Source: Schmidtea polychroa (lineage: Eukaryota). From it: a DNA stretch of 62,000 nucleotides. The stretch spans positions 1,426,001-1,488,000 of the forward strand of contig CM097885.1 in assembly GCA_044892525.1 (NCBI GenBank). The letters are read 5' to 3'. Position 1 is the first letter of the stretch, and each line of letters opens with the position of its first letter. Shown here piece after piece: positions 1 through 62,000 of the stretch. The translations under genes were made by a program, and so were the position numbers. The notes beneath the pieces are model-generated. The model was not told where the DNA came from. It worked only from the letters and a program-made list of their open reading frames with translations, and searched no databases.

Positions 1-1
1 T

Positions 2-88
2 ACATTAATATTAGAAGAAAAGAAAATAGAAATGAAATTATATGGTGGAAAGATTTCAATAATCGAAAATGTTAGGAGAGATTCTTAA
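2..88 (+). CDS. C-terminal end of the major capsid protein of element A (partial)
   Basis: Translates TLILEEKKIEMKLYGGKISIIENVRRDS*, nearly identical to the C-terminus of MCP 58977..60269(-). Confidence 0.85.
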   Translation, partial: TLILEEKKIEMKLYGGKISIIENVRRDS

Positions 89-105
89 TATTTTAACATT
101 TTAAA

Positions 106-1470
106 ATGTCTCTCTATTGGAGATGTGAAAGTTGTAATTGTCAAGTTACAAGACATCATAAAGCAAGTCATCTAAAAACTAAAAAACATATAGGAGGCGA
201 TCTACAATCTTCAAAAGTGACATCTTCAATATAAAAACCTTTTACTACAGAAAAATATCCAGGTGAAAGACATTTATTTAAACACAACTATACCGGACCA
301 GGAACAAGATTAGATATTAGATTAGATGAAAATAATAATCCCAAACAAGGAGAAGAACCAATAAATAGAATCGACCAAGCTTTAAAACATGATATTGCTT
401 ACAATTCAGAAGATCTTAGAGATAGACATGTTGCAGATGTTAATTTAATACATGATTTAAATAATATACAAAATCCATCAACCCAAGAAAAGATTCAAAG
501 AGCTCTAGTTAAATTAGCAATGAAAGGTAAGATTTTCATAGGTGCTAGTTTACCAAGGATGGCAAAAGATGTTGCTAATAAAAAGATTATTGAACAAGCA
601 GATGCTGAAAGATCCCTCGAGAATATATCCAAGACTGATTCTTTTAAAAGCTTATTAACCCCAACAGAATCACAAATAAAATATGCCAACGAATTACACC
701 ATGAATTTAGAAAAAATAAAAAATATTTAAAAGTTCAAGTACATGAAAAAGATCAAACATGGTCTGCAGATTTAGTCTTTATGCCAACCACATCATCAGA
801 CCCTGAAAAATATAAAATAATTTAAACTGTAATAGATTTATATACAAGATTTGCCTTTGCAAGGTGTTTAGAAAATAAAACAGGATATTCCATTACAGAA
901 GCATTTGAAAATATATTTGAAGAACATCAAAGAATTCCAAAATATTTATAGTGTGATAAAGGAACAGAATTTTATAACAAAGTTTTTACAAAGTTTTTAA
1001 ATGAAAATGATATTAAATTATATTCAACAGAAAACGAAGGAAAAGCAGTCGTAGTTGAAAGATTAAATAGAACATTAAAAAATAAAATGTGGAAATATTT
1101 TACTGCTATTGGAAAACAAAAATGGAACAATGAGTTGTTACAAAAGATTGTAAATGAATATAATAATGATGTACATAGTTCTATAAAATCAACACCTTTA
1201 AATGCTTCCATGAATCCTGAAACCATTAAAGTGGTAAATATTGAAAATGATGTTATTGAAAAACCAAAGTTTAAAATTGGTGACCGAGTAAGAATATTTA
1301 AATATAAAAATAAATTTGAAAAAGGATTCACAGCAAAATGGACAAATGAAATTTTTATTATAAATAAAATACATTATACAACTCCAATAACATATAGCAT
1401 CATTTATTTAAATAATGAAAAAATATTAGGTAGATTTTATAATAATGAGTTACAGAAAACAGATTTCTAA
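106..1470 (+). pseudogene. ZnF-PLA2-rve integrase, inactivated by three in-frame stops
   Basis: One frame from ATG 106 with stops at 232-234, 823-825 and 949-951; collinear with intact 57538..58947(-). YTGPG and HDIAY PLA2 motifs; WSADL, DKGTEF and VVERLNRTLK DDE motifs. Confidence 0.92.
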
Positions 1471-2243
1471 AATAAACTTTTCCATATTTCAGCTTCTTCT
1501 CTATCCAAATAAATATAATTATATTTTTCTCTCCAATGATTATCAACAAACATATCAAACATATTCTTATCAGGTTCAACATTTGAAAATAAATCATTAT
1601 AAATCATATTCTTATCACGGCGATCTAATTTAAAAAATATAAAACAATTAGAATTATTTCTTATAGAGTTTTTATCTAAAGCATAATAAGTTTGAGATAT
1701 ATAAATAACATTACAATTATTATGTCGACCTCGTGTAAAGTAACTCTTTTGAATCTCTTGATTTTTCATATTAACAACATCATCAAATATAACTAGATTC
1801 TTTTTATCTTTAGGAAGTAAATCACAATGTAAAACATCTTCAGGTTTATTAGAGAATAAAACTTGAATTGCCTCCTGCCCCTGATCTGATTCTAAAATCT
1901 TTTCCTTATACCAATCAACCATATCACAAGGTTGAAAAACTTCTTCAGGACACCTATGTTGATTTTTAAAAATATCAATTATTGCTTTTTTAGTTAATTT
2001 ATTTTCAAATCCACATTTCAAAAGTTGTAATTCTGGTTGATTTATGGTTGTAGAATAAAAGATTAAATTATTATAATCTAAAAAATCATCTTCAAGTAAC
2101 ATTCTCAAAACAAGTACATTCTTTCCACATCCAGAAGAACCAACAATTAATAATCTAAAATTATCAGGAAATACTTTATTATTAAATTTAGATTTATGTC
2201 TATTTAAAATTGGTTTCCAAATTATTGGACTTCGTACATCCAT
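1467..2243 (-). CDS. A32/FtsK-like genome packaging ATPase
   Basis: Walker A GSSGCGKN, Walker B LVIFDD, RGRHNNCNVIYISQ motif. First ATG is 2243 (the track starts at TTG 2297). Confidence 0.93.
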   Translation of the reverse strand: MDVRSPIIWKPILNRHKSKFNNKVFPDNFRLLIVGSSGCGKNVLVLRMLLEDDFLDYNNLIFYSTTINQPELQLLKCGFENKLTKKAIIDIFKNQHRCPEEVFQPCDMVDWYKEKILESDQGQEAIQVLFSNKPEDVLHCDLLPKDKKNLVIFDDVVNMKNQEIQKSYFTRGRHNNCNVIYISQTYYALDKNSIRNNSNCFIFFKLDRRDKNMIYNDLFSNVEPDKNMFDMFVDNHWREKYNYIYLDREEAEIWKSLF

Positions 2244-2258
2244 TTTATTTATTATAAA

Positions 2259-2868
2259 ATGACCTCGAAGAGTTCCTCTACTGAAGAATCTTTGCAAGAA
2301 TTAATAAATTCAAATAAAAATAAATCAGTAGTAATTGATGGTAAAAAATATTTTATTGGAAAACATGTAAAAGAACAAGTTAGAGCGAAGCTCCACGAAG
2401 CTAAAGAAGGTGGCATTCTTCCATTAGCTGCTTTAATACCTGCAATCATTGCTGGTTTATCAGGTGCTGCTGGAATAGCTGGAGGAATTGCAACTACAGT
2501 TCAAAAAGCTAAAGAATCTCAAAAGACAGACCTAGAAAAAGAAAAACTACAAACTGAAATCGATTCAATGAAGAAGGTAGGGCAAGCTAAAGGGGGAGTG
2601 TCCGTTGGAAAGGGTCTCTATCTTAATCCATATGAGGGGAGTCGGCAAAAGTCTCAGGGGACTCTGTCCAAGGGAAAGGGTCTCTATCTTGATCCTTATA
2701 AAGGTAGAGGTTTAAATGATTTTTTAAAAAATCAAATTTCTACATCTGAATCTTTATCTTCAAAAGATAAAGAAGATTTAAAAAAAAATTTGTAAATCTT
2801 TAAAGAATGGATGCCTTTGTAAAACTAAAAATGGTAAAGGATTATACTTGAAGCCCTTCGAACTATGA
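2259..2868 (+). CDS. Adenovirus pX(mu)-like core protein with GxGLYLxP repeats; frameshift in poly-A near 2780-2790
   Basis: EGGILPLAALIPAIIAGLSGAAGIAGGIA resembles adenovirus pX GGILPLLIPLIAAAIG. The shifted frame continues CKSLKNGCLCKTKNGKGLYLKP, as in the A' copy. Confidence 0.7.
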
Positions 2869-3789
2869 TACCATTTTTGATACCATTAGAAAGATTAGAA
2901 AGATTAGAAAGATTAGAAAGATTAGCACTTTTAAAAAAATTACAATCAGAACAAGATAAATATAATAAAAAAGATACAACTCAACATGCTGAATCTATAA
3001 TATTAAATGAGGTATTAACACAACAACAGGGGCCAACAATTAAAGCTATAAAAGAGTTGGAAGATTTCAATGAGCAAGCAAAATTTAAAGAGTTAGAAGA
3101 TAAAAAACAAAAAATAAAAGAACTAGAGTGGCAGGATAAAGAAAAAGAATCCAGTGTAAACCATCCTGAAAGAAATCAAAGAAAACGCAGAAGAATTTCT
3201 AATGTGGAAGAAGAAGAAATGTTTTTAAAAACAAAACCTCTTAAAGTTGATCCTAAAATTAGAGATGATTTACCTCCTTCAATTAGACCCACATTTAATA
3301 CCCACTAATACTGAAGGATATCAAATAATAACAATTAATAAACAAAACTTTACTTTATATTCAAATTCAGAAAATAAATCACGTATTCATTCACAAAATG
3401 TTTATAATAATGAATATTTAGACTTTGAATTTACAGATGATTTTTATAGATTACTTTGTGGATATTCTTCAGATGATCTTGAAGAAATTAAAAAATATTT
3501 AAATTTAATAAGATTAATAAGAGCTAGTTCTAAAGCAAAATATATTCAAGATTTAAAGAATTATTTAAATAAAAATGAAAAGGGTTATGTTGTTACAGAG
3601 GGAGAGGGATTAATTAGTCAAGGTGGTAAACCAAATCCCATCAATCTTTTTATTGAATTAAGAAAACTATTAGCTGCAAGGAAAGCAGGACATAATAATT
3701 TAGATTCTGATATTTTAAAGATTTCTAAAGATTTGTTAAAACAAGGAATAATTTCAAAAGATAAATTTAATAAGTATACGAAGTTATAA
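2865..3789 (+). pseudogene. Conserved Polinton hypothetical protein, split by a frameshift near 3300
   Basis: ORFs 2865..3308 and 3247..3789 together match 55246..55899(-). C-terminal LRKLLAARKAGHNN helical motif of a type common in Polintons. Confidence 0.7.
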
Positions 3790-3811
3790 ATACGAAGTTT
3801 TAAAATACAAA

Positions 3812-4276
3812 ATGACTCCTTCAATATTAGATTTTTTAAAAACATTTGGAATAAATGCAAAAACAAATTTTGATTTAAAAGATTATGCAAATTATTTAAA
3901 TTTAAAAATTAAAATATTAATGAATGATGAATTATCAAGTCTGGAGAGTCCCCTGAATATAATAATCAATTATCAAAATTCAAATGAAAAAGGATCTCAT
4001 TGGGTTTGTATATATAAGAAATCTATCTACTTTGATTCTTTTGGGATTAAACCTACTAAAGAAGTTGAAGATTATCTCTTGAGGGGTTCTCCGATTGATT
4101 CCCCAAATGGTTATACTTTTAACTCTTTACAAGTTCTACCTTTGAATACTAAAATATGTGGTATTTTAAGTTTATATGTTTTGTATAGATTGAATAAGAG
4201 AGAGGAAAAGGGGCATACGCAGGATTTTGAATCTATAATTCAAGAAATTTATAATGATCTAGAATCTCTACTATAA
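3812..4276 (+). CDS. Adenain-like cysteine maturation protease
   Basis: GSHWVC (His), YFDSFG (Asp), ICG (Cys). The oxyanion Gln reads Leu here (QVLP) versus QVQP in A'. Confidence 0.9.
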   Translation: MTPSILDFLKTFGINAKTNFDLKDYANYLNLKIKILMNDELSSLESPLNIIINYQNSNEKGSHWVCIYKKSIYFDSFGIKPTKEVEDYLLRGSPIDSPNGYTFNSLQVLPLNTKICGILSLYVLYRLNKREEKGHTQDFESIIQEIYNDLESLL

Positions 4277-4324
4277 GGATTTTTACTATAAGGATTTTTA
4301 CTATATGAATTTACTACTAAAGAA

Positions 4325-5089
4325 ATGGAGCTTCACAACCCTCCGGAAGATAATTTTAAAAAAATGGTAAACATAATGCCAGATAAATATTCAAGAACTT
4401 TATCTATAAATTCAAAAGAATCAGAGTTTACTATAAACTTTCAAGATTCAATTAAATTAGATCAAAATTTAAATTATGAATTGGGGCTATTATGGTTTTG
4501 TGCTTATAATACTATTTTTAATATAACTAAAGATAATAATAAATTTACTATTCAAACTCGTGATGGGCATAAACCAGAAATTATAACAATAGAACCTGGG
4601 GCATATGAGATAAAAGATTTAAATGATATACTTTCTAAAAAAACAAATGAAGGTATTAAAATTAAAATGGATATACCAACTTCAAAATGTGTAATGACTT
4701 TGAAGAATATAAAAATTAGTTTTTTAGATAATTGTTTCTTTCACACAGTTTTAGGATTTAAACCTATGGATATAACAATAAAAGAAGATAAAATAATAAC
4801 ATCAGAACATATTATAAAAATAATAAATACAAACACAATAAATATTCATTGCGATTGTATAACAGGTTCTTATAATAATGGTAAACAAACAAATGTTTTA
4901 TATTCCTTTCCCTCAAACACAGTTCCTATGGGATATAAAATAGTTGAAAGAATGAATCCTCCAAATTATTTACCTTTATGTAGAAAATATATAATGGATA
5001 TTAATTTTAAAATTCTTAATCAAGAAGGAGAATTGATTGATTTTAATGGAGAAGAGATTTCAATGTATTTACATTTGAAACAGGTTTGA
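4325..5089 (+). CDS. Minor capsid protein (penton)
   Basis: Polinton penton pattern: YELGLL..YNTIFNIT, IEPGAYEI, INIHCDCITGSY, VPMGYKIVERMNPPNYLPL, ILNQEGELIDFNGEEISMYLHLK. Confidence 0.85.
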   Translation: MELHNPPEDNFKKMVNIMPDKYSRTLSINSKESEFTINFQDSIKLDQNLNYELGLLWFCAYNTIFNITKDNNKFTIQTRDGHKPEIITIEPGAYEIKDLNDILSKKTNEGIKIKMDIPTSKCVMTLKNIKISFLDNCFFHTVLGFKPMDITIKEDKIITSEHIIKIINTNTINIHCDCITGSYNNGKQTNVLYSFPSNTVPMGYKIVERMNPPNYLPLCRKYIMDINFKILNQEGELIDFNGEEISMYLHLKQV

Positions 5090-5113
5090 AGATTCATTTT
5101 AAATTATTAATAA

Positions 5114-6124
5114 ATGAGTTCTTATATTCCATGTAATAGAGGTGGTGGAACAATAAAAACAGGGTTTAATACAGAAGAAATATTAACTTTAACAGAAAAT
5201 AAATATATTAATGAAAGAGGTGATTCAATGAAGGGTGATTTAATTTTAAATGGACACAAGATAAAAGAATTATCTTTTCCAACTGATGAAGCTGATGCAG
5301 TTAATAAGAAATATGTAGATGGTGTTAAAAAATATACTGATTTAACAACAACAAGAATTGAAAGTTCATTAACAACAAAAATTGATTCAATGGAATCAAA
5401 GCTTAATAATATCGAACAACGATTTAATGATAAATTTGACAAGTTACAAAGTCTGTTAACTGAACAAGTTGTAAAGTTAAATACTGCTATATTAAATTCT
5501 AAAGATAAACAAATTATGAATACTAAATTTAATGCAATATATAATATAATAAATGAGATGATTACATCATTTAATAAAAGAATTTCAAATTTAGAGTCTC
5601 ATGGAACACACATTAACACCACACATAGTATTAGAAAAAGAGCTGCTGAATTAGAACAGAATAAAACATTATTACCCCATACATATAAACATTTTATAGA
5701 ACCAAGTTTAATAACAACAAACAGTAAAGAATGGGGTGTTTTTATGGTTGTAAAAATTATTGATCCTTATTTCTTTTTGTTTGATGATGATAATGAAAGA
5801 ATGAAATGGTTTGTGAAATGTGATTATAATAGTAAGCTTGAAAAGGGTGATGTTATAATGACTAGTTATGATTTACCACACGGAGATTGGTATGTTAATA
5901 CTCATTCACATGGACTACATAAAGTTAAAAGTAAGAATATTCATTTTTCTAGTTCACTTGTACAATATATAGATTTAATATTTTATGAAAAAAAGGTTGA
6001 TGTTGATGAAGTTCGTAAAGCATTGAGAGAATTGTATAAAGACATCCTCTCAACAAGAGTTTCTTTTGATATCCGAGTATTGGTACCAGATGGTGCTCAG
6101 AAGAATAAAGTCTTATTTTTTTAA
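5114..6124 (+). CDS. Putative fibre-like virion protein
   Basis: GDSMKGDLILNGHKIKELSFPTDEADAVNKKYVD fibre/stalk-type repeat, then a coiled coil and a globular C-terminus; follows the penton gene. Confidence 0.55.
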   Translation: MSSYIPCNRGGGTIKTGFNTEEILTLTENKYINERGDSMKGDLILNGHKIKELSFPTDEADAVNKKYVDGVKKYTDLTTTRIESSLTTKIDSMESKLNNIEQRFNDKFDKLQSLLTEQVVKLNTAILNSKDKQIMNTKFNAIYNIINEMITSFNKRISNLESHGTHINTTHSIRKRAAELEQNKTLLPHTYKHFIEPSLITTNSKEWGVFMVVKIIDPYFFLFDDDNERMKWFVKCDYNSKLEKGDVIMTSYDLPHGDWYVNTHSHGLHKVKSKNIHFSSSLVQYIDLIFYEKKVDVDEVRKALRELYKDILSTRVSFDIRVLVPDGAQKNKVLFF

Positions 6125-6168
6125 TTATTAAAAAGGAAGAAGTAAGAGAAGAAAAAATTTACCCAGAA

Positions 6169-6729
6169 TTGAGATCATCAGGATATTATTCTTCCAAGGC
6201 CTCGGCTCCCACAGAACTTGAAATTATGAGAGTAAAAGAATTTAAATCAGAAACCTTACATTTACAAGATTTATTAAAGCATTATAAAAAAATTAAAAAT
6301 AGATGGAAAAAAGGGAATACAGTTTTAAAAGTTATAGGTTATTCTTTAGGATTTGCATCTGCAATATTAACAGTTATTTTACCCATAACTTTACCAGTTG
6401 TTACTCTTGCACCTGTAATACTTGGAAGTATTTCTGTGGCTGATGGTTTCTTAACTGAAATAGTTTCATTATCTTATACTTCTAAAAAGAAAGGTTTATA
6501 TAGAGAAGTTTGTTTATCAATAGAATTAGGAATCTCTAAATTATTTTTATTTCAATTAAAAGCTTTGGAAGATGGAATCCTGACAGACGAAGAAATAATG
6601 AAATCAAATCAAATAATACAAGATATAAAGAATGAGGTTATAAGATTAAAAAGGGAGGGCATGGTGGCTAATGTTATAAGTAATAAAAAAACATCTCGAG
6701 AAAAATGGTTAAAGAATTCTTACTTATAA
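6169..6729 (+). CDS. Polinton membrane protein (two hydrophobic segments)
   Basis: Hydrophobic VIGYSLGFASAILTVILPITLPVVTLAPVILGSISV followed by a KALEDGILTDEE motif. First ATG is 6226. Confidence 0.65.
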   Translation: MRSSGYYSSKASAPTELEIMRVKEFKSETLHLQDLLKHYKKIKNRWKKGNTVLKVIGYSLGFASAILTVILPITLPVVTLAPVILGSISVADGFLTEIVSLSYTSKKKGLYREVCLSIELGISKLFLFQLKALEDGILTDEEIMKSNQIIQDIKNEVIRLKREGMVANVISNKKTSREKWLKNSYL

Positions 6730-6823
6730 AATGGGTGTATTTTTAAAAAAGTAGATCAGGTTGCTATAGTTGCTTAAATTAATTGTCGACATTTTATTAT
6801 TAAAAAATTAAATATCGTTGGTT

Positions 6824-7378
6824 TCAGTTATGGTTGAAAGCCAACCTATGAATCATTAATTTATGATCTTTAAATTCTTTATCACTTAGACCTTTTATAT
6901 ATTCAGGATCAGTATTAAAATATTTAAGTTCTAAACATATAGGATTAAAAACTTGAGAATATAAAGGTTTCTCGATTTCTCTCTCGGGATAAATAATTTC
7001 AACATTATAAATATCAAGATCAGTAATCTTTGTATCATATAACTTATTCAACTTTTCTAGATTTTTTATTATAGGGATTAAATTATTTCCAATAGGTAGA
7101 GTTGTCTTTAAATCACTTAGTATGAATCTCTTATCATCATAATTTGATAATGATATTTTTTGAGATTCTATCAAGTGAATATCATGGTTTTCACTTTTAA
7201 GTTGATGTATTTCATCAATTTTATCTTTATGATTTGGATTCAATGTATCTATATAATCTTGATGAGAAAGATTCTTTGCAACCACTCTCTGTATTCCTTT
7301 ACATCTGTTATCCTTTAAATTATTAATATTTTTTATAATTTCAAAAATGTTATTTTCTTGATTTTTAGTTTCCATCAT
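6824..7378 (-). CDS. Stand-alone pPolB C-terminal (thumb-region) ORF
   Basis: KGIQ...YDDKRFILSDLKTTLPIG; nearly identical to the end of A' pPolB (51828-52319) and more diverged from the adjacent A pPolB. Confidence 0.8.
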   Translation of the reverse strand: MMETKNQENNIFEIIKNINNLKDNRCKGIQRVVAKNLSHQDYIDTLNPNHKDKIDEIHQLKSENHDIHLIESQKISLSNYDDKRFILSDLKTTLPIGNNLIPIIKNLEKLNKLYDTKITDLDIYNVEIIYPEREIEKPLYSQVFNPICLELKYFNTDPEYIKGLSDKEFKDHKLMIHRLAFNHN

Positions 7379-7402
7379 TTTATAGTGTTAAAATTCTAAT
7401 TC

Positions 7403-10400
7403 TTAGACCAGTCGTAATTGATTTATAATTATTTCTGCAGTAATGCTTTTTAACATTAATTTATGTGATTTAAAGTCTTCTGGTGTTAGTCCTTGGATAT
7501 ATTCAGGATCAGTATTAAAATATTTAAGTTCTATAGGTTTTATATTTTGAACTTGATTATATAAAGGTTTAGGAATTAATATTTCAGGATATTGGATTTC
7601 TACTTTAGCAAGTTGAAGGTCTGTAATCTCTAGGTTATAAATTTCATTTATTTTATCAAGATTTTTTATTATAGGGATTAAATCATTTCCAATAGGTAAT
7701 GTTGTCTTCAAGTCAGAAAGTATAAATCTTTTATCATCATAATTTGTTATAGCAATCTTGTTACACTCTTCAAGATATATATTATGTTTCTCTGATTTAA
7801 GATGATGGGTTTTAGCAATTTTATTTTTATAATTTATATTTAATGAATCTTTATACTCTTGATGTGTGAAGGTTTTTGACACTGATTTTTGAATTCCTTT
7901 ACTTTTATTTTCTTTATAGCTTTTCGGGTTTTCAGGGAATGAAGGATATTCAAATGTGTGATCTATTTCAACAGATCCTTCTCCCTCCCCTATTATAAAT
8001 TTTATTGTATGCTCTTTCATAATTGGTTTGTCTTTCATTTCAAGAGAATATTTTTTAGGTCTAATAAACACTCCTCCACTTATTGGAGTATTTGGTTTTT
8101 CATCTTTAAAAGTAAATAATTCTCCAGAGTTGTTTATTAATTTATTTAAGGTTTCGTTTTCACTTATTTCCTTTTTTAAATCTTTACTATGACCTTTTAA
8201 AAACATACTATCAGTGTCCATAGCATGCATGGATATTCGATCTCCAAAATGGGGTACTAGAACATCATAGCAGGTCTCATACATTTGAAGCTTTGAAAGT
8301 TCTAAAATTGAAAAACCTATAAAGATTGGTTTATTATAAGTTTTTACAGAGTTTTTAATCTCTATAGCTATAAGGTTACTAGAGAATATCTCTGCATTTT
8401 TAAATGTAGGCTTTCCAATTATTCGATTATATTTATTAAGATCTTTTGTTGTATTGGTTAAGAGCTCTACACGAGTATATTTATCAATATTCTCCATTGT
8501 CATTCCAAAGACTGCATTGTTTAAAAGTTTATAAATCATATCAAGAAAAGCATTTCCAGCTCTCTTTGCTGCATTTCTTTTTAAGATATTTCCCTCGATG
8601 AATTTTTTCATAAAAGGAGCTTGTCGGAATTTAATTATAGAATGTACTTTTTTTAAAACCATTCCATGTGAGAGATAAAACTGGAGGAGTCTATAATGAT
8701 AAAGATAATCAGTTTTATCTGTTTGATCACATAAAAGTTTTATACATGGTGTTCTATTCTGAGCAATCTGCCAATCTGATAGTTCTTCAGGAGAGATCTT
8801 TCTTCTTACAGGAGCAAATGGAAAATATCTAGTTCTGGATTTTATTTCATTGGGATATTCAAGATCACATTCTACAACATATCCAAATTGAGAATCTTTT
8901 GGTGTTTTTAGAATTTCTTGTATTAATTCCTCAGTGGGTTCTTTCCAGGTGAACTTGCCAATTGGAAGGTATTGAGTCATTACTCCCGCATATAAAGCTG
9001 TTGCATCTATATACATTATTTCAGAAGGATTAGAAAGACCTTCCATTATTTCCTTACGATCTTCTGGGTTTGTTATTTCTACATATAGAGCATCAGGATC
9101 TTTGAAAAATTTAGGATAAAGAGTTGTAAAATTATTAGCATTTATTTCTCTATTCCCTTGTACTGAAGAAATACCTCCTCTAATATTATGTTTATATACA
9201 TTAAACATATCAAGCTCAACTAATAATTCAATAGTTTTATTTCTTACTGCTACATCTTCATCAGTCCATATGGTATATAATAATATATCCCAAGCTAGAG
9301 AGGGAGCGGTTATATAATTATAAGGTTTTAATTCAAAAGCTTTTGAAAATGTCTCGAAGCAATCAGCTAAGATATAAACATCCAAGGAAAGATACATGTC
9401 AGTATATTCTCCAAGGTTTCTACAGTTGAATAGATTCCACATTTTAACTGCACGGGAATATTCCTGATCAGAAATCCCTGATTGTGTTAAAACAGAAAAG
9501 AAATCTTCTTGGGGTGGGAGTAATTCATTATATTTTTCAAAGGAGTCTATATAATCATATGGATAGATTCCTTTTGCTAGACAGGTATTATATTCCTCTA
9601 ATGGAATATTGTTTTTTAATAACACATGTTCTTTTGTATATTTAAAATCCTCAGGGTTCATAGTTTTAGCAATCCCATCCAAAGACATCCCTAAGAAATT
9701 TAACGAGTCCAAAAACTTAAAGCATCCATATTGAATGCTTTTATATTTTTCTTTTGTAAGTCCAATAACCTTGAAAGAGTTTTTAGCATTTGCGGCCAGA
9801 TGCTTAATGAATAGGTGAATATCATAGCCAAAAAGATTGTGAAATATAAATGGTATGTGTGTTGGTTTTTTACAATTGAGATTACATTTTTTATGGGCTG
9901 CTCCTCTGTAATTATTTTCTCTTTTAAAATGATCATGGTCTGCAACCTTTGGCTCCTCATCCTCCTCCTCCTGAATATCAAACTCTTGTTTACACATCCA
10001 GCAGTGTGTTGCATTTTTATATTCTTCCTCTTGTTCTTCTGAAAAATTCATAGGAAAGTTGGATTTTAATATTATATATAATTCATGTTCTAGATTATTT
10101 AAAGTTTTAACAAAATGATCTAGAGTCTCTTTGTCAGAAGTTCCTCTAAATGAATATTCTCTAGATTCTACAAGTTCTGGATAATTACTTTTAAAAAACA
10201 TTTTATAAGCAGAGGGTAATTGTTTTGTTAGTTTTACAGTATTAGTTTTTGTTCGTCTTAGTTTTACATTTATAGCTTCAAAATCACAATAAACCACTCC
10301 CAATGCTTCTAATAGATTGGAATAGTTTTTAAACCTCATATTAGCATTTTTCTTGTGTGGCATTTTTATTAAAGCAGGTTGATTCTTACAACAGAGTCTC

Positions 10401-11797
10401 TCATGTTTAATAGCAGCAAGTTTTGAACTTGAATGATATAAACATCTTTTACAACATATGCCTCCACGAATGAGTGTGTTTCCTTTCATAAAACTTTGAA
10501 AATTCTTTATTAAGATATAATGAAGTTTTTTATCTAACATAGTGCCTCCGGACGCAGTGCTTTCTGCTTCTGGTTCTAATGAAATGCCTTCTTCTGCTTC
10601 TCTCCTCGGGTGAACGCTTTGAACCTCTTCACCATATTCTTCTCCATCAAAGTCTTCATCTGGTTTACCTTCTTCTAATATTAAAAGATCTACTTCTCTC
10701 TTTTCATCTGAGATTTCCATGTTAGAAATGTAAATAGGAATAATGTGTTTATAATTTTTATTTTTTCTAGTTTTTGTAATTTTGGTTGGAATGAATTGAT
10801 AAATATTAATTTTAAGATTATTTAATTTTTCAAATGCTGGAACATCTTCAATTTTCATTGGGTGGGAAAAATCTTTTGGATAAATTAATTCAGATTCATA
10901 TTCTTCATATTTTTGAACTCTCTGTGGGTTAGTTGCTTGAGGATGTAAGTGTGCAAGTATTGACCATTGAAAACATTTATTATCTTTATTCTGTACATTT
11001 ATAACATGGTTGGAGGTGAATGGTGTGTGAATAAAAGATTTAGGATTTGGTGGTGCGCCTCTCCAGTATTCAATCTCTATATTTTGAAAAGAGTGGAATC
11101 TTAAATTAGATTCTCCTAGTTCTTGTTCCACCTGTTCTTGTTTTTCTTCCAATTCTTTAGCTATATCATTAACAAGTTTATTTCCTGCTTTTGTAGAAAA
11201 TAAATATTTATATGAGGTTTCAATTTTTACATCTAGAGGCATTGCGATTGAATCATCTCCTCTCCAGTATTTTGCATTTCCTATAAATTTAACTTTTATA
11301 ACATTAAATCTTGATCTACCAAATTTTTTTATAGCATCATCCATTGATGATATTATTTTTTTTTTATTTTCTCTTATATATTGCATGATTGATCTGGGTC
11401 CTCGTTTTACTTCTACAATTACATCGGTGTGATTGAAGTTGTCCCAATTAAACTCTAGTTTTTCAGCTTTTTCAGTCATTGAGTTTGAATCAGAATCTTT
11501 TGCTTCAAGACCACAATCTTCTATGTGTCTTAAGTAAAAAGATTTTATCTTCATCTTTTTTCCACATGCTGAACATTCGAATATTTCTCTGTTTTTAGGA
11601 ACTCCAATACAATTTTTAAAATGCTTCTTATAACCTGAAAATAAATATCTATCCTTACATTTAGAACAGATTTTGGAATTAGTGTCATCTAGTGTGTTAG
11701 CTTTTATTAAATGGTCTTTTGATTTTTTATGAGATGTTAAAGCAGTTTTATTTTTAAAATTTTTTTCACAAATTTCACAATTGAAAATAGCTTCCAT
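7403..11797 (-). CDS. Protein-primed family B DNA polymerase (pPolB), intact, 1464 aa
   Basis: N-terminal zinc fingers, INVQNKDNKCF..HY vOTU-like region, Exo motifs YCDFE / FHNLFGYD / YLSLDV, CWMC..DHDH..YRGAAHKKCN endonuclease VII-like insert, KLLNNAVFG, DTDS. Confidence 0.96.
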   Translation of the reverse strand: MEAIFNCEICEKNFKNKTALTSHKKSKDHLIKANTLDDTNSKICSKCKDRYLFSGYKKHFKNCIGVPKNREIFECSACGKKMKIKSFYLRHIEDCGLEAKDSDSNSMTEKAEKLEFNWDNFNHTDVIVEVKRGPRSIMQYIRENKKKIISSMDDAIKKFGRSRFNVIKVKFIGNAKYWRGDDSIAMPLDVKIETSYKYLFSTKAGNKLVNDIAKELEEKQEQVEQELGESNLRFHSFQNIEIEYWRGAPPNPKSFIHTPFTSNHVINVQNKDNKCFQWSILAHLHPQATNPQRVQKYEEYESELIYPKDFSHPMKIEDVPAFEKLNNLKINIYQFIPTKITKTRKNKNYKHIIPIYISNMEISDEKREVDLLILEEGKPDEDFDGEEYGEEVQSVHPRREAEEGISLEPEAESTASGGTMLDKKLHYILIKNFQSFMKGNTLIRGGICCKRCLYHSSSKLAAIKHERLCCKNQPALIKMPHKKNANMRFKNYSNLLEALGVVYCDFEAINVKLRRTKTNTVKLTKQLPSAYKMFFKSNYPELVESREYSFRGTSDKETLDHFVKTLNNLEHELYIILKSNFPMNFSEEQEEEYKNATHCWMCKQEFDIQEEEDEEPKVADHDHFKRENNYRGAAHKKCNLNCKKPTHIPFIFHNLFGYDIHLFIKHLAANAKNSFKVIGLTKEKYKSIQYGCFKFLDSLNFLGMSLDGIAKTMNPEDFKYTKEHVLLKNNIPLEEYNTCLAKGIYPYDYIDSFEKYNELLPPQEDFFSVLTQSGISDQEYSRAVKMWNLFNCRNLGEYTDMYLSLDVYILADCFETFSKAFELKPYNYITAPSLAWDILLYTIWTDEDVAVRNKTIELLVELDMFNVYKHNIRGGISSVQGNREINANNFTTLYPKFFKDPDALYVEITNPEDRKEIMEGLSNPSEIMYIDATALYAGVMTQYLPIGKFTWKEPTEELIQEILKTPKDSQFGYVVECDLEYPNEIKSRTRYFPFAPVRRKISPEELSDWQIAQNRTPCIKLLCDQTDKTDYLYHYRLLQFYLSHGMVLKKVHSIIKFRQAPFMKKFIEGNILKRNAAKRAGNAFLDMIYKLLNNAVFGMTMENIDKYTRVELLTNTTKDLNKYNRIIGKPTFKNAEIFSSNLIAIEIKNSVKTYNKPIFIGFSILELSKLQMYETCYDVLVPHFGDRISMHAMDTDSMFLKGHSKDLKKEISENETLNKLINNSGELFTFKDEKPNTPISGGVFIRPKKYSLEMKDKPIMKEHTIKFIIGEGEGSVEIDHTFEYPSFPENPKSYKENKSKGIQKSVSKTFTHQEYKDSLNINYKNKIAKTHHLKSEKHNIYLEECNKIAITNYDDKRFILSDLKTTLPIGNDLIPIIKNLDKINEIYNLEITDLQLAKVEIQYPEILIPKPLYNQVQNIKPIELKYFNTDPEYIQGLTPEDFKSHKLMLKSITAEIIINQLRLV

Positions 11798-11957
11798 TTT
11801 TAAAAGAATTTTTTGATTGGATACGATGTTTTGGTTTTGATATTAATTTTTATTTTTTTTAAATCTAAAAGTGATCAGGCGACCTAGATCATTATGAATT
11901 AGGTAATCTGATATTCTTATAACATTAAATCCTTATAACATTAAATCCTTAAGACCA

Positions 11958-12203
11958 AGTAGTGAGGAATCTATGCACCCCGTTACCTTTTCTCGGAATT
12001 ACTAATCTATAAATACATCTATTCCGAACTTTTTACTTTTAAGGGAAGAAATTAAGGGTTAATGGCAATAGGGGACAAAGTTTAAAAGTTAAAAAAAGTG
12101 AAGAATATGGGGTAAAAAAGCATATAAATGTGGAAAATATGGGTCAATAGCGCTGTTTTTTTTTGAGGGTGGGGGTGCTGGGGTGCATAGATTCCTCACT
12201 ACT
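11958..12203. repeat. Perfect 24-bp inverted repeat of the Polinton terminus (11958-11981 / 12180-12203)
   Basis: AGTAGTGAGGAATCTATGCACCCC and its exact reverse complement. Confidence 0.95.
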
Positions 12204-12570
12204 AGCATCTAAGAAATCTGTAAAAATTGCAAAACCTAAATATAAAGTAGGTGACCATGTTAGAATTAGTAAAATTAGTGCATCACCATTTATTAAAAAT
12301 TTTGATACAAATTGGAGTGATGAAGTCTTTGTAATTTCAAAAATAAATACTAAACAGAATCCTGTAATGTATGTCATCAAAGACAATGATAATAATATTG
12401 TACAAGGGAAATTTTATGAGCAGGAATTACAAGTCATTCCTCCCCCAAAAGTATTTAGAATTCAAAAAATATTGAAAACTAAAAAGGTCGGTAAGGATAA
12501 ACAATACTATGTCAAATGGCATGGTTATCAAAACCCGTCATGGATATCAGCAAAAGACCTAGTAAAGTGA
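12204..12570 (+). pseudogene. C-terminal part of integrase with chromodomain (element B)
   Basis: PKYKVGDHVRISK..NWSDEVF..GKFYEQELQ, then chromodomain FRIQKILK..YYVKWHGY..SWI. The track ORF's N-terminus is read-through from A's terminus. Confidence 0.9.
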
Positions 12571-13583
12571 ATTTTTATACTATTTTGCCGAGCAATAGTT
12601 GTCCATTAATTCATCCAGAAAATCAAGCAAGCAAATTCATCATCGAACTCCAAAACCCCATCTATTTGGATAATGACTGGGAAGTTGCTCTGTTGGATTT
12701 TACATTTGTATACAATTTATTCCCAATCTATAGCAAATCCGTTATTGAATATAATAAGAAAGTAGCAGTAACGGAATATATTAATGTTCTTATTGATAAA
12801 GATAGTTATAACTTGACGAGTTCATCGAAATCAAGGAAACCTATAATTTATGATGATGGTCAATATTTATACATGAATTGCTTGAATAAGCCGTTCGAAA
12901 TTTTATTTTCTACAATAGCTGATGCTAAACGTCTTGGATTTACTGATTTACGTAATGTATTTAATGATACAGTCAAAATAAATCTCTCTACACTTCCAAA
13001 AACTAATAATTTAGTGGAATTCAAATTTAAGCTATCATACATTGAAATAACTGAGCATGCATATACTTTTAAAGATAATTTATATATTACAGACCTCGAA
13101 CAATTACAAACTTATTTCGCTGACAATTGTAGCGAGATTTTAACAGTTTTTGAGCTTCAAAAAGATTACGTATTTAGAATTAGTATAAATTCTAATCTTA
13201 GTCAAGTTAAATTTGACTCAAATTTGACAAAAACATTAGGATTGACTAAACCAATATGTACACAATATGAACAAATTTGTGAAGGAACAAACAAACCGAA
13301 AATCCTTAAACATCATCAGCAAATGTTCATTTACAGTAATATTGTGGAACCAGTTATTGATGGCGATTCTAGTGTTCCTTTAATGAAATCTATATGGATT
13401 GAAAAACATGATCAAGATGAAGTTGTACAAATCAATGTAGAAAATCCCATGTATCTACCTGTTTCAACATCTTGTATAAACAATATAGAAATAAATATAA
13501 GAGATGATTCTGGTCAATTAATCGAATTTCCAAAAGGTTCAAAAACTCATTTAACATTACATTTTCGTAAAATAAATGGCTAA
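12516..13583 (+). CDS. Minor capsid protein (penton) of element B
   Basis: FYTILPSNS..PENQASKF..WEVAL N-terminus; MFIYSNIVEP..GDSSVPL..NPMYLPV..IEINIRDDSG..LTLHFRK C-terminus. The true start may be GTG 12567 overlapping the integrase stop. Confidence 0.88.
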   Translation: MAWLSKPVMDISKRPSKVNFYTILPSNSCPLIHPENQASKFIIELQNPIYLDNDWEVALLDFTFVYNLFPIYSKSVIEYNKKVAVTEYINVLIDKDSYNLTSSSKSRKPIIYDDGQYLYMNCLNKPFEILFSTIADAKRLGFTDLRNVFNDTVKINLSTLPKTNNLVEFKFKLSYIEITEHAYTFKDNLYITDLEQLQTYFADNCSEILTVFELQKDYVFRISINSNLSQVKFDSNLTKTLGLTKPICTQYEQICEGTNKPKILKHHQQMFIYSNIVEPVIDGDSSVPLMKSIWIEKHDQDEVVQINVENPMYLPVSTSCINNIEINIRDDSGQLIEFPKGSKTHLTLHFRKING

Positions 13584-13950
13584 TTCTGATATTATTAGTA
13601 TGTATAGTGGTAGCCAATCTGGTGGTGAATTACCATATTTTATTGGTAAACAGTACGGATCAGGATGGTTGAGAACAATTGGTAGATTTGCCCTGCCTAT
13701 TCTTAAACGTATTGGTAGTTTTGGTATGAAAACTGCAAAAGATGTTATTATGAATGAACAGAAAATATTACCATCTCTAAAAACAAATGCTTTAGCAGAA
13801 TTAGGGAAGGTTTTACCCGGGGTTGCAGGTATGTTTCAAAAAGAGAAACCTCCAGCTCCAGCTCCATCTCATGCTCCAAAACGTAAAAGACATGGAATAT
13901 CACGTATAAACAAACGAATGAAAGGACATGGAACTATATTTGCAAAATGA
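13576..13950 (+). CDS. Small core/membrane-active virion protein
   Basis: QSGG and QYGSG adenain-type sites, amphipathic WLRTIGRFALPILKRIG helix, basic C-terminus. Confidence 0.7.
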   Translation: MANSDIISMYSGSQSGGELPYFIGKQYGSGWLRTIGRFALPILKRIGSFGMKTAKDVIMNEQKILPSLKTNALAELGKVLPGVAGMFQKEKPPAPAPSHAPKRKRHGISRINKRMKGHGTIFAK

Positions 13951-15167
13951 TTTGTGGTAAATCTGAATTATGTATATTTGATAGACCGTCGCCCCAGGCT
14001 GTAATAGAATTTGGGGCATTTGAGGAAGTTTTTCCTATGAATTCAATTACCGATAGTAGAAATGATATTGAGTTTTATATTAATGGTTCGCAAACCGAAT
14101 ATTTAGATTTGAACGATACTTTATTGACTGTTCAGATTAAGGTTGTAGATAAAGATAGAAAAGCTTTGGATGCCAATGCAGATGTAATACCGAACAATTT
14201 CCTGTTTCATACTCTTTTTAAAGATGCAGTGTTGGGATTTAATAATATCAAGATTGAGGGCGGAAATAATACATTCATTCACAAGGCATTAATAGAAACT
14301 ATTTTAAATTACAATTCCGATACTAAAAATACATGTCTTACTCCTATGGGTTATGGCAGTGATGATGAAAGAAAAAAGTGGGTAAAAGGCTCAAAGGTTT
14401 TCACCATGTGCTCATCATTACAACTTGATTTTATGGATCAACCGAAATATTTACTAACGGGAGTTAATGTACATATTAGACTGAAAAGGTCTGATTCTGC
14501 ATTATCTCTTACTAGTGCAACTACTACGCCAATATGTCAATTAGTTGATGCAAAATTATTGGTGAGAAGAGTTCGAGTAGACCCCTCAGTATTAGCAGGT
14601 CATCAATTAGGTCTTAATTCAAAACATGCAATTTATCCATTAAAAACAAAGGAAATTGTAAAATTTGCTATTGCTAAAGGTGCTTCATCATTCTATAAAG
14701 AACAAATATTTGGTGACAGAAGAATGCCTAATTTTATTCTGATAACATTTCAAAGTGAAGCACAATATAATGGATCATATACTGCGTCCAGCTCAATTTT
14801 CAAAAACTTTAATGTTACATCATTGACTTTGTCGAAAAATACTGATTATAGAGAAACATATATTCAAGATTTCGAGAATGACAATTACTGTGCGACATAT
14901 ATGCAGAGTATTGTTAGAAATCTGGGTTATTTAGATAAAAATTTGAATTGCGGAATAACTCTAGAAGATTTTAAAAGCAAATACCCATTTTTTACATTTG
15001 TTTTAGCCCCTGATTTTGATTTAAATCAAAGTCAATTACCTCAAAATGGAAATTTACGACTGGATATAAAGTTTGCAAAAGCTATTACTGAACCAGTACA
15101 TGTTATAATATATGGAGTATTTGAAAATGAAGTTCAAATTACTGCAAATAGAACTGTGTTGGTATAA
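13947..15167 (+). CDS. Major capsid protein (double jelly-roll) of element B
   Basis: KSELCIF..PQ..IE N-terminus, YLDLNDTLL, FMDQPKYLLTGVNVHIRL, GNLRLDIKF. Confidence 0.92.
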   Translation: MICGKSELCIFDRPSPQAVIEFGAFEEVFPMNSITDSRNDIEFYINGSQTEYLDLNDTLLTVQIKVVDKDRKALDANADVIPNNFLFHTLFKDAVLGFNNIKIEGGNNTFIHKALIETILNYNSDTKNTCLTPMGYGSDDERKKWVKGSKVFTMCSSLQLDFMDQPKYLLTGVNVHIRLKRSDSALSLTSATTTPICQLVDAKLLVRRVRVDPSVLAGHQLGLNSKHAIYPLKTKEIVKFAIAKGASSFYKEQIFGDRRMPNFILITFQSEAQYNGSYTASSSIFKNFNVTSLTLSKNTDYRETYIQDFENDNYCATYMQSIVRNLGYLDKNLNCGITLEDFKSKYPFFTFVLAPDFDLNQSQLPQNGNLRLDIKFAKAITEPVHVIIYGVFENEVQITANRTVLV

Positions 15168-15194
15168 ATGTATATTGAAACATAAAAAGTTGTC

Positions 15195-15579
15195 ATGAAG
15201 TAAGTTGTTTTTTATACTCTGGGTTTATTTAAGTAGTTCTGTTCAGGTCAATAAAATCGGAAAACAGATATTGGGAAATGAATTTGTTGGAGTTTTTCCT
15301 CTTGATAAAATTCCATATTTGAGCAATAATCAAGCAATAATCGTCAATACTCAATCGTCTCATCTTGGTGGAGAACATTGGATAGCTATATATGTGAAAC
15401 CTGGTAATATATTCGTGTTCGATCCTATGGGATATTATTACGCGGCTTTGTTGATATCAAAACTACAAACAATGGGGAAACCTATTGTGTATAATAAAAC
15501 TATGTTTCAAAATCCCTTGACCCAAACATGTGGTCAACATTGTTTAGCTTGGTTATTGTACAAAAAATTTGATGTTTAA
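15195..15579 (+). CDS. Adenain-like protease of element B (likely 34-nt intron 15200-15233)
   Basis: GEHWIA, FDPMG, FQ..TCGQHC. ATG AA|gtaagt...tttaag|T gives MNSSVQVNKIG in frame. Confidence 0.88.
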
Positions 15580-15609
15580 TAAATTTGATGTTTAATAAAT
15601 GTATCCTTT

Positions 15610-15682
15610 CCTTTGTTGTTGTGATTATTATTAATATTATTATTATTATTATTATTGTGATTATTATTAATATTATTATTAA

Positions 15683-15749
<67 letters not shown>

Positions 15750-15800
15750 ATTATTTTGAAAAATATTATTATTTTTAATTAATTTTATTATTATTTACAT
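15610..15800. repeat. (ATT)n microsatellite
   Basis: Long ATT run. Confidence 0.95.
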
Positions 15801-15924
15801 AAATATTATTAATTCTACATAAAGACCACCTTTGCTTGAAGCATGCACAGTGCAAGTTAACAAAGGCATGACTAACAAAGGCAGTCACATGTAATTTCTG
15901 AGTGATTTACGTTACATACATGCA

Positions 15925-16040
15925 TGCGTGTGATTGGTTGAGTTAGTAAAATATTCAGTGTATAATATACACTGTATATGTATGTGTGTCTATATTCTCA
16001 TTGGTTGGGACAGGAAAATATTCATTCTCTTTATAAACAT
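15925..16040 (+). promoter_or_regulatory. Putative Pol II promoter of the spliced pPolB gene
   Basis: Two inverted CCAAT boxes (ATTGG at ~15933 and ~16000) and TATAAA at ~16032, upstream of ATG 16116. Confidence 0.45.
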
Positions 16041-16748
16041 TGACAAATCTAAAATTTGTCCCAATTATTTTCAAATTTTAAAAATTCAATTTTGAAATCA
16101 AATTACCTATCTACTATGCAAAATAACAATAATAATAATATTTTAAGGAATCTGTTGACGAGTAGTAATTTATTTTATTTTATTTTATTTTATTTTATTT
16201 TAGATGTTTTCGATTGGTATGAAGTGACGGAGAATGATTCTATCTTAAATGTGGATAATATATTCGGTAAGTTTATTATTTTAATTTTTATTAAATTAAT
16301 TTTCTTTAGAACCTATCATTATTAGCGATGATGACGACGATGATGTCGTTTTTATGGGAGAAACGAATGCCCCGGTTAATGATGTTGGGCAAAACAAGGT
16401 TTTGAAAGAAAAAAGTAAATTTATTTTATTTTATTATTTTATTATTAAAAAAAAAACATTTTAGTATTTAATGTCGACATTGACGCATCTGATGAAGATA
16501 ATGCCCTAGCTTATGTTGAGGAGGTCGCTGATATAAATAATGTGGATAATACCCTCAATTCTGATGAGGAGATTGCTGATATAAATAATGTCGATAATAC
16601 CCTCAATTCTGATGAGGAGGTTGCTGATATAAATAATACCCTCAGTTCTGTTGAGGAGGTTGCTGTGGACTCAGATTCCGATATAGAATCAGAATGTAAG
16701 ATTTATTTATTTTTATATATATATATTTTTTTTTATACTAATTAATTA

Positions 16749-17095
16749 AATTTCGTAATCACTTTTTTAAAATATTTCTTAAAACTTTCTTAAATATTTT
16801 GATAAAAATTATGACGAAAATTTAAGAAGAAAATATAAATGATTTATGAAGAAAATGATGATGACGATGAAAATAATTTATGAAGAAAATGAAAATGATT
16901 TATGATGAAAATGAAAATGATTTATGACGAAAATGATTTATGACCAAAATGATTTATGACCAAAATTATGATGAAAATTATTTATGACAAAAAATATGAA
17001 GAAAATGATTTATGACCAAAATTATGATGAAAATGATTTATGAAGATTATATCTGAAATTATTATGAAAATATTTAAAAAAGTGATTACGAAATT
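16749..17095. mobile_element. Small foldback/MITE-like unit with 23-bp TIRs and internal GAAAATGATTTATGA repeats
   Basis: AATTTCGTAATCACTTTTTTAAA (16749-16771) and its exact reverse complement (17073-17095); no clear TSD. Confidence 0.6.
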
Positions 17096-17173
17096 ATAGT
17101 TATAAAATAAATCCTTGTAGTTTGCAATGTCATCTACAATAGTTAAAATAATAATAATATTAATAATAATAAT

Positions 17174-17237
<64 letters not shown>

Positions 17238-17305
17238 TAGTCTACAGTAAGCATGTAGCTACATAGTAGTCTGTAGTGAGCATGCAGCTACTTCTCTTTA
17301 ATATA

Positions 17306-17378
<73 letters not shown>

Positions 17379-17395
17379 TAAATAATATGGCCCTT

Positions 17396-18502
17396 CTACT
17401 GTAGTCTACAGTAAGCAGTAATTTTTAATCTATGAAAGTCCCACACGTGCTTAAAGATTTTTTTACGATTATGGACAGAAATAGGTGACTGTCTTTGAAG
17501 AGGCGAGGAAATAAGGAAAAGAGGGTATTTAAAAGTATGATATTTAAACAAATTAGGATTATTATTAAAAATGGCCATTTTATTATTTAAAATAAATTCT
17601 AGAATGTTAATTGTAATATTATTAATTAATACACTAGAAAATCGATTATTTTTTGGGACTTCTGTGTATTTATCGTTATAATAATTAATAATTTTTTTAA
17701 TAATAAAATTAATTTTTTTAGCAAAGAATTTTTTATTTTTTTTAGTAACCTGATCTTGGTCAGCTAAGTTTTTATTAGAATTTTCATCAAAAGAGTTGCA
17801 GTTGTTATTAGGGGTATTGGAGTTGGGTATATAAGTAAATCTATTGTTTTTAGGGGTAGATTTATAATTAATAGTAGATTTATAGTTAGGGGTAGGTTTA
17901 TTATAATTATAATTAGATTTAATATAATTAGGAACATTATAAGGAGAAACATTATTATTATATAGATCATTTGACTTATTTATGATATTGAATTGGTAAT
18001 TATTATTATAAATCATATCAGAATTACCATTTTTTTCCCTGATATGTATCCTCCGAGCTGGACAAAAGGACTTCATTTGTTCGTCATCGATTTCATCACT
18101 GGAACATAAGGGCTTGAGTGCATATTTATCAACTATCGGAGTAAGGTTTTCAGGCATAAAGGTTCCTTCAGAAGTTATTTCTGCATATGTTCTTCTATTT
18201 GGAGATAAAGGATTAGTTTCATTGTTTCTTTTCTTAAGGTAGATCTTCCTGGCAGGTCAATAGGATCGCATTTTATCAATCTTCCAGTTGTCTGATGTCC
18301 TGGATGTTTCTGATTCATTTTTATGAGAGTTGGCATAGGATGTCTGAAGATTTGAAACAATATGAGTGGCATTGGCATAGGCATGTTCGTAGTTCGGTAG
18401 ATGTGGATCCTGGTGATGAGGATAGGTGTACGACTTGGAATGTTTTGAGTTGGGTGTCGATTGATTTGGATATTTATCATTTCCATTATTTATCATTTCC
18501 AT
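17396..18502 (-). pseudogene. 369-codon antisense ORF inside pPolB intron 4, with one internal TGA
   Basis: ORFs 18257..18502 and 17396..18157 share one frame, joined across the TGA at 18257-18259; internal repeat MRSY*PARKIYL / MKSFCPARRIHI. Confidence 0.55.
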
Positions 18503-21500
18503 TATTTTCTATAAGGATTTATCATCATTTGTTATATAGTTCATTTGAATTAAATAACAAATGATGATAAATCCTTATAGATGTAACAATTAGTTTTCTA
18601 TATAGAATAAAACTTTAATTTTATTATTTAACAGGTAGACTATACCCAAATTATTGCCAATCGTCAATTGGCCATAACGATCAATGCCATCGCACGATGA
18701 AAAAATATTATAGGAAAACGTTTAATTCTATCAACTTTTTTATATGTCCCAAATGCGTAACTAGCGAAAAAATAAAATATAAGACATTTTTTAATAACCA
18801 TCGTAATCATTTAGGGCAATTTTCGATTTCAAAAAATGCTTTATTTAAAAAAATAAATAAAAAGATAAATAAAGATTTACAAAAAAATTTACAAAAAAAT
18901 ATTATTAAAAAAGATATTAAAAAAGATATAAAAAATATTAAAAAAAATATTATAAAAGATTCCATTAAAACAGATTATAAAGATACTATTAAAAATATTA
19001 TTAAAAAAGATACTATTAAAAATATTATTAAAAAAGATTCAATTAAAAGACCTGCTGGTTTAATTAAAAATTATATTCCAAATAAATTATCGCGACCTGA
19101 AGTGATAGTCATCAGCAAAGATGAATGTGTAGCTTCAACATCGTTCACACAACAAGCACCCTTTACACAACAAGCACCCTCTACACAACAAGAAGTGATA
19201 GTCATCAATGATGAATGTGTAGCTTCAACGTCTTTCAACATATGTCAAATAGGCGGCTCTTTGTTTGAACCAGTTGTTGAATCCAATTTGAATGGATCAC
19301 GAATAACTTTGAAATTTAATATAAGAAATGAAAACCTGGCTAAAATAACCCTAACATCAAAAATTGAAGAAAGGTTATTAGAAGAAATAGAAAAGATGGG
19401 CAATGTTAAAATTAAATTTACAATTTTAATTAAATTTGAAAAAGATGGGGAGATCCGGGATAATTATTTTTCAAACAATGCGCAAGTTTTTACTGCTAAC
19501 TTTATAAAGGAGGGGGTGAGCAAATTAAACGAAAAGATTGAACAATTTACATATTTAGGAAGCGGGTGGCGAGTAATGAATATTTTAGAGATAGATTTTA
19601 TTTTAACGAAATATGCACCCGTTAGTAGATTATCCGGACATAGTTATATAAAAACCCCATCTGCATTAAAATTAAAACATTCAATAATTAATGTTAAAAA
19701 CAACGACCATAAGTGTTTCTTGTATAGCATTCTTGCACTTTTAAAAAGAGAAGAAATAGGTCGTAATCACCAAAGAGCCGCCAAATATTATGAATTTTTA
19801 CATCTTTTAAATTATGATGAAGACACAGATTGCCCGATGAGACTGTGTAACATTCCCAAATTCGAAAGGAAAAATTGAGATTTAAACTTGAGCATAAACG
19901 TTCTTTCTTATAATTCAGCCAGTTCCGATTGTGATATTTCTGAGGATTATGTAGCTCACCACCTTCATCTTAATATTGTACATCGCTCCAAGGTTATAGA
20001 AGGTAGGCCGATTTATTTATTACTTTTGAGTAATAAAGATAAATATCACTATACGGCCGTGACAGACTTGGACAAATTAATGAATTGCCATTTAAATGAA
20101 AATGTTAATGTTCAAATAAGGTGTAACTGGTGCCCACATTGTTTAAATGGCTTTAGATATAAGAATGCTTTCGATCAGCATGTTGCTCTATGCTGTAAAA
20201 ATCAGACTGGCACAACCTTGTGCACACTTCCTAAAAATAAGGATTTATTATTCACAGATAACGCAAAAACCGTTACACCTCCCTTTGTAATTTATGCCGA
20301 TTTTGAATCGGTTTTACCTGAACACGAAACACATCATCAAATACATTTACCCATATCAGCAGGTCTTTTATTAATTAATAATTATACAAACACTAAAGGC
20401 ATGTCTACTTTGTCTTTTGCTCAGGAGCGTGCCTTTAGATCTAGCACTATTTGTTACTTGTGTAAAAAAAGATATTATTAATCCTGTGAGAGATCATTGT
20501 CATTTTACTGGTAGATATGTCGGAGCGGCATGTAGGAGATGCAATGTCTCTCGCAGGATTAATAAGTTGTTACCAGTAGTCTTTCATAATTTACGAGGCT
20601 ATGACCTCCACCATATTTTAAAACATGGTCTCAGTGATTTTCCCCTTTGGGAACTTAATATTATACCTACCTCTACAGAAAAATTTATATCTTTAATTGC
20701 ATATATTAACAAATTGCCTGTTCGTTTTATTGACAGCATGCAATTTGTTAATTGTTCTTTAGCAAAAGCTGTGAAAACACTTACTACTTTTCCGTTAACT
20801 TCGTCTGTCTTTCAAGGGTCGATGATTCACTCTAAAGGTGTCTTTCCGTATGATTTTGCTACTTCTTTGGATGTTCTTGAATCGACTTTAGAATTACCTC
20901 CTATCTGGTCTGATATTACGGAAGATCAGTACGCTGAGGCTCAACTAATTTGGAGACAGCATAACTGTAATAATTTGTTAGATTATATGTTAATCTACCT
21001 ACAATTGGACGTATACCTCCTCACAGATTATTTTCAGCAATTCCGCGGTAAGGCAATTGCTTACAATGGTCTGGATCCTCTTAATTTCTACGGGATTCCC
21101 GGTATGTCATGGGCCTCAGCGCTTATGATATTAACGGAACCCATAGAACTTTTGCAGGACATAGAAATGTATAATTTCTATGAGGGAGGTATCCGGGGTG
21201 GGTTAGCATTTGTTAACAAACATTACACGGCTACTTCAGATGACACAGAATTATTGTACATTGATATTAATAATCTGTATGGTTGGGCTCTTAGCCAAAA
21301 TCTTCCGTATCGTGATTTTTCTTGGGTGAATAAAAATTTGAATGATGTTTTACTTGAATGTATGAACACGGATATTGATAACCTTCCATATGGGTATACT
21401 ATGGAGGTCGATATCGATATTCCGGAATGTGTGCATGACTTTTTGAATGATTTTCCGCTTGCGCCGGAAAAGTTGTGCCCACCTAATTCAAAAGTTGAGA

Positions 21501-21897
21501 AGCTTATGCTTACGCATTGGCCAAAGAGGAACTATGTTCTTCATTGGAGGCTTCTCAAATTGTATATAGAATTAGGTGCGGTGGTTGTAAATATTCATCG
21601 TTGTATAAAGTTTAAACAAGGACCTATCTTTAAATCGTACATAGACACCAACACTACTTTACGATCTCAGTCTACTAGCGAAATATATAGGGACTTGTTT
21701 AAATTGTATAATAATAGTCTGTACGGTTAATCTGTCGAAAATCTGAAAAAACGAATGAATTTGAGGTTGTGTAATTCATCCGAAAAGGTGATAGTATACT
21801 CCTCAAAGCCGACTTTCAGAAAGTCTATAAGAATCGATGGCGATCTGATTGCGGCACATTTGGAAAAAGATTCAATTTGTTTAGACAAACCTAGCTA

Positions 21898-22655
21898 CAG
21901 AAATCAAAAAGCCATTGGCGCTTCTGACGGTTGTGCAGAACATAACCTTATCCTACAACTAATTAAAGACTCTGCCTTCAGAACCAAGAGTGATCTGCAT
22001 ATTATCTGAATATTACGCATTCGGCTCAATGCCACATAACCTCATTTGGCACGCTCTATCTGCAATGGGCCTCGACTCCAACTCTATTAATCTTATCAAA
22101 AATATGTATGATGGCGTAAATACTATCTTTGTTTGTGAAGGGGAAAGATCCCCAGAGGTGCCCATAGTTAGGGGAGTTAAACAGGGATGCCCCCTATCTA
22201 TGACTCTTTTTTGTCTTGCCATCGATTTCATACTTAAAAACATTCTCATCAGCCACCCCTTCATATTTATTAACATGAACGTAGGTATCTTAGCATATGC
22301 GGATGACATTGTGCTGGTATCTGACCTGCTCATCAGATCATCAAGAAACAAAATTACCCACATTCTAGATATCAAAGTACCATACGAGCAAAGGGAAAAT
22401 TTTAAAAAAGCGGACGCTGATAATTACGGAAAATATGCCAATTTGGCAATTGAAATCGAAAAAGTTCATAAAGTAAAAACAACATTGTCTACTTTGATAA
22501 TAGGTACTCTGGGCTCTTGGTACAACAAAAATGACCAAGTTCTCAGTAAAATAGGTCTATCCAAACCAGAAATAAAAAGGCTAGCAAGAAACGCTTGCAC
22601 AGTAGCGGTCGTAAGCAGCTATCATATCTTTAGAGAGCACACCCTTAAGGAATAA
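21898..22655 (+). mobile_element. Internally deleted RLE-clade (R2/NeSL/R4-like) non-LTR retrotransposon fragment
   Basis: QKA..DGCAEHN, AFGSMPH, GVKQGCPLS and AYADD RT motifs joined directly to DLLIR..ILDIKVPYE..KY..L..IIGTLGSW restriction-like endonuclease motifs. Confidence 0.88.
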
Positions 22656-22960
22656 TATATTTATATTTATAGTATATAATGTCAAAGCATATCCATATTT
22701 ATTCGTACACTATGGTTATTATAAACGTAATACGATAAATACGTAGTTGTTCAGAATTTCATCCCCTTTCTATCCCCTTTAATTATAAATAACTAATAAT
22801 CATTATTTACAATTATAAGATTAAATATAAATAGATATATATTATCGATGGGTAAATGTAGGGGTACTTGTAGGGGCCCTGCCCATAAGATAATACTTTT
22901 TAGTTGTTCATATCTGTAGTATACCAAACCCTTGTTACTTTATACAACATCCTTTCAATT

Positions 22961-25698
22961 CAGGCCCGTACCCCCAAACGCAAGTCTGGCCCCCCCAAAT
23001 AAAAAAACGGACATGAATAAAAAATTACATTTAATATGTTTGATAAAAGAAAAATTGCTATCGTGCACACATGCATTGACATGGGTGTGCATGAGTTGCA
23101 CATGTAGAGGTTTATGTAGTGTGGACGGGGGTGTGGACTCAACTCACTCCTATGGCAGAGAGACATGTTAATTGATCATATTTTGTAACATTATTTTCAT
23201 CGTATTAGAACATGTCGACACAAAAGAGTATCATGAATTTCTTCCAAGTCATTCCAAAGAATTCTGTAACTTCAGTCACTTCATCCAGTGATAGTATCTC
23301 TGCTACTATGTCCTCAACTTGTGCTAGTCCTTCATCTGTACCTGCTATTTCATGTATCCGTAACAGTGCAGTGATGTCCTCATCTTCTTGTGCACCTGCT
23401 AAGACTCTGTCATCTACTAAATGTGATCTGGGTGAAGAATTGCCACGCCAGCCAACTTATGTAAATTTCCCAAAGACTTCGTTTGGTTCAAGGGAACGCT
23501 CATTTTCGTCTGTGTGGTATAATGGAAGACCATATTTGGAGTACTCTATTGAGAAAGATGCAGTCTTCTACTTTTGCTGTAGAAAATTTTCATTGCCCGG
23601 CTCTGCTGGCGAAAGTGCTTTCAGAACAGGAGGATTCCGAAATTGGAAATCGGCTTTAGAAAAAGGAAAAGGTTTTCAAAAGCATGAATCTTCTGCTGGC
23701 CACATCCATGCCATGGAACGCTGGAAAGAGAAACAGCTGAGATGTGAAAAAGGTGAGGAAGTTTGCACTTTGATTAATGAAACACAGCTGAAGAACAACC
23801 GTTATTATGTCAACGAAATCGTTGACGTTGTAAAGTTTCTTGTGACAAATGAATTAGCCTTTCGTGGTGACAGTTTCAGTAGAGATCATAAGCTTCCGTG
23901 TGGTCTATTTTTACGTCTCTTCGAATACACTGTTAAGAAAAATCCTGAGCTGGCTCGAATCATTAAAACGATTCCCAAAATTGCCACGTACACATCACCT
24001 CGAATTCAAAATGAAATTATCGCGTTAATGGCATCAATAGTGCAAGAGTCAATTGTTAAGAAGTGCAAGTCTGCGGATGTTGAATATTTTACTCTGAAGG
24101 TGGATGGTACCAAAGATCGAAAAGGGACTGAGAATGTGTCGATTGCCATAAGGTTTGTCTCAGCAGGACAACCTCAGGAGCACTTAATCTGCATTTCCTG
24201 AACAATTGCTCTCAATACAGAGGCCTTCACAGATGTAATTTTGACAACCTTGAAAGAGGCTCAGTTGGATCCTAAAAATATAACACATTTTTGTCATATC
24301 CTAAGGTTGCGGCCATATATCAAGGCGATAAATTGACACGGCTCATGGAACATCGTTGGACAGGACACTTGCAGACGACTCAGGCAATAACAACTAATTA
24401 TGATACAATTGTGAATTTGCTTGAGATGTGTTCTAGTAGACATTCTCACTTTTCAATTGATATTCAATTGGAAGCTACTGGACTCTTGCATCGAGTCAAT
24501 GAAGTGGAGTTTCAGTTCATTGCACACATGGTGCTCTCATTGCTGACTATCCTTGAAACAGCCAACAATAGCTTGCAGGGTCAAGCAATGGACCTTTCTT
24601 CAGCATGTGATGTTATGGATGCCGTCATAGAGCGCATTCGCAGCCTACGCAATGAAGAGGAATTCCAAGTTCTTTTTGGGAAATTCGAAGGTCAAATGGA
24701 TATGGAACAGACACCAAAAAGAAGAAGAACTCAGATGAACTCAAAATTAGACAACTTCATTGTGTTCGGATCTGTGGGACAGCCAGAACACCAGGCTTTG
24801 CCTATCAGATGCGCATATCGCCAGATGTATTACGAAGTCGTTGATAGGACTCTGCAGGAACTAACAAAACGCTTCGGTGTCACCAACAGAAGCCTTTATA
24901 AGTCTCTTTAGCGACACTGTGTGGCGTGGACCTAAGCGAAACCCAACATGAATTTGAAACTGCAAAGGTTTTCCTATTGAAGAGAGCCAGTACTGTGACA
25001 AACGTTCATCAGTTAGTGCAAGAACTGTACTCATACCGAGATGCTTTTCCATCTGTCTATCGTCTTGCAGCTTCTGCACTGACAATCGGTGCTTCAACTG
25101 CCACATGTGGGGCGACTTTATCTCGTACTTTATCTCGTGTCTTAACTCCCTTTCGTACGTCGATGAGCCATTCTCGTAAAGCCAACCTTGTATTGCTCTC
25201 ATTTGAAAGTGACATCAGTAATAACATCAAATCTGATGAGTTTCTTCGGCGGTTTCATGAAATGAAAAATCGTCGACTGCAGCTATTTTGAGTCATGTCG
25301 ATATCTCACACACGTAATTTCTTTTTTCTGGATCTAGTTCCTGTGTAATTTCTATTGCACTCACCTTTAGTTTTCAAATCTGTGTGACTGTGTGTTCTGT
25401 CTTTGTATGTCCAATTGTCCGTCGTGCAAATACATGCAGCTATTTGTTTTTTGTGTTTGTTCCTAAAAAATGTGCGAAAATCATTTCCTATATACTAGTA
25501 TATGCAATAATGTAGCAAAATAATGCTCAGACAAAATGTTGATTTTGCTTTCCTTTTTTTTTAAATTGAACATTTCGGAGTGCAAAATGTGAGTAGTGAC
25601 TAGTCTGTTTTCATAAAATACTTAATTTACACGAGAATTACTGGCCCCTTTAATGAGAGTCTGGGCCCCCCGTCAAAAGGTGTCACGGTACGGGGCTG
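22961..25698 (+). mobile_element. hAT DNA transposon with both ends
   Basis: 12-bp TIRs CAGGCCCGTACC / GGTACGGGGCTG (1 mismatch); perfect 8-bp TSD TTTCAATT at 22953-22960 and 25699-25706. Confidence 0.95.
23212..25291 (+). pseudogene. hAT transposase (ZMYM1-like), fragmented
   Basis: TTF-type ZnF (RSFSSVWY..YLEYSIEKDA..CCRKF..GFRNWK..HE.S.GH), LAFRGD, YTSPRIQNEII, VDGTKD, HRW, C-terminal dimerisation region. Stops, frameshifts and an internal deletion. Confidence 0.9.
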
Positions 25699-26819
25699 TT
25701 TCAATTCTTATTATATTATTACAAGTACATCATATATTAACGTTACAAAAATCGCAAATGGAGTCTTCCTACTCCGATATTTTAATTTTTACTAGACAAG
25801 AAGCATATGAAGGTTGAAATAAAAGCCTATAATAAGAGCAAAATGTTGAAATTCAGAAACCTTATAAGAGGGATCGACGTAGTGCGGTACATTGTTAGAC
25901 CAATAAGAACGATTATGACGAAGCCACAGGAAGTTTGACGGTAAAGGACATTCGGCATACAAATGGATAACTGCATGAGGTAGGTTCATGACGAGTAGCA
26001 CCTCCATCAATGCAGTCAAGGTAAAAAGTAATTTGTATTATTACCAGCGAAGAGAGCTACGTTAACTAAGACTAACTGCTTAAAGGCCTCCATATCATAA
26101 ACGACTACAAAAATAAATTTAAATAAAACTTAGAAAAATTAGTTAAAACTAAAATAATACTTAAAATGCTTCATTAAGATTATTTTCTAATTAATTGATT
26201 AATAAAACAATTTAAAAATGAAATTTATAAATAAAATTTAAAATTTTTACAGTTTTAAATTTTAATATAATTTTTAATATTTATTTCATATTCAGAATTT
26301 TATCAAGGGAAATTTTTATTATTCGAAATATATTATTAAAACTTTAACAATTTATCAACAATTTTTATGTAATTTTATATATAAATTTGCAGCTTGTTTA
26401 AGATAAACTTTGTCAATGTTGCTGCTGATTGATGATAAATTGAGAATGGAGAACTGGAACTTTGTCCTATACCCTTCTGTAATTCATTAGGAAATTCACT
26501 CACTACCTTTCTAAACTGTATTTTCTTCTTGTCCTAGAGCTTTTAGACGTCTTGAAAAATAATTTTTTTTATAGAATTAAATTTAAAGTTTTGCATTTAA
26601 ACAAATATGAATTTTCTCATGGGAAAATCTTATTAAGAATAAACATTATCAAATGCAAATTAAAAAAATATTTAATATTCAATTTGAAAATTTTTGTAAA
26701 ATTTTTGTATTTTTAAAATTAATTGCAAACATGTTAATAGAGATATTTAGAATTTCAAATATTGTAATTTTATGTTTGTAAAATATTAATTGAAAATGAT
26801 AATTTAACTTTTATTAGTT

Positions 26820-28230
26820 AATTAAGGTTCAAATTTTTAAACTAAAGTAAATTATGGTTCTTAAATTTAAAATTAAAGTAAATGATGGTTCAAAAATTGA
26901 ATTACAGTAAATTAAGGGTCTAAAAATTGAAATATAGTAAATTATGGGCTAAGATTTTTGAATTAAAGTAAATTAATAGATATATTTGGTAATCAATGGG
27001 CTGAAATAAGTAAATTAAGTTTCAAATTTTTTAATTAAAGTAAGATTTTTAAATTTAATAACAAAAAGTTGGAATAATAGTCAGTAATTAAGAATTGAAA
27101 TTTTTTAATGAAAATCTTTAATAAAAATTTTTTAAGATAATTTTCAACGAAAATTTTAGTGGATTAATTTTAAGTAAATTTTTTTAATGAAATTTTTTTT
27201 TATAGATTAATAATAATATTATTATTTCAACCAAATACTATACAACACATAAAAATTAACTAAACATAGTAGGTAGTTAGGTGGTCTACACTAAAAAAGC
27301 CAAGGATTTTTCAGACTATAGTGAGGTGAGTCTCCTTGGTCCTGAGAAATAGGTGGTCTACACTAAAAAAACGTGGTAATTTAAGGTCTCAGGATATTTT
27401 CAATACAAAAAGCTGGTCTACACTAAAAAAGCATGGTAATTTAAGGTCTCAGGATATTTTCAATACAAATAGGTGGTCTACACTAAAAAAGCCAAGGATT
27501 TTTCAGACTATAGTGAGGTGAGTCTCCTTGGTCCTGAGAAATAGGTGGTCTACACTAAAAAAACGTGGTAAATTTTTTCAATTAAAGTAAATAATGGTCC
27601 AAATTTTTCAATTAAAGTAAATAATGGTTCTAAAAAATTAAATTAAAGTAAATAAAGGTCAAAAATTTTGAATTACAGTAAATTATGGTCCAAATTTTTC
27701 AATTACAGTAAATAATGGTCCTAAAAAATTAAATTACAGTAAATTATGGTTCTAAAAAATTAAATTAAAGTAAATTATGGTCCAAATTTTAAAATTAAAG
27801 TAAATTTAGGTTCTAAAAAATTAAATTAAAGTAAATTATGGTTCTAAAAATTAAATTAAAGTTAATTAAGGTCCAAATTTAAAATTAAGTAATCAATGGT
27901 AAAAGATTTTAAATAAATAAATTAAAGTAAATTAAAGTAAGATTTTAAAATTTATTAACAAAAGTTGAAATAATAGAAGGTGTTTGAGAATTGAAATTTT
28001 TTAATGAAAATTTTTATGAAATAATTTTTAAGTAATTTTTAATAGAAATTTTAATGAAATATTTTTCAATGGTAATTTTTAATGGAAATGTTTATGGAAT
28101 AATTTTTTAAGTAATTTTTAATGGAAATTTTTATGAAATATTTTTCAATGATAATTTTAGATGGAAATTTTTAAGATAATTTTTAATGAAAATTTTTATG
28201 AAATATTTTTCAAAGACAAATTTTAATAAT
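26820..28230. repeat. AT-rich ~30-bp minisatellite (AAATTAAAGTAAATTATGGT...) and related repeats
   Basis: Many tandem degenerate copies; recurs at 29230-29530 and inverted at 48370-48720. Confidence 0.85.
27281..27570. repeat. Higher-order tandem repeat of 60/72-bp units starting G(G/C)TGGTCTACACTAAAAAA
   Basis: Five copies arranged A-B-B-A-B'. Confidence 0.9.
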
Positions 28231-28239
28231 AATTCAACA

Positions 28240-29200
28240 ACAAACCAACAACTTAGTACCAACAACCAGTAACTTACAAACATGTATTAACAACCAGATA
28301 CCTACAACTAGTTACTAACAACTAGTTACATGATACTAAGTAAATACAACCACCTAACAAGTACTAACAACCAAAAACAAGCAACCAACCAGGTACCAGT
28401 TACCAACTACTAAGTACCTACAACCAACTAGTTACCTGTTACCAAGTACTTACAACTAAATACTAACAACCAGTTACCTGATACCTAGTACTTACAACTA
28501 GTTACTAACAACCAAAAACAAGCAACCAACTAGGTACCAAGTACTAACAACCAAAAACAACTAGCTAACAACTAGATACCAAGTACCTACAACCACCTAC
28601 CTATTAACTAGCTACCAAGTACTTACAACTAGCTACGACCTACCAAGTACTAACAACTAACAACAACCAGGTACTAGATACCAAGTTTTAACAACCTACA
28701 ACAACTAGGTACTAAGCATTATCAACCAAGTACCTAAAACCACCTTACAAGTACATACAACCAACATCAACCAGGTACCTACAACTAGATACTAACAAAC
28801 AGTTACCAAGTACCTACAACCACCTACCCATTAACTAGCTACAACCAGCTAACAACTAGCTACCAACTACCAAGTACTAACAACCAACAACCAGCTAACA
28901 ACTAACTACCAGATACCTACTACTTACAACCAACAACTAAGTACTAACAACCAGCTAACAACTAGATACCAGGTACTAAGCATTATCAACCAAGTACCTA
29001 CAACTAGATACTAACAACTAGATACCAAGTACCTATAACCACCTACCTATTAACTAGCTACTAGTTACTAACAACTAGATACCAAGTACATACAACCAAC
29101 ATCAACCAGGTACTAAGCATTATCAACCAAGTACTAACAACCAAGTACAAGATACCTAGTACTGTCAACTAGATACCAAACACTTACAACCAGATGACCA
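28240..29200. repeat. Strand-biased C/A-rich satellite (AACAACTAGATACCAAGTAC-type)
   Basis: Degenerate short tandem repeats. Confidence 0.85.
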
Positions 29201-29528
29201 CATGAAATTATTGGTTAAATATGAAAATAAGGGTTATAATTAGTTGTTTAGTAAATTATGGTGTAAAATTAAAGCATAAATAGGTAAATTAAGGATAAGT
29301 AAATTAAAGTTAAAAAATTAAATTAAAGTTAATTAAGGTCCAAATTTTAAAAATAAGTAATCAATGTTCTAAAAAATTAAATTAAAGTTAAATAAGTAAA
29401 TTAAAGTAATAATTTTTAAATAAGTAATGTAATATGAAAATTAAAGTAAGATTTTTAAATTTATTATCAAAAGATTGAATAACCACCAACTTTTTTGAGA
29501 AATGCAATTTTTAATGAAAATTTAAATG

Positions 29529-29571
<43 letters not shown>

Positions 29572-30261
29572 TATAATAATAATTAAACAGTTACCAACAA
29601 TCGGTTACTGATTATTTTTAACTAGGTGCTAACAAATACTTTCAACATGATACCACGTACTAACTAACTCTCAAACAACCACATACTTACAACTAACTAC
29701 TTACAATCAACTAAATATTCTTCATTGTATTTTATGAAATGCTTTTTAAATTAATTTTTTATCTATCTTCAATAATATATTTAATTACAATCAGTAGAAA
29801 AAACGTTTCAAATTTAACAAAAAATGTTGATTTTCATCAAAAAACCACAACTCAACCACTTTAAAACACCACGTGAAATTCAAAATAATTTAAATTACAA
29901 TGAAAGACTAATGAATTCTAATTTACAAAACATTCTTCTTTTAATTGATTACTACTGACTTATTATTGCAAAGTAAAAATCGCATTGTTGATCAGTTTTA
30001 TTATATATACTCTTAGTCTATCCGACAGGATGTTTTGACTCCCTAAGGGTACAGGTCGTATGGGTATTAGTCGTAAGGGTATTAGTCGTAAGGGTACTGG
30101 TCGTAAAGGTACTAGTCGTAGGGATTTTGGTAACACTCAACCACAACCTACCCATTAACTAGCTACTAAGTACTAACCACTAGGTTTCAAACAACAACTA
30201 CTAACAACCACCATAAAAACCCATCGAGAAATTAACAAATATCAACCTACAACTATATAAC
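29002..30261. repeat. Left copy of an outer inverted duplication (partner 47614-48946)
   Basis: Reverse-complement match with SNPs and indels from AACTAGATAC(29002) to AACTATATAAC(30261). Confidence 0.9.
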
Positions 30262-32751
30262 AACAATCAGTAAACAACACTGTACCAACTACCAAATACA
30301 AATTATTCTTCATCGCATACACTATTTTCTTATCAAAATCTAAAAAGTCAACCAACTACTTACAACCAACAACTATGTACTAACAAATTGATCTTTAAAA
30401 GCAAATACTCTTCACTTGAAAAATTGGATGAAAAATTATTTGAACTCAAGGCATCAATAACTTGGTAAAAATTGATTAAATAATTGTAAAAATTTAAATT
30501 ATTCAAAATAAATATCATAAAAATTTAATTAATGGACAAGAAAGAATTCTAATCATTAATCATCCAGTAAATAAAAAAAATACTGATCATTCAAGTTTAA
30601 TCAACTAAGATAATAAATTAATAAAAACTTTGAAATAAGATCTAGTAGAAAATTGATTTAGATTGAATAAATTAATTTAAATAAAATTAATTTTAATTAT
30701 TTTTGTAAAAGTAATACATGTACTCAAATTGATTGACTGATTTCTCAATATATTCAAAAAATCAGTATAAATTCATTACAATTATCATAGTCAGCAATCT
30801 ACAATAAAAATAATTATCATTAAATTCCAAAAGAGACTAGATAACTAATGATAACATCAAACAAACCAGTAAATTCATTTAAATGACAATAATTGGTATA
30901 TCCAAGTGAATTCTCTAATAAAATCATCTAAAAAGCATCATTTCCCCTAAATATATCAATATTTAAAGATTAGTATTTTAATGATAAATACTTGTTAAAG
31001 ATCATATATTCACCTCAAACTAACAAGATTCCTTAATCCATATTAATACAAATATCATCAAATTTCCCTGAAATATCTCTATCTTTTAAGATTAGTATCT
31101 TATCGATAAATATCCTTAAAAGGTTATATATTTACCTCAGAATAATAAGATTCCTTAATATCCTTTTAAATGACTAATTCCTATTATCACGAATATTTCC
31201 CTATAAAACATGTAAAATAATTTGGTCATTAACCCTAAATAATTTATAAAATCTAATAATAAAACCGGTTATAATAAAATTTTTGTTAATCACTGTACTC
31301 GAAATTTAAAATAAATATAACTGACTAGGTCCCATTGAAAGATTAAATTTATCCATTCAATAAAATATATTTCTTCAAATGATCATTTTTACCGATATTC
31401 AACCGATTTAATTATTAATTAAAATCAAGATTCCTTCCAATAAAGATCAATTTTATTTAGTGTTTGTCGATGTTTTAAGTCCACATTTCTCAACTTTTGT
31501 CATTCTCCGCCTAAATAAAGATAAAAATAAATTAAAGTTGAAGTCAATCCCAATTATCTATAAAGATTTCATTGTCAAAACCAAGTAAATCGATCATTAT
31601 CCCTACTTAATAGAACATTGTTCTAAATTAATTTACTGTGCATTAATCACAATCTAATAAAACGATATAATTATTATTGATACATAACTGACTAATGTAT
31701 TGACATTTCCCTTAAAACATTGATATTTTACCAACAGCATACTTAAAAAATCATATATTCCCATCTTAACCCATCTCTCATTAAATTCAATCGACTATAT
31801 CCCCCTTACAATGATATATTTCCATCTTATCTGATCTCTCATTAAATCTTACCGACTATATCCCCTTGAAAAATCATATATTCCCACCTTATCTGATCTC
31901 TTATTAAATCTAACCGACTATATCCCTTTAAAAATCATATATTCCCATCTTAACCCATCCCTCATTAAATTTAATAACCGACAATATCCCATTTTATCCG
32001 ATCTCTCAGCAAATATTTCTACCCTTTTAAACATCTATCCGATTATATCCCTTATTTTCCCTAAAGATTTCACCCACTTGAGCCCTTTAATATATATCAA
32101 TCCTCTTAAAATCCTCAGAGAACTTCAAAAATATGACTTTTAATTAATTGTTATAGAACCAGACAAATAATAAGGGCCCATTAAAAGATCAAAATTCACT
32201 AAATTTTCTACAAATATTTACCATCAAATAAAAATACATCCAATTATCAAGAAATTAATTAAATTTATCTTAGAATTAGCATTAAATTATTAAATATTCA
32301 TTCAATAAACATCAAATTTGCAAAAATGTTAGAAATCCACAAAAATAATAGAAATTTACAAAAATCAAAGAAATGATAGAAATCCACAAAAATAATAGAA
32401 ATTTACAAAAATGATAGATATCCACAAAAATTACTGATATTCACAAAAAAATTATGGAAATTCACAAGAATAATAGAAATTCACAAAAAATGATGGAAAT
32501 TAATGAAAACGATAAAAATTCACAAAAATGATAGAAATTCATAAAAATGATAGAAATTTACTTGAATAAAACCATCAACTCTAAAAATTATCAATGAATG
32601 CCTTATACAAATTTGCCTAAATAATCATTCAAATAAAAGCATTAAATACCTTTACGACTAATACACTTACGACATGTTGAATGTGAGTAGTACCCTTGTG
32701 AGCAGTACCCATAGGGGGACAGAATATTTTGTCGGATAAACTCAGAGTATA
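30006..32751. repeat. Unit bracketed by inverted TATACTC..TATCCGACA..GGGTA motifs; diverged paralog of 38369-40170
   Basis: Motif on + at 30006 and on - ending 32751; interior blocks (ATTGTCAAAACCAAGTAAAT, AATTATCAAGAAATTAATTAAATTTATCTTAG) shared with 39120-39920. Confidence 0.65.
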
Positions 32752-33399
32752 TATTAATTAACTCATTCTTCATTGAATCAGTAAAATTATCATAAATTTC
32801 GATAAAAATTCTAATGTGGTAAGCAATGTAAAAGACAATTATTCTTTAAACTTTGATAAAATTAACAATGAAGGTGGTAAGAATCTTCATTAAAGTGAGG
32901 AAATTATTCATAAGTAGTAGGATGTGGGCCATCCAGATCAGGAGCTCCCCGCGCCACATATACCCCCTCCCCCCCCCCCCCGGGAAAAAAAATTTTTTTT
33001 TTTAATTTTTTGTTTTAATTAATTGGCCTGGCGGGCTCACACTTTTTTTCATCCCAAAAATTAATGTTCCCACCAACGGATTTTATTGGACGATACCTCA
33101 TCTTAAAGCTCAGTCCAAGACCTTTCGATTGATCCATAGAAGGTATCATCATCATTAATATTGACAAAGTTATTAACAATTGATGACCACCATCTTTTCA
33201 ACGTTAAATTATTATTATTATTCAAAATATTATTAATTGGCCGGGCGGGGACATACTTTTTCTCATCCCAAAAATTAATGTTCCCATTATCCGAATTTAT
33301 TAATCGATAGCTTATTTTGAAGCGTAGTCTAAGACCTTTCAATTGAGCCATAGAAGGTATCATCATCATTAACATCGGCAAAGTTATTAAAGTTTTACC

Positions 33400-34032
33400 G
33401 AGACCATTTTTCAAGGTCATTTATTTTTCAAAATATTATTTTCAATATCAAGGTCAAGGTCATTTATTTTTTCAAGGTCATTTATTTTTTCAAGGTCATA
33501 TTTTAAAATTTAAATGTACAGAGTTCCCGACAACGATAATTATTCAACGATAGCTCATTTTAAAGCCCAATGCAAGACCTTTCGATTGATCCATAGAAGG
33601 TATCATCATCATTATTATTGACAAAGTTATTAACAATTGATGACCACCATCTTTTCAAAGTTAAATTATTATTATTTGTCAAAATATTATTAAGTGGCCG
33701 GGAGGGCCCCTACTTTTTTTCATCCCAAAAATTGATGTTCCCACCAACGGATTTTATTGGACGATACCTCATCTTAAAGCTCAGTCCAAGACCTTTCTAA
33801 TGAGATATAGATTTCTATCATACAATGACTCATCACATTTTTAGAACAAAGACAATGACTCATTCGTTGTCTCATCATATTTTTAGAACGATGACTCATC
33901 AAGGTCAAGGTCAAATTTTTAATAAAAGGTCAAGGTCATTTATTATTTTCAAGGTCATTTATTTTTTCAAGGTCATTTATTTTTTCAAGGTCATTTATTA
34001 TTATTTTTTTTTTTAAGTTTTTAGTTTCTAAG

Positions 34033-34102
<70 letters not shown>

Positions 34103-34700
34103 ATTATAATTATAATTATTATATACTCCTAGTCTATCCGACAAGATATTCTGTCCCCCTATGGGTATTGCTCACAAAGGTACTACTCACACTCAACAAG
34201 TAACATGGGTACTGTTCACAAAATTACTGGTAAAAATATTCAAGACAAAACTTTCTAAATTCTAAATATTATTCTTTAAATATACACTAAAATTTATTAA
34301 CACATTCACATTCATCATCTCCACAGTTCATAACATTTTCAACAACATGATCTATACAATCCCTATATACACACGGTTCAGTATCCGTAAATTCCTCCAT
34401 AGGTTCATCAATTGCTTTCCTCATCATCTTGAGTGTTTTCTTCATCTGCTTCATCAAGGTCATTTATTTTTTCAAGGTCATTCCAAAGGTCATTTATTTT
34501 TCAAGGTCATTTATTTTTTCAAGGTCGCGTGACTCATAAAGGTCTTTTTTTTTCAAGGTTATTTTTTAATTTAATTTTTTGTTTTAATTAAGTGATCATT
34601 AAATTTTTCAAGGTCATTTATTTTTTCAAAATATTATTTTTTCAAAATATTATTTTTTCAAGGTCATTTATTTTTCAAGGTCATTTATTATTATTATTAA
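33400..34700. promoter_or_regulatory. Array of (T)CAAGGTCA and TGACTCA motifs in the palindrome arm (mirror ~46620-47120)
   Basis: About 15 or more CAAGGTCA copies; TGACTCA at ~33826, 33856, 33892 and 34529. Confidence 0.5.
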
Positions 34701-34706
34701 TATTAA

Positions 34707-34762
<56 letters not shown>

Positions 34763-35276
34763 CTCTTAGTCTATCCGACAAGATATTTTGTCCCCCTAAG
34801 GGTATTGCTCACAAGGGCACTACTCACATGGGTAATTGTCACAAGGGTACTACTCACATTCAACATGTCGTAAATTATTTTCAAATACAAGTTCAAAGTA
34901 TTATTATTTATTTTAACACGCACGGGAGTTATTATTATTATTATCATATATAGTCAGAGTTTATCCGACAAGATATTCTGCCCCCCTATGTGTACTGCTT
35001 ACATAGGTAATGGTTACAAGGGTACTTCTCACATTCAACATGTCTCAAAGGGTATAATATAATTATTATTAAATTCCGACCAACTTAAATCAATGAAGGG
35101 GTAGAACAAAATATATTACGTTGCGGTATTTTAAAATTTAAATATATTTTAAAAACGTATTTTGATACTAAAGTTTACTTAATTAACAAAGACATAATTA
35201 TTGCACATGCTTTGCATAAATATTATTATTTTTTAAATTTTCAATATTTTCTTTTAAAGTATTAACACGCGCGGGA

Positions 35277-35279
<3 letters not shown>

Positions 35280-35351
<72 letters not shown>

Positions 35352-35862
35352 GTTAATGAAAAATCTAAAATATGGTTTACACACACAACCCATTAACCAT
35401 TATTATTATTATTATCAATATTAAAAACCTAAAATATTTTCTACACACACACACATGCACAACTCATTAACCATTATTATTATCATTATTAGTGAAAACC
35501 TAAAATATTTTTTACACACACACACAACCCATTAACCATTATTATTATTATTATCAATATTAAAAACCTAAAATATTTTTACACACACACATACAACTCA
35601 TTAAACTTATTATTATTATTATTATTATTGCAAATATTAGTCAAAAACCTAAAATATTATTTACACTCACACAACCCATTAACAATTATTATTATCAATA
35701 TTAAAAACCTAAAATATTTTTACACACACACACACAACCCATTAACCATTATTATTATTGCAAATATTAGTCAAAAACATAAAAACACTCATAAACCATT
35801 ATTATTATCAATATTAGTGAAAACCTCAAATATTTTTCACACACATATACAACCCATTAAAC

Positions 35863-35958
<96 letters not shown>

Positions 35959-36276
35959 GCAAATATTAGTCAAAAACATAAAAACACACACTCAACCAAT
36001 TAAATTTTATTATTATCAATATTATTATTATTGCAAATACTAGTCAAAAACTTAAATTTTTTTTTTTTTACACACACACAACCCATTAACAATTATTATT
36101 ATCAATATTAGTGAAAACCTAAAATATTTTTTACACACACACCACCCATTAAACTTTATTATTATTATTATTAGTGAAAAGCTAAAATATTTTTACACAC
36201 ACCCAACCCATTATCAATTATTATTGCAAATATTAGTGAAAAACCTAAAATATTATTTACACACAACCCATTAACA

Positions 36277-36327
<51 letters not shown>

Positions 36328-36360
36328 ATTAGTCAAAAACCTAAAATAATTTTTACACAC
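35280..36360. repeat. Composite (ATT)n/(CA)n tandem repeat, ~60-70-bp unit (mirror 45000-45840)
   Basis: AAAACCTAAAATATTTTTACACACAC..AACCCATTAAC units. Confidence 0.9.
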
Positions 36361-38056
36361 TAAGTTATGGGGTAGAGAATTATTATATGTTTGCAGTATT
36401 CTGTGTTTGCCTTCACGGGAAGTTGACAATAATTTTATACATACATTCCATATACACATACCTTGTTTAACATGGGTGTATATAGTCAGAGTTTATCCGA
36501 CAAAATATTCTGTCCCCCTATGGGTATTGCTCACAAAGGTACTACTCACACTCAACATGTCGCAAGGGTATATTAATTAGGGTTAGTAAATAAAACTTAT
36601 GACACACACTATTTAAACGATAAAAATCAAGACAAGAGAGGACAAGGCAAAGTTTATGCATTTATTATTGCCAGGCCTAATGAGCAGTGACCAAATATCT
36701 GTGCCTGAAAGACACGGTGGATATTTGTTCGCGTCCACAAGGGTCGTCTGTGCCTCCCCCAAGTGGGGTCAAAAGAACCTGGGCATTATAGCTTTCCGTA
36801 CGGAACATTACGCCTAGCATGGGTAGTCAACTACCAGCACATTCGAAACGTATAATTTCAAAATACATGCGTCATTGGCACTATAACCAAATTAATTAAT
36901 GTTTTCACTAACACAAATATATATTTACAGAGGCCTCCCACTAGTTGGATTACAACCGCCCACCACGACGATCAGCTTGTAAATATATATTAATTAAGGG
37001 ATAAAGAGGACCCACCCAACCCTATTATATTTAATTTACAAATTTTTCTCGCTCTTCTGTTGGTAATCTATCTCAAAATTAATCTCTCCATCAGGCCATT
37101 TGATAGTGATTTCATGGAATACATCTTGCAAATTGGACGTATTTCTTAGTTTCTGATGCGGCGTCCACTATCATTGCTAAAATTTATATTGATTTAAAAG
37201 CAATTAACTTACATTATCTAACATTTTATCGTCACAGGCTTGATAAATTAGGCAACTGTTATTTGTGGTATACTTTTTCAATGTCATTTCCCACCATAAA
37301 ACACAGATACCTAAATATAATATATATATATTTTAAAGAATTAATTCATGTCTTACATTAATAATAATATTCTTCAGGTAGTACTTTACAATATCTAATT
37401 GATAAAACATCGGTTTTTTCCCATTTTTCTTGACATTCGTTGAAAGTTTACATAATTTAAGTAAACATTCATGTTGAAGGACACCCCCGATCAGCTAATT
37501 CATTTAAGAAATCCCGAACATAGCAATGTTTCACCATTTTGTCTGGTTCATTTTCTTCTATAATTCATGTTTTAATAAGAAATCTCTAAATCCAGAACAT
37601 AAGTCATTTAGTGTTTCACCATTTTGTTCATCTTCTTCATAATCATATAATTCATTTTCTTCATTACTAAGTAAAATAATTAAAATATTTTAGTAAATTC
37701 TTTATTTACTTACTTTATGGATACTAAAACGAAAGAAATAACGTTATATCAGAATTATATTTAAATAATTTAAATTTAGTTATTTAAACATATTTAAACA
37801 CTTTAGTTATTTAAGCATATTTAAACATTAATATTATTATATAGTATAATTTTATATAATTTTATATAATATTATAATATTATAATATTATAATATAATG
37901 TACACTTATATATCCTTAATTTAATTTTTTAAATTCAAAAATTTATAATGAAGATTCTTTGAATTAAAAAATATTCTGTTAGTATTTCCAGGCAGAAAAC
38001 AACGAATTCAATAATTAAAATCTTAATTTTCATGTTGTTAGGGTTGTGGCCAGAAG

Positions 38057-38359
38057 TTAATCGCCATCTAATCGTTTGTTCTCAATTTTGTTCATTTTGT
38101 TCAAAACATTCAGGTGAGTTGTTATCTGGAAAGTTTCTTTTAGCTCAGCTTTCTTAAAACACTCACGGTATTTTTGAGGGACGTGACACTGGGAATAAAT
38201 TAACAATGGGTGGTCATCCATACATGTTGTTGGTTTGAACTGTTGATTTATTTTAGAAATATGTATATTAAAAACATTTAAGGTATCATTCAGTAAAATA
38301 ATATAGTATTTTTGAGTATTTTTAGTTAATTTATAAATAACAGTATTTTGATATATCAA
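38057..38359 (-). CDS. Hypothetical 100-aa ORF, duplicated at 42982..43284(+)
   Basis: Identical in both arms; TTG start; no recognisable motif. Confidence 0.2.
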   Translation of the reverse strand: MIYQNTVIYKLTKNTQKYYIILLNDTLNVFNIHISKINQQFKPTTCMDDHPLLIYSQCHVPQKYRECFKKAELKETFQITTHLNVLNKMNKIENKRLDGD

Positions 38360-41300
38360 TAAAGACCATATACTCCTAGTTTATCCGACAAGATATTCTG
38401 TCCCCCTATGTGTATTGCTAGCAAGGGTACTGGTCACATTCAACTATTCGCGAGGGTATATTAATTAAGGCATATGTATATTAGTTAAAAGTTCTTAGAT
38501 AATTTAGTGAGATATGCATAATCATTAATAACAACATATATTCATTGATAATTTTGGTAGAAAGTCTTTATCATTTGGAGTAAATTTGTTTGAGGCAAAA
38601 ATAATTAAAGGAGACATAATAGAAATATGGTTATCATTTATCCAATTAAGGGGCCTATTATTTAGAAATATATATTATAAAGTAACAATTATTTTCTAAT
38701 TTAATTAGATGATCATTAGACGTAATATATCTTTGCGAGAAATTTAAGATGTTTGAGTAACCAAAACATGGACATTTTGTGCGATAAATTTATGAATATT
38801 GCTTAATTTTGTTATTTTTAGTCATTTAAAATAATATTTAGCAAAGGTAATTTAGCAAAATATCATTTATCCACCCGATAACAATATTCCTTCAATAGAT
38901 TAACTGATATTCAACCTATTTAATTTCTGGAAATATAATTAAAATCATAAATTTCCTTCATGAAAGTTAAATTTTCTTTAGTTGTCGATGTCTTACTCTT
39001 TTAAGTCAATATTTTTGTTACCGTTATCTTCATAATGAATGTCCGTCTTTAAAATGTTAAATAAAATAATTTAAAGCAATAACCTTTGATATCAATTATC
39101 TCTAAATATTTCAAATATTGCATTGTCAAAACCAAGTAAATTAGTCATTACCCATTAATAAAACCGTGGATAATTAATAAAAACTGGTTCTGAAACATAA
39201 ATTACTGTGCAATAACATTCATCACAACCTCTAAAACGATATAATTTCACAGGAACTATTCATAGCTGACTATTTCCCTTGAAAATTTGATATTTTACCA
39301 ATAAGAATATATAAATATTCAAAACATTAACCGATCCCTCACCAAATATCTTTACCCCTTAAAACACCTTAAATCGTATATATTACCATCTTAACCTTCA
39401 CTAAATCCAACCGAATATAATTTCATCCACTTGTGCCCTTTAATAAATCTTAAAATCTATAGAAAATTCTTCAAAATATGAATTTTATTTAATTGTCACA
39501 GACATTCTTCCATTGAAATAATTTAGTAGCTAAATTCAAAGAGTCCACTAAAAGATCAAAATTCATTAAAATAAATATTTAACCACATGTGTCATCAAAT
39601 ACCTAACTAGAGATGATAATATCTCATTGATTGATCATAATTATAACCATTATAACATGATATATCTTTCAAACTAAATTTAGGTATATTTTACAATAAT
39701 TTTCAAGTAGATTTTAAATATATCATCATCGTGAAAAAATTAGATTGTTTCAACTTTAGATTTTCAATATTTTAAAGTTCATCAATGTGTAAATATTCTT
39801 AGAAAAATATATGAAAAAATTATTTAGTCAAATTATCATTACAAAGTCATCATCATCATCAAAATTAATAAAATATAGCAAATTATCAAGAAATTAATTA
39901 AATTTATCTTAGAATTAACACTAAACCTTAAATATTCTTTCAATTAACATGAAATTCACAAATAAATGTTAGTAAAATCCCGCTAACTCTAAAAAATTAC
40001 CAATGAATTTAATGCCAAATAATAACCAAATATTTGCCTAAATAAAATCATTAAAACACACCAGTACCTTTACGACCAGTACCCTTACGACCAGTACCCT
40101 TACGACCAATACCCTTACAAGCAGTACCCATAGAGGGAGAAAATATTTTGTCGGATAAACTCCGAGTATATATATAATAAAACGAATTAACAATAACTCC
40201 ATCAAATTGAATCAGTCAAATTATCACAAATTTTAATAAAAAATCTTATTCTAAAGTGGTAAGCAGCGTAAAATCGAAAGATAATTTTAATAACACAGAG
40301 ATAAAATTAACAATATTATTCTCAGGTGGTAAGAATATTTTATTTTTGAGTCTGTTATCCCTCTATTATCATTGCTTACTTGATGTTTTCATAAATTTAA
40401 GTAAAGTTAATGCTGAGTATGTGTTCTGACACACTTTGTTTCTTTCTTAACTTTGAGAGATTATTTTGATTAAAAAGAGTAATGTATCTTAAATTATCTT
40501 TTAGAATAACTGTTTTTGAAATATTTAATGTAAAATAGTAAATCTCATAATTAGTAATTCAATATTAAAGGAGTTAATCAAAATTTAAAATATAAAGTTA
40601 TCATAATTGCTTAGTCAAATACCATTTGTTATGTATGTTTGTCATTTTTGGATTAAATACTTTATCAAAATAATTGTTTATCACATTATTATCATTCGTT
40701 AGTCACTCATATATTAGAAATAATTTATAAATACTCATCACTTATAGCCCCCCATTTTCCACTAATCCTCCCAACAACTATTTCTTTGAACATTGAATTA
40801 AATATTTTTTTTTTATTAAAGTGATCATTTTTATAAATTTTTATAAATTTCATGAAATAATTTTAAATAAATGCAATTAATATATTTCCATCTTATCTAT
40901 GACACTTCTCGGTATATTTACATTTACGTTCCATTAATGAATAATTCAAACCCTTATTTTCACCTTTTTGAATTTCATTATTAATTAATCATAGAATAAT
41001 GATGATTCTTACCACCTGAGAATAATATTGTTAATTTTATCTCTGTGTTATTAAAATTATCTTTCGATTTTACGCTGCTTACCACTTTAGAATAAGATTT
41101 TTTATTAAAATTTGTGATAATTTGACTGATTCAATTTGATGGAGTTATTGTTAATTCGTTTTATTATATATATACTCGGAGTTTATCCGACAAAATATTT
41201 TCTCCCTCTATGGGTACTGCTTGTAAGGGTATTGGTCGTAAGGGTACTGGTCGTAAGGGTACTGGTCGTAAAGGTACTGGTGTGTTTTAATGATTTTATT

Positions 41301-44300
41301 TAGGCAAATATTTGGTTATTATTTGGCATTAAATTCATTGGTAATTTTTTAGAGTTAGCGGGATTTTACTAACATTTATTTGTGAATTTCATGTTAATTG
41401 AAAGAATATTTAAGGTTTAGTGTTAATTCTAAGATAAATTTAATTAATTTCTTGATAATTTGCTATATTTTATTAATTTTGATGATGATGATGACTTTGT
41501 AATGATAATTTGACTAAATAATTTTTTCATATATTTTTCTAAGAATATTTACACATTGATGAACTTTAAAATATTGAAAATCTAAAGTTGAAACAATCTA
41601 ATTTTTTCACGATGATGATATATTTAAAATCTACTTGAAAATTATTGTAAAATATACCTAAATTTAGTTTGAAAGATATATCATGTTATAATGGTTATAA
41701 TTATGATCAATCAATGAGATATTATCATCTCTAGTTAGGTATTTGATGACACATGTGGTTAAATATTTATTTTAATGAATTTTGATCTTTTAGTGGACTC
41801 TTTGAATTTAGCTACTAAATTATTTCAATGGAAGAATGTCTGTGACAATTAAATAAAATTCATATTTTGAAGAATTTTCTATAGATTTTAAGATTTATTA
41901 AAGGGCACAAGTGGATGAAATTATATTCGGTTGGATTTAGTGAAGGTTAAGATGGTAATATATACGATTTAAGGTGTTTTAAGGGGTAAAGATATTTGGT
42001 GAGGGATCGGTTAATGTTTTGAATATTTATATATTCTTATTGGTAAAATATCAAATTTTCAAGGGAAATAGTCAGCTATGAATAGTTCCTGTGAAATTAT
42101 ATCGTTTTAGAGGTTGTGATGAATGTTATTGCACAGTAATTTATGTTTCAGAACCAGTTTTTATTAATTATCCACGGTTTTATTAATGGGTAATGACTAA
42201 TTTACTTGGTTTTGACAATGCAATATTTGAAATATTTAGAGATAATTGATATCAAAGGTTATTGCTTTAAATTATTTTATTTAACATTTTAAAGACGGAC
42301 ATTCATTATGAAGATAACGGTAACAAAAATATTGACTTAAAAGAGTAAGACATCGACAACTAAAGAAAATTTAACTTTCATGAAGGAAATTTATGATTTT
42401 AATTATATTTCCAGAAATTAAATAGGTTGAATATCAGTTAATCTATTGAAGGAATATTGTTATCGGGTGGATAAATGATATTTTGCTAAATTACCTTTGC
42501 TAAATATTATTTTAAATGACTAAAAATAACAAAATTAAGCAATATTCATAAATTTATCGCACAAAATGTCCATGTTTTGGTTACTCAAACATCTTAAATT
42601 TCTCGCAAAGATATATTACGTCTAATGATCATCTAATTAAATTAGAAAATAATTGTTACTTTATAATATATATTTCTAAATAATAGGCCCCTTAATTGGA
42701 TAAATGATAACCATATTTCTATTATGTCTCCTTTAATTATTTTTGCCTCAAACAAATTTACTCCAAATGATAAAGACTTTCTACCAAAATTATCAATGAA
42801 TATATGTTGTTATTAATGATTATGCATATCTCACTAAATTATCTAAGAACTTTTAACTAATATACATATGCCTTAATTAATATACCCTCGCGAATAGTTG
42901 AATGTGACCAGTACCCTTGCTAGCAATACACATAGGGGGACAGAATATCTTGTCGGATAAACTAGGAGTATATGGTCTTTATTGATATATCAAAATACTG
43001 TTATTTATAAATTAACTAAAAATACTCAAAAATACTATATTATTTTACTGAATGATACCTTAAATGTTTTTAATATACATATTTCTAAAATAAATCAACA
43101 GTTCAAACCAACAACATGTATGGATGACCACCCATTGTTAATTTATTCCCAGTGTCACGTCCCTCAAAAATACCGTGAGTGTTTTAAGAAAGCTGAGCTA
43201 AAAGAAACTTTCCAGATAACAACTCACCTGAATGTTTTGAACAAAATGAACAAAATTGAGAACAAACGATTAGATGGCGATTAACTTCTGGCCACAACCC
43301 TAACAACATGAAAATTAAGATTTTAATTATTGAATTCGTTGTTTTCTGCCTGGAAATACTAACAGAATATTTTTTAATTCAAAGAATCTTCATTATAAAT
43401 TTTTGAATTTAAAAAATTAAATTAAGGATATATAAGTGTACATAATATTATAATATTATAATATTATAATATTATATAAAATTATATAAAATTATACTAT
43501 ATAATAATATTAATGTTTAAATATGCTTAAATAACTAAAGTGTTTAAATATGTTTAAATAACTAAATTTAAATTATTTAAATATAATTCTGATATAACGT
43601 TATTTCTTTCGTTTTAGTATCCATAAAGTAAGTAAATAAAGAATTTACTAAAATATTTTAATTATTTTACTTAGTAATGAAGAAAATGAATTATATGATT
43701 ATGAAGAAGATGAACAAAATGGTGAAACACTAAATGACTTATGTTCTGGATTTAGAGATTTCTTATTAAAACATGAATTATAGAAGAAAATGAACCAGAC
43801 AAAATGGTGAAACATTGCTATGTTCGGGATTTCTTAAATGAATTAGCTGATTGGGGGTGTCCTTCAACATGAATGTTTACTTAAATTATGTAAACTTTCA
43901 ACGAATGTCAAGAAAAATGGGAAAAAACCGATGTTTTATCAATTAGATATTGTAAAGTACTACCTGAAGAATATTATTATTAATGTAAGACATGAATTAA
44001 TTCTTTAAAATATATATATATTATATTTAGGTATCTGTGTTTTATGGTGGGAAATGACATTGAAAAAGTATACCACAAATAACAGTTGCCTAATTTATCA
44101 AGCCTGTGACGATAAAATGTTAGATAATGTAAGTTAATTGCTTTTAAATCAATATAAATTTTAGCAATGATAGTGGACGCCGCATCAGAAACTAAGAAAT
44201 ACGTCCAATTTGCAAGATGTATTCCATGAAATCACTATCAAATGGCCTGATGGAGAGATTAATTTTGAGATAGATTACCAACAGAAGAGCGAGAAAAATT

Positions 44301-45034
44301 TGTAAATTAAATATAATAGGGTTGGGTGGGTCCTCTTTATCCCTTAATTAATATATATTTACAAGCTGATCGTCGTGGTGGGCGGTTGTAATCCAACTAG
44401 TGGGAGGCCTCTGTAAATATATATTTGTGTTAGTGAAAACATTAATTAATTTGGTTATAGTGCCAATGACGCATGTATTTTGAAATTATACGTTTCGAAT
44501 GTGCTGGTAGTTGACTACCCATGTTAGGCGTAATGTTCCGTACGGAAAACTATAATGCCCAGGTTCTTTTGACCCCACTTGGGGAAGGCACAGACGACCC
44601 TTGTGGACGCGAACAAATATCCACCGTGTCTTTCAGGCACAGATATTTGGTCACTGCTCATTAGGCCTGGCAATAATAAATGCATAAACTTTGCCTTGTC
44701 CTCTCTTGTCTTGATTTTTATCGTTTAAATAGTGTGTGTGATAGGTTTTATTTACTAACCATAATTAATATACCCTTGCGATATGTTGAGTGTGAGTAGT
44801 ACCTTTGTGAGCAATACCCATAGGGGGACAGAATATTTTGTCGGATAGACTAGGAGTATATACACCCATGTTAAACAAGGTATGTGTATATAGAATGTGT
44901 GTGTAAAATTATCGCTCCTTATTGACAACTTCCTGTAAAGGCAAACACAGAATACTGCAAACATAATAATACTCTACCCCATAACTTAGTATGTAAAAAT
45001 TATTTAAGGTTTTTTCACTAATAATAATAATAAT

Positions 45035-45085
<51 letters not shown>

Positions 45086-45793
45086 GTTTAATGGGTTGTG
45101 TGAGTGTAAATAATATTCTAGGTTTTCACGAATAATGATAATAATAATGGTTTATGAGTGTTTTTATGTTTTTGACTAATATTTGCAATAATAATAATGG
45201 TTAATGAGTTGTGCATGTGTGTGTGTGTAGAAATATTTTAGGTTTTTAATATTGATAATAATAATTGTTAATGGGTTGTGTGTGTGTGTGTAAAAAAATA
45301 TTTTATGTTTTCACTAATAATGATAATAATAATAAGTTTAATGAGTTGTATGTGTGTGTGTGTAAAAATATTTTAGGTTTTTAATATTGATAATAATAAT
45401 TGTTAGTGGGTTGTGTGTGTGTGTGTAAAAAATATTTTAGGTTTTCACTAATAATGATAATAATAATGGTTAATGAGTTGTGCATGTGTAAATAATATTT
45501 TAGGTTTTTGACTAATATTGATAATAATAATTGTTAATGGGTTGTGTGAGTGTAAATAATATTTTAGGTTTTTGACTAATATTTGCAATATAAATAATAA
45601 TAATAATAAGTTTAATGAGTTGTATGTGTGTGTGTAAAAATATTTTAGGTTTTTAATATTGATAATAATAATAATGGTTAATGGGTTGTGTGTGTGTGTG
45701 TGTGTAGAAAATATTTTAGGTTTTTAATACTGATAATAATAATAATGGTTGAGGGGTTGTGTGTGTAAACCATATTTTAGATTTTTCATTAAC

Positions 45794-45835
<42 letters not shown>

Positions 45836-46199
45836 TCCCGCGCGTGTTAATACTTTAAAAGAAAATATTGAAAATTTAAAAAATAATAATATTTATGCAA
45901 AGCATGTGCAATAATTATGTCTTTGTTAATTAAGTAAACTTTAGTGTCAAAATAAGTTTTTAAAATATTTTTAAATTTTAAAATACCGCAACTTAATATA
46001 TTTTTGTTCTACCCCTTCATTGATTTAAGTTGGTCAGAATTTAATAATAATTATATTATACCCTTTGAGACATGTTGAATGTGAGTAGTACACCTTGCTA
46101 CCATTACCCATATGAGCAATACCCATAAAGGGATAGAATATTTTGTCGGATAGATTAAGAGTATATATGATAATAATATTCCCGGTGCGCGTAATAATA

Positions 46200-46269
<70 letters not shown>

Positions 46270-46489
46270 TTACTTTGAAATGTATGTTGTAGTGAGCACA
46301 CCACTAATTATATGAGTTGAGCGTATATTTAAAGAATAATATTTAGAATTTAGAAAGTTTTACCTTGAATATTTTTACCAGTACCTTTGTGAACAATAAC
46401 CATGTGACTTGTTGAGTGTGAGTAGTACCCTTGCTAGCAATACCCATAGGGAGACAGAATATCTTGTCGGATAGACTAGGAGTATATAT

Positions 46490-46558
<69 letters not shown>

Positions 46559-47613
46559 TAAAATAATAATAATAATAATAAAACTTAGAAACTAAAAACT
46601 TAGAAAATAATAATTATTTTAATAAATGACCTTGAAAAATTAAATGACCTTGAAAAGTAAATGACCTTGAAAATTAAATGACCTTGAAAATTAAATGACC
46701 TTGAAAATTAAATGACCTTGAAAATAAAAAGATTACTTAATTAAAACAAAAAATTAAATTAAAAAAAATGACCTTGACCTTGATGAGTCATATGACCTTG
46801 GGAATGACCTTGATGAGTCATCGTTCTAAAAATATTAGACATCGTTGGGTGAGTCATTGGGTGAGTCATTCTCTTTGTTAATATTAATGATGATGATACC
46901 TTCTATGGCTCATTCGAAAGGTCTTGGACTGATCTTTAAGATGAGGTATCGTCCAATAAATTCGGATAATGGGAACATTAATTTTTGGGATGAAAAAAAA
47001 GTAGGGGCCATCCCGGCCACATAATTATAAAAAAAAAAAATGACCTTGAAAATAATAAATGACCTTGACCTTTTATTAAAAATTTGACCTTGACCTTGAA
47101 AATAATAAATGACCTTGAAAAATGGTCTCGGTAAAACTTTAATAACTTTGCCGATGTTAATGATGATGATACCTTCTATGGCTCAATTGAAAGGTCTTGC
47201 ATTGGGCTTTAAGATGAGCTATCGTCCAAGAAAATCCGTTGGCGGGAACATTAATTTTTGGGACGAAAAAAAGTGTGAGCCCTCCCGGCCAATTAATAAT
47301 ATTTTGGAAAATAATAATAATTTAACGTTGAAAAGATGGTGGTCATCAATTGTTAATAACTTTGCCGATGTTAATGATGATGATACCTTCTATGGATCAA
47401 TCGAAAGGTCTTGGAATGAGCTTTAAGATGAGGTATCGTCCAATAAAATCCGTTGGTGGGAACATTAATTTTTGGGATGAAAAAAAGTGTGAGCCCGCCA
47501 GGCCAATTAATTAAAACAAAAAATTAAAAAAAAAAAATTTTTTTTCCCGGGGGGGGGAGGGGGTATATGTGGCGCGGGGAGCTCCTGATCTGGATGGCCC
47601 ACATCCTACTACT

Positions 47614-48324
47614 GTTATATAGTTGTAGGTTGATATTTGTTAATTTCTCGATGGGTTTTTATGGTGTTTGTTAGTAGTTGTTGTTTGAAACCTAGTGGTT
47701 AGTACTTAGTAACTAGTTAATGGGTAGGTTGTGGTTGAGTGTTACCAATACCCCTACGACTAGTACCTTTACGACCAGTACCCTTACGACTAAAACCCTT
47801 ACGACTAATACCCATACGACCAGTACCCTTACGACCTGTACCCTTAGGGGGTCAAAACATCCTGTCGGATAGACTAAGAGTATATATAATAAAACTGATC
47901 AACAATAAGTATTTATTGAATGCGATTTTTACTTTGCAATAATAAGTCAGTAGTAATCAATTAAAAGAAGAATGTTTTGTTAATTAGAATTCATTAGTCT
48001 TTCATTGTAATTTAAATTATTTTGAATTTCACGTGGTGATGAGTTGTGGTTTTTTTTGATGAAAATCAACATTTTTTGTTAAATTTGAAAAGGTTTTTCT
48101 ACTGATTGTAATTAAAATTATTATAGAAGATGTATAAAAAATTAATTTAAAAAGCATTTCATAAAATACAATGAAAAATATTTAGTAGTTCGTTGTAAGT
48201 ATCTGGTTGTTTGAGAGTTAGTACGTGATATCATGTTGAAAGTACTTATTTGTTAGCACTTAGTTAAAAATATTTAGTAACCGATTGTTGGTAACTGTTG
48301 AATTATTATTATTATTATTATTAA

Positions 48325-48371
<47 letters not shown>

Positions 48372-48946
48372 CATTAAAATTTCCATTTAAATTTTCATTA
48401 AAAATTACATTTCTCAAAAAAGTTGGTGGTTATTCAATCTTTTGATAATAAATTTAAAAATCTTACTTTAATTTACTTATTACATTACTTATTTAAAAAT
48501 TATTACTTTAATTAAATTCTTTAAAATTTATTACTTTAATTTACTTATTTAACATTAATTTAATTTTTTAGAACATTGATTACTTATTTTTAAAATTTGG
48601 ACCTTAATTAACTTTAATTTAATTTTTTTAACTTTAATTTACTTATCCTTAATTTACATATTTATGCTTTATTACTTAATTTTACACCATAATTTACTAA
48701 ACAACTAATTATAACCCTTATTTTCATATTTAACCAATAATTTCATGTGGTCATCTGGTTGTAAGTGTTTGGTATCTAGTTGACAGTACTAGGTATCTTG
48801 TACTTGGTTGTTAGTACTTGGTTGATAATGCTTAGTACCTGGTTGATGTTGGTTGTATGTACTTGGTATCTAGTTGTTAGTAACTAGTAGCTAGTTAATA
48901 GGTAGGTGGTTGTAGGTACTTGGTATCTAGTTGTTAGTATCTAGTT
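47614..48946. repeat. Right copy of the outer inverted duplication
   Basis: Reverse complement of 29002-30261. Confidence 0.9.
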
Positions 48947-48974
48947 TGCTGCAGCGGGCTACTAACTACCTACT

Positions 48975-51900
48975 AATAATCTTAAAATTAATATTTATGA
49001 ACGTGTTAAAGGAAAACATGTTAATAGCAGAGAAATTATTCCAATTTATATTTCAGATTATGAAGTTAGAGATAATGAACCCCAGGATAACACTAGGGAG
49101 ATATATCTTTTAATCTTGGAACAACAAAATAATCAACATTATGTTTTAATAAAAAACTTTCAAGCTTTTACATCACCAGAGAATCCAACTAGTGGAGGAG
49201 GAACATGTAAAAGATGTCTTCATTATTCAACAACTAAAAACTCTATGATTAAACATACAAGATTTTGTGAAAAAGATGATCCAGCTTTAATTAAAATGCC
49301 TAATAATCCCAAGATGTATTTTAAAAACTTTTCAAATTTACTACAAACAGTAGGAGTGCTTTATGGGGACTTTGAATCTATAAATCGTAAACAAGATTTG
49401 GTTAAACAATATTTAAAAATAATAGAAAAAAATAAACTCATGGATTCCTGGAACTCCTCAGGAGAGAAGATGAAACCAGAGAGGATGAAAGCCTTTCTAA
49501 GAAAAAGGAATAAACCTAATAGTGTTAAAAAAACTAAACAATTACCATCTGCTTATAAATTATTATTTAAAAGTAATTATCCTGAACTCATAGAATCTAG
49601 AGAATATACATTTCGAGGAATTTCAGAAACAGAAGTCTTGAATCACTTTACTAAAAGTATAAATGATCTAGAACATGAAATATTTAAAGTATTAAAAACA
49701 AACTATCCTCAAAATATTTCTAATCAACAACAACAAGAATATGAAAACACTTCCAACTGTTGGATGTGTAAACAACCATTTGAAGAGTCTCCGAATATAA
49801 AAGTCCTCGATCATGATCATTTAAAAAAGGAAAATAATTATCGAGGAGCAGCTCATAAAAATTGTAATCTTAATTGTCATACTCCTAAATTTGTAACTGT
49901 TATATTTCATAATCTTTTTGGTTATGACATACATCTATTTATTAAACATTTAGCAGCAAATGCTAAAAACTCTTTCAAAGTTATAGGACTTACAAAGGAA
50001 AAATATAAATCAGTTGAATATGGAAAATTAAAATTTATAGACTCGTTAAACTTTCTTCAAATGTCTCTAGATGGAATAGCTAAAACAATGAAACCAGAAG
50101 ATTTTAAAATCACTCGAGAATTCTTGGAAAAAAATAATATTCCTCTAGAAGAATATCCTACATGTTTAGCAAAAGGAATATATCCTTATGACTATGTTGA
50201 CTCGTTTGAAAGATATAATGAAACAAGTCTTCCTAGCCAAGAAGATTTCTATTCACAACTTCAAAAAAATCTTATTACAAATCAAGAATATTCTCGAGCA
50301 AATAAAATGTGGGAATTATTCAAGTGTAAAACTTTAGGAGAATATACAAGTATGTATTTATCCTTGGATGTTTATATTCTAGCAGATTGCTTTGAAGAAT
50401 TTACAAAATCTTTTGTTCTTAAACCTTACAATTATATAACAGCACCCTCTTTAGCTTGGGATACTTTATTATATACCATTTGGACTTCAAATATAGAAGA
50501 AGCTGATAAAATTATAGATCTTTTAACTAACCTCGATATGTTTAATCTAATTAAAACAAACATTAGAGGAGGAGTCTCTTCAGTAATGGGGAATAGAGAA
50601 ATAAAAGCTAGAAATGCAATAACTACTAGCATAATGCTTTCAAAGACCTCTGATCCATATATAAAAATTAACAATGAGGAATTAAAAGAAATATTAGAAA
50701 CAATGAAAAATCCTATATTTATACTTTATATAGATGCAACAGCTTTATATTCAGGAATTATGACTCAATATTTACCAATGGGTGATTTCATTGAAATAGA
50801 ATCATCAAAAGAACTTATAAAAGAAATACTTTCAACACCTAAAGATTCTCCAATAGGTTACTTTGTAGAATGTGACTTATTATATCCAGATGATATAAAA
50901 TCAGGAACAAGATATTTCCCATTAGCTCCTGTAAGAAGAAAGATTGATATCAATGAACTTTCTGAATGGCAAATCTCACAAGATAAACCCCCAACAATGA
51001 AACTTCTTTGTGATCAAACAGATCGAAGGTTTTATCTTTGTCACTATAGACTCCTCCAATTTTATCTTTCACGAGGTATGATATTAAAAAAAGTTCATAG
51101 TGTCATAAGATTTAAACAGAGGCCATTCATGAAAGCTTTTATCGAGGAGAACATTAGATGTCGAAACATTGCAAAAAGAGAAGGTAACCTTTTTAAAGAT
51201 AATAATTATAAACTTTTAAACAATTCAGTCTTTGGGAAAACAATGGAGAATGTTGATAAATATACTCATATAGAACTTTTAACTAATACTCATAAAGATA
51301 TTAAGCGTTATAATCGTATGCTAGGAAAGCCTACATTTAAAAACGCACAAGTATTTTCTGAAAATCTTACTGCAGTAGAACTAAAGAGTTTTGAGAAAAC
51401 ATACAACAAACCAATATTTATAGGGTTTTCAATTTTAGAACTTTCAAAATTACAAATGTATGAAACATATTATAACATCTTACAACCTATATACGGAGCA
51501 AATATATCAATGCATGCAATGGATACAGATTCAATGTTTTTAACAATAAGAACTCATGATTTACAAAGAGATATAGCTGAAAATCCTATACTTTCAAATT
51601 TAATAAATTCATCTGGAGAATTATTTTCATTTAAAGATGAAAAACCTTTTACTTCTATAGAAAATGGAATATTTATTCGTGCTAAACAATATTCATACGA
51701 AACATTTAAAAACTCTGAATTTATAACCCGAGAAATTATATTTAAAACCCCAGAAAAAGAGGAAATTATTTCATTTAAATATCCTATATTCCCTTAAGGA
51801 CCAGAGGGACAAGAAGAAAAACCTGTAAAGGATAACAGATGTAAAGGAATACAGAAATCCGTTGCAAAGAATCTTTCTCATCAAGATTATATAGATACAT

Positions 51901-52319
51901 TGAATCCAAATCATAAAAATAAAATTGATGAAGTGCATCAGATTAAAAGTGAAAACCATGATATTCACTTGATAGAATCTCAAAAAGTATCATTATCAAA
52001 TTATGATGATAAGAGATTCATCCTAAGTGATTTAAAGACAACTCTTCCTATAGGAAATAATTTAATACCGATAATAAAAAATCTAGAAAAGTTGAATAAG
52101 TTATATGATACAAAAATTACTGATCTTGATATTTATAATGTTGAAATTATTTATCCCGAGAGAGAAATCGAGAAGCCTTTATATTCTCAAGTTTTTAATC
52201 CTATATGTTTAGAACTTAAATATTTTAATACTGATCCTGAATATATAAAAGGTCTAAGTGATAAAGAATTTAAAGATCATAAATTAATGATTCAAAGGTT
52301 GGCTTTCAACGATATTTAA
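48975..52319 (+). pseudogene. pPolB of A', 5'-truncated, one in-frame stop at 51795-51797
   Basis: Homology starts at NNLKINIY (48975). ORFs 49116..51797 and 51900..52319 share one frame. YGDFES, DHDH, FHNLFGYD, KLLNNSVFG, DTDS. Confidence 0.93.
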
Positions 52320-52397
52320 TTTTTTAATAATAAAATGTCGACAATTAATTTAAGCAACTATAGCAACCTGATCTACTTTTTTAAAAATACACCCATT

Positions 52398-52960
52398 TTA
52401 TAAATAAGAATTCTTTAACCATTTCTCCCGTTTAATTTTTTTAGAATATTCATTAGTTATAACATTAGCACTTTTTAATCTATTAATATTATTTTTAATA
52501 TCTTGTATTATTTGATTTGATTTCATTATTTCATCATCAGTTAAGATTCCATCTTCTAAAGCTTTTAATTGAAATAAAAATAATTTAGAGATTCCTAATT
52601 CTATTGACAAACAAACTTCACGATATAAACTTTTCTTTTTTGAAGTATAAGATAATGAAACTATTTCAGTTAAGAAACCATCAGCTACAGAAATACTTCC
52701 AAGTATTACTGGCGCAAGTGTTAAAACTGGTAAAGTTATAGGTAAAATAACTGTTAATATTGCAGATGCAAATCCTAAAGAATAACCTATAACTTTTAAA
52801 ACTGTATTCCCTTTATTCCATCTATTTTTAATTTTTTTATAATGCTTTAATAAATCTTATAAATGTAAGGTTTCTGATTTAAATTCTTTTACTCTCATAA
52901 TTTCAAGTTCTGTGGGAGCTGAAGGTCCCGAAGGTTTGGGGTAATAATATCCTGATGACA
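52398..52960 (-). pseudogene. Membrane protein of A' with a premature stop at 52857-52859
   Basis: Homolog of 6169..6729; CAA changed to TAA. Confidence 0.75.
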
Positions 52961-53005
52961 ATTCTGGGTAAACTTTTTCTTCTCTTACTTCTTCCATTTT
53001 AATAA

Positions 53006-54004
53006 TTAAAAAAATAAGATTTTATTATCTGGTACCAATACTCGGATATCATAAGAGACTCTTGTTGAGAGAATGTCTTTATACAATTCCATCAATGCTT
53101 TACGAACTTCATTAACATCAACCTTTTTTTCATAAAATATTAAATCTATATATTGTACAAGTGTGCTTTTAAAAATAATATTCTTACTTTTAACTTTATG
53201 TAGTCCATGTGAATGAGTATTAACATACCAATCTCCGTGTGGTAAATCATAACTAGTCATTATAACATCACCCTTTTCAAGCTTACTATTATAATCACAT
53301 TTCACAAACCATTTCATTCTTTCATTATCATCATCAAACAAAAAGAAATAAGGATCAATAATTTTTACAACCATAAAAACACCCCATTCTTTACTGTTTG
53401 TTGTTATTAAACTTGGTTCTATAAAATGTTTATATGTATGGGGTAATAATGTTTTATTCTGTTCTAATTCAGCAGCTCTTTTTCTAATACTATGTGTGGT
53501 GTTAATGTGTGTTCCATGAGACTCTAAATTTGAAATTCTTTTATTAAATGATGTAATCATCTCATTTATTATATTATATATTGCATTAAATTTAGTATTC
53601 ATAATTTGTTTATCTTTAGAATTTAATATAGCAGTATTTAACTTTACAACTTGTTCAGTTAACAGACTTTGTAACTTGTCAAATTTATCATTAAATCGTT
53701 GTTCGATATTATTAAGCTTTGATTCCATTGAATCAATTTTTGTTGTTAATGAACTTTCAATTCTTGTTGTTGTTAAATCAGTATATTTTTTAACACCATC
53801 TACATATTTCTTATTAACTGCATCAGCTTCATCAGTTGGAAAAGATAATTCTTTTATCTTGTGTCCATTTAAAATTAAATCACCCTTCATTGAATCACCT
53901 CTTTCATTAATATATTTATTTTCTGTTAAAGTTAATATTTCTTCTGTATTAAACCCTGTTTTTATTGTTCCACCACCTCTATTACATGGAATATAAGAAC
54001 TCAT
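53006..54004 (-). CDS. Putative fibre-like protein of A'
   Basis: Nearly identical to 5114..6124 except for the last ~60 aa. Confidence 0.55.
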   Translation of the reverse strand: MSSYIPCNRGGGTIKTGFNTEEILTLTENKYINERGDSMKGDLILNGHKIKELSFPTDEADAVNKKYVDGVKKYTDLTTTRIESSLTTKIDSMESKLNNIEQRFNDKFDKLQSLLTEQVVKLNTAILNSKDKQIMNTKFNAIYNIINEMITSFNKRISNLESHGTHINTTHSIRKRAAELEQNKTLLPHTYKHFIEPSLITTNSKEWGVFMVVKIIDPYFFLFDDDNERMKWFVKCDYNSKLEKGDVIMTSYDLPHGDWYVNTHSHGLHKVKSKNIIFKSTLVQYIDLIFYEKKVDVNEVRKALMELYKDILSTRVSYDIRVLVPDNKILFF

Positions 54005-54028
54005 TTATTAATAATTTAAAATGAATCT

Positions 54029-54754
54029 TCAAACCTGTTTCAAATGTAAATACATTGAAATCTCTTCTCCATTAAAATCAATCAATTCTCCTTCTTGATT
54101 AAGAATTTTAAAATTAATATCCATTATATATTTTCTACATAAAGGTAAATAATTTGGAGGATTCATTCTTTCAACTATTTTATATCCCATAGGAACTGTG
54201 TTTGAGGGAAAGGAATATAAAACATTTGTTTGTTTACCATTATTATAAGAACCAGTTATACAATCGCAATGAATATTTATTGTGTTTGTATTTATTATTT
54301 TTATAATATTTTCTGATGTTATATTCTCAACTACAGGTGTGATATAATGGTTTCGTATAAATCCTAAAATTGTTCTAAAGAAACTATTATTTTGAAAATG
54401 AATTCCTATATTCTCTAAAGTCATTATACATTTTGAAGTTGGTAAATCCATTTTAATTTTAATGACTCCATTTGTTTTTTTAGAAAGTGTATTATTTAAA
54501 TCTTTTATCTCATAAGCTCCGGGTTCGATTGTTATTATAATCTTATCTGTAGATTTTGGGCTTATATAATAAAATATGTTATTATCTTTAGTTATATTAA
54601 AAATAGTATTATAAGCACAAAACCATAATAGTCCTAATTCATAATTTAAATTTTGATCTAATTTAATTGAATCTTGAAAGTTTATAGTAAAGTCTGATTC
54701 TTTTGAATTTATAGATAAAGTTCTTGATTATTTATCTGACATTATGTTTACCAT
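54029..54754 (-). pseudogene. Penton of A' with an early stop near 54728
   Basis: MVNIMSDK*SRTLSINSKES aligns with A's MVNIMPDKYSRTL; C-terminus identical to A. Confidence 0.8.
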
Positions 54755-55190
54755 TTTTTAAAATTATCTTCCAGAAGTGACCTTCTCCTTTGGATTTATT
54801 CAATCTATACAAAACATATAAGCTTAAAATACCACATATTTTAGTATTATTAGGTTGAACTTGTAAAGAATTAAAAGTGTAGTCCGAGAGATAGTCTTCA
54901 ACTTCTTTAGTAGGTTTAATCCCAAAAGAATCAAAGTATATAGATTTATTATATATACAAACCCAATGAGATCCTTTCTCATTTGAATTTTGATAATTTA
55001 TAATAATATTCAGGGGACTTCGTTTCTTTTGAGTGTCTTCTTTCAGAATATCTTTCAGACTTGTTAATTCATCATTCATTAATATTTTTATTTTTAAATT
55101 TAAATAATTTGCATAATCTTTTAAATCAAAATTTGTTTTTGCATTTATTCCAAATGTTTTTAAAAAATCTAATATTGAAGGATTAGTCAT
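54732..55190 (-). CDS. Adenain-like protease of A'
   Basis: GSHWVC, YFDSFG, QVQP..ICG; C-terminal tail altered by a deletion. Confidence 0.88.
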   Translation of the reverse strand: MTNPSILDFLKTFGINAKTNFDLKDYANYLNLKIKILMNDELTSLKDILKEDTQKKRSPLNIIINYQNSNEKGSHWVCIYNKSIYFDSFGIKPTKEVEDYLSDYTFNSLQVQPNNTKICGILSLYVLYRLNKSKGEGHFWKIILKNGKHNVR

Positions 55191-55212
55191 TTTATATTTT
55201 ATAACTTTGTAT

Positions 55213-56079
55213 TTATAACTTCGTATATTTATTAAATTTATCTTTTTAAATTATTCCTTGTTTTAACAAATCTTTAGAAATCTTTAAAATATCAGAATCT
55301 AAATTATTATGACCTGCTTTTTTAGCTGCTAATAGTTTTCTTAATTCAATAAAAAGGTTGATTGGGTTTGGTTTAACCCTTATACCATCACCTTCTTTAA
55401 CAACATAACCCTTTTCATTTTTATCTAAATATTTCTTTAAATCTTGAATGTGTTTTGCTTTTGAACGAGCTTTTATTGATCTTATAATATTTAAATATTT
55501 TTTAATTTCTTCAACATCATCTGAAGGATATCCACAAAGTAATCTATAAAAATCATCTGTAAATTCAAAGTCTAAATATTCATTATTATAAACATTTTGT
55601 GAATGAATATGTGATCTATTTTCTGGAGTTGTATATAAAGTAAAGTTTTGTTTATTGATTGTTATTATTGAATATCCTTCAGAATTAATATGAAATGTGG
55701 GTTTAATTGAATCACTTAAACCTTCTATAATTTTAGGATTAACTTTAAGAGGTTTTGTTTTTAAAAACATTTCTTCTTCTTCCACATTAGAGGTTCTTCT
55801 ACGTTTTCTTTGATTTCTTTCAGAATGACTTTCAGGATGATTTTCAGTGGATTCTTTCTCCCACTCCAATTCTTTTATTTTTTGTGTTTTATCTTCCAAC
55901 TCTTTAAATTTTGCTTGCTCATTTAATCCTTTTATAGCTTTAATTGTTAATCCTTGTTGTTTTTGGATTACCTCATTTAATATTATAGATTCAGCATGTT
56001 GAGTTGTATCTTATTTATTATACTTGTTTTGTTCTGATTGTAATTTTTTTAAAAGTGCTAATCTTTCTTCATATACCAT
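55213..56079 (-). pseudogene. Conserved Polinton hypothetical protein of A' with two premature stops
   Basis: MVYEERLALLKK..NK*DTTQ and KQGII*KDKF; homolog of 2865..3789. Confidence 0.7.
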
Positions 56080-56101
56080 TTTAATGGTATCAAAAATGGT
56101 A

Positions 56102-56719
56102 TCATGGTTCCTTCCAAGGTTTTAAATATAATCCTTTACCATTTTTAGTTTTACAAAGGCATCCATTCTTTAAAGATTTACACATTTTTTTTAAATCATC
56201 TTTATCTTTTGAAGATAAAGATTCAGATGATGAAATTTGATTTTTTAAAAAATCATTTAAACCGCGGCCTTAATAAGGATCAAGATAGAGACCCTTTTCA
56301 ACGGAGGAACTCCCCTGAGACTTTTGACCTTCGGACACTTTCTGATTTGGATTAAGATAGAGACCTTTTCCAACGGACTTTTGACCTTCGGACACTCCCT
56401 TATTTTTTATTGAATCGATTTCAGTTTGTAGTTTTTCTTTTTCTAGGTCTGTCTTTTGAGATTCTTTAGCTTTTTGAACTGTAGTTGCAATTCCTCCAGC
56501 TATTCCAGCAGCACCTGATAAACCAGCAATGATTGCAGGTATTAAAGCAGCTAATGGAAGAATGCCACCTTCTTTAGCTTCGTGGAGCTTCGCTCTAACT
56601 TGTTCTTTTACATGTTTTCCAATAAAATATTTTTTACCATCAATTACTACTGATTTATTTTTATTTGAATTTATTAATTCTTGCAAAGATTCTTCAGTAG
56701 AGGAACTCTTCGAGGTCAT
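56102..56719 (-). pseudogene. pX-like core protein of A' with a premature stop at 56270-56272
   Basis: Frame continues after LDPY* as GRGLNDF...GKGLYLKPWKEP*. Confidence 0.72.
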
Positions 56720-56734
56720 TTTATAATAAACAAA

Positions 56735-57526
56735 ATGGATATTTGGAAACCAATTTTAAATAGACATAAGAGTAAATTTAATAATAAAGTATTTCCTGAT
56801 AATTTTAGATTATTAATTGTTGGTTCTTCTGGATGTGGAAAGAATGTACTTGTTTTGAGAATGTTACTTGAAGATGATTTTTTAGATTATAATAATTTAA
56901 TCTTTTATTCTACAACCATAAATCAACCAGAATTACAACTTTTGAAATGTGGATTTGAAAATAAATTAACTAAAAAAGCTATAATTGATATTTTTAAAAA
57001 TCAACATAGGTGTCCTGAAGAAGTTTTTCAACCTTGTGATATGGTTGATTGGTATAAGGAAAAGATTTTAGAATCAGATATTAGTAATAAAAATGATTAT
57101 ATTTGTGAAGAAGGGCAGGAGGCAATTCAAGTTTTATTCTCTAATAAACCTGAAGATGTTTTACATTGTGATTTACTTCCTAAAGATAAAAAGAATCTAG
57201 TTATATTTGATGATGTTGTTAATATGAAAAATCGAGAGATTCAAAAGAGTTACTTTACACGAGGTCGACATAATAATTGTAATGTTATTTATATATCTCA
57301 AACATATTATGCTTTAGATAAAAATTCAATAAGAAATAATTCCAATTGTTTTATATTTTTTAAATTAGATCGCCGTGATAAGAATATGATTTATAATGAT
57401 TTATTTTCAAATGTTGAACCTGATAAGAATATGTTTGATATGTTTGTTGATAATCATTGGAAAGAAAAATATAATTATATTTATTTGGATAGAGAAGAAG
57501 CTGAAATATGGAAAAGTTTGTTTTAG
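56735..57526 (+). CDS. Packaging ATPase of A'
   Basis: GSSGCGKN, LVIFDD, RGRH; intact. Confidence 0.93.
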   Translation: MDIWKPILNRHKSKFNNKVFPDNFRLLIVGSSGCGKNVLVLRMLLEDDFLDYNNLIFYSTTINQPELQLLKCGFENKLTKKAIIDIFKNQHRCPEEVFQPCDMVDWYKEKILESDISNKNDYICEEGQEAIQVLFSNKPEDVLHCDLLPKDKKNLVIFDDVVNMKNREIQKSYFTRGRHNNCNVIYISQTYYALDKNSIRNNSNCFIFFKLDRRDKNMIYNDLFSNVEPDKNMFDMFVDNHWKEKYNYIYLDREEAEIWKSLF

Positions 57527-57537
57527 GGCTTGTCGAC

Positions 57538-58947
57538 TTAAAAATCTGTTTTCTGTAGTTCATTATTATAAAATCTACCTAATATTTTTTCATTATTTAA
57601 ATCAAAGATGGTATATGTTATTGGAGTTGTATAATGTATTTTATTTATAATAAAAATTTCATTTGTCCATTTTGCTGTGAATCCTTTTTCAAATTTATTT
57701 TTATATTTAAATATTCTTACTCGGTCACCAATTTTAAACTTTGGTTTTTCAATAACATCATTTTCAATATTTACCACTTTAATGGTTTCAGGCTTCATGG
57801 AAGCATTTAAAGGTGTTAATTTTATAGAACTATGTACATCATTATTATATTCATTTACAATCTTTTGTAACAATTCATTGTTCCATTTTTGTTTTCCAAT
57901 AGCAGTAAAATATTTCCACATTTTATTTTTTAATGTTCTATTTAATCTTTCAACTACGACTGCTTTTCCTTCGTTTTCTGTTGAATATAATTTAATATCA
58001 TTTTCATTTAAAAACTTTGTAAAAACTTTGTTATAAAATTCTGTTCCTTTATCACACCATAAATATTTTGGGATTCTTTGATTTTCTTCAAATATATTTT
58101 CAAATGCTTCTGTAATAGAATATCCTGTTTTATTTTCTAAACACCTTGTAAAAGCAAATCTTGTATATAAATCTATTACAGTTAAAATTATTTTATATTT
58201 TTCAGGGTCTGATGATTTGGGCATAAAGACTAAATCTGCAGACCATGTTTGATCTTTTTCATGTACTTGAACTTTTAAATATTTTTTATTTTTTCTAAAT
58301 TCATGGTGTAATTCCTTTGCATATTCTATTTCTGATTCTGTTGGGGTTTGTAAACTAGTCTTGGCTGTACTCTCGAGGGATCTTTCAATCTCTGCTTGTT
58401 CGATAATCTTTTTATAAGCAACATCTTTTGCTTTCCTAGGACGTCTTGCACCCATGGTGATCGGACTGTGTCCTAAGCCTATGAAAATCTTACCTTTCAT
58501 TGCTAATTTAACTAGAGCTCTTTGAATCTTTTCTTGGGTTGATGGATTTTGGATACTATTTAAATCATGTATTAAATTCACATCTGCAACATGTCTATCT
58601 CTAAGATTTGTTGAATTGTATGCAATGTCATGTTTTAAAGCTGCTTGATCAATTCTATTTATTGGTTTTTCTCCTTGTTTGGGATTATTATTTTCATCTA
58701 ATCTAATATCTAGACGTGTTCCTGGTCCAGTATAGTTGTGTTTAAATAAATGTCTTTCACCTGGATATATTTCTGTAGTAAAAGGTTTTAATATTGAAGA
58801 TGTTGTTTTTGAAGATTGCAAATCGCCTCCAGCTCGTGGAATTAGATCGCCTCCTGTATGTTTTTTAGTTTTTAAATGACTTGCTTTATGATGTCTTGTA
58901 ACTTGACAATTACAACTTTCACATCTCCAATATTTATTTAGAGACAT
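57538..58947 (-). CDS. Intact C2H2 ZnF - parvovirus-type PLA2 - rve integrase fusion, 469 aa
   Basis: CESC..H..H; NYTGPG..PINRIDQAALKHDIAY; WSADL, WCDKGTEF, VVERLNRTLK; no chromodomain. Confidence 0.93.
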   Translation of the reverse strand: MSLNKYWRCESCNCQVTRHHKASHLKTKKHTGGDLIPRAGGDLQSSKTTSSILKPFTTEIYPGERHLFKHNYTGPGTRLDIRLDENNNPKQGEKPINRIDQAALKHDIAYNSTNLRDRHVADVNLIHDLNSIQNPSTQEKIQRALVKLAMKGKIFIGLGHSPITMGARRPRKAKDVAYKKIIEQAEIERSLESTAKTSLQTPTESEIEYAKELHHEFRKNKKYLKVQVHEKDQTWSADLVFMPKSSDPEKYKIILTVIDLYTRFAFTRCLENKTGYSITEAFENIFEENQRIPKYLWCDKGTEFYNKVFTKFLNENDIKLYSTENEGKAVVVERLNRTLKNKMWKYFTAIGKQKWNNELLQKIVNEYNNDVHSSIKLTPLNASMKPETIKVVNIENDVIEKPKFKIGDRVRIFKYKNKFEKGFTAKWTNEIFIINKIHYTTPITYTIFDLNNEKILGRFYNNELQKTDF

Positions 58948-58976
58948 TTTAAAATGTTAAAATATCAGGGATTATA

Positions 58977-60269
58977 TCAAGAATCTCCCCTAACATTTTC
59001 GATTATTGAAATCTTTCCACCATCTAATTTCATTTCTATTTTCTTTTCTTCTAATATTAATGTATATACTTTAGCTTTAAAATTAGAATCCTTTGTTACA
59101 TGAAGTGTAACATCAACATTATTTATGGCTAGGCGATCATCTTGGTCTGAAACATTTATACAAAATATAGAATATAAATTTTTGAAATCTTCTAAACTTA
59201 ATTGCGGTTCAACTTTGAAATCATAACATGTTTCAATATAATTTAGATATGGGAATATGTTTTCATTATTTTCAATATTAAATTCCATTCTATTTATTGG
59301 ATAATAAGAACTATTTAATTGAATTTGGATTGTTTTTAAATTATCAACTCCAATCTTTTGAATAAATAGATTGTTATTTTTTTGGAAAGATGAATCTACT
59401 TCTTCGAATCCAATCAAGATATATCTTGGTCGGTATGCTAAATTTGCTACCTTTATAGAATATGTTGAACCCTCTGTCATACTAAATTCACTACAGATTC
59501 TATTTAAATAATTTACATTTATAGACTTGTTGGAATTTAATCTTTCAAGGAGTTTGATTTCAGAATGTGGATTTAATGTCCATTCAGGTATATGCAATTC
59601 AAGTGTTGATATTTTTAATTTAGCTGTTGTATCCTTATCTCCATAGAACAATCTTTTATCACCTTCTACTCTATTACAAACTAATTCTATAAAAACATTA
59701 TGAAGTATACGATTATAGTTTTGAAGGAATCCAAACAAGTGTTTTAATTCAAAATAACCTTCAAATTTTTTAGATTTATAAAGTTCAGCTCTTTTATGGT
59801 AACCATGGTTTACATCTAAACCATCTTTATCTAAATCCCCTTTATTAACATCAGGAATCCAACCTGTTAATTCACCATATTCGTTTTTATAATCACAACC
59901 AGTCAAAATAAAATTTAACATTGTAGAATATACTCCCGGATGCAAAACAGTTTCAATTTCTGATGATCCTAGTTTTAATCTCATGTTGGAGAATAAATTT
60001 GGAAAGAAATTATTTTCTAGGGTTATATCTTTGTTTGCTTCAATTTCTAATTCGATTTTATAATATAATTTGGCATTACAAATATCTATAGGGTTTGATG
60101 TTTGAAGAGATTGAAAAACTATATCACCCCTACGATTTAAGTTTGCAATAGATCCTGAAGTTGGGGAGATTTTAAGTACATCATTTTTCTTGATTTCATG
60201 AGTAAATTCTTTATTATAATCAAGATTTAATTTATTTTTTTCTTGAATTTTAAGATTTATATTATTCAT
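58977..60269 (-). CDS. Major capsid protein of A'
   Basis: About 430 aa with ENNFFPNLFSNMRLKLG..EIE, LFGFLQNY, RPRYILIGF, LNSSYYP, YSIFCINVSDQ; first ATG is 60269. Confidence 0.9.
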   Translation of the reverse strand: MNNINLKIQEKNKLNLDYNKEFTHEIKKNDVLKISPTSGSIANLNRRGDIVFQSLQTSNPIDICNAKLYYKIELEIEANKDITLENNFFPNLFSNMRLKLGSSEIETVLHPGVYSTMLNFILTGCDYKNEYGELTGWIPDVNKGDLDKDGLDVNHGYHKRAELYKSKKFEGYFELKHLFGFLQNYNRILHNVFIELVCNRVEGDKRLFYGDKDTTAKLKISTLELHIPEWTLNPHSEIKLLERLNSNKSINVNYLNRICSEFSMTEGSTYSIKVANLAYRPRYILIGFEEVDSSFQKNNNLFIQKIGVDNLKTIQIQLNSSYYPINRMEFNIENNENIFPYLNYIETCYDFKVEPQLSLEDFKNLYSIFCINVSDQDDRLAINNVDVTLHVTKDSNFKAKVYTLILEEKKIEMKLDGGKISIIENVRGDS

Positions 60270-60355
60270 TTTTATATATAAAAGTTGATAAAAATAAAAG
60301 TTGAAAAATAAAAATAAAAATAAAAGGGAATTCAATAAAAAAATAATTTATAAAA

Positions 60356-60577
60356 ATGATTGACTTTATTGAAAGAATGAGAAATGAATTGAATGAAGTT
60401 AAACTTAAGAGAATAAAAAGAAGAGAAGAAGAACCATTAGAATACATTAAAGAGTTGGTGGTAGAGAATGAAAAGTATCGACATTTTTACATGAATGCAG
60501 TAGAAGTAGCTGAGAAAAGATTAGATAAAATAAAACAATTACAGGAAAGAATAAAAGAACTTGAATCGATTATTTAA
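60356..60577 (+). CDS. Small coiled-coil protein divergent from MCP
   Basis: Charged heptad pattern with AAAATG start; its 3' part is tandemly duplicated. Confidence 0.5.
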   Translation: MIDFIERMRNELNEVKLKRIKRREEEPLEYIKELVVENEKYRHFYMNAVEVAEKRLDKIKQLQERIKELESII

Positions 60578-60793
60578 AAAAATGACAAAAAATCCAAACC
60601 TTGATGGCGCAGTGGGCTAGACTGACACAGTGAAAAGTATCGACATTTTTACATGAATGCAGTAGAAGTAGCTGAGAAAAGATTAGATAAAATAAAACAA
60701 TTACAGGAAAGAATAAAAGAACTTGAATCGATTATTTAAAAAAATGACAAAAAATCCAAACCTTGATGGCGCAGTGGGCTAGACTGACACAGT
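60469..60793. repeat. ~162-bp direct tandem duplication
   Basis: 60469-60630 repeated at 60631-60793. Confidence 0.95.
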
Positions 60794-60842
60794 GGTTCAA
60801 AATGCTAGCGGTTCAAATCACATCTGAGGTTAGTTTTTTTTT
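60760..60842 (+). ncRNA. tRNA-sized Pol III-like unit (tRNA pseudogene, SINE head or viral small RNA)
   Basis: Box A TGGCGCAGTGG, box B GGTTCAAATC, pairing ends ACCT...AGGT 71 nt apart, then T9. Confidence 0.5.
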
Positions 60843-61759
60843 CAACATAAAATAATATTAAAAATTTGAAAATAATATTGAAAATAGTGTGGGTATCTTA
60901 TATTTATAAAGTACTTGTATATTTTATTTTATTTATTTTATTTTATTTTATTTTTTTATTAATTAATTATTTTTTAAACATAAATATGAAAAAGAAATAT
61001 TGAAACGGGTGTGGTGGCGAACCGGTAATTATCGCCACCAGTCTTTCGAACACACCCGGATCGATCCCATAATGTGCACATTTATTTCTCGGTTGTTTTC
61101 GGACCTCTTTCGGATTCGCTTTCGAATTCATTTGTACTTTCGAGCAGCACACTTAAAACGCCGATGAAATCGTATTCGAGCGAGAAGCGAATAATAAGGT
61201 GTGCTGCTATTATCGGATTGATTCTGATGTATGAGTCTGGCCAGCTTGTATATTGGAAGAGATTTGATAAACGAAAGAGGTTGAATAAAAAAAAATGATC
61301 CGGATCAAAAAAACTGTTGAGAGGACAGTGAAGAAAAAAAAAATACCACTGTCCTCTCAGAGCAGTTTTACTATTTTCATTTTTTATTCTTCAAGACATC
61401 AAGATTAAGATTTCATTTATTTTTTTTAATTAGCCAATTAGCAACTTGCAAGTTGGCATCCTCAAGTGGCCTTCTAACTTTTTCATAATACCATTTTCTT
61501 TTCTATTCTCTTTATGTTTTTAGTTTGAAGCTTTTGAGTTTGAGGCTTTAAAGATTAAAACAGTTAGAGTCATTAAGGGTGGTTCTTTTCAAAATATAGG
61601 GTTAAAATACTATAAAAGTATAAGTTTTAGGTTGTTTTTCTAATAGCTTAAGTGATTTGGAGGCATGTTTTGTTGGGAGGGCTGTTTTGGTTGGGTATAT
61701 AACCACACTACTGAAGTAACAACCCTACAAAACTGGAGAGGGATGTGGAACAGTAGTTT

Positions 61760-62000
61760 GTCTGTGAATACTCTGCTGGATTGCATCCTTTCTGATGCTC
61801 GAACTAAATTTAAGAATGTTGCAATTGCCTTGATCGATATGAAAAAGGCCTTCGATTCTGTGAATCATGATAGTATCATGAGAGCAGCGAAACTAGCGGG
61901 TTATCCTGAATTGCTATAAAGGTATGGTAAAGAGAGCTAAAGTAATGCTACAACAACTGTCGATGGCATTCGGGCAACTTTAAACAGGGGGTGAAACAGG
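61760..62000 (+). mobile_element. R2-like non-LTR reverse transcriptase fragment
   Basis: NTLLDCILSDAR..IALIDMKKAFDSVNHDSIMRA..GYP, followed by stops. Confidence 0.75.

What the first reader, a model, noticed from the sequence alone, without database searches (positions are those of the whole stretch)
32913..47613. 14.7-kb gene-less palindrome with Polinton AGTAGT ends: candidate copy-back or satellite Polinton
Seen: both ends carry an AGTAGT terminus with near-identical terminal ~190 bp. The arms (32913-40336, 41005-47613) are reverse complements around a 668-bp spacer, and there is no viral gene. The inner ~3.7 kb differ by only a few SNPs, while the middle of the arms differs in repeat counts. 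Known: AGT-repeat ends are the Polinton protein-priming and integrase-recognition termini, and Polintons are about 15-20 kb with much shorter TIRs. Inference: this is a snap-back defective genome that keeps only the cis-ends, is close to capsid-packaging length, and could be replicated, packaged and integrated in trans by helpers. Its terminus differs from A's after AGTAGT, implying another helper family.
Basis: partly seen in the sequence, partly recalled or inferred. Interest (0 to 1): 0.85.

Follow-up and report, generated by a model that had tools for sequence, protein, structure and literature searches.

The report
Palindromic gene-less Polinton satellite family
This 14.7-kb stretch is one copy of an abundant family of gene-free, mirror-image DNA elements that carry the ends of a virus-like transposon (a Polinton) and are inserted around the genome by it, which gives a clue to how such elements copy themselves.

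Summary
Window 32913-47613 is a 14.7-kb palindrome (arms 7424 and 6609 bp, 668-bp spacer) with AGTAGTAGG ends and no viral gene.

It is not a one-off:
- The 668-bp spacer recurs full-length at 99% identity; a spacer 30-mer has 227 matches, and a sister subtype has 497.
- All 7 fully read copies are palindromes of 12.9-14.7 kb.
- 25 of 26 element pairs with the exact 30-bp terminus have perfect 6-bp target duplications. The window copy is the one exception.

A helper exists. A 16.9-kb Polinton ("B") has the same 30-bp terminus and 1.7-kb TIRs. It encodes protein-primed PolB, rve integrase, an A32-like ATPase and a double-jelly-roll capsid protein. Its gene markers match about 1,800-1,900 times, and a truncated copy lies at window 12208-21899.

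Two other palindromic derivatives exist. One is a PolB-end dimer. The other is a single-copy left-end dimer whose turnaround sits at an 11/12-bp inverted microhomology. This points to recurrent fold-back (copy-back) of linear replication intermediates followed by integration.

Arms within an element are 98.7-100% identical, while elements differ by up to 6% (spacers up to 25%), so the arms evolve in concert.

The window copy is nested in another long-inverted-repeat element and rearranged at one end. Replication and packaging in trans remain untested.

The parts
32913..32942 (+). Left terminus: the 30-mer AGTAGTAGGATGTGGGCCATCCAGATCAGG, shared with helper Polinton B
   Evidence: The exact 30-mer has 95 genome matches against 0 for the control. 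It is identical at both ends of the 16.9-kb gene-bearing element F1.
47584..47613 (-). Right terminus: the same 30-mer, reverse-complemented
32913..34457 (+). Outer left arm, homologous at 80-92% to the 1.7-kb TIR of Polinton B. It includes ~214-bp subterminal repeats. Its mirror is 46113-47613.
   Evidence: F1 versus window BLAST; repeats D1/D2
34454..36331 (.). Tandem-repeat block of the left arm: 18-bp, (TTA)n and 63-71-bp units. Its mirror is 45019-46729, with different copy numbers.
   Evidence: TRF; arm profile
36332..40336 (.). Unique non-coding inner left arm. It has no homologue in the helper and no protein hit. 36818-40336 has only 2 mismatches to its mirror. The mirror of the inner arm is 41005-45009.
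40337..41004 (+). Asymmetric 668-bp spacer, the family-specific centre
   Evidence: 40 of 40 scored genome hits are full-length at 99-100%. An internal 30-mer has 227 matches. Homologous spacers with the same boundaries occur in E1, E3 and E4 at 75-91%.
41005..47613 (-). Right arm: the reverse complement of the left arm, 815 bp shorter
12208..21899 (+). Truncated copy of helper-family Polinton B. It runs from the integrase C-terminus through a 355-aa ORF, a 124-aa ORF and the capsid gene to a fragmented PolB.
   Evidence: Colinear with F1 5381-14217 at 73-90%. Protein identities are 42-96%.
29002..32912 (+). Left arm of another long-inverted-repeat element ('family C'), in which the palindrome is nested
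   Evidence: 29002-30262 is inverted against 47613-48946 at 89%. 30263 onward matches the inward continuation of both arms of other C copies.
47614..48946 (-). Outer part of the right arm of family C. It abuts the palindrome's right terminus. At least 2.65 kb of its inward continuation is missing.

Best explanation
Window 32913-47613 is one copy, locally rearranged, of a high-copy family of gene-less palindromic non-autonomous derivatives of a Polinton family that I call B.

**Shown:**
- Family members have two identical Polinton-B termini, 6-7 kb arms and a conserved asymmetric ~650-bp centre.
- They are flanked by perfect 6-bp target duplications at many loci. They were therefore inserted as whole palindromic units by an integrase-type reaction.
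- A gene-bearing B element has the same 30-bp terminus. It encodes protein-primed PolB, rve integrase, a packaging ATPase and a double-jelly-roll capsid protein, and its markers are very abundant.
- Palindromic derivatives arose more than once in this lineage.

**Inferred:**
- The palindromes originate when a nascent strand of a linear, protein-primed replication intermediate folds back at a short inverted repeat and copies itself. The result is an inverted dimer of one genome end.
- Such dimers keep both cis-acting ends. B's polymerase/terminal protein and integrase then propagate them in trans.
- Each replication passes through a snap-back hairpin or strand switch between the arms, which keeps the two arms identical.
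- A length of 76-91% of the helper's may reflect packaging into helper capsids.

**The window copy:** it lost its target duplication through a deletion or recombination at one end, inside an older long-inverted-repeat element.
For: **Family and palindromy**
- Terminal 200 bp: 40 scored hits at 94-100% out of 2323 first-look candidates.
- Spacer: 40 of 40 scored hits are full-length at 99-100%.
- Spacer 30-mers: 227 matches for the window subtype and 497 for the E1/E3 subtype. Controls gave 0.
- All 7 fully fetched copies (W, E1, E3, E4, S1, S2, S3) are palindromes.
- 4 of 10 sampled midpoints of further pairs carry the family centre. Two more pairs carry the spacer marker at their midpoint.

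**Integration**
- 25 of 26 exact-terminus pairs have a perfect 6-bp TSD. One of them, E2, lies in an (AT)n run and is uninformative.
- S1 and S2, with variant termini, also have perfect TSDs.

**Helper (F1)**
- 16.9 kb, TSD AATAAA, 1.7-kb TIRs.
- PolB matches PF03175 at 4.7e-22.
- rve integrase and Pox_A32 ATPase domains (on the 99% identical E2 genes).
- The 407-aa protein folds with pLDDT 88.6. Its best Foldseek hits are iridovirus, PBCV-1, Sputnik and mavirus major capsid proteins, with E down to 4.7e-19.
- Marker 30-mers: 1822 matches (integrase) and 1920 (PolB).

**Recurrent fold-back**
- G1 is an 8.76-kb PolB-end palindrome with arms 99.8% identical.
- 8 inverted PolB-marker pairs lie 2-6.8 kb apart among the first 100 exact hits.
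- The element at C3:104406245-104421568 has an inverted junction in the capsid gene, at an 11/12-bp inverted microhomology 101 bp apart. That junction is unique in the genome, and the element has TSD AATGTG.

**Concerted arms**
- Intra-element identity is 98.7-100%. Between elements it is 94.3-99.1% in a 1.1-kb block.
- Arms never group by side.
- Spacers differ by up to 25% between subtypes yet keep the same boundaries.
Against: - This copy has no TSD. No reciprocal junction was recognisable.
- Only the outer ~1.5 kb of the arms is homologous to the helper. The ~5.4-kb inner arm and the spacer have no homologue in F1. The founding copy-back event of this family is therefore not reconstructed, and the source of the filler is unknown.
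- No microhomology is evident at this family's own junction.
- Arm identity could equally come from in-situ arm-to-arm gene conversion, or partly from assembly polishing.
- The narrow length range may simply be inherited. Shorter derivatives of 5.3-11.3 kb also carry TSDs.
- In the one full-length B copy fetched, PolB lies in two overlapping reading frames.
- The left-end dimer is known only from its 800-bp midpoint, its 40-bp ends and its length.
Confidence: 0.75

Rival explanations
1. It is an ordinary non-autonomous DNA transposon, only large. Chromosomal copies are cut and pasted or copied by B's integrase alone. There is no extrachromosomal replication or packaging. The palindrome is a historical accident, and the arms stay identical through in-situ arm-to-arm gene conversion, as in large chromosomal palindromes.
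For: - TSDs and shared termini prove only integration.
- The inner arm has no helper homologue.
- The terminus 22-mer has no match in viral or metagenome contigs.
- Divergent patches occur in some copies: S3, and the outer arms of W and S1.
Against: - Palindromic derivatives arose at least three times, each with proper termini on both sides.
- One is a single-copy dimer with a microhomology turnaround and a TSD. That is hard to make from an integrated copy. It fits a free linear molecule that was dimerised before integration.
Confidence: 0.2
2. It is a one-off chromosomal head-to-head rearrangement, or two neighbouring insertions fused. On this view the window structure is local and not a mobile unit.
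For: - This copy alone lacks a TSD.
- Its outer arms differ (81-97%, and 815 bp in length), with a sharp switch at about 36817.
- It lies inside a family-C element whose right inner arm is missing.
Against: - The same arm-spacer-arm architecture, with the same spacer, recurs at over 200 loci with TSDs.
- Hybrid outer arms also occur in S1, which has a perfect TSD.
- The rearrangement therefore explains only this copy's missing TSD, not the palindrome.
Confidence: 0.03
3. It is an assembly artefact: fold-back chimeric reads or a collapsed repeat created the palindrome.
For: - Palindromes are a known artefact class of long-read libraries (recalled, not from a call).
- I could not lay reads on the region.
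Against: - Independent loci on four chromosome-scale contigs show the same structure.
- Those copies differ in arm length, in subtype and in flanks with matching 6-bp duplications.
Confidence: 0.02
4. It is a Foldback-type transposon family with its own, unrelated transposase, and only resembles Polinton ends.
For: Long TIRs built partly of tandem repeats with a short centre are the Foldback architecture (recalled).
Against: - The terminal 30 bp are identical to the gene-bearing Polinton B.
- A further ~1.5 kb is TIR-homologous to it.
- TSDs are 6 bp, as in that element.
- Chimeras that join B's gene module to one arm exist in several copies.
Confidence: 0.02

Closest known systems
Polinton / Maverick elements (polintoviruses)
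   Same: - The 30-bp terminus is identical, and the TIRs are homologous, to a gene-bearing element with pPolB, rve integrase, A32-like ATPase and DJR capsid protein.
- TSDs are 6 bp.
- The terminus has a trinucleotide reiteration (AGTAGTAGG). That suits slide-back initiation by protein-primed polymerases (established knowledge, not tested here).
   Different: - It has no gene at all.
- The TIRs are 6-7 kb, covering ~95% of the element, against 1.7 kb in the helper.
- Most of each arm is unrelated to the helper.
Snap-back / copy-back defective viral genomes. Examples: AAV snapback genomes (PMC8235507, abstract start seen in the listing); adenovirus incomplete-particle genomes and the pGKL-derived hairpin plasmid of yeast (both recalled, not seen).
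   Same: - It is an inverted duplication of one genome end that keeps the replication and integration termini.
- It depends on a helper.
- Turnaround at short inverted repeats is seen in the single-copy left-end dimer.
   Different: - These are germline-integrated, TSD-flanked and amplified to hundreds of copies.
- They have diversified into subtypes.
- Free or packaged forms have not been observed.
Foldback (FB) transposons of Drosophila and FB-like elements (recalled)
   Same: - Very long TIRs contain tandem repeats.
- The centre is short.
- Arm lengths vary between copies.
   Different: The termini, TSD length and partner element are those of a Polinton, not of an FB/MULE-type transposase.
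MITEs and other non-autonomous DNA transposons
   Same: - They have no coding capacity.
- Ends and TSD match those of an autonomous partner.
- Copy number is high.
   Different: - The size is ~14 kb, 76-91% of the partner, rather than a few hundred bp.
- The body is fully palindromic and is not an internal-deletion derivative of the partner.
Tlr1 of Tetrahymena, 'sometimes viewed as non-autonomous polintons' (PMC5499653, passage read)
   Same: It is a Polinton-related element with long, complex inverted repeats.
   Different: Tlr1 carries genes and is regarded there as a polinton-like virus family. The elements here are gene-less.

Membership tests
Polinton/Maverick (autonomous) | [quoted passage not shown] | tested here: not met
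   There is no ORF and no tblastn hit to three PolB versions in 32913-47613. The helper F1 does encode it.
Polinton/Maverick (autonomous) | Encodes a retroviral-type (rve) integrase | tested here: not met
   No hit in the element. It is present in E2 and F1.
Polinton/Maverick (autonomous) | Terminal inverted repeats and a 6-bp target-site duplication | tested here: inconclusive
   TIRs are met. The TSD is absent in this copy but perfect in 25 of 26 exact-terminus pairs of the family.
Non-autonomous derivative of Polinton family B | Same termini as a gene-bearing partner in the same genome | tested here: met
   The 30-mer is identical at both ends of F1. The outer ~1.5 kb is homologous to F1's TIR at 80-92%.
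Non-autonomous derivative of Polinton family B | Multiple copies inserted at independent sites with the partner's TSD length | tested here: met
Non-autonomous derivative of Polinton family B | Mobilised in trans by the partner's proteins | not testable with these tools
   Inferred from the shared ends and TSDs only.
Copy-back / snap-back defective genome | Inverted duplication of one genome end around a turnaround point, contiguous with the parent on one side | tested here: inconclusive
   - Met for G1 and for the single-copy left-end dimer, whose turnaround is an 11/12-bp inverted microhomology.
- For the window's family only the outer arm matches the parent. One arm plus half the spacer is colinear with the chimera E2.
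Copy-back / snap-back defective genome | Replicated and packaged by a helper; interferes with it | not testable with these tools
   No read, RNA or particle data could be used.
Foldback (FB) transposons | Long TIRs of tandem repeats with a short or absent centre | tested here: met
Foldback (FB) transposons | FB-type ends and TSD, with an associated FB/MULE-type transposase (recalled definition) | tested here: not met
   The ends and the 6-bp TSD are those of Polinton B.

The most novel reading that the evidence does not exclude
These palindromes are a true satellite / defective-interfering lineage of an endogenous animal polintovirus.
- They are made and remade by fold-back of protein-primed linear replication intermediates, so that one arm templates the other in each cycle.
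- They are packaged into helper capsids, which would explain a length of 76-91% of the helper's.
- They are re-integrated by the helper's integrase.

If so, their structure is direct genomic evidence that animal Polintons have an extrachromosomal, virus-like replication phase. As hundreds of ready-made hairpins, they could also feed small-RNA defence against the helper.
Probability: 0.3. Interest if true: 0.9.

Novelty: new variant of a known kind. Interest (0 to 1): 0.75.

Why it matters
How Polintons replicate and move has been a matter of models. A protein-primed, self-synthesising or virus-like cycle is assumed from gene content.

This genome holds abundant, independently arisen inverted dimers of Polinton ends. 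Each has two proper termini and a target duplication. These are the products expected if linear replication intermediates exist, fold back, and are then integrated.

That makes the model testable. One can look for free hairpin or palindromic molecules and for particles carrying them.

It also defines a new architecture for non-autonomous elements: gene-less, near-helper-length, fully palindromic.
- The family markers give 724 matches. If each stands for a ~14-kb copy, that is about 10 Mb, or roughly 1% of the genome. This is a rough estimate.
- Such repeats matter for genome assembly.
- They can affect genome stability, since palindromes are fragile.
- They may supply small-RNA silencing of the helper.

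Tried and rejected
- **Reads.** There is therefore no read-level or expression evidence of any kind.
- **Reciprocal junctions for the missing TSD.** The element end joined to TTCATA or to TATAAC gave 2 exact hits each, on distant contigs. Their flanks show no continuity with the window, and this number of hits is expected by chance.
- **Public collections.** The terminus 22-mer had 0 matches in viral contigs and 0 in metagenome contigs.
- **Earlier notes of this scan.** None, by place or by sequence.
- **Rfam.** The only hit was a weak Metazoa_SRP-like match at 36878-36976 and its mirror (29.6 bits against a gathering score of 70). It was not reproduced on 36700-37150.
- **Terminal 80 nt folded as ssDNA.** No better than shuffles, z = -0.02.
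- **TIR of Polinton A'.** I found no inverted repeat of 47000-49300 in 59000-70000.
- **'Only the PolB-proximal end is duplicated'.** Rejected after a left-end dimer was found.
- **'Outer arms are generally more diverged'.** This came from BLAST gap effects. Global alignment shows E1, E3, E4 and S2 at 98-100% over the whole arms.
- **Literature.** Searches found no paper in the held library that describes palindromic, fold-back or copy-back Polinton derivatives. Kapitonov and Jurka 2006 is not held. Repbase entries could not be consulted.

Full report
**1. Setting**

The window is G000:C1:1426001-1488000. The genome is AT-rich and eukaryotic, 781 Mb in size, with four chromosome-scale contigs of 272, 190, 145 and 93 Mb. 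No tool named the organism.

The window is crowded with Polinton genes:
- 1 to about 12200 holds family 'A': PolB of 1464 aa, an A32-like ATPase and other ORFs.
- 48975-62000 holds an inverted, 75-93% identical relative, A'. It encodes PolB, ATPase, rve integrase and a DJR capsid protein.
- 12208-21899 holds a truncated copy of a different family, which I call B.

**2.

- AGTAGTAGGATGTGGGCC... starts at 32913 on the + strand and at 47613 on the - strand.
- The terminal 200 bp align with 194 matches, 3 mismatches and 6 gap columns.
- The arms are 32913-40336 (7424 bp) and 41005-47613 (6609 bp), around a 668-bp spacer.
- The inner 3908 nt of the arms differ at 16 positions. Fourteen lie in 36438-36817 and only two in 36818-40336.
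- Further out, identity per 500 aligned columns is 81-97%, with many indels. These fall in arrays of (TTA)n, 18-bp and 63-71-bp units.
- No ATG ORF of 120 aa or more lies between 24911 and 49245.
- tblastn with 36 Polinton proteins found only a piece of one small TIR-embedded ORF.

The left flank ends in TTCATA and the right flank starts with GTTATA.

**3. It is a family, and the family is palindromic**

Copy number:
- The first 200 bp gave 40 scored hits at 94-100% identity, out of 2323 first-look candidates.
- The 668-bp spacer gave 40 of 40 scored hits full-length at 99-100%, out of 1877 candidates.
- A spacer 30-mer matches 227 times with up to 2 mismatches, 115 forward and 112 reverse; the reversed control gave 0.
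- A 30-mer of a sister spacer subtype matches 497 times.

Copies read in full: I fetched five places paired by terminus hits, and three chosen only by spacer hits.
- Seven of the eight are arm-spacer-arm palindromes: W, E1, E3, E4, S1, S2 and S3.
- Their arms are 4.8-7.4 kb. Their centres are 614-694 bp, except S2 at 2.8 kb.
- The spacers of E1 and E3 are 75-78% identical to the window's, and E4's is 89-91%. All keep the same boundaries. The architecture is therefore older than the subtypes.

**4. They were inserted as units**

- The exact 30-bp terminus occurs 95 times, 46 forward and 49 reverse.
- In that list I find 26 forward-reverse pairs within 17 kb of each other. Their sizes in kb are 5.3, 9.9, 10.7, 11.3, 12.0, 12.1, 12.9, 13.2, 13.2, 13.4, 13.5, 13.6, 13.6, 13.7, 14.0, 14.1, 14.2, 14.2, 14.7, 14.9, 15.0, 15.2, 15.3, 15.4, 15.6 and 16.9.
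- I read the flanks of all 26. Twenty-five have a perfect 6-bp duplication. One of these lies in an (AT)n run and is uninformative.
- The window copy is the single exception.
- S1 and S2 have variant termini (AGTAGTATGATTGG...) and also have perfect TSDs.

**5. The helper**

The 16.9-kb pair (F1, C2:36071407-36088352, TSD AATAAA) is a gene-bearing Polinton with the same 30-bp terminus.
- Its TIRs are 1.7 kb.
- It has a TBP-like gene, an A32-like ATPase and an rve integrase with a weak, sub-threshold chromodomain match. These were identified on the 99% identical E2 genes.
- It has a PolB, matching PF03175 at 4.7e-22. The PolB lies in two overlapping frames.
- Its 407-aa protein has 170 homologues at E of 1e-5 or better. 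It folds with mean pLDDT 88.6 and pTM 0.87. Its best Foldseek matches are the major capsid proteins of an iridovirus (E = 4.7e-19), PBCV-1, Sputnik and mavirus.
- B is therefore a complete polintovirus-type element.
- 30-mers from its integrase and PolB match 1822 and 1920 times, with up to 3 mismatches and controls of 0.

Only the outer ~1.5 kb of the palindrome's arms (32992-34457 and its mirror) is homologous to F1's TIR, at 80-92%. The ~5.4-kb inner arm and the spacer have no counterpart in F1. The source of that filler is unknown.

**6. Other palindromic derivatives**

- **G1** (8.76 kb) has a variant terminus. It is an asymmetric palindrome of the PolB end, with arms 99.8% identical.
- Among the first 100 exact PolB-marker hits there are 8 inverted pairs 2.0-6.8 kb apart. 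Only the G1 pair was fetched.
- **Midpoints.** I read 800 bp at the midpoint of 10 further pairs:
  - 4 have the family centre.
  - 2 lie in the innermost arm.
  - 2 lie mid-arm; these are the 9.9-kb and 10.7-kb elements.
  - 1 is gene-bearing.
  - 1 is an inverted junction inside the capsid gene (C3:104406245-104421568, 15.3 kb).
- **The left-end dimer.** In that last element the two sides are 99.7% identical over 349 bp around a 101-bp centre.
  - The turnaround lies in an 11/12-bp inverted repeat of the parental sequence: F1 7595-7606 against the reverse complement of 7708-7719.
  - The junction 32-mer is unique in the genome.
  - The element has TSD AATGTG.
- **E2** joins B's gene module, without PolB, to one arm of the palindromic family. 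The join lies inside the spacer. At least five more loci show the same marker spacing.

**7. Concerted arms**

- In a 1.1-kb block present in all copies, the two arms of an element are 98.7-100% identical. Different elements are 94.3-99.1% identical.
- When arms are labelled by the side of the asymmetric spacer they adjoin, they never group by side.
- Over whole arms, E1, E3, E4 and S2 are 98-100% identical. S3 has one divergent patch. W and S1 have divergent outer halves.
- S1 nevertheless has a perfect TSD. Hybrid arms can therefore predate integration.
- The architecture predates subtype divergence, with spacers up to 25% apart. Independent evolution of the arms would have left them at least as different as the subtypes are. 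They are not, so one arm is repeatedly copied from or corrected against the other.

**8. Mechanism**

Shown: whole palindromic units with B's termini are integrated with 6-bp duplications, and palindromic dimers of either end of B arise repeatedly.

Inferred:
- A dimer with two proper termini and a TSD is hard to make from an integrated copy. It is the expected product if a linear, protein-primed intermediate folds back at a short inverted repeat, copies itself, is replicated once more through the loop, and is then integrated.
- The unique left-end dimer shows that signature.
- The window's family would be an old product of this kind. It lost or never had genes, gained filler, and spread in trans.
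- A displaced strand of such a molecule must snap back into a 7-kb hairpin. Repair or strand switching in that form would homogenise the arms.
- In-situ gene conversion is the alternative, and I cannot exclude it.
- The 13 palindromic copies measure 12.9-15.4 kb, against 16.9 kb for F1 (76-91%). This is compatible with a packaging constraint but equally with plain inheritance. Shorter TSD-flanked derivatives exist.

**9. This copy**

- Its right end abuts a 1.3-kb repeat (47614-48946), whose inverted partner is 29002-30262.
- That repeat belongs to another high-copy long-inverted-repeat family, C.
- In two other C elements both arms run on inward past ...TATATAAC with AACAATCAG.... The window's left arm does the same at 30263. 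The window's right arm is replaced there by the palindrome's terminus.
- The palindrome therefore sits inside a C element from which at least 2.65 kb of the right arm is missing, with one deletion endpoint exactly at the element end.
- Two explanations fit. One is an adjacent deletion. The other is recombination between two nearby family copies, which the sharp switch in arm identity at about 36817 would also fit.
- Searches for reciprocal junctions were uninformative.
- Both flanks belong to one C element, which argues against a misjoin of distant loci.

**10. What is known**

Papers and what I saw of them:
- PMC6431247, passages: it describes Polintons as PolB- and integrase-encoding elements.
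- PMC5499653, passages: it defines Polintons by pPolB plus integrase, and mentions Tlr1 as 'sometimes' called non-autonomous polintons.
- PMC8532177 and a flatworm genome preprint, passages: they show that Polintons/Mavericks can be abundant and piRNA-targeted in some invertebrates. I did not establish that this genome is one of those.
- PMC8235507, abstract start in the listing only: AAV snapback genomes.
- Adenovirus incomplete-particle genomes, the yeast pGKL hairpin plasmid and Drosophila Foldback elements are recalled, not seen.

Searches found no paper in the held library on palindromic, fold-back or copy-back Polinton derivatives. Repbase and Kapitonov and Jurka 2006 could not be consulted. 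The novelty claim is limited to that.

**11. Limits**

- No reads could be laid.
- No RNA holder was listed.
- The sample of copies is small and biased towards the best-scoring hits.
- Marker counts are counts of 30-mers, not of whole elements.
- Arm identities rest on one assembly.

**12. Verdict**

The element is a new architectural variant of a non-autonomous Polinton. It has real mechanistic interest.

Noticed in passing
window 29002-32912 and 47614-48946: A second long-inverted-repeat family ('C') encloses the palindrome.
- A 347-bp piece of it has 40 scored hits at 97-100% out of 3111 first-look candidates. These include 10 inverted pairs 3.7-8.6 kb apart.
- In two pairs checked, the two arms are almost identical and continue inward past the point where the window's right arm is cut by the palindrome.
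- Its outer arm carries ~220-bp tandem repeats.
- It may be the analogous palindromic satellite of another Polinton family.
   Followed up: partly
G000:C3:104406245-104421568 (midpoint L103; ends L085/L086): A 15.3-kb element with B termini and TSD AATGTG.
- Its midpoint is an inverted junction inside the capsid gene. The arms are 99.7% identical over the 349 bp read on each side of a 101-bp centre.
- The junction lies at an 11/12-bp inverted microhomology and is unique in the genome.
- It looks like a fresh left-end fold-back dimer that carries genes in duplicate.
- Only the midpoint, the ends and the length were read.
   Followed up: partly
L049+L050 (G000:C1:69322599-69331356): An 8.76-kb palindromic PolB-end derivative with a variant terminus (AGTAGATGG...), inserted in a (TAA)n run.
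- Eight inverted PolB-marker pairs 2-6.8 kb apart occur among the first 100 exact hits. Three of them are ~4.6 kb apart, which suggests that this type is also multi-copy.
   Followed up: partly
L033+L034 (G000:C3:81149917-81165109, 'E2'): A 15.2-kb chimera: B's gene module without PolB, joined inside the spacer to one arm of the palindromic family.
- At least 5 further loci show the same 3.9-kb spacing between the integrase marker and the spacer marker.
- It is therefore a PolB-less, capsid- and integrase-bearing sub-family.
   Followed up: partly
L047:2920-3396 (-) and L033:4519-4995 (-): Polinton B encodes a 159-aa TATA-box-binding-protein-like protein (Pfam TBP 1.4e-15; best PDB match 2z8u_A, E = 1.7e-16). 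The palindrome arms carry repeated modules that end in TATATAT-rich motifs. Any link between the two was not tested.
   Followed up: partly
window 1-12200 and 48975-62000: Two copies of another Polinton family (A and A') lie in inverted orientation at 75-93% identity.
- A' PolB lacks about the first 460 residues.
- Its start at 48975 is shared at 100% identity by at least 9 other genomic copies.
   Followed up: partly
window 57538-58947 (-): The Polinton A' integrase ORF carries an N-terminal parvovirus-type phospholipase-A2-like domain (PF08398, 4e-9) ahead of rve.
   Followed up: no
window 7403-11797 (-): The 1464-aa PolB of Polinton A starts with a C2H2 zinc finger (zf-C2H2_jaz, 1.7e-5).
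   Followed up: no
window 20000-26000: A block with higher G+C (34-42%) follows the truncated B PolB. It holds a reverse-transcriptase fragment (22029-22655) and a DUF4371/hAT-like ORF (23212-24201).
   Followed up: no
L048:2219-6375 (F1) and window 18697-21730: PolB of family B lies in two overlapping reading frames in the full-length copy fetched, and in three pieces in the window copy. Whether this reflects a mutation, an intron or something else was not resolved.
   Followed up: no
window 60469-60792: A perfect tandem duplication of a 162-bp unit lies just beyond the A' capsid gene.
   Followed up: no
window 36878-36976 (-) and 44365-44463 (+): A weak Metazoa_SRP-like Rfam match (29.6 bits, gathering score 70) in both arms. 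It was not reproduced in a narrower scan.
   Followed up: yes
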